From: Synechococcus sp.
Lineage (GTDB): Bacteria; Cyanobacteriota; Cyanobacteriia; Thermostichales; PCC-7336
Reading direction: 5' to 3'
Assembly: GCA_051439425.1 (NCBI GenBank)
Contig: JBFRWD010000156.1
Span: 1-55,138 of the forward strand
DNA length: 55,138 bases
Shown: in pieces, positions 1 to 55,138 of the stretch
Position numbering within the stretch: the stretch's first letter is position 1
How the letters are laid out: each line of letters starts with the position of its first letter
Notes under the pieces: model-generated
Databases searched by the model: none
The model's input: only the letters and a program-made list of their open reading frames with translations
What the model was told of the DNA's origin: nothing
Translations under genes and position numbers: made by a program

Positions 1-158
1 CGAACTTTTCAATTGGAATTCCAGATTCTTCGTCCCGAGCGAGTTCTTCGCTTAACTGTTGGCTAGGACTGTGGTGCTCGGTCTGTTTTTTGTATCGCGA
101 CTACGAATGTTTTGTCAGTCAACCAGGCGCGTACGAGTCACTCAATAGTCTCTTGTAC

Positions 159-521
159 CTAATGAGAGCGTTCTGGCCTCCGCAGCTCCTGAAACCACAT
201 GACTGGGAATAGCATCACAAACATCACTAAACTAATAGGCACGCTAATGCCTATTAATAGCCATTGGTAAATCGCCTGGTTTCGCCGCTGGATGTGCTGA
301 CTGGAGCGATTGGGAGAGGCGTGGCGCATCGCATCCAGTTTTTGGGAGTGGGGAACCACTTCTGCGAATGCTGGTAGCTCGCATGATTGCCCTTGCAAAA
401 TGGACTGGATGCGTTGGTATGAGCTGAGCAATTTAGCATACTTGGCACTTAACGCAGGAACCGCGAAACCGGCTTCACGATACTCTTTGAGCTTGAGCTG
501 GAGGGAGCGATAGCTGTTCAT
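159..521 (-). CDS. hypothetical protein with C-terminal transmembrane helix
   Basis: ATG-started 120-aa ORF with hydrophobic C-terminal segment (WLLIGISVPISLVMFVMLFPVMW); no family recognised. Confidence 0.55.
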   Translation of the reverse strand: MNSYRSLQLKLKEYREAGFAVPALSAKYAKLLSSYQRIQSILQGQSCELPAFAEVVPHSQKLDAMRHASPNRSSQHIQRRNQAIYQWLLIGISVPISLVMFVMLFPVMWFQELRRPERSH

Positions 522-762
522 CTAAAAACCTTGAGAAAATATCGAGCAACGCAACCTGCATCCGCATCACTGATTGCCTAGAAGTTTCAGTAACCAGTGT
601 GATTGGACCTTTGGGATATGGGGAGAATGAAGGCTGAAATGGTTCTCGGAAATCTTGGGATGAACTCTAGCTATCGCGGTCGGTGTCCACGGATAGAAAT
701 TGTCTGGGATGCTTGTGCGAACCACCGTTAACGGGGTGGCCTCCAGCAGAGCATTCTAGTGG

Positions 763-1038
763 ATGCAACTGGGAAAAAGCTATGCAGGCTATAACAATTA
801 CCGGCAATTCTATTCGGCATTCATCCAGAATGCACAGGTACAGCAGTCACCTGCTAGAAATTCTTCAGGCCGACTCAGGAGTGTTTGTTTTGAACTGGGA
901 GGCATGGGAGAGTTTGCCGCTTGGATAGCAAGAAACTTGCCCTGCAAAATGGTTTTTTCATTGCTGATGGCTAAACAGGCGCTGCATTCTTCCGTCGAAT
1001 CAACTGCTGCCCGTTTCTGCGAAGACACGATTGGCTAA
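763..1038 (+). CDS. possible small hypothetical protein
   Basis: ATG-started 91-aa ORF followed by a hairpin at 1052-1074; no recognisable motif. Confidence 0.25.
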   Translation: MQLGKSYAGYNNYRQFYSAFIQNAQVQQSPARNSSGRLRSVCFELGGMGEFAAWIARNLPCKMVFSLLMAKQALHSSVESTAARFCEDTIG

Positions 1039-1051
1039 TTAATATTGATGG

Positions 1052-1074
1052 TAAGGCAACGAACTGTTGCCTTA
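1052..1074. terminator. stem-loop, possible terminator or operator
   Basis: Perfect 9-bp inverted repeat TAAGGCAAC-gaact-GTTGCCTTA. Confidence 0.35.
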
Positions 1075-1738
1075 TTGCAATAGCTCGTTGTTGAAACAGA
1101 GTGCTATTTATACATAGCTAAGGTATCCAACTAAGAGCATTACTTCAGTTACTCAACCTCACGATAAACTGCTGTTTTCCTCAGTCCTTTAGCCGTAGGC
1201 TGAGGCTGCGCTGTTTGGCTGTGAGTTGCTAACCCGTATCGACTCTCAGCGTGGCATCGAAGGCAGGGAAGCTACGCCAACACCTGAGTTCAACAAGTTA
1301 AGTCAACTGCAGGGATTGTTCCGTAAATGTTGCGATCGCGGGTGCTCCAGCGATTGCCCCCTTTCCGAGATAGTGGACAGCTAACGCTATTTTCGATGTC
1401 CGACCGCCCTTTTTTTCAAGACTTAAAGCAGGAATTTTGCGATCGCGATGTCGAACTCGTTACAAACGAATGTTTTGCCTATCTTCACCATTGCAACTAA
1501 AGTTATTGCTAGGTGTGAGTCCATCTCAATACATATGACAGTCCCAGTTCGTTGTGCATCCTGCTAGCTCTCTCACTTCAAGAGACCTGGTTTGAATGCA
1601 CGAGAGTTGGTCGAGAGTGCTTGATTGGGTCGAAGTTTCTTAGGGAGCTTCGCATGTTCGGCGTTCGGAAGCCGGTTTAGCTGGTGGTCTATGTACGTGG
1701 ACGGTGGAATTTTGTTGTGAGGCCAAGCCGCTACAAAA

Positions 1739-4700
1739 ATGGGTGAATGGCAACGATTGTCAATCCGCGTTGGAACGTGGAGTTTGTTACTGCTGGCGCT
1801 GGACTCAGTTCCGGCTGTGGCACTGTCGTACTTCAGCGACAGCCTCTCAGATGGTAGCGATGCGGCTAGCTGGGCTGCCGCGATTGAGGCTGCTATTGAG
1901 GGAAATACTCTTGCTGACGCGCTGTCTCATGGTGCCCCGCAAGAGCTGGAATGGTATCAGCCGAAGTCGATCGCTCAGATCGCCGAAACCAGAGCTGATT
2001 CCGGTCAAGTCCAAACCAATTTGTTAGAGCCGGTACAGGTAGAGCCAGCCGACGATACCCTGCCGCCTGTTGCCCCCAGTCCAAGTCAGACCAGTCAGAA
2101 TCCGGCTGCCTTACCATCCCCTCCACTTGAAACCACTCCGGTTCCGCGCACTCCGGCCCCTGTTGGCGAGCCTGTGGATGACTTGCCGGGCAGTGAGATT
2201 GAAAGTTTGCCTTCTGCTGGCGCAGCTGCTGATTTGCAAGGTGAACTGCTCACTCCTCAGCCCTTCTTCGGTCAGCTCGATCCCGACCAGATTTTTGCCC
2301 CTATTCAGCTCGATAGTGTGGCTCCTTTTCCAGGAGTCCCCTTCCTGACGCAAGAAGAGCCTAATTTCGTCTTTGCGCCATTCCGAACGGATTTCTCCCC
2401 GCTGGAGCGGCCTCAATACCGCCTGTTTAATTTCGAAACGGCTTCCACGCTTCGTCAGCAGGAGCTCGTGTTGCGAGCCGGAACCACCATTGGCTCGGGA
2501 GGCAGCAACTGTGACGACGACGACGTATCCTGCGAAATGCGGATCGGGGTCGATTACGGTATTCGAGATGACCTCCTGTTTACGTTCGATTTAGCCCTGC
2601 AAGAAGGGGCAACCATAGCCGGAGTTACGGGTGGAAATTCCGAAGCCCGCTTCTCCTTTAACAGCATCTCTACCCAAATCAAGTGGCAGGCGTTTTCTGA
2701 CGAGCTGGTTAGTTTCGCTCCCACCCTAGGATTGTTGGTTGGGCCGCAGCGTTCCATTGTGTTTTCGCCTGCCAACACGGACTCTCGCATAGAAGCTAAC
2801 GACACCTCTGTGGTTGCAGGTTTGGCCTTGCCGGTCAGTATCACGCTGGGGGAAGTCAATCGGTTTACGATCAGCCCGCAAGTTAGCTTCTTCCCAGGTA
2901 GCCTGTCAGACATTGATGTGACTGGCGACCCCAATGACCTAGATGGTCGCAACGGCTTTAATGGCGATTCGCTGGACTATTACGGCACTGTCGTCGGTAT
3001 TGGTCTGGGGTTCGATCGCAGCTTGAGTCAGTATTTCAAATTCGCCGCCAACTACACCTTTATCGTGGCGGGCAGTAACTCGCTGGATAACGGTGATGAC
3101 TCGCTATTTGTCCCCCGTGGCGTTTGGGATGCCGGTTTTCGCTGGACTCCTAACAGTCGCACCGGCCTGGATCTATACCTGACCAACCGATTTAGCAACA
3201 CTGCTTCCCCCGCCAGCCTATTGGCGGCAGCGGATGGCGATATTTCTATTGCTTTGGACTTCTCGTTCTTGCCGGATGTTGGGAATGACTATCCCATCGA
3301 GATCCGCAACCGCTACCCGGCTACCTATCGTTTCCTATCTGCTTCTACCGGTTTCCCTGCTGCAACCTTGCCGATGGGTAGCATCCTTTATGAAACGGTG
3401 TTTGGTTCTCCGGGTCGTGTTGCTGGAACGGTTCGCTACGGTCTGCTAGATGACCTAGAACTGGTTGCATTGGGCAGCAGCAACGGCACCGATCAGTTCC
3501 GTAGCGAAGCGGGCTTGTTGCTCCGTTATGCTCTGCTGCGGGATCTGGGAGATAACGATATCTCGGCTTCATTCACGTTTGGTGTACAAAATCTATTTGG
3601 CGATCCCGATGTAGCTCTCTACACGGATGTGCCGGCGGCATTTGCCCTGTTTGACGATCGTCTGCTGCTGACCGTGGCTCCGAAGGGGGCGGTTCCCATT
3701 CAGGGGAATGCATTCGATGCGATCGGTGGTATTTCTACGGGGATCAACTTGTCTGTCATCGATCGCACGCAATTGTGGGGTCAGTGGACTCCCACGTTTG
3801 GAGACAATTGGCTGGATGACGGCAGTAGCGATGAATTTGCCGATCTAGATGGCAACCGACAGCTCTTTACGGTGGGGGTACGTCAGATATTTCCCTCCGG
3901 TAACTCCACGTATGCACTGGACTTTTTCTATTCCAACAGTGCAGGTGAGTATGGCGTGCAAGGGCTGACCGCTTTGCCCGACGGGGACACCCGATTGGGG
4001 GCACGATTCAGCATCCTAAATGGGGTGCCCTGGCAAACTCGCGAAGCGGAGGCTGAAGCGGCTGAAGCTGCGACAGTGGCAGCAGCTCCTGAGAGCGACA
4101 CTGAACTTGAAAGCGACACCGCCGAAGTTGGCGAATCGACGGCATCGAATGAGGAAGACGTAGCAGCGGCTTCTTCTGATGACGCTGAGTCTACTCCTAC
4201 GCAAGATGTCGAGCCGGAGCCAGAACCTGACTCCGAGCTAGAACCTGACCCCGAGCCAGAGCTCGATCCCGAGCCAGAAGCTGCTTTTGACTCTGTAGAA
4301 GAGGACGAGGACGCTCTCGATCCGCTTTCTAGCGAAGAGGTTGAGGTTGACGACGTTGAAACTAGCGAATTTGACGAACCTAGCGAACTTGGCGAATCTA
4401 GCGAACCCGACGAACCTAGTGAGCTGGACACTAACGAAGCGATCGCGGAGGAACCGGAAGCCGAGGCTGATGAGTTGGCTGAAGATGGACGAACTGAAGA
4501 GTCCGATGTTGAAGAAGTAGAGACGGAAGAGGATGACGAATCGGCAGTTATCGAGCCGATTGCTCCTTTGATTGACCCGCTGGCAGTGGATGCTGAGGAA
4601 GATAGCGAGCCTCCTGTAGAGAGCGGCCCCGATCTCGAACCGCTACCAGAACCCGAGCCAGAACCCCCTGAAGCAACAGCCCCTCAAGTGCAAGAGCGCG

Positions 4701-6085
4701 AAGCCAGCTTGGCGGAGCTGTCTCCCGAGCAAGCAGAGAGTGATGCGGATGATTCCACTGCTGAGGAGTTACCGGCCGCAGGCTCAGATCCAGTTGAAGA
4801 CTCAGATAATGAGTTGCCTGAGCCGGAAGCAGATAGCGAGCTTACTGGACTTGAGGTGGCTGAAAACGAGCCGGTGGAGGAAGACACCATCGCCGATGAG
4901 TCTGCTGAAGACGAGGTCACCGCAGAGGAGATGCCAGAAGAGGAGGTTGCTGTTGAGGAGACTCCTGCAGAAGAGATTCCTGTAGAAGAAGACGCGCCTG
5001 ATGTGGTTGGAGCCGCTCCAAGCGTACCGGAACCGCCTGCGAACGCGAACCCAATCCTGCTCGACGACACGGGTAGTACTCAAGAGGACACTCCACTATC
5101 GTTTGGCCCCACCGATCTGCTCGCCAATGACTCCGATCCGGACGGCGACACCCTAACCATTGCCTCGGTGCAAGATGCTACCAATGGTGAAGTGGTTCTG
5201 AATGACGACGGAACAATTGCCTTCACCCCAACCGCTGATGTCAGCGGTCAGGGCAGCTTCTCCTACACGGTAGCTGACGGAAATGGTGGCTTTGATACTG
5301 CAATAGTAGATATCGAGCTGGCCCCCGTTAACGATCCTCCGCTCGGTGACGACGACACCGGCTTGACTGCGGAGGACACTCCTCTGACGCTGGCCGCGGC
5401 AGATCTGCTGGCTAATGATTCCGACCTCGATGGCGATCCGCTCACCATTGTGTCTGTCCAGGATCCCACCAACGGTAATGCCACATTAAATAATGACGGC
5501 TCAGTGGCCTTCACCCCCAACGCCGATTTCAACGGCCTGGGTAGCTTCAGCTACACCGTCGACGACGGCAATGGCAGCACGGCGATCGCTCGCGTCACGG
5601 TTGAGGTTACCCCGACGAATGATGCTCCGATTGGTGCTCCTGATTCCGGCACCATCGATCAAGGAACGTCCTTGACTCTCAGCACCGCTGACTTGTTGGC
5701 CAACGACTCCGATATCGATGGCGATGCCCTTGCTGTTGCCTCGGTGCAAGAGGCCAGTAACGGTAGCGTTATCCTCAATGCTGACAACACCGTTACCTTT
5801 ACCCCAAGACCGGATTTCAGCGGTCAGGCAACCTTTACTTACACGCTGTCTGATGGCAGCGATGGCACCGACACGGCCACCGTTACCGTCACAGTGACGG
5901 CCGTTGCACCAGCCCCCCCCCCCGAACAACCGCCTGCCCCGGATACGCCGGACGAGCTGGCCCCTGACGCAGATCCGGAGGCAGCACCGGGTTACGTTCC
6001 ACCGTCCACCAGTGCAGACGATTTGCTGGCCCCCATTCCCGAGGCTCCCAATTCTGCTCCGCCTAACAATGGGGAGGGCAACTAA
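1739..6085 (+). CDS. large exported/outer-membrane protein: two tandem beta-barrel-like repeats, acidic low-complexity stalk, three cadherin-like (Ig-like) repeats
   Basis: N-terminal signal-like hydrophobic stretch; alternating beta-strand pattern at ~2430-4020; E/D/P-rich region ~4040-5040; three repeats with LLANDSDxDGDxLT and F(S/T)YT(V/L)xDG motifs at ~5045-5905. Confidence 0.85.
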   Translation: MGEWQRLSIRVGTWSLLLLALDSVPAVALSYFSDSLSDGSDAASWAAAIEAAIEGNTLADALSHGAPQELEWYQPKSIAQIAETRADSGQVQTNLLEPVQVEPADDTLPPVAPSPSQTSQNPAALPSPPLETTPVPRTPAPVGEPVDDLPGSEIESLPSAGAAADLQGELLTPQPFFGQLDPDQIFAPIQLDSVAPFPGVPFLTQEEPNFVFAPFRTDFSPLERPQYRLFNFETASTLRQQELVLRAGTTIGSGGSNCDDDDVSCEMRIGVDYGIRDDLLFTFDLALQEGATIAGVTGGNSEARFSFNSISTQIKWQAFSDELVSFAPTLGLLVGPQRSIVFSPANTDSRIEANDTSVVAGLALPVSITLGEVNRFTISPQVSFFPGSLSDIDVTGDPNDLDGRNGFNGDSLDYYGTVVGIGLGFDRSLSQYFKFAANYTFIVAGSNSLDNGDDSLFVPRGVWDAGFRWTPNSRTGLDLYLTNRFSNTASPASLLAAADGDISIALDFSFLPDVGNDYPIEIRNRYPATYRFLSASTGFPAATLPMGSILYETVFGSPGRVAGTVRYGLLDDLELVALGSSNGTDQFRSEAGLLLRYALLRDLGDNDISASFTFGVQNLFGDPDVALYTDVPAAFALFDDRLLLTVAPKGAVPIQGNAFDAIGGISTGINLSVIDRTQLWGQWTPTFGDNWLDDGSSDEFADLDGNRQLFTVGVRQIFPSGNSTYALDFFYSNSAGEYGVQGLTALPDGDTRLGARFSILNGVPWQTREAEAEAAEAATVAAAPESDTELESDTAEVGESTASNEEDVAAASSDDAESTPTQDVEPEPEPDSELEPDPEPELDPEPEAAFDSVEEDEDALDPLSSEEVEVDDVETSEFDEPSELGESSEPDEPSELDTNEAIAEEPEAEADELAEDGRTEESDVEEVETEEDDESAVIEPIAPLIDPLAVDAEEDSEPPVESGPDLEPLPEPEPEPPEATAPQVQEREASLAELSPEQAESDADDSTAEELPAAGSDPVEDSDNELPEPEADSELTGLEVAENEPVEEDTIADESAEDEVTAEEMPEEEVAVEETPAEEIPVEEDAPDVVGAAPSVPEPPANANPILLDDTGSTQEDTPLSFGPTDLLANDSDPDGDTLTIASVQDATNGEVVLNDDGTIAFTPTADVSGQGSFSYTVADGNGGFDTAIVDIELAPVNDPPLGDDDTGLTAEDTPLTLAAADLLANDSDLDGDPLTIVSVQDPTNGNATLNNDGSVAFTPNADFNGLGSFSYTVDDGNGSTAIARVTVEVTPTNDAPIGAPDSGTIDQGTSLTLSTADLLANDSDIDGDALAVASVQEASNGSVILNADNTVTFTPRPDFSGQATFTYTLSDGSDGTDTATVTVTVTAVAPAPPPEQPPAPDTPDELAPDADPEAAPGYVPPSTSADDLLAPIPEAPNSAPPNNGEGN
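4358..4429 (+). repeat. 18-bp coding tandem repeat x4 (ETSEFD/EPSELG/ESSEPD/EPSELD)
   Basis: gaaactagcgaatttgac gaacctagcgaacttggc gaatctagcgaacccgac gaacctagtgagctggac. Confidence 0.7.
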
Positions 6086-6086
6086 C

Positions 6087-7574
6087 ATGAGTTATCAATC
6101 TCGAAACCGCGATCTTGTGAACCGCTATTCTCCCCTAAAGGTTCTGGCTGCTGGTCTGTTCATTGGCGGCACATTGGCCTTATCTCCCCCCGCGATCGCT
6201 CAGTCTCTTTCTGCTCTTCAGCAACAAGCCTTGGAGGCCGTCGCTGAAGAGGATTGGGCCAAGGCCGCGCGCCTCTATCAGCAGGCGATCGAGACTGCTC
6301 CCGATCGCGCCGGACTGTATAACAACTTAGGCGTTACTCTGCGTCAAGCGGGTGATACCGAAGGGGCAATTGAGGCTTATCGCAAAGCCATTGAGCTCGA
6401 CCGACTGTTTGGTGAAGCTTACGGTAACCTGGCAGTCCTGCTGTTGGTGGAAGGCGAGTGGGAAGAAACCCTAGAAATCACTCGCCAAGCCCGTGCACAA
6501 GGAATCTCCAATCCCACGTTGGCACTCTACACAGGTCTGGCTTCCGAGCAATTGGGGCTTTGGGAAGATGCGGCTCTGGCCTACGATCGTTATCTGAGAA
6601 CGGATGCCTCGGCCCCCATCGCCTATCGCTCGGCGATTGCCTTTTGGCAAGCGGGGAATGGTCGAGACGCCATCCGGGCTTTCCGGCGGGCATCGTTGCT
6701 TGACCCTGCCTTTGGGCTATATATTTCCGAAACCGGTTTGGCGTTAGCTCGCTTGGGGGCAACCGATAATGCCATCGATATTCTTAGCAAATTGCCGGTT
6801 AACTGGTCGCAGCCACGAGATTTTGTTGTGTTGGCACGTTTGGCTCAGCAGGAAGACATGCTTGATCTGGCTGAAGACTCTATCTTGAAAGCGTTTCAAC
6901 TCAGTCAACAGCAAGGGGGGACGATTCCCACCAGTTGGGTCAGTGATGTAGGCGCGATTGAGGCCAGTCGTGGAGACTATGCTGCGGCTGAGAGTACGTT
7001 GCAGGATGCCATTGACGGCTCGGCCTACAACGTTGAAGGCGACCCTGTGGATGATTCTTCCAGTGCCTCTCCCGCTCCTTTAGGGGAAGTCCCCGATCTA
7101 TTCGATCTGTTAGAGCAATCGGCTCCTAGCGGCTCGGCAGATAATCCTGCGGGGGGGGAACCTGACGGGTTGGCCGTCAGCCACAGCGATCGCGATGTAG
7201 CGATTGCCTCAGCGAATTTGGCCGATACTTATTTGACCCAAGGAAAGAATGCATTAGCCTTGACCGCTAGCGAAGCGGCAATCGCCGCCGATGACAGCTT
7301 GCCTTTGGCCTACAACAATCGCGGTGCAGCTCAGCTTGCACTCGGCGAATTAGACGCGGCCAGCGAGAGTTTTTTGACCGCGATCGAGCTACAGCCTGAC
7401 TATTGGCAAGCCCAGCGAAATTTGGGCATTGTCTACATTCAGCAGGGAGATCGCGAGCAAGCACAGGAGTATTTGGCCCAAGCGATGGACAACGCCCCTA
7501 CCTTAGACATCGTGCAGCAGATCAACCGAGAAATGGTCGATCTGGAGCGCTCTACCTTATCTGACGAGGACTAA
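6087..7574 (+). CDS. exported tetratricopeptide-repeat protein
   Basis: ATG at 6087, one base after the upstream stop; signal-like segment (LAAGLFIGGTLALSPPAIA); TPR motifs YNNLGVTL, AYGNLA, AYNNRGAA, AQRNLGIVY. Confidence 0.85.
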   Translation: MSYQSRNRDLVNRYSPLKVLAAGLFIGGTLALSPPAIAQSLSALQQQALEAVAEEDWAKAARLYQQAIETAPDRAGLYNNLGVTLRQAGDTEGAIEAYRKAIELDRLFGEAYGNLAVLLLVEGEWEETLEITRQARAQGISNPTLALYTGLASEQLGLWEDAALAYDRYLRTDASAPIAYRSAIAFWQAGNGRDAIRAFRRASLLDPAFGLYISETGLALARLGATDNAIDILSKLPVNWSQPRDFVVLARLAQQEDMLDLAEDSILKAFQLSQQQGGTIPTSWVSDVGAIEASRGDYAAAESTLQDAIDGSAYNVEGDPVDDSSSASPAPLGEVPDLFDLLEQSAPSGSADNPAGGEPDGLAVSHSDRDVAIASANLADTYLTQGKNALALTASEAAIAADDSLPLAYNNRGAAQLALGELDAASESFLTAIELQPDYWQAQRNLGIVYIQQGDREQAQEYLAQAMDNAPTLDIVQQINREMVDLERSTLSDED

Positions 7575-7914
7575 GCGCCTGGCGAGGACTAAGCAAGCCG
7601 GAGTTGGTTGTCTTTGGTTTGGGGTTGGCTTTTGCTGCCAACGGCATAATTTGCCGCTGGCGATCGTGCTGGTGGCAGCTGTGTCGTTACTTTGTCGAGC
7701 TGGCTAACCTGCCAGGATATTGCCCACAGCGACTAGGTAAAAGTCCTGCCGCTAGCGCTGCTGCCGCAATCCGGAGGAGCGCGAATGCTGATCTGCAGGC
7801 TGAGTGCAATGCATTGAAGGAGGAATGATAGGCGCTATGTTGGTGCCACTTGTTCGATCTTGCGGTCAGTTGCTCGCGAAGAACCGGTCTGCAGACTCGA
7901 AACCTTGACTATCA

Positions 7915-8844
7915 TTGGTCAAAGGCGACTGGACTTGTATCGTGTCTCTCCCCGAGTTCTCTCAATCTGATGTTTCCCAATCTGAGGGAGCGCATGCGGA
8001 TCGTGATGATAAACCCGTTCAGGTTGGCCCAGCCCAGCAATGGGACAACGTGTGTGTGGACTACCTCCAAAATCCCCCCGGCGAAGGGAACTGTCATGTT
8101 GAGGATTGGCATACGCTATTTGTGTCGCTGGCTCCGCGTCCGCTGCATTACGTACAGGTTCAGGATGGCAAGACATTTTCGGGGCTGTATCGTCCTGGAG
8201 ATATGTTGATTACCCCCGCCAATACGCCGTTGTTTGTGCGCTGGGAAGGCGACGAACAATGCTTGCAAATTCAGCTTTCGACTCGGTTTTTACGGCAGGT
8301 TGCTACACAAACTTTGGAACGAGATGGCGATCGCCTGCAGCTACAGCCTGACTTTCGAGTGCGCAATTCCCATATGGAAGCGATTGCTAACATGCTCTTG
8401 GCTGAATCGCAACAGACTTCCTTGGGCAGTCAACTTTATCTCGATTCCTTAGCCAATGCTCTAGCGGTCAATCTGCTTCGACATCATGCAACGACGACAC
8501 CGCAACTTCCCGAATACGACGGTGGCTTACCTCCCCGTCAATTGCAACAAATTCTGGATTTTGTTGACGCTCATTTGGAGCAAGAGTTGAGGTTGGAAAC
8601 CCTGGCTCAATTGTTGGATATGAGTCAGTTTCACTTCAGCCGTTTGTTCAAACAGTCGATGGGCTCGTCTCCCTATCAATATCTAATCCGGCAGCGGGTA
8701 GAGCGTGCCAAGTCTTTGCTGAAGACTAGCGATCGCCCCATTGTCGATATTGCCTTAGAGTGCGGCTTCAACAGCCACAGCCACCTCAGCAAACAATTTC
8801 GCCAAGTGACCGGCATAACCCCCAAGGCATACCGAGCACGTTAA
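7915..8844 (+). CDS. AraC-family transcriptional regulator (start codon uncertain)
   Basis: C-terminal double HTH: LETLAQLLDMSQFHFSRLFKQSMG...IVDIALECGFNSHSHLSKQFRQVTGITPKAYR. Confidence 0.92.
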   Translation: MVKGDWTCIVSLPEFSQSDVSQSEGAHADRDDKPVQVGPAQQWDNVCVDYLQNPPGEGNCHVEDWHTLFVSLAPRPLHYVQVQDGKTFSGLYRPGDMLITPANTPLFVRWEGDEQCLQIQLSTRFLRQVATQTLERDGDRLQLQPDFRVRNSHMEAIANMLLAESQQTSLGSQLYLDSLANALAVNLLRHHATTTPQLPEYDGGLPPRQLQQILDFVDAHLEQELRLETLAQLLDMSQFHFSRLFKQSMGSSPYQYLIRQRVERAKSLLKTSDRPIVDIALECGFNSHSHLSKQFRQVTGITPKAYRAR

Positions 8845-8877
8845 GCCCAAGATTTGCACCGTTCGGCCTCCACTGCT

Positions 8878-9387
8878 ATGACTTCATCCCCAACCTCTAG
8901 CGCTCGATCGTCTGTCGTTCAACCCGCAATTCCTATTGGACATCTACGCGGCGTCCATCACATTGCTTTGAACGTGGCCGATCTAGAGCGATCGCGTCAC
9001 TTCTACCGAGATGTGTTGGGGCTCAAAGAACTGACGGGGGCGGAGGTCCCCAGCACCCTCAAACAATTGGTAGCCGATGGCAAAGTTAGCAATTTTGTCA
9101 TGCCTGATGGCACAATTCTCGATCTGTTCGCCACTCCCGACCTACCGCCACCCAACCCAGATCCCGCCCAAGAATTCACCCGTGCCAACCATCTCGCCTT
9201 TGATATCGATCCAACTCGATTTGATGCAGCCGTGACTAGTCTGGCTGAGAACGAAATCGCGATCGCGAGTGGCCCGGTAACCCGCCCTACAGGACGGGGC
9301 ATTTATTTCTACGATCCGGATGGCTTTTTGCTCGAAATTCGATGCGATCCTCTAGCAACGGGATGTGCCGCTTCGCCAGACCATTGA
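8878..9387 (+). CDS. VOC (glyoxalase/bleomycin resistance/dioxygenase) family protein
   Basis: HHIALNVADLERSRHFY, NHLAF, GIYFYDPDGFLLEI motifs; ATG at 8878. Confidence 0.9.
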   Translation: MTSSPTSSARSSVVQPAIPIGHLRGVHHIALNVADLERSRHFYRDVLGLKELTGAEVPSTLKQLVADGKVSNFVMPDGTILDLFATPDLPPPNPDPAQEFTRANHLAFDIDPTRFDAAVTSLAENEIAIASGPVTRPTGRGIYFYDPDGFLLEIRCDPLATGCAASPDH

Positions 9388-9442
9388 TAAATCTCACCAG
9401 TATGCTGGGGGAGTTGCCTCCACTGGTGCAGGACTTTTTCCT

Positions 9443-10381
9443 ATGGCACTTCATCGTAGTTCCGGTCGTTGGCAACTAGGACTTGGGTTGGCCGCTCTCA
9501 CGGCTTGCTTGTGGGGGATGCTGCCGCTGATGTTGGACATTACGCTGCAGGTGCTCGATCCGGTGACGATTACCTGGTTCCGTTTTGTGGTCGCCTTTAG
9601 TGTGCTGGGAATCGGGTTGGGGTTGCGCGGAGAATGGCCCCAACGCAGACAGCTGACTCGATCGTTGGTAATTCAGCTCGCGATCGCCACCGTGTTTTTA
9701 GGAGCCAATTACTTAGCATTTCTGGTGGGGTTAGACATGACCTCCGCAGGTACTGCTGAAGTGGTGATTCAGCTAGCTCCGTTACTGTTGGCCTTAGGGG
9801 GGCTGGTGGTCTACGGAGAGCGCTACACCCTAAGACAATGGTCGGGATTGGGGGTGCTGTTGGCCGGGATGGCTTGGTTCTTGATCGATACCGTTGGTGT
9901 TACGAGCATCGAGCCCAAAAACTACTGGTTGGGTAGCGCGATCGTGGTTCTGGCCGCAGTCTTGTGGGCGGTCTATGCCTTGCTACAAAAACAACTGTTG
10001 CTGAAGCTATCGTCCCCCCAGATTATGCTGACGATCTATGGAGGGTGTGCGGTCATGTACTCCTTCGGGGCTCAACCGGCTGCGCTGCTGGAACAAACGA
10101 CCGTTCAGTGGATGGCTCTTCTGGCTTGCGCCGCCAACACAATCGTTGCGTATGGGGCATTTGCTGAGTCTCTCAACCATTGGGAAGCTTCTCGCATCAG
10201 TGCCATCATTGCCCTGACTCCCATTTTGACTTTGATATTTGTCGATATTGCTGCTTGGCTATGGCCCAATTGGGTAGAAGTGGAAGCTCTTAGCCGATGG
10301 GGCTGGCTGGCTGCCTGCATCGTGGTGTGTGGGTCATGGATTGTGGTGTTGGGGCGTCGCCGTCACGCCCCCGATCCGTAG
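9443..10381 (+). CDS. DMT/EamA family transporter
   Basis: About 10 TM helices in two EamA repeats; LWGMLP...ITWFRF and AESLNHWEASRISAIIALTP motifs; ATG at 9443. Confidence 0.9.
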   Translation: MALHRSSGRWQLGLGLAALTACLWGMLPLMLDITLQVLDPVTITWFRFVVAFSVLGIGLGLRGEWPQRRQLTRSLVIQLAIATVFLGANYLAFLVGLDMTSAGTAEVVIQLAPLLLALGGLVVYGERYTLRQWSGLGVLLAGMAWFLIDTVGVTSIEPKNYWLGSAIVVLAAVLWAVYALLQKQLLLKLSSPQIMLTIYGGCAVMYSFGAQPAALLEQTTVQWMALLACAANTIVAYGAFAESLNHWEASRISAIIALTPILTLIFVDIAAWLWPNWVEVEALSRWGWLAACIVVCGSWIVVLGRRRHAPDP

Positions 10382-10494
10382 GTGTGCTGAATACTCAAGG
10401 TATGTCCAAGATCGATCTAGTAGAACATCGACTGTATCTAACCAATAGTGGCTGTATCGCCCCCCAATGGAATAGTCCTAACGAAATACTTGGT

Positions 10495-11319
10495 CTATCC
10501 CCTAGAAAACAGCACAAACAGCAACAAAAAGGCTGCGCCCACTGTCGCAACCGCCACCAATGCCATCCACAATGTGCGGGTTGTGCGCTCTAAACTTTGA
10601 ACGTGCGATCGCATCACAACCACTTGCTGTTCGAGCTGCAGGTATCGATCTCGCGACCATTCTTTTGCCTGGGTCTCGATTGACACCTGCTGCGCTTTAA
10701 CTTGGGTGACCAGTCCATTCTGGCGGTCATACAATTTACGCACCATGGCTTCCAACCGATCCAAACGCTCGGCTTCTTCGGGGGGAAGAGGTTGGCCATC
10801 ATTCACGTTCTGAGTCGCAATGGTTTGCAGGACTTGTTCCAGCAATCCCGGTCCCAATTGAAAGTAGCCTTTGCAAACGGAATGAATGGCATCGATCAGT
10901 TCGCCGGGGGGGGTTGCCTTCAGTAAATAGCCTTTGACACCAATTTGCAGCGCCCGATTGAGATAGGAAAAATCATCGTGGCTGCTGAGGACCAACACTT
11001 TGGTATTGGGAAACCGCTTGCTGATGGCACGAGCAGTGGTCAGTCCGTCGATGCCCGGCATTTCAATATCGACCAATGCAATATCCGGCTGATGGATTTT
11101 GATCTCGGCGATCGCCGATTGCCCATCGCTAGCTGTTGCTACCACCTGAATATCTTCAGCTTCTTCTAAATAGGCTGTCAGCATTTGCTGCACAAAATTT
11201 TGATCGTCTACGATGACCACGCGAATCAGGCCATCGTCTGTTGACTTACTGGCAGTTGGCTCACTGAGGTCTGCTGTTGAGTGGCTATTGGCATCGGATG
11301 CAAGAGGGCGATCGGCCAT
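10495..11319 (-). CDS. response regulator: NarL-type receiver + coiled coil + C-terminal TM helix, no HTH
   Basis: IVDD, LVDIEMPGIDG, LSS, GYLLK receiver motifs; C-terminal LWMALVAVATVGAAFLLLFVLF. Confidence 0.88.
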   Translation of the reverse strand: MADRPLASDANSHSTADLSEPTASKSTDDGLIRVVIVDDQNFVQQMLTAYLEEAEDIQVVATASDGQSAIAEIKIHQPDIALVDIEMPGIDGLTTARAISKRFPNTKVLVLSSHDDFSYLNRALQIGVKGYLLKATPPGELIDAIHSVCKGYFQLGPGLLEQVLQTIATQNVNDGQPLPPEEAERLDRLEAMVRKLYDRQNGLVTQVKAQQVSIETQAKEWSRDRYLQLEQQVVVMRSHVQSLERTTRTLWMALVAVATVGAAFLLLFVLFSRG

Positions 11320-12208
11320 ATGTTGGTCCTCGCAAGTGGGTAGTGAATCGATAGAGACGCCAAATTAAGGGAAAGAGTCTGTCACGTTTGGAGACACACG
11401 TTTTCAGGTAACGGTGGAGGGTTTCAATCCACAAACGATGTCATCTGGAACCGAGAGACCCCATCTACCCAACTCAGGCAGTCTGCCGGACCCTATGTGC
11501 CTGTGACTGACCTTTAGACCCATAAAGGCACATCTAACCCGAGTGCATTGCATCCAAATATCTAGACTCTCCGTATTTTAGTCATAAAATCCTATACCTA
11601 TTGCTTCTCGATGCTTGGCCTAAGATTTACTTAACGGGCCAGGTGTAATTTCTTGCTTTCGCTGCAAGATTTGGCCTGAAAACGATGCACGGGGAGGCAA
11701 CAGCGTTATGCTTTGCTTGACCTGAGCTCGATCGTTCTCATCCCCAACCTTTCTCACAATGTGGGAGCAGGGAGTAAGAAACATCAAGCTGAATACTTTC
11801 GTTGGGCTGCGGGGCAACTATCTTGCTCAAATGGCTCCGTAGAACTTAACGTTACCTGACATGACTCTCGTTCTTCCCGGGGGAAAATTGGCCGGTGCAC
11901 TCTTCGTGCTTGCTGACTGTTTCTGCTAGAAATCCCGGCCGGAATTTGTAAAAAACTCACTGTTGGGGGAAGGTGTTTGACCAAATTGACTGCGATCGCG
12001 TCCGTAGATTCAAGGTGCAACCGAGTAGAATCAATGTCAGTTTCGATCGCTCGGTAGGCGCAGTCTTGGATTTGCGGCAACCGTTCTGGCTTGAGCTTCC
12101 TCTCTGGATAGCAAGCACGTTTGTGTCGATCTGAGAGGGAACGAAGGATAGGCAGCTGTCGGGGCTGTTTGGACCTGCGATCGGTGTATTAGAACGGTGA
12201 GGACTTTG

Positions 12209-13531
12209 ATGGTGCAGGAGCGCAGTGATAGCCAAGGATTTGCACGCGATGGGTTTGTACGCGATGGATTTCCACGCGATGGATTTGCGAGCAATCGGCA
12301 AGCCTCGCTTCACCAGCTAGCGCCGGGTCGGTTTGCGTTCGGTGCTGTCGCGATCGCTGCGCTGACGCTAGCCAGTTGTGGCAGCGGGGATGTAGCCACT
12401 GAGCCTCCTGCAGGGACAGATGAGGGATTCAAAATCGGCTTAATTCTTGTGGGTCCCAAAGAAGATGCAGGCTGGAGTCAAGCTCACTTTGAGGGGGTGG
12501 AATACGTCATCGAGAATATGCCTGATGTCAGCTTTGATTTTGCCGATCGCGTCAACCCCGCCGATCGGCCGAATTTGCAAGCATCGCAGGTGGCGGATGA
12601 CTTGATTGATGGTGGTGCGGACATGATTATTTTCAACTCCGACGACCACAAAGACGATGCCCTGACCACTGCCGAAGCCCACCCAGATGTTGCTGTGATT
12701 CATGCCTCCGGTGACTATGCTTGGGAACAGGGGCAAAATTTCCAAGATTTGCCGAATTTGGGCAATGTCATGGTGCAGATGGAGTACGGTCGCGCCATCG
12801 CCGGTTGTGCTGCTGCGCTAGAGACCCAGGATGGCAAGATTGGCTTTTTGGGGCCGCTGATTAATGACGAAACCCGTCGGTTGGTGTCTGCCTCGTACCT
12901 GGGCGCAGATTATTGCTGGCAGGTCTATCGAGATGGAGATCCCGCCGACTTGGATTTCAAGGTGAGTTGGATTGGGTTTTGGTTCAACATTCCAGGCGTC
13001 ACCCTCGACCCCACTCAAGTGGCCGATGGCTTTTTCAACGATGGATATGACGTCGTCATGACGGGCATCGATACTCCGGAAGTGGCAACCCAAGCGGCCA
13101 AGGCTGCCGAGGCAGGCAGCGACGTCAAGTTCTTGCACTATACTCTGCCCACCGGTTGCGAGCTGGCTCCCGATATTTGTATTGGCGTACCGACCTACAA
13201 CTGGGGGCCGTCCTATCTTGAGTTCGCCCAAGCGGCATCTGCCGGAGAGTTTGAAGGTAGCTTTGTGTGGGCCGAGCCTGATTGGGCCGACATTAACAAT
13301 CTCGATACCTCTGCGGTGGGATTTGTTCAGGGAGAGGCGCTATCGGAAGACAACAAGCCACTCCTAGACGAGTTCATTGAAAAGTTAGGAGATGGCAGTA
13401 TCGACCTGTACGAAGGGCCGCTAAATTATCAGGATGGCACTGAGTTTGTGGCGGCGGGTCAAACTGCGACTCCCGAACAAATTTGGTATATGCCTCAATT
13501 GTTGGAGGGAATTGAAGGGCCGGGCGAATAA
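12209..13531 (+). CDS. BMP-family ABC transporter substrate-binding lipoprotein (nucleoside/purine type)
   Basis: Lipobox LASC; GPKEDAGWSQAH, WIGFWF, YNWGP motifs; ATG 12209 preceded by TGAGGA. Confidence 0.88.
   Translation: MVQERSDSQGFARDGFVRDGFPRDGFASNRQASLHQLAPGRFAFGAVAIAALTLASCGSGDVATEPPAGTDEGFKIGLILVGPKEDAGWSQAHFEGVEYVIENMPDVSFDFADRVNPADRPNLQASQVADDLIDGGADMIIFNSDDHKDDALTTAEAHPDVAVIHASGDYAWEQGQNFQDLPNLGNVMVQMEYGRAIAGCAAALETQDGKIGFLGPLINDETRRLVSASYLGADYCWQVYRDGDPADLDFKVSWIGFWFNIPGVTLDPTQVADGFFNDGYDVVMTGIDTPEVATQAAKAAEAGSDVKFLHYTLPTGCELAPDICIGVPTYNWGPSYLEFAQAASAGEFEGSFVWAEPDWADINNLDTSAVGFVQGEALSEDNKPLLDEFIEKLGDGSIDLYEGPLNYQDGTEFVAAGQTATPEQIWYMPQLLEGIEGPGE
12236..12295 (+). repeat. 15-bp tandem repeat x4
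   Basis: ggatttgcacgcgat gggtttgtacgcgat ggatttccacgcgat ggatttgcgagcaat. Confidence 0.85.
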
Positions 13532-13586
13532 GGCAGGCGACGGCTCGCCTCTGCTTACTAGGCATTCTCATTAAGGGCTTACAGTC

Positions 13587-15053
13587 ATGCAGATCGCGCT
13601 GCGGGGGGTAACGAAGCGCTTTGGCGCAGTAGTAGCCAACGATCGCATCTCGTTGGACATTGCCTCGGGAAGCATCCACGGGTTGTTGGGAGAAAACGGC
13701 GCGGGCAAGAGCACCTTAGTCAAAATGTTGAGTGGCTTTCTGGTTCGAGATGCTGGGGAGGTATTGCTGGGCGGTGCGCCTGCAGAGATTACCACTCCAG
13801 TCGACGCCATTCGCGCGGGCATTGGCATGTTGCATCAGGATCCGCTGGATTTTCCGCCCATGACGGTGCTGGAAAACTTTATGGCGGGGCGAGGGGGCGG
13901 ATTTTGGCTGAACCGCCGCCAGCAGTCCGCGACCTTGCTGGGCTTATGCGAGCGGTTTGGATTTCAGCTCGACCCCAACGAGACACTACTTAACTTGAGC
14001 GTGGGGGAACGGCAGCAGCTGGAGATTGTCAGATTGTTGTCGTTGGGGGTGCGGGTTCTGATTTTGGACGAGCCCACCACTGGAATTTCCGCTAACCAGA
14101 AAGAGTCGCTGTTTGCGGCCTTGAAGAAACTGGCCCAAGAGGGGACATCGATTGTGTTTGTCTCCCACAAGCTGGAGGACGTTCAGGTGCTGTGCGATCG
14201 CGTCTCGGTAATGCGGCAAGGGCGCATTGTCGGTGAGGCAGAGATGCCCTGTTCCGATCTCCAGCTGGTGGAGATGATGTTTGGGGGGGAGCTGGCGGAG
14301 GCGAGAAAATTACAGACAGTCAAGCAAGAGATTCGGCTGCACGTGCAGAATTTGTCGGTTGTAACCGACCGATTGAAGTTGGAACTGGGAGATCTGGAGG
14401 TGCGATCGGGGGAGGTGATTGGCTGTGCGGGGTTGGAAGGGAGCGGTCAGCAACTGCTGTTGTTGGCCTGTGCAGGACTGGTGTCTCCTCAATTGGGAGG
14501 TATTGATTTGGCTGGGCAAGACATGGTGGGACTGCCCTACCGGCGCTACCTCCAGTCTGGAGTCAACTATGTGCCAGCCGATCGCCTGCAAGACGGACTG
14601 ATTGCGGGCCTGTCCATTTGCGAACATGTCATATTACGCACCCCCAATCCTGGTTGGTTTGTGAAGCGTTCAGAGGCCTTAATGAAGACGCAGGCGTCGA
14701 TCGCTACCTATAACATTCGCGGTCAATCCCATTCTCCGGTGGAAAGTCTGTCGGGGGGGAACCAGCAGCGAACACAACTGGCGCTACTGCCTCCTTCTCT
14801 CTCGCTGCTGTTGATGGAGCATCCGACGCGCGGTCTGGATATCGAGTCGGCATTGTGGGTCTGGCAGCAATTACTCGATCGCTGTCGGCAAGGAACATCC
14901 ATCCTGTTTGCCTCGGCAGATCTAGACGAGATTGTGCAATACAGCGATCGCGTGCTGGTGTTCAGTGGCGGACAGGTTTCCGAGCCGATTCCAGCCGTAG
15001 ACCTCACCACCGACCTGTTGGGTCAAAAAATTGGGGGGCGCTTGCAGGCATGA
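13587..15053 (+). CDS. ABC transporter ATP-binding protein (CUT2/nucleoside type, two fused ATPase domains)
   Basis: GENGAGKST, LSVGERQ, ILDEPT, SHKL; second domain LSGGNQQ. Confidence 0.93.
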   Translation: MQIALRGVTKRFGAVVANDRISLDIASGSIHGLLGENGAGKSTLVKMLSGFLVRDAGEVLLGGAPAEITTPVDAIRAGIGMLHQDPLDFPPMTVLENFMAGRGGGFWLNRRQQSATLLGLCERFGFQLDPNETLLNLSVGERQQLEIVRLLSLGVRVLILDEPTTGISANQKESLFAALKKLAQEGTSIVFVSHKLEDVQVLCDRVSVMRQGRIVGEAEMPCSDLQLVEMMFGGELAEARKLQTVKQEIRLHVQNLSVVTDRLKLELGDLEVRSGEVIGCAGLEGSGQQLLLLACAGLVSPQLGGIDLAGQDMVGLPYRRYLQSGVNYVPADRLQDGLIAGLSICEHVILRTPNPGWFVKRSEALMKTQASIATYNIRGQSHSPVESLSGGNQQRTQLALLPPSLSLLLMEHPTRGLDIESALWVWQQLLDRCRQGTSILFASADLDEIVQYSDRVLVFSGGQVSEPIPAVDLTTDLLGQKIGGRLQA

Positions 15054-16114
15054 ACGTACTGGTTGGAGTGAAAGTGCTGGCTGGCATGAATCGGGCTGTG
15101 GTCTATCGCGTTGGAGCGATGGGATTGGCGGTGATGGTGACAGCCCTCTTGCTATGGGCAATTGGGGCGTCTCCGATGGAGGTGACTATTGGGCTGTGGC
15201 AGGGGGCGTTTGGCACGGAGTCGCGAGTGGCTCGACTGTTGATGACGCTGGCTCCCTTAGTGTTAGCCTCTGCCGGATTGGCATTTACGTTTGCGGCTGG
15301 GCTGTACAACTTGGGGGTGGAGGGGCAGATTGCCTTTGGAGCCATCAGTACAACGTTTGCCCTGCGCCTGTTCGAATCCGTGCTCCCGGCTGCGGTCACT
15401 ATTTGCCTGGGGATGGTCTTCGGAATACTGGGGGGCGGGGTGTGGGGATTGTTGGTGGGATGGCTGAATGTGTACGGCAAAGTGAACGAGATTTTTGCCG
15501 GCCTGGGTCTGAATTTTGTGGCGCAGGGGTTGGCCATTTATCTCATCTTTGGTCCTTGGAAGCGACCGGGAGTAGCGTCGCTCAGTGGAACGGAACCGTT
15601 TGACCGCCAATTATGGTTGCCGACAGCGGCGGGGTCAGATGCCAGTTGGATTGCGTTGGCGATCGCTGCTATTGCTCTGGTGTTTGCCATTGTGACCTTG
15701 CGGGGAACGTACTTCGGGTTGAAGTTGCGGGCTGTGGGTCACAATCTGCGGGCGTCATACGTGCTGGGCATTCCAGCGGTGCGCCAGCGGCTGAGTGCGT
15801 TTGGGTTGTGCGGGGCGCTAGCCGGATTGGCAGGGGCGTTGCAAATTTTGGCAGTGTTTCACCGATTGATCCCCAATATCTCCAGCAATCTGGGATTCTT
15901 GGGATTGTTGGTGGTGATGTTAGCGGGATTCGATGCCTTATGGATTTTACCAATCGCAGTATTCTTCAGTGCCCTGAACGTCGGTAGTTTGCAGTTACCC
16001 CTGACGCTGAATCTAGATTCATCCCTAGCGGGGGTTATACAGGGCAGTTTGGTGTTGTTTGTGTTGCTGGGACGAGGCATTGCGGAGAGGGGACTGTTGC
16101 AGGGGAAGGCCTGA
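15050..16114 (+). CDS. ABC transporter permease (nucleoside/sugar type)
   Basis: ATGA overlap with the ATPase stop; YNLGVEGQ, VNEI, GLKLRAVGHN motifs; multiple TM helices. Confidence 0.9.
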   Translation: MNVLVGVKVLAGMNRAVVYRVGAMGLAVMVTALLLWAIGASPMEVTIGLWQGAFGTESRVARLLMTLAPLVLASAGLAFTFAAGLYNLGVEGQIAFGAISTTFALRLFESVLPAAVTICLGMVFGILGGGVWGLLVGWLNVYGKVNEIFAGLGLNFVAQGLAIYLIFGPWKRPGVASLSGTEPFDRQLWLPTAAGSDASWIALAIAAIALVFAIVTLRGTYFGLKLRAVGHNLRASYVLGIPAVRQRLSAFGLCGALAGLAGALQILAVFHRLIPNISSNLGFLGLLVVMLAGFDALWILPIAVFFSALNVGSLQLPLTLNLDSSLAGVIQGSLVLFVLLGRGIAERGLLQGKA

Positions 16115-16208
16115 TAGCCATGGAGTTGATTGGCCTGAAAGGTTTCAAGTCGCTCACCAGTAGTTACTGGGAATCGTTGGTGACATGCCAGGGGGTAGCT
16201 GGGGAGGT

Positions 16209-17084
16209 CTAGCTGATGTACTCCTCTGCAAGCGTGCTACTTTCAGCTAATCTCCGCTCCTCCAGCATGCGCTGACCCACGTCTAATAGATGAGCCAGAT
16301 GGAAATGGATAGGAGGGAAGCTGGGGGGTGGCTCTTTGCTATTGACGATGCGAGACGAGACGCGATCGATGCCGATGGACTGAATGAAGTCCAGCACTTG
16401 CTCGTCGAAAATACGCGATCGCAACGCACTAAAGAAATCGATTGAGCAGTCAGAAAACGTCTCTACGAGTTTCCGAGCATCGCTCGCAGGCAGTCCATCC
16501 GTTGCAAAAATTCCGGTGACAACACCCACCCGTTCTTCCATATTGGGTTGCCAGTAAAACTTCACCATGCGACCGTCCCGCAAGAGGGGATCGTAAAGCG
16601 TAGAAAAGTCGTTACCGGTGACGATAATCGGCACCCGCTGAATTTTCTCCTCGTTGTAGCTGCCGGGAAGCTGTACGTCTGTCGGGTTGTCGGCAATGTT
16701 CATCAGGGTACCGTTCACCAGCTGGGTATTGACCGTGTATTGAGTAGTGGAGTTGAGACGACCTGCACCAGCATCCAAGTCGTTAATCATCAGAGCACAC
16801 ATGCGACCGCGCACTTTGACCCGTTCCGATGCTTCGCGATAGCGCAGGCGAATCAGACGAACGGGATCGCCAGCATCTGGACTTTCCAACTCTCCCGCAG
16901 ACATGCGGATGGGCTCGATACCCATTGCTTTGAATACCAGCTCGCATTGGAAGGATTTGCCTTCTCCTTTGGGGCCGTGGACACCGAGGATGAGTGGGAC
17001 TTGGATGCCTGGAATATCGAGGAAGTTTTTGGTGATGTGGACGGAGAGGGTGTCTAGAAAGCGAGGGGCGATGTAGTAACTCAT
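16209..17084 (-). CDS. rca: Rubisco activase-like AAA+ ATPase (cyanobacterial Rca/ALC), lacking the RbcS-like C-terminal domain
   Basis: VPLILGVHGPKGEGKSFQCELV, MSAGELES, LMINDLDAGAGR, TLMNIADNPT, IIVTGNDFSTLY.PL.RDGRM.KFYW.P, DFFSALRSR. Confidence 0.92.
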   Translation of the reverse strand: MSYYIAPRFLDTLSVHITKNFLDIPGIQVPLILGVHGPKGEGKSFQCELVFKAMGIEPIRMSAGELESPDAGDPVRLIRLRYREASERVKVRGRMCALMINDLDAGAGRLNSTTQYTVNTQLVNGTLMNIADNPTDVQLPGSYNEEKIQRVPIIVTGNDFSTLYDPLLRDGRMVKFYWQPNMEERVGVVTGIFATDGLPASDARKLVETFSDCSIDFFSALRSRIFDEQVLDFIQSIGIDRVSSRIVNSKEPPPSFPPIHFHLAHLLDVGQRMLEERRLAESSTLAEEYIS

Positions 17085-17138
17085 GCTGCGGCCAAAATCC
17101 CCAATCAGTATACAGAGCGACGACTCTATCCCGATTGG

Positions 17139-20024
17139 CTATGGCTGCGAGTTGGATAGTGGATGTCTAAACTGCGTGACGGGGAGTTGCCACTGGTGTT
17201 GGAAACGTGACAGTGGAATATCTGCCGACCAGCACCACAGCAGGCGGTAACACTGGCGCGATCGCTCCGAGTTGGGTGGGCTGCAGAGGTAGATATCGCG
17301 CACGGCAGGAATTAAGTTGAGTACGAGATTCCCCTCCATCGTGTCTCGCAGGCGATCGACGGCAGATTTGAGCATGGCCTTACTGCGACTGGTGCTGAGG
17401 GCCGCTAGTAGGGTGGTCGTTACATGCGGGTGATCGGGACAAAACTGCCCTAACTTTCCGGCAATCCGAATGCGATGGGATAGCTCCTCCGCTCCCTCAA
17501 GCTTAATCAGTAAATTGGCGATCGCTTTATCGCGATCGGGCTCGCTCTGATTGCGATTCGACGGTCGAGATTTGGGTTGTTCAACTGGACGCGGGGTAGG
17601 AGATTTGCCTGTTAGCTCGTCCAAGTTGGCTTGCAGTTCTTTGCGGATGCGCGGGTCATCTGTTGCCGCCAGCAATTGCTCGATCGTTTGGCGAGGGAGG
17701 GGATGAGCTGGCTCGACTTTGGCCAGACGGTTTGCTGCTTTGCGGAGCAGGCTGGGCTTCGTTTCTGTCTTGAGAATGTCGATGAGCTGAATGGGAACCA
17801 GCGGATTGCCAGGATCGATCGCCTCCAAGCTGCGCAGAAAATTGAGCCTGAAGCTCACAGAGTGGTCATTCTGCAACAATTGAGTCAGCGTTGCGATCGC
17901 TACGGCATTGCCCGGATCGTGATTTTTTCCCAGGCTGTGGGCTGCTAACCACCGTTCTAATGGCAGTTGAGCAGATTGTACGAACGCCTCTAGGGCTGGA
18001 ATGCTGTAGGTGGGGTCGGTGCGAGCGAGGGCAATTCCCGCTTGCTCCACAATCGGGCCGGGGAGTTGACGCTCGCGTTCGGATTTGGCAAATCGCCAGC
18101 GGATGAGCTGTTGCACTAGCGTGGCCGTACCGGGATAATCGTCAATTTCGGCTAGTCCGCGAGCTGCGAAGAACTTAGCGCGATAGCTGTAGAGGCCACC
18201 GCAGCGATCGTCGAATGCGATCAGGCGATCGATAAATTCAACTTTCTCACCTGCGGCAATGTCGTCTCGTCCCAGCCATAGCAAAATGGTTTCGAACCAA
18301 ATGGGGGCAAAGATGGGAGCCAGGTCATCCCCTTCCCCGCTTGGCATGAAATCGTGCCAGGAGGACATTGCTTGAGCGGCAAAGTACTCCTGAAACGTCG
18401 GGTGATAGAAGGAATAGATCGGTTCGCCAAACCGGTCGGATGTGCCGACTGGGTTTAGCCAGCCAAGTTGCAGCGCCAGCGATAGCAGATCGAGCTGCCC
18501 TTGAAAGTGCCGCTCCACCACCGATCGCCGCAGGCGGAAACTGGGGGGAGATTGGGTCATGGCAGCCAACGCCAGTTGCGATAACGCCTCGTTCAGCTCT
18601 TTCCGTTGAGCTAATGTCGTCGGAAATAAGTCCTGCTTCCATTCGTAATGGGCGATCGCAAATTGTCGATACAAGCTGGTCTTGGTTGCAGGCAAATCTC
18701 CCTTCGCTGAAGCCCACGTGCGGCACAACAGAGCCAAGTACAGTGGATGGCGCACCAATTGCCGCACTCGTCGTAAGCGGTGCTGCGCTAACCGCCGACA
18801 GAGGTTGTCTCCTCGCTGCCGATCGCCCCGAAACCAGCGACCAATAAACTCCTCCACCTGATTTCTGCCTGTCGCATCATCCAACCCGGAACCGGAGTTG
18901 AAGCCACCTCCGTCACTAAAACTTAAACAGCGAAACGTGCGACATCCCGCCAGAGCATTGTTACCCGCGTCCCAAATATTGACGCGGCAGGTGAGAATCA
19001 CCTGCGCATCCGATAGCCATCCCTTCAGGTCTCGGGCCAAACGGGAGATTGCCCTACTGCCATCCCCTCCCAATTCATCTACTGCATCTAGCAATAGCCA
19101 CACCCGTCCCTGCCGAACTTGGGTCGCGAACTCTGCTACCGTTTCTTGGGGCACTTGAAATGCTTTGAATGCCTGCCGTAGCCAGGTCTGAGTTAGGTAG
19201 GTTTCTAGGGACTGGTTATCTAAATCCGCCAGCGAAATCCAAATGGGCAACGCACCGGGAGTTTGCAATAGAGCGATCGCCACCTGCTGCAATGACGTGG
19301 TTTTTCCTGCCCCCGGTTCTCCTACAATTGCGACTCTGGCCGGACCCTCAAAATCTGTCAGCCGATCGACCAATTCCCTGGGTTCGTATACCTCTGGGTT
19401 TGCATCTTCGTCTTCCTGCGATCGCCCTTTCCGCTCCACAATCCCCAGCGGAACGTAGATATCCCCTAGCTCAAACGCCATGCCATCGCCAGCAGTCAGG
19501 GGATTGCTGGTTAGCTGAGTATCCAACGCCTCGCGGCAGAGTTGTTGCCAGCGATCGCTTTCTGCCTGCTGTTTCTCTCCAGAGGCCGAGACCATTAGCT
19601 CTGCACAACTACTGTCGGGTCGAGCTGCTACCCAGGCGCGATTGAATTGAGCTAAGTTTTCGTCTCGATTCCAGCGATCGCTCCACAGCGTCAGGGTGAA
19701 ATGCCACTGGTCGGAGCCCCGTTTGACGGTGCGGTTGTCATCTAAGATGCCGACAAAATCCCCCAGATGCTTGAGGGCGGTTTTGATTTGAGGTAAAGAC
19801 AGAGGATTCTCGGGTTGGGCGAGCTTGCTCAACATTTGCAAATAACGTAGCTTGGCTCGCACCACCAATCGAGTCGGGGATTGCCAGTGGGTTTGTAGGT
19901 GGGGACGCAGGATGTCTTGCTGGCGTTCCTCCGCATCCAAACAGTCGTTGGCAAAATCTACCAGTGCAAATAGAAGCGATCGCGATCGCCGTTGGGATAT
20001 GGGGCCGTATCTCTGCGTGGGCAT
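17139..20024 (-). CDS. NACHT-domain STAND NTPase with N-terminal cyanobacterial domain and C-terminal HEAT-like repeats
   Basis: IYVPLGIVER, Walker A GEPGAGKTT, Walker B LLLDAVDE, ILTCR, HPLYLALLC, YSFYHPTFQEYFAA; repeats such as AAHSLGKNHDPGN, SLEAIDPGN. Confidence 0.9.
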   Translation of the reverse strand: MPTQRYGPISQRRSRSLLFALVDFANDCLDAEERQQDILRPHLQTHWQSPTRLVVRAKLRYLQMLSKLAQPENPLSLPQIKTALKHLGDFVGILDDNRTVKRGSDQWHFTLTLWSDRWNRDENLAQFNRAWVAARPDSSCAELMVSASGEKQQAESDRWQQLCREALDTQLTSNPLTAGDGMAFELGDIYVPLGIVERKGRSQEDEDANPEVYEPRELVDRLTDFEGPARVAIVGEPGAGKTTSLQQVAIALLQTPGALPIWISLADLDNQSLETYLTQTWLRQAFKAFQVPQETVAEFATQVRQGRVWLLLDAVDELGGDGSRAISRLARDLKGWLSDAQVILTCRVNIWDAGNNALAGCRTFRCLSFSDGGGFNSGSGLDDATGRNQVEEFIGRWFRGDRQRGDNLCRRLAQHRLRRVRQLVRHPLYLALLCRTWASAKGDLPATKTSLYRQFAIAHYEWKQDLFPTTLAQRKELNEALSQLALAAMTQSPPSFRLRRSVVERHFQGQLDLLSLALQLGWLNPVGTSDRFGEPIYSFYHPTFQEYFAAQAMSSWHDFMPSGEGDDLAPIFAPIWFETILLWLGRDDIAAGEKVEFIDRLIAFDDRCGGLYSYRAKFFAARGLAEIDDYPGTATLVQQLIRWRFAKSERERQLPGPIVEQAGIALARTDPTYSIPALEAFVQSAQLPLERWLAAHSLGKNHDPGNAVAIATLTQLLQNDHSVSFRLNFLRSLEAIDPGNPLVPIQLIDILKTETKPSLLRKAANRLAKVEPAHPLPRQTIEQLLAATDDPRIRKELQANLDELTGKSPTPRPVEQPKSRPSNRNQSEPDRDKAIANLLIKLEGAEELSHRIRIAGKLGQFCPDHPHVTTTLLAALSTSRSKAMLKSAVDRLRDTMEGNLVLNLIPAVRDIYLCSPPNSERSRQCYRLLWCWSADIPLSRFQHQWQLPVTQFRHPLSNSQP

Positions 20025-20232
20025 GCCATCAACATCTCACAGGGATAGCACCCATGATGCACAAATTGCAATGGAGTCCTTCAGGCTGTGGGCGCAGACC
20101 TTGCTTGTCTGTCGTAATGCCAGGCTTGGATGTTGGGTGTGCTGTATATCCGTTCAATCAGGCCATCGTGACTGAAATACTGGGATTGCTCTACCAGGAA
20201 AATTGGCTCTAAATTGCAAGCGAAGGAGCGTA

Positions 20233-20547
20233 TTAGTAGTACACAGTCAGCCAAATGGTTTCTTCATCTGGCGTGGTCCAGTCCACACGGTATCGAGTGC
20301 GGGCGGGAATTGAAATGTAACTGCCGGGGACCAGCCGATGCGATCGCCCGTGTCCGAACTCCAATACGGCTTCTCCTCTCAAGACCAGTACCCATGCATT
20401 TTCCTTCTGCTCTTCCCAGCGATTGTCAGGCGTTGTGTGGCCTTTTGAAATCGATCGCTCGATTTTGACCCCACTGCCACTGGCTAAGAGATCGAACACT
20501 TCGGTACTCAAATCCGAGGGGATATTGGCATACAGATTGTCGGTCAT
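20233..20547 (-). CDS. cupin domain protein
   Basis: VKIERSISKGHTTP..WVLVLRGEA..IPARTRYRVDWT..TIWLTVYY matches the small cupin family. Confidence 0.82.
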   Translation of the reverse strand: MTDNLYANIPSDLSTEVFDLLASGSGVKIERSISKGHTTPDNRWEEQKENAWVLVLRGEAVLEFGHGRSHRLVPGSYISIPARTRYRVDWTTPDEETIWLTVYY

Positions 20548-20999
20548 TCATTCGCTCCAACCGTCTAATGCCTGCGAACTCAACAACGATCGGACCTGCC
20601 GATTGTCAAAAGACCGAGTATGACTTAGTGCCACCACCAGCTGCTCTCAGGCCAACCACTACAATTCGGCATTCTTAACGTTAGTATCTTGACCAAAAAC
20701 TGGTGATTGTCACAGGTAGACAAGCACAGGGTTTGATGGTGGTCTTGCCCGTCCCATGCACAGTCCGATGTATCTGGGGAAGGTTGGGTGCGTTACATAT
20801 CAACCGGGCTGTATTGTCGGACTCGCCTGCGATCGGGGCAACTTTAGGCATAGAGGTGATGGAGGTGCTCCGGCTCTTGCATTCCAACCGATCGACTCTT
20901 GTGGTGGCACGGCCGAGACTTGACTGACATAGCACCCACGAATAAATGTCACACTGGTAGAACTTGCACTGTTAGACCCGATATGGGGTAGAGAAGGGG

Positions 21000-21182
21000 A
21001 TGGGCATCGTATTCATACTCTATGTTGGCTTCACGCTGTACTTGTATTTCACGCGGGAGCCCATTCGGCTGGAAGTGAATTTTGTGTTGGGACGATGGTA
21101 TGAATTCCTGACTGATTTTTTCTATCGCCTGCGCCAGAGTGCGTCGTCAGCCTATCGTCAGCGTCGCAATCGCCGATATTGA
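21000..21182 (+). CDS. small membrane protein (hypothetical)
   Basis: Purine-rich RBS before ATG; N-terminal TM (IVFILYVGFTLYLYF) and basic tail. Confidence 0.5.
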   Translation: MGIVFILYVGFTLYLYFTREPIRLEVNFVLGRWYEFLTDFFYRLRQSASSAYRQRRNRRY

Positions 21183-21266
21183 ATGTTCGGTTGTTGTTGA
21201 GGTCAAGATGCTATCTATTCGAGTCACTCCTCGTCGAATGACTTGAGCCGATCCAGGGCGGCTGGA

Positions 21267-22997
21267 TTAATGGGCTTGGAATTGTTTGTTGTAGAAGTCG
21301 GCATAACGTCCCTGTCGATCCAGCAGTTCGGTGTGGGTGCCGGACTCCACAATACGCCCGCTTTCCAAAAATAAGATTCGATCCGCTTTTCGCACCGTAC
21401 TGAGGCGGTGGGCAATCACGAATACCGTCCGATCGCGCATGGCCCGCTCTAGTGCTTCCTGCACCAAAGCTTCTGATTCGGAATCGAGCGCTGAGGTGGC
21501 TTCATCCAAAATCAACACGCGCGGATTCAACAATACAGCTCGGGCGATCGCAATCCGCTGCCGTTGCCCCCCCGATAAATTAACACCGCGCTCTCCCACC
21601 CAGGCATCGTATCCGTCTTCTTGCTGGGTGATAAACGTATGGGCGTTACCCACTTTGGCGGCGGCTTGCACCGCATCTCTGTTGGGGTCGAGCTGACCGT
21701 AGGCGATATTCTGAGCCAGAGTGCCGGAAAACAGAGCTGTATCTTGAGGCACGATACCAATTTGCTGGCGCAAGCTGGGAATGGTGACGTCACGAATGTT
21801 GTGGCCATCTACCAGGATTTCGCCTTCTTGAGGATCGTAGAATCGAGCGAGCAGGTTCACTAGAGTTGTCTTCCCCGCTCCAGAGGGGCCCACCAATGCC
21901 ACTACTTCCCCCGGATGCACTAAAACGCTGACCTGTTGCAACACCGGCTGGCTGGGTTGATAGGCAAAGCTGACATTGCGATATTCTACTTTGCCGGTGA
22001 TGGGGGGAAGGGCGATCGCCCCTGCCTGCTCTTCTACGGAGGGCTTGACTTCCATCAGTTCAAAGATGCGTTCGATGGAGGCTTCAGCCTGTTTGAATTC
22101 GTTGTATTGATTGGTGACCAGGTCGATAGGATGTAGCAATAGAACGACTGCTGTGATGTAGCTAATGAATTCCTGCGGTTGCAGCTGTCCGATAGAAATT
22201 TGCCAGCCGCCGATGAAAAACAGCAACACAATGCTGACGGCTTCAAGAAAACCGATGGCAGGAAATTGAACGGCTTTCAACTCCTCTGCGCGATACTTTG
22301 CCATCCGATCGCGTTCTGCCTGGGCTTCAAATTTGCCTACTTCGTAGTCTTGGGCTGCGAAGGCTTGCACGATGCGAATGCTGCCGAACACCTCCGTCAA
22401 CATGGATGACAGGTTGGACACCTGCATCTGGCTCTTGCGCGACAGTTCTAGCAGCCGTCGGCCTACAGCCCCGACTAGCCAACCCATTGACGGTGCCAGG
22501 ATGAGACTGGCCAGCGTCAGAGGCCAGTTGAGGTAGAGCATATAAATGGGGATTGCAACCAACTGCAGGACGCAAGAAAGGAACTGCTGAGATAACTTGC
22601 CGACGGCTTCCCCAATCCGATCGATATCTTCCGTTAAGCGATACGTTAAATCGCCAGTCTTTGAGGTTTCAAAGTAGTCCAAACCCAGGCTGTGGAGATG
22701 GCGATAAACGTTACTTCTCAGGTTGTACATCATATTGAGAGAACCCACGATAGTTTGGGTTTTCTCGAAGTACATGAAGACCGATCGTACCAAGAAGATG
22801 AATGTCGCTAGTCCCAACCACTTGACGAGCTGCTGGATATCACCGGCTCCCATGTAGGCAGAGATTCTTCCAGTGGTGTAGGGCAGCGCCAATGTGAACA
22901 ATACGTATCCAAGTGTGCAGGAAATACCTCGGATAAATAACGGTGCCTGTGCTTTGAAATAGGGGGAAAGTTTCCCATAGCTCGCACGGATGGACAT
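21267..22997 (-). CDS. ABC exporter, fused permease/ATP-binding (MsbA-like)
   Basis: TM domain followed by GPSGAGKTT, LSGGQRQRIAIAR, ILDEATSALD, IAHRLST. Confidence 0.93.
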   Translation of the reverse strand: MSIRASYGKLSPYFKAQAPLFIRGISCTLGYVLFTLALPYTTGRISAYMGAGDIQQLVKWLGLATFIFLVRSVFMYFEKTQTIVGSLNMMYNLRSNVYRHLHSLGLDYFETSKTGDLTYRLTEDIDRIGEAVGKLSQQFLSCVLQLVAIPIYMLYLNWPLTLASLILAPSMGWLVGAVGRRLLELSRKSQMQVSNLSSMLTEVFGSIRIVQAFAAQDYEVGKFEAQAERDRMAKYRAEELKAVQFPAIGFLEAVSIVLLFFIGGWQISIGQLQPQEFISYITAVVLLLHPIDLVTNQYNEFKQAEASIERIFELMEVKPSVEEQAGAIALPPITGKVEYRNVSFAYQPSQPVLQQVSVLVHPGEVVALVGPSGAGKTTLVNLLARFYDPQEGEILVDGHNIRDVTIPSLRQQIGIVPQDTALFSGTLAQNIAYGQLDPNRDAVQAAAKVGNAHTFITQQEDGYDAWVGERGVNLSGGQRQRIAIARAVLLNPRVLILDEATSALDSESEALVQEALERAMRDRTVFVIAHRLSTVRKADRILFLESGRIVESGTHTELLDRQGRYADFYNKQFQAH

Positions 22998-23142
22998 TAG
23001 CGATCGACAGGTCGTAAGTACGCAGTCTTAATCATAGGGGGCAACGGTTCGGTTGCGGCTGCGGGCATGACAGCTGTGCTGATTCACCGATCGATACGAA
23101 ATACTTCCAGATACCTGTAAGGAGACACAGGCTGGCGGGAGC

Positions 23143-23160
23143 AGGACGTCCGGACGTCCT
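23143..23160. repeat. perfect 18-bp palindrome
   Basis: AGGACGTCCGGACGTCCT equals its own reverse complement. Confidence 0.8.
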
Positions 23161-23409
23161 TACCTGCAAATGGCTTGTAAAGGCTCCAGTCATGCCAAGA
23201 GGAGTGTTGGGGGGTAAAAGTAGTCACCTAATCTGGAGGTTCCCCTATGAGCAGGGTAGATGCTCCAAGTCTTTGGAGCGTTATCTTTGGCCTGCTGGAT
23301 AACTGGTATCGGGAGTTTGGTCCCAGTCTGATCCAGTGGTGCCTGACCCCAAACTCAGCTTTAGTGACAGCGAGATGTCGAGCTTGCTGCCGGCCATGGA
23401 TGACTTTCA

Positions 23410-23603
23410 ACTCAACGGACTTTAATCCAAGTGAAAACTGCTGGTCGAAAATGAAAGCCGAGCTCACTAGGATGGAAGCACGCAATCAAGAGCGCTTAGA
23501 CGACGCAACCTTTGAGGGTATAAATCTGCTAACTCTCACTGATATTCATAGCTGATTTGCTCACTGCTGTTACTGTTCTAAATCACCATGAATACTGGCT
23601 ACA
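23410..23603 (+). pseudogene. IS630-family transposase 3' remnant
   Basis: Translates NSTDFNPSENCWSKMK...DIHS*FAHCCYCS, matching the IS630 C-terminus (SPDFNPIENxWSKxK...WFxHCCY); TGA at 23553 where Trp is expected; ends in GGCTACA, a possible degenerate ...GCTATA terminus. Confidence 0.75.
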
Positions 23604-23976
23604 AATTACGCTCTTCATTACATATTTAAGGTTAGCGATCGTTTAACTGACGAATGCGATGGAAACTACAGTTGGAACAGAGCATAAAATCCTAATTGGA
23701 TATAGCGTTCGAGCCATAAGCGAGAATATCCTCGGCTCCCAATCCCAACAAGATTGAGTACTTATTTCTAACAGATTCCTAGAGTTGACATTTCTGTACG
23801 GATCTCGGAAGAGTATTATATGTCTCAGTCATATAATTAAGAAGCCTACTTATTAATTATTGCTTCATGCAAGAGTTGTATATCTATACCTGTGTCAAAA
23901 TTTAATTAAGAGGGAGGTAGTCTATTTCCCTTGAGGTAGGGTTCTCTTCACAATTCCTGAGAAAGAGGAGATCGGG

Positions 23977-24348
23977 GTGATTCACGCCATAAAGGTGGCT
24001 ATCCCAATTATCTGCACAGCATTTTTGGCAATCGCAGGACTACCCAAGTCGCTACTAGCTACCGTGGCTACTTATTCACCTAATGAAGAACAACCCCTGA
24101 GTATTGTCGACTATCAAATCAGCGAGTCATCTTTAAGCGATCGGCCAGGGCAATGTTTGTCTAATACTGAAAAATCACAAGTAATCGCTCAAGCATATAT
24201 TCTGTGTGAGAGATGGTTGGCACCTTATATTTTGCTACGGCGCTTTCTAATGCCTGGACCTCAAATGGTTTGTATTGATGAGGTGATTGATGTTCGAACA
24301 GGTATCATCTTAAACCGAGCCTACGCCCCATGCGATCGTAGATGTTAG
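23977..24348 (+). CDS. hypothetical exported Cys-containing protein
   Basis: GAGGAG RBS 6 nt before GTG; signal-like N-terminus; several Cys in the C-terminal half. Confidence 0.6.
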   Translation: MIHAIKVAIPIICTAFLAIAGLPKSLLATVATYSPNEEQPLSIVDYQISESSLSDRPGQCLSNTEKSQVIAQAYILCERWLAPYILLRRFLMPGPQMVCIDEVIDVRTGIILNRAYAPCDRRC

Positions 24349-24522
24349 AGTAATATGGTCAAGGTCAAGTTGAGTGAATACTTTTTTCATGGCCATATTT
24401 TAAGGCAGACACATTTTGAGATGGCATCCAATAATCACATAAAGTACTTATCAATAAGCTCATAAGGCTCAATCATCAATATTTATCTGTAAATGTAAAT
24501 TGTGTGCTCATTTAAGTCTTAC

Positions 24523-27500
24523 TCAAAGAGGACAAATGTTGACTCTTGAGTTTTCTGGATGGCTTTCCAAGTAAGGCTGGAGCCAATCACAACCAGAATT
24601 TATCAAAGTATCCAAGCTTAATTGTTCGACCGGCTCATCATTCAAAAGTTTAAAACTATTCACAATCCCGTCGACGGTGACAGCAGTTAACATGTTTTGA
24701 GAGTCTTGAGAGGTAAAGCGAAGGTCGCGTACCCTATTGGGTAAAGGAAATTGGTCAATTCTTTCCTCGTTGAAATTCCATAACTGAATACTTCCATCAT
24801 ATAGATGAATAGCAAGGAGCTTGCTATCAGGGCTAAAGCGAAAACCTTCCACTCGCTCGTCGAGTGTAAGTCTAACAAGCTCCTTGCCGTTCAAATTCCA
24901 TAACGTAACAATATAGTCATTAGTGTCACTAGCTAAAGTTATGAAAGCTAGTGAATTACCATCGGGACTAAAGCCAGAGTTTTCGATTCGCCCGGGTAAA
25001 TTAAAATTAGAGATTTCTTCTCCGCTTAAGTTCCATATGCGAATAATACTATCAATATCATTGGAAATAGTAGCGAAAGTCTGCCCATCAGGGCTAAAGA
25101 GAAATTCATGCGGTATACCAGATTTCTCGTTTGTAGTAAGCTCATCCCATTCTCTTGCACTAACATTCCATCGCTGAATAGAACCATTATCCGAAAGTAT
25201 GGCGAAAGTGTCGCCGGCAGCGCGGAAGGGCCTCACTATTCTAGACGTCTCCTCAGTAGACAACTCAGTCCATTCATTCTCTCTTCCCCATAGTTGAACT
25301 GTGCCATTATCAAAAGAAATAGCTATAATATTTCCGTCGCGATTAAATTGAAGTTCTTGTGGGTTTGGAACTTTTGCCTCCTCTTCTACAGGGGATAATT
25401 CATCTACCTGATTCCCCTGCAACTCAATAAAGAATTTATCTACCTGATTCCCCTCCAAGTCCCATAGTTGAACAACGTTATTCAGCGAGATAGTCGCTAA
25501 GTCTATGTCATCGGTGTTAGGGTTAAAACTTACAGCTAAAACTATATCTAAAGCATCAACTAATCCAATCTGTTTTTGCTCAAGTACATTCCATATCTGA
25601 ACACGGTTATCATTCCACGATGTAAGTGCTAAAAACTCGCCGCTAGAATCAAGGCGGGACGAAAAAGACATTTCACCTTGTAAGGGCATAGGGAGTTGAA
25701 AGGAATCTTGTAGCAAGTTCCAAAAACTCAGGAATTCGTTGTCCAAAATGAGTAATTGTTCACTACTGAAGCTAATGTCTCTTACCGGTCCGTATGCTTG
25801 TAAATGATTTTGAAAAAAAATTCTTTCTCCTAGCAAGTTTAATAGTTGAACCTGACCGTTATTCAAGCCAACCGCTAAAGAGTTGCCGTTATCAATGAAG
25901 GAAAGACTCAAGACCGAAGTGGACGCATCCTGAAGCTCAGGATTAAGTTGATAAGAAGCAACTTCATTTTTATTGTCCTCACTATCCAAGTCCCATAACT
26001 GAATAGATCCATCTACTGTCGCAGTAGCTAATATTTTACTATCTTCACTAAAATCCATTGCTACTACACTATCATCAGCCGGAAAAACTGTTGAAGAGTT
26101 GCTAATGTCCTTTGCTCGCTCCCAGAGGCGAACAAAATGCTCACCAGCATAAGAAATAGTGGATGTTGCTAGCATCTGGCTATTTGGACTAAGCGCAGAT
26201 GTCAATAAGTTTTCACGTTCAAATGGGAGGATAGGGAAGAGAAGATAACCTGTTTCCCAATCAAATATTTTAATCGAGTTAGGATTAGCTTCAAATACCC
26301 TAACAACTAAAGGGTTGACATTTGGTTCTAATTCAAGATTTTCGTCTGAGTTCGATCTTTCAATTGGTGAAAGCTCGGAACATCTTTGTCTGTCTTGTAT
26401 ATTCCAGCGACGAATTTGATCGTTATTGAATGCTACAAAAAGAATCTGACCTTCGGGGCTGAAACGAAGTCCCTGAATAGGATTCGAGCCTGTATCAAAA
26501 CCTTCGTGAATAGCCTCACAAATGTTTCTACCTGTTGTCAAATCCTTTACTTGAAGATGGCCATCTACAAAAACAGCAGCAGCAGTCTTCATGTCTATAC
26601 TTAATTCAAAGAGCCTAATGCCATCATTCCCGGCGAAAGAAAAGTAATTACTTTCTTGAATCTTTGAAAGAATGTTCTGGATTTGATCTTTAATTTTTAG
26701 AAGTAAATCATCTCTTTCGAATCGACTAATAAATCTAGTACCTAATGGGTCCTTTTGCAAAAAATTACGAGCATTCTGGGCATTACTTATTGAACTTTGT
26801 AAAGCATCGAGGAGTTTACCAGAATCAATTAGATGAGCTGTATTTTCAATTCTATTTTGAATGTTGTTCTTGTTGTGATTAATATGCCAGCGGCCTATGG
26901 GATAGAAAAGGGCAAGACAACCAATTACAACGCCTGCTAGAGTTCTTCTTATTAGGAGACGTCTCTCCCGTTGCTCATTTTCTCTTTGTTTTTGTTTGTT
27001 TTCTCTTTGCTTTTGTTCAAAATAAAAATCTCTTCGCCAATCAAGGACTGCTTGACAAAGAAAGTCATGAAAGACCTCATATCGGCATTCGTCTTCACGC
27101 TCGAGAGCTTGACCGACTGAGCGGATAATCCTTCTATTACCCTCGGATAGTTTATCGAGGAGCTTCTTCAGGGTATTGGAATCACAACCAACAAAAGTAG
27201 CTAGATCCTGAACGGTATAGGAATATTTTGTTCCCGATGGAGTCACTAGATATTGGAAGCTGCGAGCGAGAATGCTTTTCTCCCTCTCAGATTCTATGGA
27301 GTTCATAGTTTTAGAAACATGCTCTCGGATAATCCACTTAATTGCATCCTTAGCTGTCTTCTCTCTCTCCGTATCTTTTTGATTTGCCAATTGTATCAGT
27401 GTTTCCAAAGTCAAATGGTTCAGTTTCATCTCACTCCAAAGATGACTCATTACCAATTGCAGATATGGGGGAAGAATTTGGTTTTCATGCAAATTCCGAT

Positions 27501-28428
27501 CTATTTTAGTAGTTCCAGCCAAGCCTCTACCTTCCTTCTCGACCTCTACCTGAGGAATCTCTTTCAAAATCGTATCTACAAGATCCTCATCAATCTTCAC
27601 AGCTTCTGCTGAGGGCACATCCTGGTTATATCTATCAATAGGATTATTAATGGCCTCTTTTGCTGACTGTATGTCAAGATGTTCAATATGCAAACATACA
27701 TCCAATAAACTTGGAATTTGTTTTCTCAATCGCTCTAACTTCGAGTAAGAGTCCTCACGTAGCGAAATCAGAAAGTTAACTCTCATCTCGGGACAATCGA
27801 TTATGCGAGATATCTCTCGAATGAAAGAATCATTAGATGAGTCTGGAGAATGGTATAAGAGATATTCTTCAAACTGGTCCAATATTATTAATATTCGGCC
27901 ATCAAATTTCTCTCCACCAAGCTGATGAGCCCAATCCTTTAATTTGTCAAATAAAGCCTTCTCATACTTATAAGTAATAATACTTAAGCCTGTATTGCGA
28001 AGATCTTCCTCAATCTGCTCTCCTAAAGCGTCCAGGGGATCTTCCTTCCATGATCGTTTCCCATCAAGAGGAGGAAAAACTGTTACCGCAAGTTTTGGTA
28101 CACCAAAATCTTCTTTGTTATTCTCAGCCTCGTCATGTATGGCGCTTACAACTCCAGCTCGAAGCACAGAGCTTTTACCTACACCACTCTCACCATAAAG
28201 AACTACTATACGCCAAGCAAATAAGTTATTTAGTATGCGTTGGATATCTCTCTCCCTACCAAAGAATATGTCTTTATCAGCTTCGGTATACGGATTTAAT
28301 CCCTTGTAAGGGAAGCCAATATTATTCCGTAACTCTGGAGTAAGTTCAGCCTGATTGTCTGATAAAAATTCCTCTGTATTGTCCAAGTCATTATTTGAAT
28401 TATGGTGAGTCGTTGTAATGTTTTTCAT
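24523..28428 (-). CDS. nSTAND1-type NTPase - coiled coil - TM - WD40 beta-propeller protein
   Basis: PYKGLNPY..FFGRE, Walker A GESGVGKSS, Walker B ILIILDQFEE, SLRED, PYLQLVMSHLW, YEVFHDFL; TM TLAGVVIGCLALFYPIG; many FSPDG...LW WD40 repeats. Confidence 0.92.
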   Translation of the reverse strand: MKNITTTHHNSNNDLDNTEEFLSDNQAELTPELRNNIGFPYKGLNPYTEADKDIFFGRERDIQRILNNLFAWRIVVLYGESGVGKSSVLRAGVVSAIHDEAENNKEDFGVPKLAVTVFPPLDGKRSWKEDPLDALGEQIEEDLRNTGLSIITYKYEKALFDKLKDWAHQLGGEKFDGRILIILDQFEEYLLYHSPDSSNDSFIREISRIIDCPEMRVNFLISLREDSYSKLERLRKQIPSLLDVCLHIEHLDIQSAKEAINNPIDRYNQDVPSAEAVKIDEDLVDTILKEIPQVEVEKEGRGLAGTTKIDRNLHENQILPPYLQLVMSHLWSEMKLNHLTLETLIQLANQKDTEREKTAKDAIKWIIREHVSKTMNSIESEREKSILARSFQYLVTPSGTKYSYTVQDLATFVGCDSNTLKKLLDKLSEGNRRIIRSVGQALEREDECRYEVFHDFLCQAVLDWRRDFYFEQKQRENKQKQRENEQRERRLLIRRTLAGVVIGCLALFYPIGRWHINHNKNNIQNRIENTAHLIDSGKLLDALQSSISNAQNARNFLQKDPLGTRFISRFERDDLLLKIKDQIQNILSKIQESNYFSFAGNDGIRLFELSIDMKTAAAVFVDGHLQVKDLTTGRNICEAIHEGFDTGSNPIQGLRFSPEGQILFVAFNNDQIRRWNIQDRQRCSELSPIERSNSDENLELEPNVNPLVVRVFEANPNSIKIFDWETGYLLFPILPFERENLLTSALSPNSQMLATSTISYAGEHFVRLWERAKDISNSSTVFPADDSVVAMDFSEDSKILATATVDGSIQLWDLDSEDNKNEVASYQLNPELQDASTSVLSLSFIDNGNSLAVGLNNGQVQLLNLLGERIFFQNHLQAYGPVRDISFSSEQLLILDNEFLSFWNLLQDSFQLPMPLQGEMSFSSRLDSSGEFLALTSWNDNRVQIWNVLEQKQIGLVDALDIVLAVSFNPNTDDIDLATISLNNVVQLWDLEGNQVDKFFIELQGNQVDELSPVEEEAKVPNPQELQFNRDGNIIAISFDNGTVQLWGRENEWTELSTEETSRIVRPFRAAGDTFAILSDNGSIQRWNVSAREWDELTTNEKSGIPHEFLFSPDGQTFATISNDIDSIIRIWNLSGEEISNFNLPGRIENSGFSPDGNSLAFITLASDTNDYIVTLWNLNGKELVRLTLDERVEGFRFSPDSKLLAIHLYDGSIQLWNFNEERIDQFPLPNRVRDLRFTSQDSQNMLTAVTVDGIVNSFKLLNDEPVEQLSLDTLINSGCDWLQPYLESHPENSRVNICPL

Positions 28429-28477
28429 CACTCTTACTCTATCCTCAAGGTTCTTTTGTGCTTGTCAAAGAAAATGT

Positions 28478-30400
28478 CTACTCTATCTCTTCCACAGCCT
28501 GCATTAGAGATGCTACGAATCTTTTTGTAGAACCAGAAATTGATAGCAACTCTATCTTCCGTTTCCCCCCCCAAATTATTGACTCTATATCCTCATCCTG
28601 GGAGGGATAAATTAGTTTCGATCCTGTTTCAAGTTGATCTTCTTCCCAAATCCAATGCAATAATAATTGCAATTCTGAATCATTGGGGTTGACACCCAGA
28701 AATAAAATACTCGATTCTTGGAGAATTCTGCGCAGACTAGGTGGTAACTTCTTAATTTGAGTTCGAATTAGAGAATTCAGGTGTTCTTCAGTAACAACAA
28801 AACCTTCATCCTCTGAAACTTTATCTTGACTTCCATACAGCTTCAAAATAATTGGATGTGGCTTCTTCGAACTACCCCAAGGTTTTCTAAGCGGTAGCTT
28901 AGCGTCATCGTTATTCGGGTCAATAATAGTCTTCGGATCCGTAGTGCCATAAGGTTTATGCTTGAACTTACCACGTTCGCTGCCATCAGCCATATAATAA
29001 ATAACATCGTAGGGCTGATCTTCCTCATCAAAGGCTTCCTCCAATAGTGTATCGAAACATGTTGTTACTATTAGCTGAAATGGAAGCCCTTCATGACGTT
29101 TTGGATAATGCTTAGAAAGCATTACTCTTGGTAACTTAGCAAAGAACTGATGTATTTGATTCGGAGAGCTTAACCCATTTCTTTCGAATTGTTCATCAAT
29201 AATTTGATAGAAGTCTCTTAGACTTTGATTCTGCTTGTAGTATTGAGATAGATATCTGAGATTTATCTTAGCAACAGATAGTTGTTGCTCTTTATATCGA
29301 GGGCATTCTGGGTCTCTTTCTATCCCCTCCAAAAGAGGACATCCTTCGGGTCTATTTTCAGGCGGATAGTGACAAAACTGGCAAGGAACTCCCATTTGTC
29401 TCTGAAATATATTCCAATTTGGCGAATCTAAAGATATAGCCTCTTCTGCTAGTCCTTCACTCCTTGTTTTCTCAATCAAATTTGATGCGAGATTAATGTA
29501 AAAGTCCGGACTAATACCCAGACCAAGAAATGGGACAACATTGCCAAATTTAAATTGTTTGACAATTGCTTTGTATTGATTAGCTGACAGTACGGGCCTA
29601 CGTGGAGGGTTTCTAGGATCTAAAGGTCTATCGCGTAAGAAATGTTTGGTAAAACTAGCAGCAATTTTGGCAGCGTAGTCATGCCACTCATCATTTTTCT
29701 CTGCATCAGCAAAGTCGCAGATAGATTTAATAGTCAAGTATCTTTTGCGTTTAAAACTTTGCCAAGCGCCAGCGCTAGATCCATATCCTTCCATCTCAAT
29801 TGCTAAGATTTTGCGATTTCCCTCGGCAATCTCATCACGAATAGCACTGTCTGCTATCACCTTCTCACCAGAAGCAATCACTCCGCAATGAATTTGAGGG
29901 AACGTTTGGGTGCCATCGGGCCTGGGTAAATCGGGAGGTGGGGGCCAGTGAGTAACATTTCTCTCCCGATCCAAGTGACTAACATTTCTCGCCCGATCCA
30001 AAAGGGTTGCATCAGCTGGATACATTACTGGTTCTGGATATCTGTTTTCGGCGGTGAGTTTATTACGCTCGTAGTAATAAATTGTTCGACCTATCACCAG
30101 ATCGCCAAACTTTTGCTCATCTTTGTCTACACCTGCAGCGATTCCTACCAGCAAAATAGCTCTAGGATCCCAGTGGTGGATTGTATCAGCAACCAATAGC
30201 GCAGAATCAACACCACCCATGTCTGCTGCCTGACACACAACTATTTCATAGAATTCACCTTTACCGATTTCTAAAGCCTTGCGCCAGTAAGTTCTCGGCC
30301 CCTCCGGAACACGTTCCGAGTCGCCCATCTCAAACTCTTTACAGACAGCATCACGCTCGATGTCGATGGCAGTAACGATCGCAAAATCTATCTTTGGCAT
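28478..30400 (-). CDS. PNP/MTA-SAH nucleosidase-like domain fused to a SIR2-like domain
   Basis: N-term: IVTAIDIE, LLVGIAAG, GDLVIG, GVIASGEKVI, AIEMEG, IKSICDFAD..KND.W..YAA. C-term: VVPFLGLGIS, LIVTTCFDTLLE.AF, ILKLYGS, SILFLG. Confidence 0.88.
   Translation of the reverse strand: MPKIDFAIVTAIDIERDAVCKEFEMGDSERVPEGPRTYWRKALEIGKGEFYEIVVCQAADMGGVDSALLVADTIHHWDPRAILLVGIAAGVDKDEQKFGDLVIGRTIYYYERNKLTAENRYPEPVMYPADATLLDRARNVSHLDRERNVTHWPPPPDLPRPDGTQTFPQIHCGVIASGEKVIADSAIRDEIAEGNRKILAIEMEGYGSSAGAWQSFKRKRYLTIKSICDFADAEKNDEWHDYAAKIAASFTKHFLRDRPLDPRNPPRRPVLSANQYKAIVKQFKFGNVVPFLGLGISPDFYINLASNLIEKTRSEGLAEEAISLDSPNWNIFQRQMGVPCQFCHYPPENRPEGCPLLEGIERDPECPRYKEQQLSVAKINLRYLSQYYKQNQSLRDFYQIIDEQFERNGLSSPNQIHQFFAKLPRVMLSKHYPKRHEGLPFQLIVTTCFDTLLEEAFDEEDQPYDVIYYMADGSERGKFKHKPYGTTDPKTIIDPNNDDAKLPLRKPWGSSKKPHPIILKLYGSQDKVSEDEGFVVTEEHLNSLIRTQIKKLPPSLRRILQESSILFLGVNPNDSELQLLLHWIWEEDQLETGSKLIYPSQDEDIESIIWGGKRKIELLSISGSTKRFVASLMQAVEEIE
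29948..30001. repeat. 27-bp in-frame tandem duplication (LDRARNVSH/LDRERNVTH)
   Basis: gtgagtaacatttctctcccgatccaa / gtgactaacatttctcgcccgatccaa (2 mismatches). Confidence 0.85.
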
Positions 30401-31511
30401 CTTGCCTATTCCCGTTTGCCATTAGGATAGGTACACTTTCATTGTATAAATATGCCAAATTGTTCTAATGTATAATCTCAAATCTTTACAGAAACTAATT
30501 CTGACGGATACCGTGGCACTAGACATTTGGCTTTAATCGAGATTTTGCCAGGCTTTTCGTCGATAGCGTATAGCAATTCAGTCAGCTACGTGTATCTTCT
30601 TAAGAGCCGTCAACTCTGGGCTACAGTCTTACTGCATACGGCGTATTAAATCTTTATGAGAATAAAAATACTTAGATAGCTTAAACGTTGTAGTAAATGT
30701 ATGGCTCAGTAAGCTAAGCTGGCTTGTTTTGCTGGTGAGACTACTACTTACTCGATACTGCTGCTGACGCTAAAATCTTATTATTGAAGTGCTCGATCGT
30801 ATTCTGGACTGCTTTTCCATCGACAATAGGCTTCAATGCATTAACATGTCCTCCAGAAACCCTTTTTAGAAATTTCTGGAGAACGCGAAATGGAAGTTCT
30901 TCCATAGAAATGCGAAAGAATCCCTGGCTAAGTTGATATTACTCAAAGTGAATCATACAGATTCGGAGACAAAAGCCATAGTTTAACGATCGTATAGCGA
31001 TCTCCAGAATAATCTAGATTATTTGCTCAATTGGCATGTGTGGTTAGAGGACGTAAAGCCTATAGAAGCCAAGTGACTAAATCTTGTATTGATTCCTTAT
31101 CGAAGCCAAGTATAAAAGCGAGAGAAGCTACAGATGATGAAAGAGTCCACAATGTATTGTCTATTTTAGCTGGGATAGTAATAGAAGAGTCGTCAGTAAA
31201 ATGCTTCGGCGATGTAATTTTCCTCTAATGGGCTCATCATAAAAGGTTCAGATCAATAAAATAATAAATGTACTTACTATTTTTCTTCTATTACCTCCTT
31301 ATAACCTTTTTCATACAGCCCAGTATTCAGCTTCACCATCAGAATGGTTGACGCCGCAGAATAAAAGAATAGGATGTAACCAAAGAAAGTAGGTGCCCTC
31401 TGTCTTTGTCGATAATAGTGATTTGAGTTAAGCAAATGTATTGTTGTTGAGGGGACGATTTGGCCACAAGCAGTATAGTTAGTGTTGATTGCTCTGGAGC
31501 TTGTAGAAGGA

Positions 31512-32048
31512 ATGGACGAGCAGCTTCTCTCGATCTTTCTGGTAGAATACTCAGCCCTCAAGTCAGAACAGAATGCCCGCATTGGCTTTCGAGACAACCT
31601 TCTTTACGTTACACTTGGCTTGTTCGGGGGCATTATGTCTTTTGCTCTGACAAATGAAGATGGAGCGATTGCATTGCTTGTAATTCCTTGGGTCTGTTTG
31701 GTTTTGGGATGGACCTATATAGTCAATGACGAAAAGATTTCGTCTAGCGGTGATTATATTCGGACTGTTTTGAGTAAACAAATTGCCAAACATATCGATC
31801 CCTCTTCCGATGTAGACTTCTTTGGCTGGGAACGCTTCCATAAAATAGATGCACGTCGTATCGATCGCAAACGTAAACAGTTATTGGTCGACCAGATGGC
31901 TTTTGTTCTGTCTGGTATTATTGCCATATCCTTGTTCTGGATTCGCAAACCCGACCCCAACCTTTTGAATATTTTCATCAGTGGAGTCGAATTCATTTGC
32001 TTGGTACACTTAGGTCTAGAAATCAAATCCTATACTAGAATTACTTGA
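31512..32048 (+). CDS. multi-pass membrane protein of unknown function
   Basis: EYSALKSEQNARIGFRDNLLY followed by 2 TM helices, NDEKIS..GDYIR, FGWE, then 2 more TM helices; ATG at 31512 (alternative GTG 31482). Confidence 0.75.
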   Translation: MDEQLLSIFLVEYSALKSEQNARIGFRDNLLYVTLGLFGGIMSFALTNEDGAIALLVIPWVCLVLGWTYIVNDEKISSSGDYIRTVLSKQIAKHIDPSSDVDFFGWERFHKIDARRIDRKRKQLLVDQMAFVLSGIIAISLFWIRKPDPNLLNIFISGVEFICLVHLGLEIKSYTRIT

Positions 32049-32741
32049 AATTATAAGCAGTCTAGTATTTAGGCAAAGTAGTTTTACAAAATCGTCAAGC
32101 ACTGCTCAAATTGATTTCAAAAGACTGCAACTCCTCATAGACTTGAAATACTTCTTTTCTTCGTTTACATTAAAGATAGCCAACCTTTTTGAGGCCTTAG
32201 AGCTATGTTCTAAATATAGTTTATATAGGATTTTCAGGGGTATTTCTTGTATTTAAGATAACAGAGGTGCTGAGTGATTTGAGGGGAACGACATAACTGC
32301 GCTCGGGTTGTTCTCGGCATCTTGAAGATGCCCCAAACTACTCATTGATATAGCCTATTTAACATTAGTCATACTTTTCCTGTTGCGGCTATTTCCTCTT
32401 AAGGATCAAAAATCTAGAGCTCATTGAGGGACTATCTGATTAAGTCTAAAACACTGACCGCAATTTGGAATACTTGCTGAGAAATCGTTTCAGACCTCTG
32501 TAATCGTAAATGTTGAATTGTTTCTCTGAAGGCAGTGTTTCAGGCAAACGCAATCTGCTGTCGACATGTTCTTTGTTCGAGATCGGAGGCCAACAGGAGG
32601 CGATCTCTTTGAAGGATACCTACAACCGCACGTACGGCTACACCGTTTTCTATCGACTTGAGATGGAATTGGCTCGGTGTCTTTTTCAGATAGTAGGATA
32701 GTGCTCCTCAACTTTGACAGACACAGGCACACACCAAACAA

Positions 32742-33203
32742 ATGTCAAATACAATACGTATCCGCATAGCCGAACCGCAAGACATTGAAACCCTGTTCGA
32801 TATTCGTACTAGCGTGGTTGAAAATTACCAATCGCGCGAGGAAATCGCTGCTTTGGGGATTACTCCGGGCTCGGTTGCTGACATGCTGCAGGAGAACTGC
32901 AAGGCATGGATTGCCGAAATAGACGGCCAAGCGATTGGGTTTTCCCTCGCTAACAAAGATGACGCAACCATTGTGGGAATGTTCGTTCGACCCCAGTTTG
33001 AAGGTCGTGGGGCAGGACGATATTTGATGACAGTAGCGGAAGATTGGCTGCGATCGCAGGGGGTTGACGAAGCTTGGTTGCTGACTGGCAACGACCCTAC
33101 ACTGAGGGCGTATGGCTTCTACCTACATTTGGGATGGATGCCTGCTGGGATCGAAACTGGCGGAGCGTTCTCCGGAGAGATGCGATTTATCAAGCAGTTG
33201 TAG
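32742..33203 (+). CDS. GNAT family N-acetyltransferase
   Basis: MFVRPQFEGRGAGRYL acetyl-CoA motif A; AYGFYLHLGW. Confidence 0.9.
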   Translation: MSNTIRIRIAEPQDIETLFDIRTSVVENYQSREEIAALGITPGSVADMLQENCKAWIAEIDGQAIGFSLANKDDATIVGMFVRPQFEGRGAGRYLMTVAEDWLRSQGVDEAWLLTGNDPTLRAYGFYLHLGWMPAGIETGGAFSGEMRFIKQL

Positions 33204-33227
33204 GGCTTGCCAATATCAATTTAGTGA

Positions 33228-33417
33228 TTGGCAATCCACTATGGAGACTTCCCTGACTACTTTTCCTTAAAAATCACGTATGGCAGTGGCCACACCACTG
33301 CGGACATTTCAGCTATGTTTATCTCTGACTGTGCTTAGATTCCTTTGTCCTAACTGAAATGGCAAGCACTATATTGCTGCGATCTCAACCCTCTAGACCT
33401 TACAAAGGATTGCCATA
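33228..33417 (+). mobile_element. miniature inverted-repeat element family A, interrupted by a nested family B element
   Basis: Ends GGCAATCCACTATGGAGACTTCCCTGA and CTCAACCCTCTAGACCTTACAAAGGATTGCCATA closely match the uninterrupted copy at 41780-41876. Confidence 0.8.
33281..33371 (+). mobile_element. miniature element family B (91 bp), flanked by TA on both sides
   Basis: GCAGTGGCCACACCACTGCGGACATTTCAGCTATG...TGAAATGGCAAGCACTA matches the reverse complement of 49811-49901. Confidence 0.8.
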
Positions 33418-33444
33418 CAGGCTAGCGTGTGAAAAGATGCCGCT

Positions 33445-34161
33445 CTAGAACAGAGCGTTGGGATTTTTCTTGGACATAAAGAATTTCACTAATAACACCC
33501 CAAAGACAAACCCCCCCGCGTGAGCCCAATAGGCGATACCGCCGGTTCCCATGTTGACTTGGTCGTCTAGTGATAAAACGCTGTAGAACGCTTGTTGAAC
33601 AAACCACCACCCTAAATAAAATAGGGCAGGGATTCGCAGCCGGATCGGGATGAAACCCAACAGAAAAATAGCTTTCACTCGGGCTTTGGGGAAATTGATC
33701 AAGTAAGCGCCCAATACTCCGGCGATCGCCCCACTGGCCCCAATATTGGGAACTACAGAGGTCGGATCTGACAGAATTTGGGCGACAGTTGCTCCTAAAC
33801 CGCAAAGGAGATAAAAAATCAGAAACTTAACGTGGCCCATGACATCTTCGATGTTGTCACCAAAGATCCATAGAAACAGCATGTTGCCGATGATGTGAAA
33901 AAAGCCACCGTGCATGAACATAGCGGCCAACATGGGGAACAACAGGGCGGGAAGTGCCCATACCTGTCCGGAAATAAGCTGATTGAAACTGGCAAATTCC
34001 CGAGCAGGGATGACCGCGTATGTCTGGAAAAACTGGGGTAGTAGATCAAGCGTAGCTAGATACAGTTGGAAGAGAAAGACAGCCACATTGATTGCGACAA
34101 GGATTTGCAACACAAATGGCCGCGACTTACTGGGATTTTCATCGCTATAAGGGAACAGCAA
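33445..34161 (-). CDS. rhomboid family intramembrane serine protease
   Basis: MFMHGGFFHIIGNMLFLWIFGDNIED, IGASGAIAGVLGAY, AYWAHAGGF. Confidence 0.93.
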   Translation of the reverse strand: MLFPYSDENPSKSRPFVLQILVAINVAVFLFQLYLATLDLLPQFFQTYAVIPAREFASFNQLISGQVWALPALLFPMLAAMFMHGGFFHIIGNMLFLWIFGDNIEDVMGHVKFLIFYLLCGLGATVAQILSDPTSVVPNIGASGAIAGVLGAYLINFPKARVKAIFLLGFIPIRLRIPALFYLGWWFVQQAFYSVLSLDDQVNMGTGGIAYWAHAGGFVFGVLLVKFFMSKKNPNALF

Positions 34162-34370
34162 CAGTCATTACCTCGGCGGCAGAAGTTGGGAGCTGACAGG
34201 CCCCATTCATGCCGTCAGCCTATCATTTTGAGAATTGAGGCAGGAGCGATGTTGAATCGCCCGCCGGAGGGAGTTGCGGCTGGCCTTCCCTGCGCAAGTC
34301 TGTCAGTTCCATCAATCCATTGTGAGTGGCTACAGCAAGGTGAGTGACTACAGCAAGCCGCCGATTTGAG

Positions 34371-36764
34371 CTAACTCCTTAAGCTGACCGAGAACTGCTT
34401 TTCTAGTTGCTGCCGTACCTCTTGATGGGCTGATTCCACTTCCGCCTCCGTCAAGGTGCGATCTCCCGAACGGTACACAATTCGGAATGCCAAACTACGC
34501 TGTCCGTCCGGTACCCCCTTGCCGCGATATTCGTCAAACAACTGCACTGATTCCAACAGCTCGCCGCCAGCTTTCGCAATCGCCGTTTCCAGCTCTCCCA
34601 CACTCACCTCTAATGGACTGTAGAAGGCAATGTCGCGATCGGATGCAGGGAAAGTGGAGAAATTGCTGTAAGTGACGATTCCCACTGCTTGCAGACCATC
34701 CACCAGAATGGGGAGCGACAATTCAAAAGCATAGACCTCAGACGGTAAACCCCGTTCTTTGGCCGAGCGAGGATGCAGTTGGCCGAATATTCCCAGCCGC
34801 TGCTTCTTCAGCCACAGTGATGCTGTTCGTCCGGGGTGCAACAGCTCCTGCTCGCTGTCGCTCTGGAAGGTGACCTCCAACCCCAACCGCTCGAATACTT
34901 TCACTAGCAGGCCTTTGGCTGCAAACCAATCGAGAGATTGTGCGGTCTTTTGCCAGCCTTGGCGGGTGGGATTACCGCCGAAAACACCACCGATGCGAGT
35001 TTCCTCAACATAGCGATCGCCCTCTCGCCAGAAGACTTTCCCCACTTCAAAGCCATTCAGCGGGCCGTTACCGCGATCTTGGTTAAATGCATAAGCATCC
35101 ACCAACCCTGACAGTAGTTCCTGTCGTAAGGCCGAAAACTCTTCCGCAATCGGATTGGTGATAACTACCGGTACCCCTGTTGTTTGGGGGCAGAGGGAAA
35201 TTTGCATGAGTTCGGTCAGTCCCGAACTGCGGAAGGCCAAACGAATGCGACGTAGTAACAATTCCCAATTGGAAATATCGCCGACGCTGGCTTCGCTAGG
35301 TAATGTAGCCGAGAACCGATCGTAGCCGTATAGGCGGGCAAACTCTTCAATCAGGTCAATTTCCCGTTCGATGTCCCGCTGACGATAGGCCGGAACGTTA
35401 ACCGTCCAGACGGTTTCGGCCTCAGAGGTTTGCTGGGTCATCTCGAACCCCAGGGCCTCTAGATATTCCACGACCGTAGCTGCTGAGATTGTGTCTCCCA
35501 TGATGTCGTTCAGGCGCTGTAACCTCAGCACGATCGTGCGCTCGCCGCTAGGGCGAGCATCGTGTACGGTCTCTTCAACTAGCTCTCCACCTGCAATCTC
35601 TAGGATGAGGGCAACAGCGCGATCGCGAGCCGTCAACCAGGCCGATGCATCTATCCCCCGCTCGTAACGTGCAGAGGCTTCTGTTCTCAGGGTTTGGGCG
35701 CGGGCCGATCGACGAACAGCGACGGGATCGAACAGGGCAGCTTCTAAAAAGATATCGGCAGATGCTTCGTTGACCTCGGTGTCTTCCCCACCCATAACAC
35801 CGGCCAGTGCAACCGGACGATCGGCGGCTGTAATGACTAGGTTGTCGGTGGCCAGATTGCGATTGCTACCATCCAGGGTCTTGAGGGTTTCTCCAGCAAT
35901 AGCCAAGCGGACGCCTACTGTGGGGGTTGCATCTCCTATGACTGATTGTAATTTCTGCCAATCAAACGCGTGCAAGGGTTGCCCCCATTCCACTAGCACG
36001 TAGTTCGTGATGTCCACGACATTGTTGATGGAACGCACACCGGCTGCTTCCAGTTTTTTGCTCAGCCATGCGGGGGAGGGAGCAATTTTCACACCGCGAA
36101 TCAAGCTGCCACTGTAGGCTGGGCAGGCCGCAGAATCGGCCACATTCAGAGTTACTGTTGCGGATTGTTGGGGCTTGGTTGCAGTGGAAACAGGCAAATT
36201 GACGGAGTTACGGGTGATGGCCGAGAGCTCTCGGGCAATGCCCACCATACTGAGGGCATCCGCTCGATTGGCGGTAGACACCAAATCTAAGATGGCATCG
36301 TCTAAGCCCAGCAGAGGACGAACATCACTGCCCACCTGTGGGGTGCCGTCAAATTCATAAATGCCTGCGGACTCTTCCTCCAGCCCTAATTCTTTCAGGG
36401 AGCAAATCATGCCTTCCGACTTCACTCCCCGCAGCTTGGTTTTGCGGAGTTTGAGGTCGATAGTGGGTAGGTAAGTCCCTACAGTGGCGACGGCAACGTA
36501 GAGTCCGGTGCGAGCGTTTTTGGCTCCGCAGACAATGGTGAGTGGATTTTCTGCATTCACATCCACTTGGCACACTTGCAGGCGATCGGCATTGGGATGC
36601 TGCTCGGCAGACAGGATATGGCCGACCACAACACCATCGGCACGAACTTGCAGATCGTCAATGTCTTCTACCTCGAATCCTGTTAGGGTCAAAGCCTCGC
36701 CGATCGCCTCTGGGTCCCAGTCAAACTCCACCAGTTCCCGTAACCATTTCAGGGAAATTTTCAC
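34371..36764 (-). CDS. pheT: phenylalanine--tRNA ligase beta subunit
   Basis: MKISLKWL, HPNADRL.VC, RGVKSEGMICS..ELG, NRADALS, INNVVDITNYV..E.GQPLHAFD, C-terminal FPASDRDIA / SLAFRI. Confidence 0.98.
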   Translation of the reverse strand: MKISLKWLRELVEFDWDPEAIGEALTLTGFEVEDIDDLQVRADGVVVGHILSAEQHPNADRLQVCQVDVNAENPLTIVCGAKNARTGLYVAVATVGTYLPTIDLKLRKTKLRGVKSEGMICSLKELGLEEESAGIYEFDGTPQVGSDVRPLLGLDDAILDLVSTANRADALSMVGIARELSAITRNSVNLPVSTATKPQQSATVTLNVADSAACPAYSGSLIRGVKIAPSPAWLSKKLEAAGVRSINNVVDITNYVLVEWGQPLHAFDWQKLQSVIGDATPTVGVRLAIAGETLKTLDGSNRNLATDNLVITAADRPVALAGVMGGEDTEVNEASADIFLEAALFDPVAVRRSARAQTLRTEASARYERGIDASAWLTARDRAVALILEIAGGELVEETVHDARPSGERTIVLRLQRLNDIMGDTISAATVVEYLEALGFEMTQQTSEAETVWTVNVPAYRQRDIEREIDLIEEFARLYGYDRFSATLPSEASVGDISNWELLLRRIRLAFRSSGLTELMQISLCPQTTGVPVVITNPIAEEFSALRQELLSGLVDAYAFNQDRGNGPLNGFEVGKVFWREGDRYVEETRIGGVFGGNPTRQGWQKTAQSLDWFAAKGLLVKVFERLGLEVTFQSDSEQELLHPGRTASLWLKKQRLGIFGQLHPRSAKERGLPSEVYAFELSLPILVDGLQAVGIVTYSNFSTFPASDRDIAFYSPLEVSVGELETAIAKAGGELLESVQLFDEYRGKGVPDGQRSLAFRIVYRSGDRTLTEAEVESAHQEVRQQLEKQFSVSLRS

Positions 36765-36891
36765 AGCTGCACCCGCTTGCTCGCACAGCTTTTTATGCTA
36801 GCACTCGGCCGCCCTCCCGCTGTGGTTGCCACGCAGTAAATCTAGTTCTGGTGAGTCTCGCGATTCGGTTTGTGGTTTTGCTTTCTGCTTG

Positions 36892-36988
36892 TATGGCAAT
36901 CCGCTGTAAGGCCTAGAGTCGAGAGACAGCTCAAAGCCTCTCTCGATAAAGAGAAATGAGTGGAGAACTCTCCATAGAGGATTGCCTA
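36892..36988 (-). mobile_element. miniature inverted-repeat element family A (divergent interior)
   Basis: TATGGCAATCCGCTGTAAGGCCTAGAG...TCTCCATAGAGGATTGCC is the reverse complement of the family A ends. Confidence 0.75.
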
Positions 36989-37103
36989 ACGCAGTAGCTT
37001 GCACGGGCAGTAAGGATGGCGAACGTTGAGTCTCCATTGTGATGTGGACTGGTGCATTGCGAATTAACTGATGCACTGAATCGCGATCACCCAACCCCTA
37101 TTG

Positions 37104-37148
37104 CAAAAAATTATTTCCCAAAAAACTATTTCCCAAAAACTTATTTTC
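37104..37148. repeat. 15-bp AT-rich tandem repeat x3
   Basis: caaaaaattatttcc caaaaaactatttcc caaaaacttattttc. Confidence 0.7.
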
Positions 37149-37376
37149 TCGATGCCAAGCAGACGTTTTCTCACATACTTCGGGGGAGCTAGGGGAGGGG
37201 CAAGCGTATCCAACAGAGCGTTTCGTTCGAAAAGTCATTACAGTAATAAACAGTCCGAGACCTCCACCGGCACGTTCCGCATCGATGTGCATTACAAGGT
37301 GTATCTCTTTCGTACTCCCTCCTCAACACCCATAAGATGAACTTCCGCAGCCCCATCTCCTCTGGATGTAGAGCAC

Positions 37377-39422
37377 GTGATACCCCTGCTTTTCTGGTTA
37401 GCTCCCCTATCGATAGCCCAACTTCCCCCTCTGGAATCGGTTCCACCTGAACCCCCTTCTCCTGGAACGTCAGCCGAGAGTCTACAGGTCAATAGTGAGG
37501 CCGCTCAGTTACGTCCCGAGGGAGAATTGCCTTCAGGTCTAGACGAAGAGCGCAATGGAGATAATGTTCAGATTGAGGACGTCAATCCTGTTGTGCAGGC
37601 GGAAGCTGTGCCGGAGGAACAACCTTTCGAACGGGGGGGCGTCAGTCCTGAATTAGCCCCGTCCCCAGAGCTGTTTCCTACCCCTCCCGACGCATTTGCC
37701 ACGGAATCCTCTTTACCCGAAAACGCCCTGCAAATTCGCTCGGATCGTCAGACCTTCAATTCTGACACCCAAATCTTTACGGCGGAAGGCAATGTGGAGA
37801 TGGTGTTTGGGCAAACCATCCTCAACGCCGACACCGTCACCATGAATTTGGTCACGGAAATTGCGACGGCAGAGGGCAATGTCGTCATCAAAATCGACGA
37901 GCGTCAGGAGGTTCGGGGCACTTACTTGGAGTACAACACGGGGAATCAAACTGGCTACCTCGATAATGCAGAAGGGGAGCTGGATATCGTTAACTTGCCG
38001 GCTAACATTCAACGGGCAACGCTATCTACTGACGCTGCCGCTACCTCTGTCTTTGACACGCCCTCATCCCGAGCGGACATTAAATTCGTGCGATTCGAAG
38101 CCGATCGTATCGATCTCACCCCCGAGAATTGGACAGCCACTAACATTGCCGTGACCAATGACCCGGAAGGGCCGCCACGAGGACCGGAATTAGAGCGGCG
38201 ATCGGAAACAGCGGTATTGGAAGAATTACCCAATGGTGCCAGCCTGTTGACCATGCGGGGCAGTAGCTTGTGGTTCGATCGCAAATTTCGGCTTCCTTTG
38301 CGAGATAACCGAATTGTTATTGGGGATGACTCAGTCGGTCGCCGCCCTCCGTTCGATATTTTGTATGACGATGATGATGGTGGACTGATTCTGCGTCGAA
38401 ATCTGGAGTTACTGGGGCAGCGGAATATTGCATTTACTATTGCCCCACGATTGCGGGTCCAGCAATTTAGTAACGAAGATGGCATTCTGGCTGCCTTTGG
38501 CCTGGATTTGGAGTTCAACCGGGTCAGCCCCGGCAGACAGGTCACCGACATTTTTGTCGCCCTCAACTCCCTCGCGTTTGCCAGTGGTGTGGATGAAGAA
38601 ATTCGCACCCGCATCCAGCACCGTATCCCGGTGGGGGACAACCTTGGCGATGTTGTGTTGCGCTACGCCTACCGTCCCCGCTTCCGACCGATTTTTGGCG
38701 AGGTCGACCGGCGCACCGATTTGTTTCACGAAGCAGGGGTTGCCTACAACTCACCAACGATCGCGCTGGGCAATTCCGGTCTTCGCTTTAGTTCTCGAGT
38801 AGCGGGAGACTATCTAGACGGTGAAAGTCGCGATGACCGCACGGAGTTTGTGCAAGTGGGTCGCTTGCGGACAGATGCTGCGCTGAGTGGCAGATTTCCG
38901 TTGTGGGAGTTGGATGTCAGCGATCTCCCCCAACCTCGGTTTAGTTTTGCCCCCATTCAGCAGGGGTTTTGGCTAATTTCCGGATTGCGTACCAATTTGG
39001 CCGGTTACACTACGGGTGACCTACAGGCTTCCCTGATTGGCAGCGTGGGCCTCCAAACTGTCCTGGGCGAGTTCGACCGCGATTTCTTCGACTACACCGC
39101 TTTTAGCGTGGTGTATAGCAACGGTGTCGTTGATGATGACACGCCGTTACGCTTCGATCGGTTCCGCTCGCGAGAGACGGTCCGCATGGGACTTAGGCAG
39201 CAGATTTACGGTCCGTTCAGGATTGGCGCCGACACGCGCATTCGCCTCGATGAGGGCTTCGAAGAGCTGGATACTCTCTATTCACTCTCCTACGATCGCC
39301 GCACATACGGTATCGACATCATCTTCAGTATTGCCAGTGGTTCGGGTGCTTTTCGGGTGCGCATCGATGATTTCAATATTTTTGATGCCGATGTGGGACT
39401 TCCCGAGGGAACGCTGCGGTAA
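37377..39422 (+). CDS. LptD/OstA-like outer-membrane LPS-assembly protein (cyanobacterial DUF3769 type)
   Basis: OstA-like SDRQTFN..IFTAEGNV..ATAEGNV; RFEADRI; C-terminal FFDYT, QQIYGPFRIG, YSLSYDRRTY, FRVRIDDFN. Confidence 0.82.
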   Translation: MIPLLFWLAPLSIAQLPPLESVPPEPPSPGTSAESLQVNSEAAQLRPEGELPSGLDEERNGDNVQIEDVNPVVQAEAVPEEQPFERGGVSPELAPSPELFPTPPDAFATESSLPENALQIRSDRQTFNSDTQIFTAEGNVEMVFGQTILNADTVTMNLVTEIATAEGNVVIKIDERQEVRGTYLEYNTGNQTGYLDNAEGELDIVNLPANIQRATLSTDAAATSVFDTPSSRADIKFVRFEADRIDLTPENWTATNIAVTNDPEGPPRGPELERRSETAVLEELPNGASLLTMRGSSLWFDRKFRLPLRDNRIVIGDDSVGRRPPFDILYDDDDGGLILRRNLELLGQRNIAFTIAPRLRVQQFSNEDGILAAFGLDLEFNRVSPGRQVTDIFVALNSLAFASGVDEEIRTRIQHRIPVGDNLGDVVLRYAYRPRFRPIFGEVDRRTDLFHEAGVAYNSPTIALGNSGLRFSSRVAGDYLDGESRDDRTEFVQVGRLRTDAALSGRFPLWELDVSDLPQPRFSFAPIQQGFWLISGLRTNLAGYTTGDLQASLIGSVGLQTVLGEFDRDFFDYTAFSVVYSNGVVDDDTPLRFDRFRSRETVRMGLRQQIYGPFRIGADTRIRLDEGFEELDTLYSLSYDRRTYGIDIIFSIASGSGAFRVRIDDFNIFDADVGLPEGTLR

Positions 39423-39698
39423 CATCAGCTTGGTTTCGATAGCTCTCCTCTCAGGCCTTTCTCCTAGACCTCAACCGTAGTTAAGGAGGTGCTTGCTATC
39501 TCTAGCCGCTGCTCGAGATGATGTCGAACTTGTTTCTATTGCAAGTGAATGGGCCGTTAGGACATATGTAATAGAGCTGATGCTGAATTGACAACACTTA
39601 CTCCCATAACCAGTTGGCTGAGGATATCGTAGAGAACTCTCCACCGCTGATTGCTGAAAGCTACATTTTCAAATACTTCAACTATAAATATGTGAAAG

Positions 39699-41123
39699 CT
39701 AGAGCTTTACTGCATTAGGATCGAGTGGTTCCGGCCCCAGTCCATAAGGTTTGGGAATATCGGGTTCTTGTGGATTTGTAGCATTTTCTGCTGAGGGAGC
39801 CGGCAGAACCGAGCGATCGAGAACTGCACAAGTTATCAGACATACGTACAGAACCCAACCGAAGTTGTTGTAACTATAGAAAGATGTTTCGACCATATTT
39901 GCAGCGAAAGCCTGAACTACAAATAAGACGGGGAACAGAGCTAGGAATCCTTTCGTTAGACGGACATACTTTAAGAAGTTGAGAAGCGAAGACCAAAGAT
40001 TGATCAGCAAACAAGATAGCCCGATAAAGCCAAAGCTCAACATGGTTTCAAGGTATCCATTGTGAGCATGGGTCTTTGCATTAGTGCTCGCGAGGTGGGC
40101 AAGGATAGCTGACGGTCCTTCCAATCCACCGGCCCAATAGGCCTCGTATCCGTATCCCAGCCAAAATCGTTGATAAATAGATTCAACAAGAACTGGCCAG
40201 AAATTGGCACGTCCAGTCAATTCAGTATCTTCACCAAAGGCTTGCAATACAACTGCAGAGTTCTCGGATACATACAGAAGACCGAGTAACGCAATCAGAA
40301 GCGTTCCAAAAATGATTGGAAGCATCCGACTAAATTTGCCTCGTGGAATAAATACAAAAGGGATTGATGCAAACGACAGAAGACACGCGCCCAACCCTGT
40401 TGTCGATTGAGTTGCTGTCACCATTCCAAAGCTAATCAGGGCAAATGCACCATTGAACAAGCGACTGCCTTCTCCCGAGAACGCAAGCGAAAGGAAGACA
40501 ATAACACTAGTGGCCAAACGAACAGCAGCAGCATTCTTATGGTAATATACGCCTCTAAATGCTCCAGGGTGTTTCTCTTGCATGAATCCCCAGTGTGGGA
40601 ATACCACGGCAAATACAAGCGATATCCCTACAATAATCACGAAAACATATCTCAGTAGATATAGAATCTCTTTCAAAGTATACCGACCACCCAAGTAGAC
40701 GCCAAAAAGACTGGTGTTAACAAGGGCAAATGATCGTCTTAAGGTCACATCAGGAAAAGGAGACCATAAGGTAGAGAGTAGTGGAATAAATACGACTATC
40801 CACAAAAGGCCACCACCTTTAATTAATGGGATAAATCGATTCCTATTCCGATATATGAAATAGGATGTCAGAGCATAAAGTACAAGATATACAGGTTGCT
40901 GAATTTTAGCGGCCGCATCCCACCCTATTACTAATAACAGGATGGGATTCATATAAAACAGCAGAGAGAATACTGTAAATGCTGTTTCAAAGTTGAATGT
41001 AGGACTAATGCCATTCGCATTCGGTGGCAATGCAGACTGCGATGCTGATTTCAGTTTACTGATAGCTTGCTTCAGCTTCGGAGGAAGACATGATTTCAAT
41101 CTACTAAGTTTGAAGCTCAACAT
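39699..41123 (-). CDS. O-antigen ligase/polymerase family (Wzy/WaaL, ExoQ-like) membrane protein
   Basis: LSTLWS..P.VTLRR, RGVYYHKN, LTGR..FW, GYGY..YW, HAHNGYLE; multiple TM helices. Confidence 0.88.
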   Translation of the reverse strand: MLSFKLSRLKSCLPPKLKQAISKLKSASQSALPPNANGISPTFNFETAFTVFSLLFYMNPILLLVIGWDAAAKIQQPVYLVLYALTSYFIYRNRNRFIPLIKGGGLLWIVVFIPLLSTLWSPFPDVTLRRSFALVNTSLFGVYLGGRYTLKEILYLLRYVFVIIVGISLVFAVVFPHWGFMQEKHPGAFRGVYYHKNAAAVRLATSVIVFLSLAFSGEGSRLFNGAFALISFGMVTATQSTTGLGACLLSFASIPFVFIPRGKFSRMLPIIFGTLLIALLGLLYVSENSAVVLQAFGEDTELTGRANFWPVLVESIYQRFWLGYGYEAYWAGGLEGPSAILAHLASTNAKTHAHNGYLETMLSFGFIGLSCLLINLWSSLLNFLKYVRLTKGFLALFPVLFVVQAFAANMVETSFYSYNNFGWVLYVCLITCAVLDRSVLPAPSAENATNPQEPDIPKPYGLGPEPLDPNAVKL

Positions 41124-41779
41124 AAAATCAGCTAATCAGGTCGATGTTGCAGAAAAAATCAAACGGCAATTCTTCACTAACGTCAGATACGCTGTGCCAT
41201 TCTGACTGTGTCACAACCACTCGAAGGGAGCCTTGAGTCGCAAAACGAAGCTCGATCTAAAGGGCCTCGTCGGGGTGCACTGCAATCCGTTGCCATGCGA
41301 ACAGGAAAGCCGCAGCACCTCGCATTAACTTATTAGAGCTTTTTATACTAAAAAATAAATCTACATACTTAGGTTACCGCAACTTGTGGCGGTGGCAACT
41401 GTGAAAGAGAGTCCCTGCAGGTAACGAAGTCTAGGCATTGTGGTAACACGGCCAATCTGAAGTAAGTTTCAGCAGGTTTGCTTCGTCCCAGCCCTGACAT
41501 GCCTGTTTGATAAACGACTCCGTTTACTTCCGTTGTGCTACGAGCTGCCCTGGGGTGGAAGGTGAATGAGAGCGAGCCAACTCAAGAGAGCGGAAGGGGG
41601 CAGGCATCTATCCTACGGTTGGCTGAACTTCACATGGAATCATCCAATGGGAAGCAGCTACAGGGGGAGTCTTGCCTGTATGTCCCTCATGGCTTGCCAA
41701 AAATTCTAGGTGCATCCGGCAGAGAGGTTGAGGGCTTGGAGCAAAAGGTTCGCTCCTGCCTTTGATGCTGTTATTGCGA

Positions 41780-41876
41780 TCGGCAATCCTCTATGGAGAC
41801 TTCCCTGATTACTGTTCCTTGAAAATCAATTATTTTCGCGGGCTCAACCCTCCAGACCTTACAGCGGATTGCTATA
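41780..41876 (+). mobile_element. miniature inverted-repeat element family A (uninterrupted)
   Basis: GGCAATCCTCTATGGAGACTTCCCTGA...CCAGACCTTACAGCGGATTGCTATA; terminal IR GCAATCC/GGATTGC. Confidence 0.8.
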
Positions 41877-41883
41877 TGAATGA

Positions 41884-41918
41884 CAAAACCGACTGCCTCC
41901 TTTTAGGGGCGGTCGGTT
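41884..41918 (-). terminator. probable intrinsic terminator of the Rieske gene
   Basis: Minus strand AACCGACCGCCCCT-aaa-AGGAGGCAGTCGGTT followed by TTG, ~28 nt after the stop. Confidence 0.6.
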
Positions 41919-41945
41919 GTTGAGATTGTTAAGTCCGATTACCAA

Positions 41946-42296
41946 CTACAGATCTACCCAGACGCTGCCATCTTCGACTTTGGTGGCGTAGGTCGGTAAA
42001 GCTTTTTGCTCTGACATCTGACCCATTAGCTTGCCCACCACGGGAGGAAACGGAGTCCAGTCCTTGACGGCACCAGTCTTGAGATCGAAGGCGCTGCGAT
42101 GGAATGGGCAGACGATCGCCCCATCGTCGGTAACTTTACCTCGCTTCATCGAAAGCTTCATGTGCGGGCATCGAGTCCCGACGGCATATACAGTCCCTTG
42201 AAAATTGATCATTAAGACCTTGCCGCTTTCGGTCTTAACAACTCTTCGCTCCCCTTGGACTAACTCGTCGTTAGACAGAACTTTTATCCAACTCAT
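41946..42296 (-). CDS. Rieske [2Fe-2S] ferredoxin-like protein
   Basis: CPH...CPFH.S.FDL.TG Rieske motifs. Confidence 0.92.
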   Translation of the reverse strand: MSWIKVLSNDELVQGERRVVKTESGKVLMINFQGTVYAVGTRCPHMKLSMKRGKVTDDGAIVCPFHRSAFDLKTGAVKDWTPFPPVVGKLMGQMSEQKALPTYATKVEDGSVWVDL

Positions 42297-42382
42297 TGAT
42301 AACCCGTCAGTCGTATTTACAGCAATTTATGACCCTCTCATTGTGCGACAGAACACCAGGTTTTCAGCATTTAATTAACCAA

Positions 42383-42925
42383 TCACCATTGGTAAAATGT
42401 CAGCCTGGTATGGCCGTAGGTTCGGCGATCGCGGACGTGTAATCCTTCAACTTCATCGGGTAACTCAAGCGACTCTCCGTGTTCAGCCACTAATTCTCCT
42501 CCCGGAGCGAGGAGTTGGAGGCAGGCCACTGCCTCAATCGTTGGTAGATAGAGAGAGCTGGCATACGGTGGATCGAAATAAATGCAGTCGAAGGGCTCGC
42601 GATGTCTCCATCGTTTTAATACTCGCCGCACGTCCCCCTTCATCACCGATATTTGCTGCCCATCTTGTGCTAGTTGCTGCCAATTGTGCTGAATTACGCG
42701 GCAGGCGACTGGCGATTGCTCGATGCCCACGACTTCTTGCGCGCCGCGGCAGAGGGCTTCAGCTCCCATCGCACCGATTCCAGCGCACAAATCCAGCCAA
42801 CGACAGCCATCAACCCGATCTCGCCAAATATTGAGCACGGCTTCTCGCACCCGGCTGGATGTGGGGCGAGTGTCTTGCCCTGATAAAGTTTTGAGAGGGC
42901 GATTTCCGTAAACTCGAATAGACAT
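42383..42925 (-). CDS. rsmD: 16S rRNA m2G966 methyltransferase
   Basis: TRPTSSRVREA, LDLCAG.GA.G.EAL.RGA, YFDPPY, YG.T.LTFY. Confidence 0.93.
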   Translation of the reverse strand: MSIRVYGNRPLKTLSGQDTRPTSSRVREAVLNIWRDRVDGCRWLDLCAGIGAMGAEALCRGAQEVVGIEQSPVACRVIQHNWQQLAQDGQQISVMKGDVRRVLKRWRHREPFDCIYFDPPYASSLYLPTIEAVACLQLLAPGGELVAEHGESLELPDEVEGLHVRDRRTYGHTRLTFYQW

Positions 42926-43063
42926 GGTGCGATCGCAAGCATTGAGTCCAGCTTATTCGTTTTGAGTACTGGCCAGAGGAGGGAGCTTTAGCGGTGAGTA
43001 TGAACCGGTTATACATTCGGGGGATTTGGTCCTAGTTTCTTTCGTGCCCACGCAATTTGCGAT

Positions 43064-43783
43064 ATGACAGACGAACTGACTTGGCTCACCCCTTCCCATT
43101 GGGTTGTAATGGGATTGTTGCTTGGATTTGCAGTGGCCCACAGCGGGTTAGCTGCGCTGCGAGCCAAGGGGGAGGCGATTATCGGCGCTAGAGCCTATCG
43201 CGTCCTATTTGCGCTGGTGAGTATTCCCTTCGCCACAGTATTAATCATCTATTTCTTCAATCATCGGTATGACGGTGCGCAGATGTGGATGGTGCAGGGA
43301 GTTCCTGGGGTGCGAGAGTTTGTCTGGATTGCATCGGCTATTTCATTCATTTTTCTCTATCCATCTACGTTTAACTTGCTAGAGATTGCAGCCCTCAAGA
43401 AACCGGAAGTGCACTTATATGAGAGCGGAATTATCCGCATCACCCGCCACCCTCAGATGGTCGGTCAAGTGGTGTGGTGCATCGCTCATACGTTGTGGAT
43501 CGGCACAACTTTTACCCTAGTGACCTCTTTAGGCCTGATTGCCCATCATGTGTTTGCTGTATGGCATGGCGATCGCCGCTTAGCAGCTCGTTACGGAGAC
43601 GCGTTTTTGAAGGCCAAGGAACGCACGTCTGTAGTTCCATTCTTAGCGCTCGTCCAAGGTCGCCAAACTCTGAAGCTAGAGGAATTTATTAAGCCCGCAT
43701 ATGCAGGGATTGCACTCTTTGTGGGTCTGCTGTGGTGGGGGCACCCTTGGTTGATGGAGGTGACGGCTAGGGCTCCGTTTTAG
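43064..43783 (+). CDS. NnrU-family protein, 15-cis-zeta-carotene isomerase (Z-ISO)-like
   Basis: HSGLAALR, RAYRVLFA, YPSTFNLLE.AA, GIIRITRHPQM.GQ..WC.AH, HGDRRL..RYG, RTSVVPF. Confidence 0.85.
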   Translation: MTDELTWLTPSHWVVMGLLLGFAVAHSGLAALRAKGEAIIGARAYRVLFALVSIPFATVLIIYFFNHRYDGAQMWMVQGVPGVREFVWIASAISFIFLYPSTFNLLEIAALKKPEVHLYESGIIRITRHPQMVGQVVWCIAHTLWIGTTFTLVTSLGLIAHHVFAVWHGDRRLAARYGDAFLKAKERTSVVPFLALVQGRQTLKLEEFIKPAYAGIALFVGLLWWGHPWLMEVTARAPF

Positions 43784-43802
43784 GGTGCGGGAAGTTGGGG
43801 GA

Positions 43803-43844
43803 TTAGTCCTTGGTCATTTGTCCTTAGTCCTTGGTCATTCGTTC
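43803..43844 (+). repeat. heptamer tandem repeat (STRR-like, TTGGTCA type)
   Basis: ttagtcc ttggtca tttgtcc ttagtcc ttggtca ttcgttc. Confidence 0.7.
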
Positions 43845-43950
43845 CTAATTCTGGGATGTTCAAGTGCCGCTGCTTGTTCTGCGATCATTAGCTTGTCCTA
43901 ACCTCTGAAATCTTGTCCTGCAGTAATAAAGACAGAAAAGCTTTGCCTGA

Positions 43951-43978
43951 TGACCCGTGACCAATGACCCATGACTTT
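43951..43978 (-). repeat. heptamer tandem repeat, opposite orientation
   Basis: tgacccg tgaccaa tgaccca tgacttt (TGACCAA is the reverse complement of TTGGTCA). Confidence 0.6.
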
Positions 43979-43986
43979 CCCTCCTC

Positions 43987-44682
43987 TCACCCCAATTTCT
44001 TTGCCCCCCCAATCGACCATAACGGCTTGCCCACCATATTCAAGACATCGCGCAACAGCGGTCCTTCTTGAGGAGTAAACCGCTTAAGGCGAGAATGGGC
44101 ACGGGTATCGGCTAGATCGAAACGAGGAGCAAAGGGAAACGCTAATTTGCTGCGCAGCCACTTTGTGGGTGCCTTTTCCAAACAACTGTTGTAATCGTTT
44201 GCTGCCTCGTTATAGGCACGACAGTCTTTGGCCACGAGGGTTTTTGTTGTTGCCAGTTTGAGTTTGATGTCTCGATATCGGCGGTTGCCTTCCGCATCCA
44301 CATGCTTTTCCAGTACGTCCATCGCCAGCCTTACGTTTTTATCCAAATCTGAGGATGAAGCCGCGACGGCGCCCGAGGCATCCCATGTCAAACGAGTTAG
44401 ATCGTGTGCCAGTGCCCCATAATCATCAAATTTCAACGCCATATCCATTGCTTTTTGGGCTAGATGGGCGCGTTCCGCATAGCTGTCCAGTAAATCGGTG
44501 CGGGCGGTGTTGGCCGCTTGTAATTGATGCTGTACGCCATAGCAGCTCATGCTTAGCCATATAGTTGCAACTATCAGTGCTACTAGCACCACAAAGAACA
44601 GACCCGTGTCCACCATCCAAGACAAGGCCAAAGCTACGGCCATGCTGAGGAAAATGAATCCGTAAAGCTGTAATCGGGACAT
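43987..44682 (-). CDS. LemA-family membrane-anchored protein
   Basis: N-terminal TM helices and LemA-like C-terminal YNEAANDYN...P..WL...L.F; ATG at 44682. Confidence 0.7.
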   Translation of the reverse strand: MSRLQLYGFIFLSMAVALALSWMVDTGLFFVVLVALIVATIWLSMSCYGVQHQLQAANTARTDLLDSYAERAHLAQKAMDMALKFDDYGALAHDLTRLTWDASGAVAASSSDLDKNVRLAMDVLEKHVDAEGNRRYRDIKLKLATTKTLVAKDCRAYNEAANDYNSCLEKAPTKWLRSKLAFPFAPRFDLADTRAHSRLKRFTPQEGPLLRDVLNMVGKPLWSIGGAKKLG

Positions 44683-45012
44683 GAGACGTGATGACGACTG
44701 CCCTCTCAGCCTGCCCAAACCCCTTGTGAAAAGAGGCTGTCAGTGCTCATTGCTGTGGATTTAAACGCTGCGTAGCATCTCCGATCCGCTTGCCGCCAAC
44801 CTCAGTTACTGGAGACATCAGAGGGGTTGATATTGTGTTTGCCGATCGGTGTTTAAGCAGAGCGATCGCCTAACGCGCCAGCTTCATCTCAACTGCGGCA
44901 CCGAATACTGCTTGGAGTTCTGTTCCTAAACCCAACTTTTCAGAAAGAACGGTAGCTCTCAAGCTAGCTCCCCGTAAGATGAGGCATACGCTACGTTTGA
45001 CATCAGAGAAGT

Positions 45013-47388
45013 ATGGGCACATCCACCACCACTAGTCTCGACCTCAGTCATCTTAACCCCGCCCAAAGGTCGGCTGCTGCCCATTATGAAGGACCGATGT
45101 TAGTGGTGGCTGGAGCCGGCTCCGGTAAAACTCGAACGCTGACCTATCGTATTGCCAGCTTGGTGCTCAACCATCGGGTTAATCCCGAGTACATCATGGC
45201 GGTGACCTTTACCAACAAAGCCGCGCGCGAGATGAAGTTGCGTATTGAGCAGCTCTTTGCAGAGCGGCGGGCGGAAGAGCAGTTTGGTAAGCCATTGACC
45301 GAGCTATCTCCACTGGAGCAAACGCGGCTGAAATCTCAGGTCTATAAGAACCTGATCAAGCCGATGTGGATCGGTACTTTCCACAGTCTGTGCTCCCGCA
45401 TTCTTAGATTTGATATCGCCAAATTTCAGGACGAGCGAGGGCGGCAGTGGCAGCAGAATTTCTCGATTTTCGATGACTCGGATTCCAACGATGCCATCAA
45501 GAAGATTGTGGTGCGCGATCTGGAACTGGACGATCGCAAGTTCAACCCTCGCTCGGTGCGATACGTTATCAGCAACGCCAAGAATCAGGGGTGGACGCCC
45601 GCCGAATTTGAAAAGCAGGAACCCAACTTTCGTGGCCGTACCATCGCAGAAGTTTATCGCCGCTATCAAGACGTGCTAGCGGAAAACAACGCTCTGGATT
45701 TTGATGACTTAATTTGGGTGCCGATGCTGCTGTTTCGGCAAAACGAGTCCGTCCTTGACTATTGGCACCGGCAGTTTCGCCACATTCTGGTGGATGAATA
45801 TCAGGATACCAACCACACTCAGTACGAACTCATCCGCTTGCTGACGACCAATGGGCAGGCACGAGCCGAATGGAACTGGCGCGATCGCTCCGTGTTTGCA
45901 GTTGGAGATGGGGATCAATCTATCTATGCATTTCGCGGCGCCGACTACCGCATATTAATGAGCTTCCAAGACAACTTCGGTGATGGATTGCCGGATGATG
46001 ATACCCGTACGTTGGTGAAGTTAGAAGAAAATTACCGCTCTAGCGCCAACATCCTAGAAGCTGCTAACGCGCTAATTTCCCTCAACAGCGAGCGGATTGA
46101 TAAGGTGTTGCGACCCACCCGCGAAGCTGGGGAGCAAATTCGCTATTACCGGGCCGAGCACGAGCAAGACGAAGCCAACTTTGTGGTGGGACAAATTCGG
46201 GCGTTTGTCCAAGAAAACAGTTCTCGTCCTTACGGCGACTTTGCTATTCTCTATCGCACCAATGCCCAATCACGACCGTTTGAAGAAGCTCTCATGCGCT
46301 GGGGGTTGCCTTACACCGTGGTTGGTGGCTTGCGATTCTACGATCGCCGCGAAATCAAAGATATCCTGGCCTATCTAAAGCTTATTAATAATGACGCCGA
46401 TACCCTCAGCTTGGGGCGTATTATTAACACTCCTCGGCGGGGGATTGGGGCTTCCACCGTCAGCAAGCTGCAAGATGCTGCCCAGCAGTTAGGCATGCCG
46501 CTGTGGGAAATTCTCTCGGATGATACATCGGTTAAGAGTTTGGTTGGACGGAGCAGCAAGAACGTGCTGGAATTTGTCCGCATGGTCGAGAATTGGCGGG
46601 CGCAAGCAGAGACGGTCAGTGTCTTGCAACTGCTCGAACTCGTGCTGGATGAGTCGGGATACGTGCGGTCACTGGAAATGCAAAATAACGATGAATCCCA
46701 AAGTCGCCTGGAAAATATCAAAGAATTGTTCAATGCCATCCAGCAGTTCCAGGAGGAAACTGACGACCCAACGCTATCGGCCTATCTCTCCCAAGCCTCC
46801 CTCAGCAGTAACCTGGAGGATTTGCAGGAGGAAGGCAGCAGCATTTCCCTGATGACGTTGCACAGTGCTAAAGGGCTAGAATTTCCTGTGGTCTTTCTCG
46901 TGGGATTGGAGCAAGGGTTGTTTCCCCACTTTCGATCGCAGGACGATCCTGAGGCGCTCGAAGAAGAACGCCGCCTCTGCTACGTCGGCATTACCCGGGC
47001 CGAGGCGCAGCTTTACATCACTCATGCAGAGGCTCGACGCCTGTACGGCCGGCGTGAGTTAAGCTTACCCTCCCCATTTTTGACCGAGCTGCCCAAAGAC
47101 TCGTTGTTGCCGCTATCCGATCCGTTGCCCGATCGCCGTCAAGAGCCGGCCTTGATGCGCCAAAGTATTCGCGATCGCGAGCAGGTGAAGTCTACTGGCG
47201 TTCGTGCCAAAAATCGCACGGTCGTCAACTGGCAAGTGGGAGACAAGTTGGAGCATAGTTCCTTCGGTCAAGGGAAAATTACTCACGTGTTCGGTGTGGG
47301 CAACAAAGTCTCGATCGCCGTCAAGTTCACCGGATTGGGCCAGCAAAAAATTCTCGATCCGCGATTGGCTCCCATTCAAAAGCTGTAG
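45013..47388 (+). CDS. pcrA: ATP-dependent DNA helicase PcrA/UvrD
   Basis: AGAGSGKT, TFTNKAA, VDEYQDTN, VGDGDQSIY.FRGA, LEENYRS, LYRTNAQSR, TLHSAKGLEF, EERRLCYVGITRA. Confidence 0.97.
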   Translation: MGTSTTTSLDLSHLNPAQRSAAAHYEGPMLVVAGAGSGKTRTLTYRIASLVLNHRVNPEYIMAVTFTNKAAREMKLRIEQLFAERRAEEQFGKPLTELSPLEQTRLKSQVYKNLIKPMWIGTFHSLCSRILRFDIAKFQDERGRQWQQNFSIFDDSDSNDAIKKIVVRDLELDDRKFNPRSVRYVISNAKNQGWTPAEFEKQEPNFRGRTIAEVYRRYQDVLAENNALDFDDLIWVPMLLFRQNESVLDYWHRQFRHILVDEYQDTNHTQYELIRLLTTNGQARAEWNWRDRSVFAVGDGDQSIYAFRGADYRILMSFQDNFGDGLPDDDTRTLVKLEENYRSSANILEAANALISLNSERIDKVLRPTREAGEQIRYYRAEHEQDEANFVVGQIRAFVQENSSRPYGDFAILYRTNAQSRPFEEALMRWGLPYTVVGGLRFYDRREIKDILAYLKLINNDADTLSLGRIINTPRRGIGASTVSKLQDAAQQLGMPLWEILSDDTSVKSLVGRSSKNVLEFVRMVENWRAQAETVSVLQLLELVLDESGYVRSLEMQNNDESQSRLENIKELFNAIQQFQEETDDPTLSAYLSQASLSSNLEDLQEEGSSISLMTLHSAKGLEFPVVFLVGLEQGLFPHFRSQDDPEALEEERRLCYVGITRAEAQLYITHAEARRLYGRRELSLPSPFLTELPKDSLLPLSDPLPDRRQEPALMRQSIRDREQVKSTGVRAKNRTVVNWQVGDKLEHSSFGQGKITHVFGVGNKVSIAVKFTGLGQQKILDPRLAPIQKL

Positions 47389-47692
47389 GGGGAGTAAAAA
47401 TCGGTCCTCAACCAGCTGAATGAGCTGGCGCTGTCTACGGTCTATCACTCAGCCCCTCAACGACCCTCATTGCTGGGAGCAATCTGGATTGACAGAACGA
47501 CCGAATTTCAGTGAGGATTAACACCGATTTGTGGATGATGAAATACCATTTGGCTTGGGGGCAATCGCTCGCACGAGTACTGTGATGTTGGTGGTTTAGC
47601 TGAATAGATGCAGTGCGGCTAGCAGTGTTAAATGAACGGCGCTCGCAGGCATCACGTTACAATCTGCACGTTCATCTGGGGTTTGGAAGGGT

Positions 47693-49057
47693 ATGGGGCC
47701 ATCAGTTCGGGTCGTAATCGTTCGACATGGCGAAAGCACCTATAACGTAGAGCGACGGTTTCAGGGATTACTGGATAAGTCTGTGTTGACCGCGCGGGGG
47801 CTGAGTCAAGCGGTCTGTACGGGGCAAGCTCTGCAGGATGTGTCGGTTGACCTACTGTGCAGCAGTCCCTTGCAGCGGGCTCGCCAAACTGCCGATGCGA
47901 TCTCGAACGAGTTGAATAGTGCCGGCCAGTCCGTAGCGGTGCAGTCTTCCCCTCTGCTCAAAGAGATTGCCCTGTATAGCTGGGAAGGCATGACCTTCGA
48001 TGAAATCAGCGAGCACCATCCGAACGATTTTGCCCTGTGGCGCGAGCGCCCCCACGATTTGCAGATGGGCGATCGCTACCCGCTGCGCGATTTATGGCAG
48101 CAGGCCAACGAGTTTTGGCAATGGTTGGGCAGTCAGTCTTTGGCACGGGGGGATGGCCAGCCCCCTACCGTTCTGATTGTCGCTCACAGCGGTATCAACC
48201 GTGCCCTGATCGGTACAGCGCTGGGGTTAGCGGAACCGACTTACCAGCAATTCGGGATGAATAACTGTTCTATCAGTATTCTGAATTTCCTCAACGGTTT
48301 AGGTAAGCGTGCTCAGGTAGAATCCCTCAACCTCACCAGTCATGTGGGCGATTGCTTGCCGCCCAGTAAAGGAGGCATGCGCCTATTGCTGGTTCGTCAC
48401 GGCGAAACCCAATGGAACAAGGAAAAGCGTTTCCAAGGACAGCGGGACATTCCCCTGAACGAGACTGGGGAAGAGCAGGGACGGCTAGCCGGTCAGTTCT
48501 TGCAACGACAAACGTTCGATATTGCATTTTCGAGCCCTCTCAAGCGTCCGTGGAAAACAGCGGAATTTATCTTAGAGAGCAACACCAGCGCTCGGGCTAC
48601 TGACCCACCCTTGGGGCTGATCCCGATGGATGACCTGCAGGAAATCAGCCACGGTTTGTGGGAAGGATTGCTGGATAGCGAGATCGAAGCTCAGTTCCCC
48701 GGAGACTTGGCTGTTTGGCAAGCCACCCCCGAAGTGGTGCAAATGCCTGGCGGGGAGAATCTCAATCAGGTGTGGGAGCGGTCGTTTACCGCTTGGCAGC
48801 AGCTTGTCCGTCGCACGGCAACGGTTGGAGACACAGCGACAGGATTGGTCGTCGCCCACGATGCCGTCAACAAAGCAATTTTGTGCAAGCTCCTGAATCT
48901 AGAGCCCGATGCTTTTTGGTACTTCAAACAGGGAAATGGGGCGGTGAGCGCGATCGATTATCCTTATGGGCCGGAGGGGCTACCGGTATTGCGGGCTCTC
49001 AATATCACCAGCCATCAGGGAGGGGTGATTGACTGTACGGCAGCCGGAGCACTGTAA
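47693..49057 (+). CDS. histidine phosphatase family protein with two tandem phosphoglycerate-mutase-like domains
   Basis: Two RHG motifs (VRHGES, VRHGET), SSPL.RA/RP, VAH motifs. Confidence 0.92.
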   Translation: MGPSVRVVIVRHGESTYNVERRFQGLLDKSVLTARGLSQAVCTGQALQDVSVDLLCSSPLQRARQTADAISNELNSAGQSVAVQSSPLLKEIALYSWEGMTFDEISEHHPNDFALWRERPHDLQMGDRYPLRDLWQQANEFWQWLGSQSLARGDGQPPTVLIVAHSGINRALIGTALGLAEPTYQQFGMNNCSISILNFLNGLGKRAQVESLNLTSHVGDCLPPSKGGMRLLLVRHGETQWNKEKRFQGQRDIPLNETGEEQGRLAGQFLQRQTFDIAFSSPLKRPWKTAEFILESNTSARATDPPLGLIPMDDLQEISHGLWEGLLDSEIEAQFPGDLAVWQATPEVVQMPGGENLNQVWERSFTAWQQLVRRTATVGDTATGLVVAHDAVNKAILCKLLNLEPDAFWYFKQGNGAVSAIDYPYGPEGLPVLRALNITSHQGGVIDCTAAGAL

Positions 49058-49106
49058 ATGAACTCCGAAAATGCAGGTTGGGGGCAGGTAATCTAAGGCT
49101 GGCGAT

Positions 49107-49550
49107 CTAAGGCAAGTGAGCCACGATCGTATCGTTCCTGCGGTCGACCGACTGAACAGCCGCAAAGGCAGCCATCCATTTGTCTAATTCATCGGCAGTG
49201 ACATCGTCGGTAGACAGGAGTAGCGCGTTAGTTTGCGAACCAAAATGCAATACGTCGCCGATTTTCAACAAGCGACTGCGAGTGGCTTGGCCATTCAGCT
49301 TTAGTCCGTTTTGGCTGGGGCGGCTGGCACTAAATCCGTCGAGGGCTAGATATTGTGGAGCCAGTCCCGAAATACCGACACGATACAGGCGGGCGTGTTG
49401 GCGAGAGGCATGGCGATCGAACAGGCGAATCGAACAATCGGCAGCGCGACCGAGAGTATAGCGTTGCTCGGTCAGCAACAGTGCTCGCCGACCAGCACAG
49501 TCGTTAATAACCAGAATCAAAGAGGGTTGCATAGAGGGGGACTGATGCAT
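49107..49550 (-). CDS. stand-alone FHA domain protein
   Basis: LGRAADC, ASRQHA, SQNG..LNG FHA motifs; ATG at 49550 (alternative start 49583). Confidence 0.85.
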   Translation of the reverse strand: MHQSPSMQPSLILVINDCAGRRALLLTEQRYTLGRAADCSIRLFDRHASRQHARLYRVGISGLAPQYLALDGFSASRPSQNGLKLNGQATRSRLLKIGDVLHFGSQTNALLLSTDDVTADELDKWMAAFAAVQSVDRRNDTIVAHLP

Positions 49551-49670
49551 GAAAGTAACTTTTTGCGAAAAGACGAATGTCACCTGAGATGCCCGAGTGG
49601 CAACGCTTGCTTGGAAACGTTAAGTATTTCTATTGGATGATCATAATTTATACTACGTGTATTCAAAAAA

Positions 49671-49688
49671 GTCAGTGTATACACTGAC
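49671..49688. promoter_or_regulatory. perfect 18-bp palindrome, candidate operator
   Basis: GTCAGTGTATACACTGAC in the AT-rich divergent region between the FHA and SulP genes. Confidence 0.45.
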
Positions 49689-49810
49689 AGTTTCTTTTGT
49701 GAGTCCAATTTGGTACAACTTGGTGGCTTCGTTGTCTTTGGCTGCAGTCCAGGCAAATGAGGTTGAAGATCAGCGCGGAGTCGCAGTAGTCCGTCTCATT
49801 ATTGGATATG

Positions 49811-49901
49811 TAGTATTTGCCATTTCAATTTGGGATAGAGGTTCCGATCGTAGTCAGGGCTGGACATAGCTGAAATGTCCGCAGTGGTATGGCCACTGCT
49901 A
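49811..49901 (-). mobile_element. miniature element family B (free-standing copy, 91 bp)
   Basis: TAGTATTTGCCATTTCA...CATAGCTGAAATGTCCGCAGTGGTATGGCCACTGCTA followed by TA; same length as the nested copy at 33281-33371. Confidence 0.8.
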
Positions 49902-50162
49902 TATCGATCGCCGATCTCGATGCTTGAAGAATTGGGTAATGGCTGTATCGTTGCAATGCTTTCCATTCTGCGATTCTCGAGCAGATGCTAGTCAGAAGGG
50001 TTGAGCAGGAATGTCAAGCTGTAGATGGTTGCAGTGATGTTCACTGTGGCCTGGGCGATCGCGCTTTGTTCCAAACCTGAACTCTCTTTTTGGGGATGTG
50101 CATGTTGGAGCGTGGCAGATGGTGTTTGTATATAGGCGTGTGTGGCTAAGGCGTGCATATCC

Positions 50163-51848
50163 ATGATGGTTTTGCCTGGATTGCAAAGATTGCAGACCTA
50201 CCGACCGGAATGGTGGCGGGGGGATGTAGTTGCAGGATTAACGGTAGCGGCCTATCTGATTCCGCAATGTATGGCGTATGGCGAGCTGGCAGGGGTGGAG
50301 CCGGTGGCAGGATTGTGGGGGATTCTGCCGGCGATGTTGATATATGCCCTATTGGGGTCGTCACCTCAACTGTCTGTTGGGCCCGAATCGACGACAGCAG
50401 TCATGACTGCAGCCGCAATTACTCCCCTCTCGGTACAGACTGGTCAGGAACCGGCTGAGTTGGCAGCAGTATTGGCTGTGATGGTGGGAGTCCTCTGTGC
50501 GATCGCCTATATTGCCCGCTTGGGGTTCGTGGCCAACCTATTGTCAAAGCCGATTTTGGTGGGATATATGGCAGGGGTAGCAGTGTTGATGATAGCGGGT
50601 CAACTCGGAAAGGTTGGCGGCTTTTCATTGCAATCTGAAACCGTCTATGGGGAAGTATGGGAGTTTTTCGCTCATATCACTGCCTTGCACTTGCCTACGC
50701 TATTCTTGGCTACTTTAGTACTGGTGTTTTTGTTGGTGTTTCAGCACCGCTATCCCACGGCTCCAGGGGCATTACTGGCGGTATTGCTGGCGACAGGTGT
50801 GACAGCGCTGTTTCATCTCAACCAGCAGGGGGTAATGGTGGTTGGGCAGATTCCGGCTGGGCTGCCTCGGCTCATCTTGCCAAGCTTGGAGCCCTCCCTC
50901 GCAATGTCGTTACTGGCCATTGCAGCGGGGATTGCCATTGTGGGGTATTCGGATAATGTTCTGACGGCTCGTGCATTTGCAGCACGTAATGGCTATCGCA
51001 TCAACATCAATCAAGAGTTGTTGGCTTTGGGTATTGCGAATATCGGGGCGGGATTGACTCAGGGGTTTCCCCTCAGTAGCAGTGGTAGTCGAACGGTCTT
51101 GGGGGATGCATCTGGAAGCCAATCGCAGGTGTTCTCGCTAGTGGCATTTGCTGTTGTTGTTGCTGTCCTCCTTTTTCTCCGACCCGTTCTGGCACTGTTC
51201 CCCTTGTCTGCATTGGGCGCAATTGTGATCTTTGCTGCACTGAGATTGATTGAAGTTTCCGAATTTGTGCGTCTGTGGCGGTTTCGAAAGTCGGAGTTTT
51301 TGTTAGCGATTGCCACGACAATCGGTGTGCTCGCAACTGACATCCTGATTGGAGTAGGGGTCGCAGTTGTACTATCAATTTTGGATTTGCTGATTCGGGT
51401 GGCTCGACCTCACGATGCAGTGTTGGGGCGCGTTCAGGGGTTGGAAGGGTGGCACGATATTGAGGATTGGGAGCAGGTAGAAACTGTTCCGGGGCTCCTC
51501 ATTTATCGATACGATGCCCCGCTGTGTTTTGCCAATGCAGACGATTTTAAGCAACGTGCTTGGTCTGCTATTCAGGAGCTGCAGTTTGGCGAAGCAGGGG
51601 AGATGGTTAAGTGGTTTGTACTGAATGCAGAGTCGATCTCGGAGATCGATGTCACGGCGTTCGACATGCTGAATGAATTTCATGCCGAACTTGCCAGCAA
51701 CGGCATCCACTTTTGTATGGCGAAAGTCAAGCAGGACTTGTACGTCCAATTGCAGCGATCAGGCTTACTGGCGCGGATGGGAGCGGACGGTGTCTTTCCT
51801 ACGATTTCTAGTGCTGTCTCGGCACATAGTAGTTTGAAACGTGATTGA
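50163..51848 (+). CDS. SulP family anion transporter with STAS domain
   Basis: DVVAGLTVA..LIPQ.MAY..LAG, GSS.QLSVGP, NQELLALG.AN, SS.SRT, YRYDAPLCFANA, IDVTA. Confidence 0.93.
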   Translation: MMVLPGLQRLQTYRPEWWRGDVVAGLTVAAYLIPQCMAYGELAGVEPVAGLWGILPAMLIYALLGSSPQLSVGPESTTAVMTAAAITPLSVQTGQEPAELAAVLAVMVGVLCAIAYIARLGFVANLLSKPILVGYMAGVAVLMIAGQLGKVGGFSLQSETVYGEVWEFFAHITALHLPTLFLATLVLVFLLVFQHRYPTAPGALLAVLLATGVTALFHLNQQGVMVVGQIPAGLPRLILPSLEPSLAMSLLAIAAGIAIVGYSDNVLTARAFAARNGYRININQELLALGIANIGAGLTQGFPLSSSGSRTVLGDASGSQSQVFSLVAFAVVVAVLLFLRPVLALFPLSALGAIVIFAALRLIEVSEFVRLWRFRKSEFLLAIATTIGVLATDILIGVGVAVVLSILDLLIRVARPHDAVLGRVQGLEGWHDIEDWEQVETVPGLLIYRYDAPLCFANADDFKQRAWSAIQELQFGEAGEMVKWFVLNAESISEIDVTAFDMLNEFHAELASNGIHFCMAKVKQDLYVQLQRSGLLARMGADGVFPTISSAVSAHSSLKRD

Positions 51849-52036
51849 GAATTGAGACCTTACCGTCCCGTGTAGGGAGGCCTTTCTTTAGGCCAGGCTA
51901 ATAATTGGGCAGGAGCGCGAGCATTTGTAAGGGGGGGGAGGCTGCTCGTTTTATGCTGAATTCGATCGCACTCCTTATCACCAACTCCCTCACCCATTAC
52001 ATTGAATAGGCCAGAATTCGTTGTAGGTGACGATCG

Positions 52037-52210
52037 ATGAGTACCGCAGTTATTATTGCCGGACTATGCCTGTTTTATTGCTGTGGCTGTTATGTCATCG
52101 CCCAGAATACCCGTAGGAATTATCGTGGGCCTGGGCGATGGATTCTGGTGGGTTTCTGGCCGGTCTTCATCGTGGCGTCTCCTCGGTTTCGCAAAAGCCT
52201 AAAGCGTTAA
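52037..52210 (+). CDS. small membrane protein (57 aa, below the ORF-track cutoff)
   Basis: MSTAVIIAGLCLFYCCGCYVIAQNTRRNYRGPGRWILVGFWPVFIVASPRFRKSLKR; AGGTGA upstream; two hydrophobic segments and basic tail. Confidence 0.55.
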   Translation: MSTAVIIAGLCLFYCCGCYVIAQNTRRNYRGPGRWILVGFWPVFIVASPRFRKSLKR

Positions 52211-52554
52211 CGCCTATTTGATTGTTCAGGGGGTGGTTTTGCTCGATGGCCTCCTTTACTCAGGTGCTTCCCCCAACTCGTAGAATCCTGACCGTGTTCA
52301 ATGGCTTTAATTTGAGTCATAAACATACATTCAAGTATCCGTATGTCGATCTGGAATAAGTATTTGTTCGGATCTCGTGGCTATTTGAGTGTAATAAGTT
52401 ACGTCTGCGACTTCGACTTCAATCTATACAATCAACGGTAACCACGGCATTGATTTGAAGATATTGCATTCGAGAGAACAGCTAAGACAAGTTGATTGGC
52501 TAGACTTCTCATTCTGTAAGCGTTCTAGGCTGCCAAAATGTCCTAACGTTCCGA

Positions 52555-52803
52555 TTGGCTGCTATAGCTGCTATTTCTAGGCGAACGTTCTTGCTAGGGA
52601 CTCAACTGTTGGACGCAGCAGAGTATCGAGACAAGTATTACTTTCGCAAAACGATATTTTCAGGTAGGGCGCTAGCTCTCTCCAACTATGCCAAAGACAT
52701 ATCCTGCGGAATTGATTGTTTTTTAGTCGAGGAAGGCCAAGAATTTAGTCTTTGGCAAGCCCTGCCAGCCGCCCTGTCTGATGTTCTTGAAGAGGTGGAA
52801 TAG
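52555..52803 (+). CDS. small hypothetical protein, cyanobacterial type (start uncertain)
   Basis: Y....F...A....C.LVEE...SLW pattern recalls small cyanobacterial alpha/beta domains (from memory only); TTG start. Confidence 0.45.
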   Translation: MAAIAAISRRTFLLGTQLLDAAEYRDKYYFRKTIFSGRALALSNYAKDISCGIDCFLVEEGQEFSLWQALPAALSDVLEEVE

Positions 52804-52905
52804 GACTGAACGGGATTGCTGGGCGTTTCCAATCCTTGCGAGGTCATGACATAAGTTCGCGGGATCTACGGCGGTTTGGCCAAGGCCATGCTGTTATACG
52901 CTTTC

Positions 52906-52989
52906 AGCAATCAGCTATGAAGAATCCTCAAGCCATTTTTCCCGGGAGCTCGAGGGTTGGAGCTTCCAGACCCTACAGCGGATTGCGAT
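52906..52989 (+). mobile_element. degenerate family A miniature element
   Basis: AGCAATCAGCTATGAAGAATCCTC...CCAGACCCTACAGCGGATTGCGAT aligns with the family A ends. Confidence 0.6.
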
Positions 52990-53094
52990 GGCAGTTGTGT
53001 GGCATACGGTGTGACGTGTCGAAAAGAAGATAGCTCGGATGGGATGAGTCGATGGTTGCCCTATTCAAGAACGCGACTGGATTTACAGTCTGCA

Positions 53095-53577
53095 TTACCG
53101 CTGCTGTTGGAATGCAGACTGTAAATCCAGTCGGACGTTGTTGGGGACAAGATGCTCGATTGGACCACCATGCCGAGCGATTTCTTTTACAACGCTACTA
53201 CTAAGAAAGCTATGCTCTGTCGAACATGATAGGAAAATGGTTTCCAGCTCGGGCTCCAATGTTTTATTCGTGTGAGCCATCTGGAGTTCGAACTCAAAAT
53301 CAGACACTGCTCTCAATCCACGAATCAGCACAGCCGCATTTTGCTGGCGAGCATGAGTAACGGTGAGTCCCGCGAAGGTCGATACATCCACATTGGACCA
53401 TTGTTGGGTGGCGGTGGCGATCTGCTGTAGCCGTTGCTCGATGGTAAACAATGGCTGCTTGGTTGGACTTTTTAAGACGGCGACGATCAGGCGATCGAAT
53501 AGACGGGCGGCTCTTGCGATGATATCTAGGTGGCCAAACGTGACCGGATCGAAACTGCCGGGATAAAGTGCAATCAT
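53095..53577 (-). CDS. coaD: phosphopantetheine adenylyltransferase
   Basis: [44 protein letters not shown]. Confidence 0.97.
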
Positions 53578-53641
53578 TCTGTGGCTTAGCAACGGTATTT
53601 TAGGAATAAGGTGAGGGGACTCTGGGTGAACGGTGCTATCG

Positions 53642-54736
53642 CTAGACGTTGAACCGGAATAAAATCACATCCCCTTCGTTCACCACATACTCTTTGCCTT
53701 CGCTGCGTACTAACCCTTTCTCTTTTGCCGCGGAAATGGATCCCATGGTGACCAGGTCTTGATAAGCGACCGTTTCGGCTTTGATGAAACCGCGTTCGAA
53801 ATCCGAGTGAATGACCCCCGCAGCCTGCGGAGCGGTGGCACCTGACGGAATCGTCCAAGCACGGGTTTCTTTTTCACCAGAGGTAAAGTAAGTTTGCAGT
53901 CCTAGTAATTCGTACGTTGCTCGCACCAGAGATTTTAAGCCCCCTTCTTCTACCCCAAGGGATTCTAGAAAATCTTGCCGTTCCGCTTCATCAAGTTCAA
54001 TTAACTCGGCTTCTACCTGGGCAGAAATCGTTACAACCCCTGCCCCCTCGCTAGCAGCCATTTTCCTGACTTGCTCAACATACTCGTTGCCGGATGCCAG
54101 TTCTTCCTCCGAGACATTGGCTGCATAGATAATCCGTTTGCGAGTCAACATGCCCAGCGACTTAATGAGCGCATCCTCGTCTTCGGTCAGCTCCACCGCG
54201 CGGGCGGGTTGGCCTTCATCTAAGGCTGTCTGCAGTCGCTCTAGCGCTTCCATTTCAATTTTGGCTTCTTTGGTGCCGCTTTTCGCCTGCTTGCGCAGTC
54301 GTTCCATCCGCCGTTCGATTTGGGCGAGGTCGGCTAAGGCCAGCTCTAGATTAATTACGGCAGCATCCCGCACGGGATCGACCGACCCGGACACATGTAC
54401 CACATTGGGATCCTCGAAGCAGCGCACTACTTGCACGATCGCATCCACCTGGCGGATGTGCGAGAGAAATTGGTTGCCCAATCCTTGCCCCTGACTGGCC
54501 CCCTCGACTAAGCCAGCGATATCCACAAACTCGATGCGGCTGGGTACGACCTGCTTGGACTGACTGATATCTGAGAGGACTTGCAAGCGAGGATCGGGGA
54601 CCGAGACCAAGCCGACATTGGGCTCGATCGTGCAGAAGGGAAAGTTAGCGGCCTCTGCCTTTGCGTTCTCGCATAAAGCATTAAATAGGGTGGATTTCCC
54701 AACGTTTGGCAGCCCTACAATTCCAGCTCGCAACAT
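53642..54736 (-). CDS. ychF: redox-regulated ATPase YchF (Obg family)
   Basis: [59 protein letters not shown]. Confidence 0.98.
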
Positions 54737-55138
54737 GGAGTCAATCGCTAATCAGTCCTTATCGACAGTAGCATTCAGAGCTGCCAACAGCGTTGTGCTG
54801 GCAGACTTATCGAGCCGTTGAGCATCGGTTCGGTTTACCTATTATCTAGCCTGGTCAGGTTTCGAGGGATGAGGGAGTTCGTCGGGAGTGTTTATCGCGC
54901 CTGCGGTCAGTCGCTAGACAGGCGTCACACATCTCTGGCTCGTTTTCTGAGCGTGAAAAGTGCCGATGGATTTTTGAGCGGAAGGTGATACCGAGAGAGA
55001 GCGGCTGCTGGAGAGCGACCAAATCGGTATCTCGGCAAAAAACTACCTTTTGCCTGGTTATGCGAGGCCAAAAATATGAGATCGTGAACTTTAGATTTCA
55101 GAATATATTGCAACGTAATTTAGCGATCGCATTCACAC

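Follow-up and report, generated by a model that had tools for sequence, protein, structure and literature searches.

The window analysed here, i.e. the whole stretch of 55,138 nucleotides, carries two adjacent genes on its minus strand, referred to below as gene 1 and gene 2, and a third gene, encoding a small membrane protein, on its plus strand. The features of the locus are:

23247..23555, plus strand: remnant of an IS630/DDE_3-type transposase at the left edge of the AT-rich island (Pfam DDE_3, E 0.003, C-terminal end only; given as context only)
24523..28431, minus strand: gene 2, 1302 aa, nSTAND1 NTPase, charged linker, hydrophobic helix and WD40 array (ORF, Pfam)
24592..26499, minus strand: WD40 array, aa about 645-1280, about 14-15 blades (Pfam WD40/beta-propeller families)
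26890..26949, minus strand: predicted transmembrane helix, aa ~495-514, with RERRLLIRR just before it (hydropathy)
27004..28311, minus strand: nSTAND1 NTPase module, aa 41-476 (Pfam nSTAND1, E 1.4e-37; Walker motifs)
28478..30400, minus strand: gene 1, 640 aa, PNP nucleosidase fused to a His-less SIR2-like domain (ORF, Pfam, PADLOC models)
28481..29587, minus strand: SIR2-like domain of Rossmann type, aa about 272-640, with an insert rich in Cys (profile against PDB: KomC, DSR2)
29636..30385, minus strand: PNP domain, MTAN-like, Cap17-clade, aa 6-255 (Pfam PNP_UDP_1, PF01048, E 1.6e-16)
31512..32048, plus strand: four-helix membrane protein, 178 aa from the ATG at 31512, reading frame open from 31482 (own HMM, E 1e-78)

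An earlier note had described genes 1 and 2 as a co-oriented pair about 50 bp apart in an AT-rich island. Both open reading frames were recovered where the note had placed them, 46 nt apart and with a GAGGA-type ribosome-binding site, and the GC profile bears out the island, with a GC content of 0.38-0.42 (about 0.40) over ~24-33 kb versus 0.51-0.57 in the flanks; the genome-wide value is 0.514. The cassette thus lies on an island, probably acquired horizontally, of a cyanobacterial genome. All three reading frames are full length and contain no internal stops; gene 2 starts with GTG and has an ATG at the following codon. In the window, the membrane gene and gene 1 are divergently arranged, 1.06-1.1 kb apart; in orthologues they are co-oriented. 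The genome carries exactly one such membrane gene and one PNP gene of the Cap17 clade, both at this locus.

Domains of gene 1 and gene 2

The N-terminal part of gene 1 had been read as an intact-looking PNP domain, and this holds: the motifs quoted for it align with the catalytic positions of MTAN, the Pfam and fold matches agree (in Foldseek the modelled domain superposes on MTAN/futalosine hydrolase with TMt about 0.8, the gene 1 model having a pLDDT of 81), and the catalytic-type residues E15, E204 and D229 are invariant in 32/32 family members. Its proposed role as an immune-type effector is backed, as regards clade membership, by two PADLOC models, the CBASS 'Effector PN-superfamily' (E 2e-21) and PDC-M60C (E 5e-36), the latter matching gene 1 over the PNP part only. 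According to the available part of the preprint by Rousset et al. (bioRxiv 10.1101/2023.01.24.525353), PNP domains of the Cap17 clade are ATP nucleosidases that occur in CBASS, Avs and pAgo systems, and (d)ATP nucleosidase activity is known for Cap17, DtcC and two eukaryotic domains only. By analogy, gene 1 may encode an ATP-nucleosidase-type effector, the specificity for ATP being predicted.

The fusion of the PNP to a SIR2-like domain was also recovered, Pfam placing SIR2_2 (PF13289) at aa 443-601 (E 4.8e-14; 53.1 bits, the cut-off being 24.5). A family profile searched against PDB found KomC (E 4e-10) and DSR2 (E 8e-7), the DSR2 segment 'LLKVHGDF' being aligned with 'iLKLyGt'. In this alignment the column of the catalytic His (DSR2 H171, KomC H146), the residue whose mutation kills DSR2 and KomC, is occupied by Tyr (17 members) or Phe (15 members), and none of the 32 family members has His there; the window copy reads ILKLYG at this site. 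The Asn of the TxNxD motif is kept in 29/32 members and is replaced by Cys in the window copy (TTCFD versus the family TTNYD), hence in the 32-member alignment this copy has neither the His nor the Asn of SIR2 NADases. Without the catalytic His a second NADase effector is unlikely, and the domain is probably an adaptor or ligand-binding module. The same His-less module is fused to a CHAT protease instead of PNP in another protein (P0061).

In gene 2, the nSTAND1 (PF20703) match reaches 130.7 bits against a cut-off of 27.1 and covers profile positions 1-355 of 379. The Walker A motif is GESGVGKSS and the Walker B-like motif ILDQFEE, with G83, G85, K86, S87, D185, Q186 and F187 invariant in 9/9 aligned orthologues. 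As had been noticed, there is almost no N-terminal extension: only ~40 residues, variable and of low complexity among orthologues, precede the profile start, and neither Pfam nor the orthologue alignment shows an N-terminal effector domain. No PADLOC model, those of Avs and NLR included, matched gene 2 at E <= 0.1. The segment previously taken for a coiled coil is instead a short linker, charged and of low complexity, whose coding sequence is a 21-nt repeat, while the long WD40 array was confirmed by Pfam WD40/beta-propeller matches from aa ~645 to 1280. The divergence of this array is about double that of the NTPase part (27.7% versus 51% identity with the orthologue of locus L006).

The single hydrophobic helix reported after the NTPase was found by hydropathy as well (best 19-aa window 492-510, Kyte-Doolittle 1.76), and its position is kept in 7/9 aligned orthologues; those of L011 and L012 have none, so membrane tethering appears dispensable for the core mechanism. 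A C-terminal Cys motif of gene 2 also occurs in the helix-less orthologues and is therefore uninformative on the location of the protein. The helix allows for a reading in which the gene 2 protein spans the membrane and perceives cues from other cells or the envelope instead of sensing phage inside the cell, its periplasmic WD40 array triggering local programmed cell death or kin discrimination. We consider this quite improbable. It would fit the strongly basic N-flank of the helix in the window and in 7/9 orthologues, the comparable hydrophobic segments (within aa 400-900) in 72/120 nearest nSTAND1 relatives, with flanks whose net charge averages +3.4 (N side) and +1.1 (C side), and the hosts, mostly filamentous cyanobacteria, along whose filaments the periplasm, where the array would be placed, is continuous. 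In the accessible parts of the sources, Kaur et al. tie such conflict systems to the multicellular habit, and Doré et al. (PMC10907252) predict periplasmic sensor domains on some STAND-type DGR targets. However, the topology derives from hydropathy, the helix-less L011 and L012 keep the same partners, and export of a double propeller of ~780 aa behind one internal helix would be demanding.

Conserved gene order and the membrane protein

The neighbourhood survey proposed in the earlier note revealed an nSTAND1(-WD40) gene, with 40-51% identity, directly downstream of the gene 1 orthologue in 11/11 testable loci, i.e. all loci with a full-length orthologue and downstream DNA; the pairing of genes 1 and 2 is therefore not due to chance. 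L012 has the same gene order with PNP and SIR2 as separate genes, and in one protein (P0090) nSTAND1 and PNP are fused, as the idea of a split NLR would lead one to expect.

The two-gene unit of the note has to be extended, since the orthologous loci show three genes, including the conserved four-helix membrane protein. Its gene lies directly upstream of gene 1 in 10/12 PNP-SIR2 orthologue loci (it is absent in L011 and L003). The model of the protein (pLDDT 89) consists of four long helices, and fold searches returned generic helical bundles only. The family comprises 1026 relatives and corresponds to no Pfam, NCBIfam or PADLOC family or model; the search against Pfam-A, which includes EACC1 and SLATT models, gave nothing at E <= 0.1 except CarS-like (E 0.052).

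When the membrane protein was used as the sole seed in 401 genomes of the phylum, 13 loci were found, 11 of which have a PNP ORF, within 1.2 kb of the membrane gene in nine cases; L103 and L105 lack a PNP. Of the PNP-seeded loci, 53/80 are without the membrane gene. The link between the membrane protein and PNP is thus strong, yet not obligatory. The membrane protein goes with PNP effectors of diverse architecture, and the partners of PNP include SAVED within CBASS, NACHT, nSTAND3, SNF2, bDLD3, caspase, FGE-sulfatase and TPR-GreABC-PIN. The sequence distances of the membrane protein show no correlation with those of PNP (Mantel r 0.04, 548/2000 permutations at least as high, n = 39), which does not favour a co-evolving interface between the two.

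These data bear on a reversal of roles, in which the PNP makes a signal (a base or ribose-phosphate product), the four-helix protein kills as a product-gated pore or depolariser, and the STAND protein merely switches the enzyme on. The membrane protein accompanies PNP regardless of the sensor, shows higher conservation than PNP and does not diverge in step with it, as expected of a reader of a small molecule versus a protein surface; it has conserved acidic residues (E170 and D137) in helices or at helix ends and a conserved cytoplasm-facing polar patch, and a rare fusion joins the membrane domain to an N-glycosidase-type fold (Nuc_deoxyrib_tr-like, E 2.3e-5, below Pfam's cut-off). We nevertheless judge such a reversal unlikely: the PNPs of Cap17 and DtcC are toxic alone because they deplete ATP, and the systems concerned have no such membrane gene as far as the available text of Rousset et al. 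(bioRxiv 10.1101/2023.01.24.525353) describes them; most PNP-seeded loci do without the membrane gene, and generic bundles were the sole result of the fold searches.

Some features of the window copy would suit a decaying, non-functional remnant, which we regard as the least probable of the readings considered. Compared with all close orthologues, the membrane gene has the opposite orientation, and the last residues of its product diverge (YTRIT versus YADLAKGR); the exchange of Asn for Cys in the SIR2-like domain is found in the window copy only, gene 1 carries an in-frame duplication of 27 nt, and the transposase remnant adjoins the island. The family does decay, as L002 and L007 each have the gene 2 orthologue broken up into two ORFs. 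On the other hand, the three ORFs are uninterrupted, the PNP and Walker motifs are intact, and the divergent arrangement of the membrane gene and PNP is common elsewhere (L095-L099, L104 and L106).

Proposed mechanism

The reading we favour, with a probability of roughly 0.55, is that of a horizontally acquired three-gene, NLR-like conflict cassette composed of a STAND-WD40 sensor, a PNP effector and a PNP-specific membrane partner; the hitherto unnamed membrane family accompanies PNP whatever the sensor. The role of the cassette is probably anti-phage, by abortive infection. A trigger would bind the fast-evolving WD40 propellers of gene 2 and cause NTP-dependent oligomerisation of the nSTAND1 module, and the oligomer may then recruit or activate the separately encoded PNP-SIR2-like protein. 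The PNP domain, as a member of the Cap17/DtcC immune clade, would cut (d)ATP, or a nucleotide related to it, at the N-glycosidic bond, leading to cell arrest, with the His-less SIR2-like domain serving as a putative docking or ligand-binding (NAD/ADPR-type) regulatory module and not as an NADase. The four-helix protein could act at the membrane as a co-effector or a safeguard. The hydrophobic helix is predicted to tether the sensor to the membrane, and the WD40 array would be periplasmic if the bilayer is spanned.

More tentatively, and with clearly lower confidence than the cassette itself, the membrane protein may be a dedicated, hitherto unrecognised partner of the immune PNP and form with it a portable two-part effector module, in which the membrane protein gates the membrane on the PNP product or restrains the enzyme, and into which at least eight sensor types have been plugged; in addition, this nSTAND1 clade would be made up of genuine membrane-spanning receptors of NLR-like type, the NTPase lying in the cytoplasm and the WD40 sensor outside it. 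If so, the sensor types of the module would be CBASS/SAVED, NACHT, nSTAND1, nSTAND3, helicase-REase with bDLD3, caspase, FGE-sulfatase and TPR-GreABC-PIN.

Comparison with known systems

A PADLOC search gave no match to a whole system, as the novelty suspected in the earlier note would predict. The PDC-M60 system, which may be Detocs, was rejected, as PDC-M60C was the only match, and gene 2 and the membrane protein had none. CBASS was likewise excluded: gene 1, gene 2 and those island ORFs that were examined contain no SAVED or CD-NTase, whereas the related loci L033, L035 and L062 do hold both.

The gene 1 PNP is nevertheless 37-39% identical to the PNP-SAVED proteins of these three CBASS operons, and it shares with Cap17 (CBASS) and DtcC (Detocs) the PNP/MTAN-like domain, the immune clade (by PADLOC models) and the conserved catalytic-type Asp and Glu. 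Here, the place of the SAVED or receiver domain as regulator would be taken by a STAND-WD40 protein acting in trans, the PNP is joined to a SIR2-like domain without the catalytic His, and there is a membrane partner gene, of which the available part of Rousset et al. (bioRxiv 10.1101/2023.01.24.525353) makes no mention. With the SIR2 NADase effectors DSR2, KomC and ThsA (PDB 8k98, 8zsf and 6lhx), gene 1 shares the SIR2_2 Rossmann fold and the GxG loop, and its family the TTNYD motif; it differs in the exchange of the catalytic His for Tyr or Phe in 32/32 members and, in the window copy, also of the Asn for Cys.

The logic of sensor, NTPase and effector is that of the single-chain Avs and bNACHT STANDs, and PNP domains are found at Avs N-termini (Rousset et al., bioRxiv 10.1101/2023.01.24.525353, available part). 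Here, however, the effector is a separate polypeptide, the NTPase is an nSTAND1 with no PADLOC Avs or NLR match, and a predicted membrane helix lies between NTPase and sensor; a single-chain NLR/Avs architecture is ruled out by the lack of an N-terminal effector domain on the STAND protein.

Also close are the conflict systems of STAND/NLR-like type known from multicellular bacteria (Kaur, Iyer, Burroughs & Aravind, eLife 2021, PMC8195603; Kaur et al., eLife 2020, PMC7159879). In the accessible parts of these papers, they have the same NTPase family (nSTAND1, PF20703), a repeat-array sensor, an overlapping effector vocabulary (PNPase, SIR2, TIR, caspase), often with the effector in a neighbouring gene, and an enrichment in filamentous cyanobacteria. 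They couple effector and NTPase via shared EAD or Death-like adaptors, whereas neither Pfam, with its EAD and bDLD families, nor the orthologue alignment revealed an effector-associated or Death-like adaptor domain on either protein, which excludes an EAD/Death-like coupled ternary or STAND system; relatives with EAD5, EAD7, EAD10 or bDLD3 fused to PNP do exist. Moreover, as far as these texts go, nSTAND1 is described in FGS-centred and EACC1 systems and not with a PNP-SIR2-like or four-helix partner. The two-gene EACC1 systems (Kaur et al. 2020, accessible part) resemble the cassette in that a small membrane component stays constant and the effector protein that it travels with varies, but have a single TM helix, caspase-type partners and a mainly actinobacterial distribution, compared with four helices and PNP partners here.

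Cassette layout and the AT-rich island

Two long open reading frames, encoding a PNP-SIR2-like protein (gene 1) and an nSTAND1-WD40 protein (gene 2), occupy the minus strand at the very positions given in the earlier note, which proposed a split NLR-like defence pair. A third gene, encoding a small four-helix membrane protein, completes the cassette. The features are:

28478..30400, minus strand: gene 1, long open reading frame of 640 aa
24523..28431, minus strand: gene 2, long open reading frame of 1302 aa
31482/31512..32048, plus strand: four-helix membrane protein gene, divergently oriented to gene 1 at a distance of 1.06-1.1 kb
23247-23555, plus strand: IS630/DDE_3 transposase remnant (C-terminal end only; Pfam), left border of the AT-rich island

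Genes 1 and 2 are separated by a 46-nt spacer, which contains a GAGGA-type ribosome-binding site, and each of the three spacers is unique in the window's genome. The AT-rich island described in the earlier note was borne out by the GC profile, with values of 0.38-0.42 over approximately 24-33 kb versus 0.51-0.57 in the flanks and 0.514 in the whole 4.8-Mb assembly. Promoter and terminator scans of the island gave a yield no higher than chance, Rfam searches produced no matches at E <= 0.1 across 22.9-33.4 kb, no tRNA genes were found within the window, and no inverted repeats accounting for the inversion of the membrane gene were found. The window copy, bordered by a truncated transposase, might be a decaying remnant of the cassette, a reading that we regard as very improbable; against it, both genes of the pair are present as long open reading frames.

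Two other genes of the window deserve mention. The first (17139-20024, minus strand) encodes 961 aa in which EAD4 (E 1e-33) is combined with a NACHT/nSTAND5-type NTPase and HEAT repeats; the protein constitutes a second Kaur-type STAND, located 4.5 kb from the island in DNA of normal GC content, and its EAD4 domain implies a partner effector elsewhere. The second (1739-6085, plus strand) encodes a protein of 1448 aa that contains several cadherin-like/Big_9 domains and is probably an adhesin of the cell surface.

Conservation and domain architecture of genes 1 and 2

Among the 120 gene-1 relatives listed (the window's own protein counted), 39 match the query in length and architecture, with coverage of 88% or more, and the named full-length ones come from filamentous cyanobacteria, e.g. 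Thainema, Alkalinema, Leptolyngbya and Nodosilinea. Scanning of one genome per species gave a set of 80 of the 284 confirmed homologous loci, 11 of which (L001-L009, L011 and L013) carry a full-length PNP+SIR2 orthologue; a twelfth such locus, L010, is truncated at the contig end. In all 11 loci with downstream DNA, an nSTAND1 homologue (40-51% identity; tblastn, gene-2 NTPase part as query) starts 10-30 nt past the gene-1 orthologue, and WD40 repeats come next wherever the contig continues. The co-occurrence of both genes in other genomes, which the earlier note had proposed as a check, was therefore found at every testable orthologue locus (11/11). Chance adjacency of the two genes is ruled out by the synteny counts.

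The same gene order is seen in L012 (Mastigocoleus), in which PNP (340 aa) and SIR2-like (451 aa) proteins are encoded separately ahead of the nSTAND1-WD40 gene, and one relative (P0090) combines nSTAND1 (aa 12-400) and PNP (aa 580-808) in a single chain. In two loci the gene-2 orthologue is divided into two open reading frames (L002, 9930-13624, 510+716 aa; L007, 9906-13324, 207+995 aa), which reflects a frameshift, decay or an assembly error.

Gene 1 comprises PNP_UDP_1 (aa 6-255, E 1.6e-16) and SIR2_2 (aa 443-601, E 4.8e-14) domains (Pfam). Residues E15, E204 and D229 are invariant in the PNP domain and correspond, in alignments, to catalytic-type positions in MTA/SAH nucleosidases, the modelled domain superposes on MTAN/futalosine hydrolase, and strong matches were obtained with the PADLOC models of the CBASS 'PN-superfamily' effector and PDC-M60C. 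According to the available part of a preprint, PNP domains of the Cap17 clade convert ATP and dATP to adenine and a sugar triphosphate, and are found in CBASS, Avs, pAgo and Detocs (Rousset et al., bioRxiv 10.1101/2023.01.24.525353). We infer that the gene-1 PNP domain is a putative ATP nucleosidase. Within gene 1, a 27-nt in-frame tandem duplication (29947-30001; 2.0 copies, 92% match) adds a 9-aa loop insert of the HLDRERNVT type, present in none of the orthologues.

A profile built from the alignment of the C-terminal half of gene 1 matched the solved structures of KomC (E 4e-10) and DSR2 (E 8e-7). The DSR2 residue H171 (in 'LLKVHGDF'), mutated by the depositors for inactivation, aligns to the family motif 'ILKL[YF]G', and the histidine of KomC, whose structure entries include an H146N mutant, likewise falls on this motif. 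In the 32 aligned family members the catalytic-His column is occupied by Tyr (17) or Phe (15) and never by His. The Rossmann GxG loop and Asp are retained, as is the Asn of TTNYD in 29 of the 32 members, with Cys in the window copy (TTCFD). Because the catalytic His is replaced by Tyr or Phe, we read the SIR2-like domain, from its sequence, as a candidate nucleotide-binding or docking module and not as a second NADase. The first reading of the locus stands in part: the gene pair that it proposed is conserved (11/11), but it did not include the membrane gene. A second-NADase role of the SIR2-like domain is unlikely (His 0/32). In another relative (P0061, 764 aa) a CHAT protease replaces PNP and is fused to the His-less module (ILKLFG, TTNYD), which suggests that this module stays constant and that the effector attached to it can be exchanged.

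In gene 2, nSTAND1 occupies aa 41-476 (E 1.4e-37; Pfam) and is followed, from about aa 645 to 1280, by matches to many WD40/beta-propeller families (Pfam). Comparison with the L006 orthologue revealed 51% identity in the NTPase part versus 27.7% in the WD40 part, i.e. an approximately twofold difference, and this faster divergence of the WD40 array fits the expectation for a sensor under diversification. The orthologues vary in length and sequence ahead of the conserved PYKGLNPY start of nSTAND1, and no adaptor domain was found there in gene 2 or its orthologues (Pfam, orthologue alignment). Proteins that combine nSTAND1 and WD40 and have no N-terminal effector are very common (3156 hits).

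The NTPase is followed by a charged low-complexity linker, a basic cluster and a hydrophobic segment, which 7 of 9 orthologues keep in position but not in sequence. A 19-aa window with a Kyte-Doolittle value of 1.6 or more occurs at aa 400-900, between the NTPase and the repeat sensor, in 72 of the 120 nearest nSTAND1 relatives (P0391-P0510). In these 72, the net charge averages +3.4 in the N-flank and +1.1 in the C-flank, and the N-flank is the more positive one in 59. A membrane tether thus appears to be typical of the nSTAND1 clade of gene 2. The positive-inside rule would place the NTPase in the cytoplasm and the WD40 array outside, a topology predicted from hydropathy only. Gene 2 might then encode a receptor that looks outward and responds to envelope or kin cues, which we consider decidedly unlikely; the orthologues of L011 and L012 are without the segment.

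A membrane protein family associated with PNP domains

An open reading frame of 183-200 aa with four hydrophobic helices immediately precedes the gene-1 orthologue, in the same orientation, in 10 of the 12 PNP+SIR2 loci (L001, L002, L004-L010 and L013, the exceptions being L003 and L011), and the membrane gene is also present in L012. The family is large (1026 relatives at E <= 1e-3 as 90%-identity clusters; 1443 representatives at 50% identity, 613 of these at E <= 1e-10) and its members are nearly all stand-alone proteins of about 180-200 aa. Searches with the membrane protein gave nothing in Pfam at E <= 0.1 apart from a CarS-like match (0.052) and no families in NCBIfam, and PADLOC produced nothing consistent across the membrane family (PDC-M50A in 3/31, best E 0.002; PDC-M67B in 1/31). 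The AlphaFold model (pLDDT 89) consists of four long helices, with the invariant polar residues on cytoplasmic helix extensions. Foldseek searches of the PDB with this model returned no matches at E <= 0.001, VIA-align wide retrieved designed or generic helical bundles only (best Z 12.6, inside the range quoted for helical models), and the closest ESM Atlas clusters are unnamed integral membrane proteins. Two rare fusions were observed: in P0249 (319 aa) the membrane domain is linked with a Nuc_deoxyrib_tr-like domain, another N-glycosidase-type fold (E 2.3e-5, below the Pfam cut-off), and in P0383 (406 aa), which may be an artefact of gene calling, with an O-methyltransferase.

The membrane family is present in 27 of the 80 PNP-seeded loci, beside PNP proteins of varied architecture.

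PNP proteins encoded beside the membrane gene
L033 4670-10311, L062 5833-13944, L035 3004-9917: PNP-SAVED, in cyanobacterial Type II CBASS operons (CD-NTase, E1/E2, JAB), the membrane gene being adjacent to or near the effector gene
L015, L016: NACHT-HEAT-PNP
L017: SNF2-PNP
L056, L058, L064, L067: X-PNP-bDLD3, behind a DUF4011 helicase-REase
L038: PNP-caspase, in a Beggiatoa-like gammaproteobacterium
L072: PNP-GUN4

Since the 80 loci had been selected through PNP, a converse search was seeded on the membrane protein. Its profile was found in 13 of 401 genomes of the phylum, including that of the window, and the 12 other genomes provided 13 loci. A PNP open reading frame occurs in 11 of these 13 (9 within 1.2 kb and 2 more within 5 kb) and is absent from L103 and L105. 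The PNP fusion partners here are FGE-sulfatase, NACHT, nSTAND3 and TPR-GreABC-PIN, and one PNP adjoins an nSTAND5 NTPase. In the window's genome, the membrane gene and the PNP gene of that clade occur once each, as neighbours. Because the PNP neighbours differ in architecture and the converse test gave 11/13, the membrane protein is tied to the PNP domain rather than to the sensor. This reading is limited by the mirror-tree test, in which distances of the membrane protein and its PNP neighbour were uncorrelated (Mantel r 0.04, n=39), and by the 53 of 80 PNP-seeded loci, mostly non-cyanobacterial, from which the membrane gene is missing. Complex prediction for PNP aa 1-265 and the membrane protein, using their family alignments, gave a score of 0.00 ('no answer') and weighs neither way. 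The roles could also be reversed, with the membrane protein as the real killer and PNP as the signal maker, in an association that 11 of 13 membrane-seeded loci display and those 53 do not; we regard this as unlikely.

On one 35.9-kb contig (L095; G260:C7), a stand-alone PNP gene with a divergent membrane partner is directly followed by a ResT/TelK-type telomere resolvase gene (11081-12433, E 2.6e-27), and the PNP/membrane module may here be carried by a linear plasmid or prophage.

Proposed mechanism and relation to known systems

The best-supported model of the locus is a split NLR-like switch, in which the WD40 array of gene 2 would detect a trigger, the nSTAND1 module would then oligomerise, and the PNP-SIR2-like protein would be recruited or activated, possibly via its SIR2-like module, whereupon the PNP domain would cleave its nucleotide. 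The membrane protein would act as a PNP-specific co-effector or safeguard.

In the available parts of the literature on nSTAND1, EACC1 and ATP nucleosidases, we found no description of the three-gene cassette with its PNP-associated four-helix membrane family, nor of a SIR2-like module without the His or of a membrane helix as a typical feature of this nSTAND1 clade, and earlier mention, e.g. in supplementary neighbourhood lists, is possible. PADLOC gave no whole-system match, in line with the earlier note, which did not recognise the combination as a named system. The membrane family has no Pfam, NCBIfam or PADLOC model for its 1443 representatives, and its sole consistent neighbour is the PNP effector domain, which points to an unrecognised step in nucleosidase-based immunity, for example self-protection, sensing of the product or an action on the membrane. 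The SIR2 fold that lacks the catalytic His, retains nucleotide-binding motifs and occurs fused to CHAT is a candidate adaptor or sensor module. If the basic-flanked helix between the NTPase and the WD40 sensor spans the membrane, these proteins would be receptor-like NLRs facing outward, which we do not know to have been shown among bacterial STANDs. Even if none of these readings is true, the locus adds to the cyanobacterial conflict-system repertoire.

Immunity of the STAND/NLR type is established, as are ATP-nucleosidase effectors, and SIR2 effectors are already known. The general kind of system, built of nSTAND1 proteins, PNP ATP nucleosidases and SIR2 effectors, is thus a known one. As far as the available parts of these sources go, nSTAND1 systems and effector genes in trans have been described before (Kaur et al. 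2020, PMC7159879; 2021, PMC8195603), as have PNP ATP nucleosidases (Rousset et al., bioRxiv 10.1101/2023.01.24.525353).
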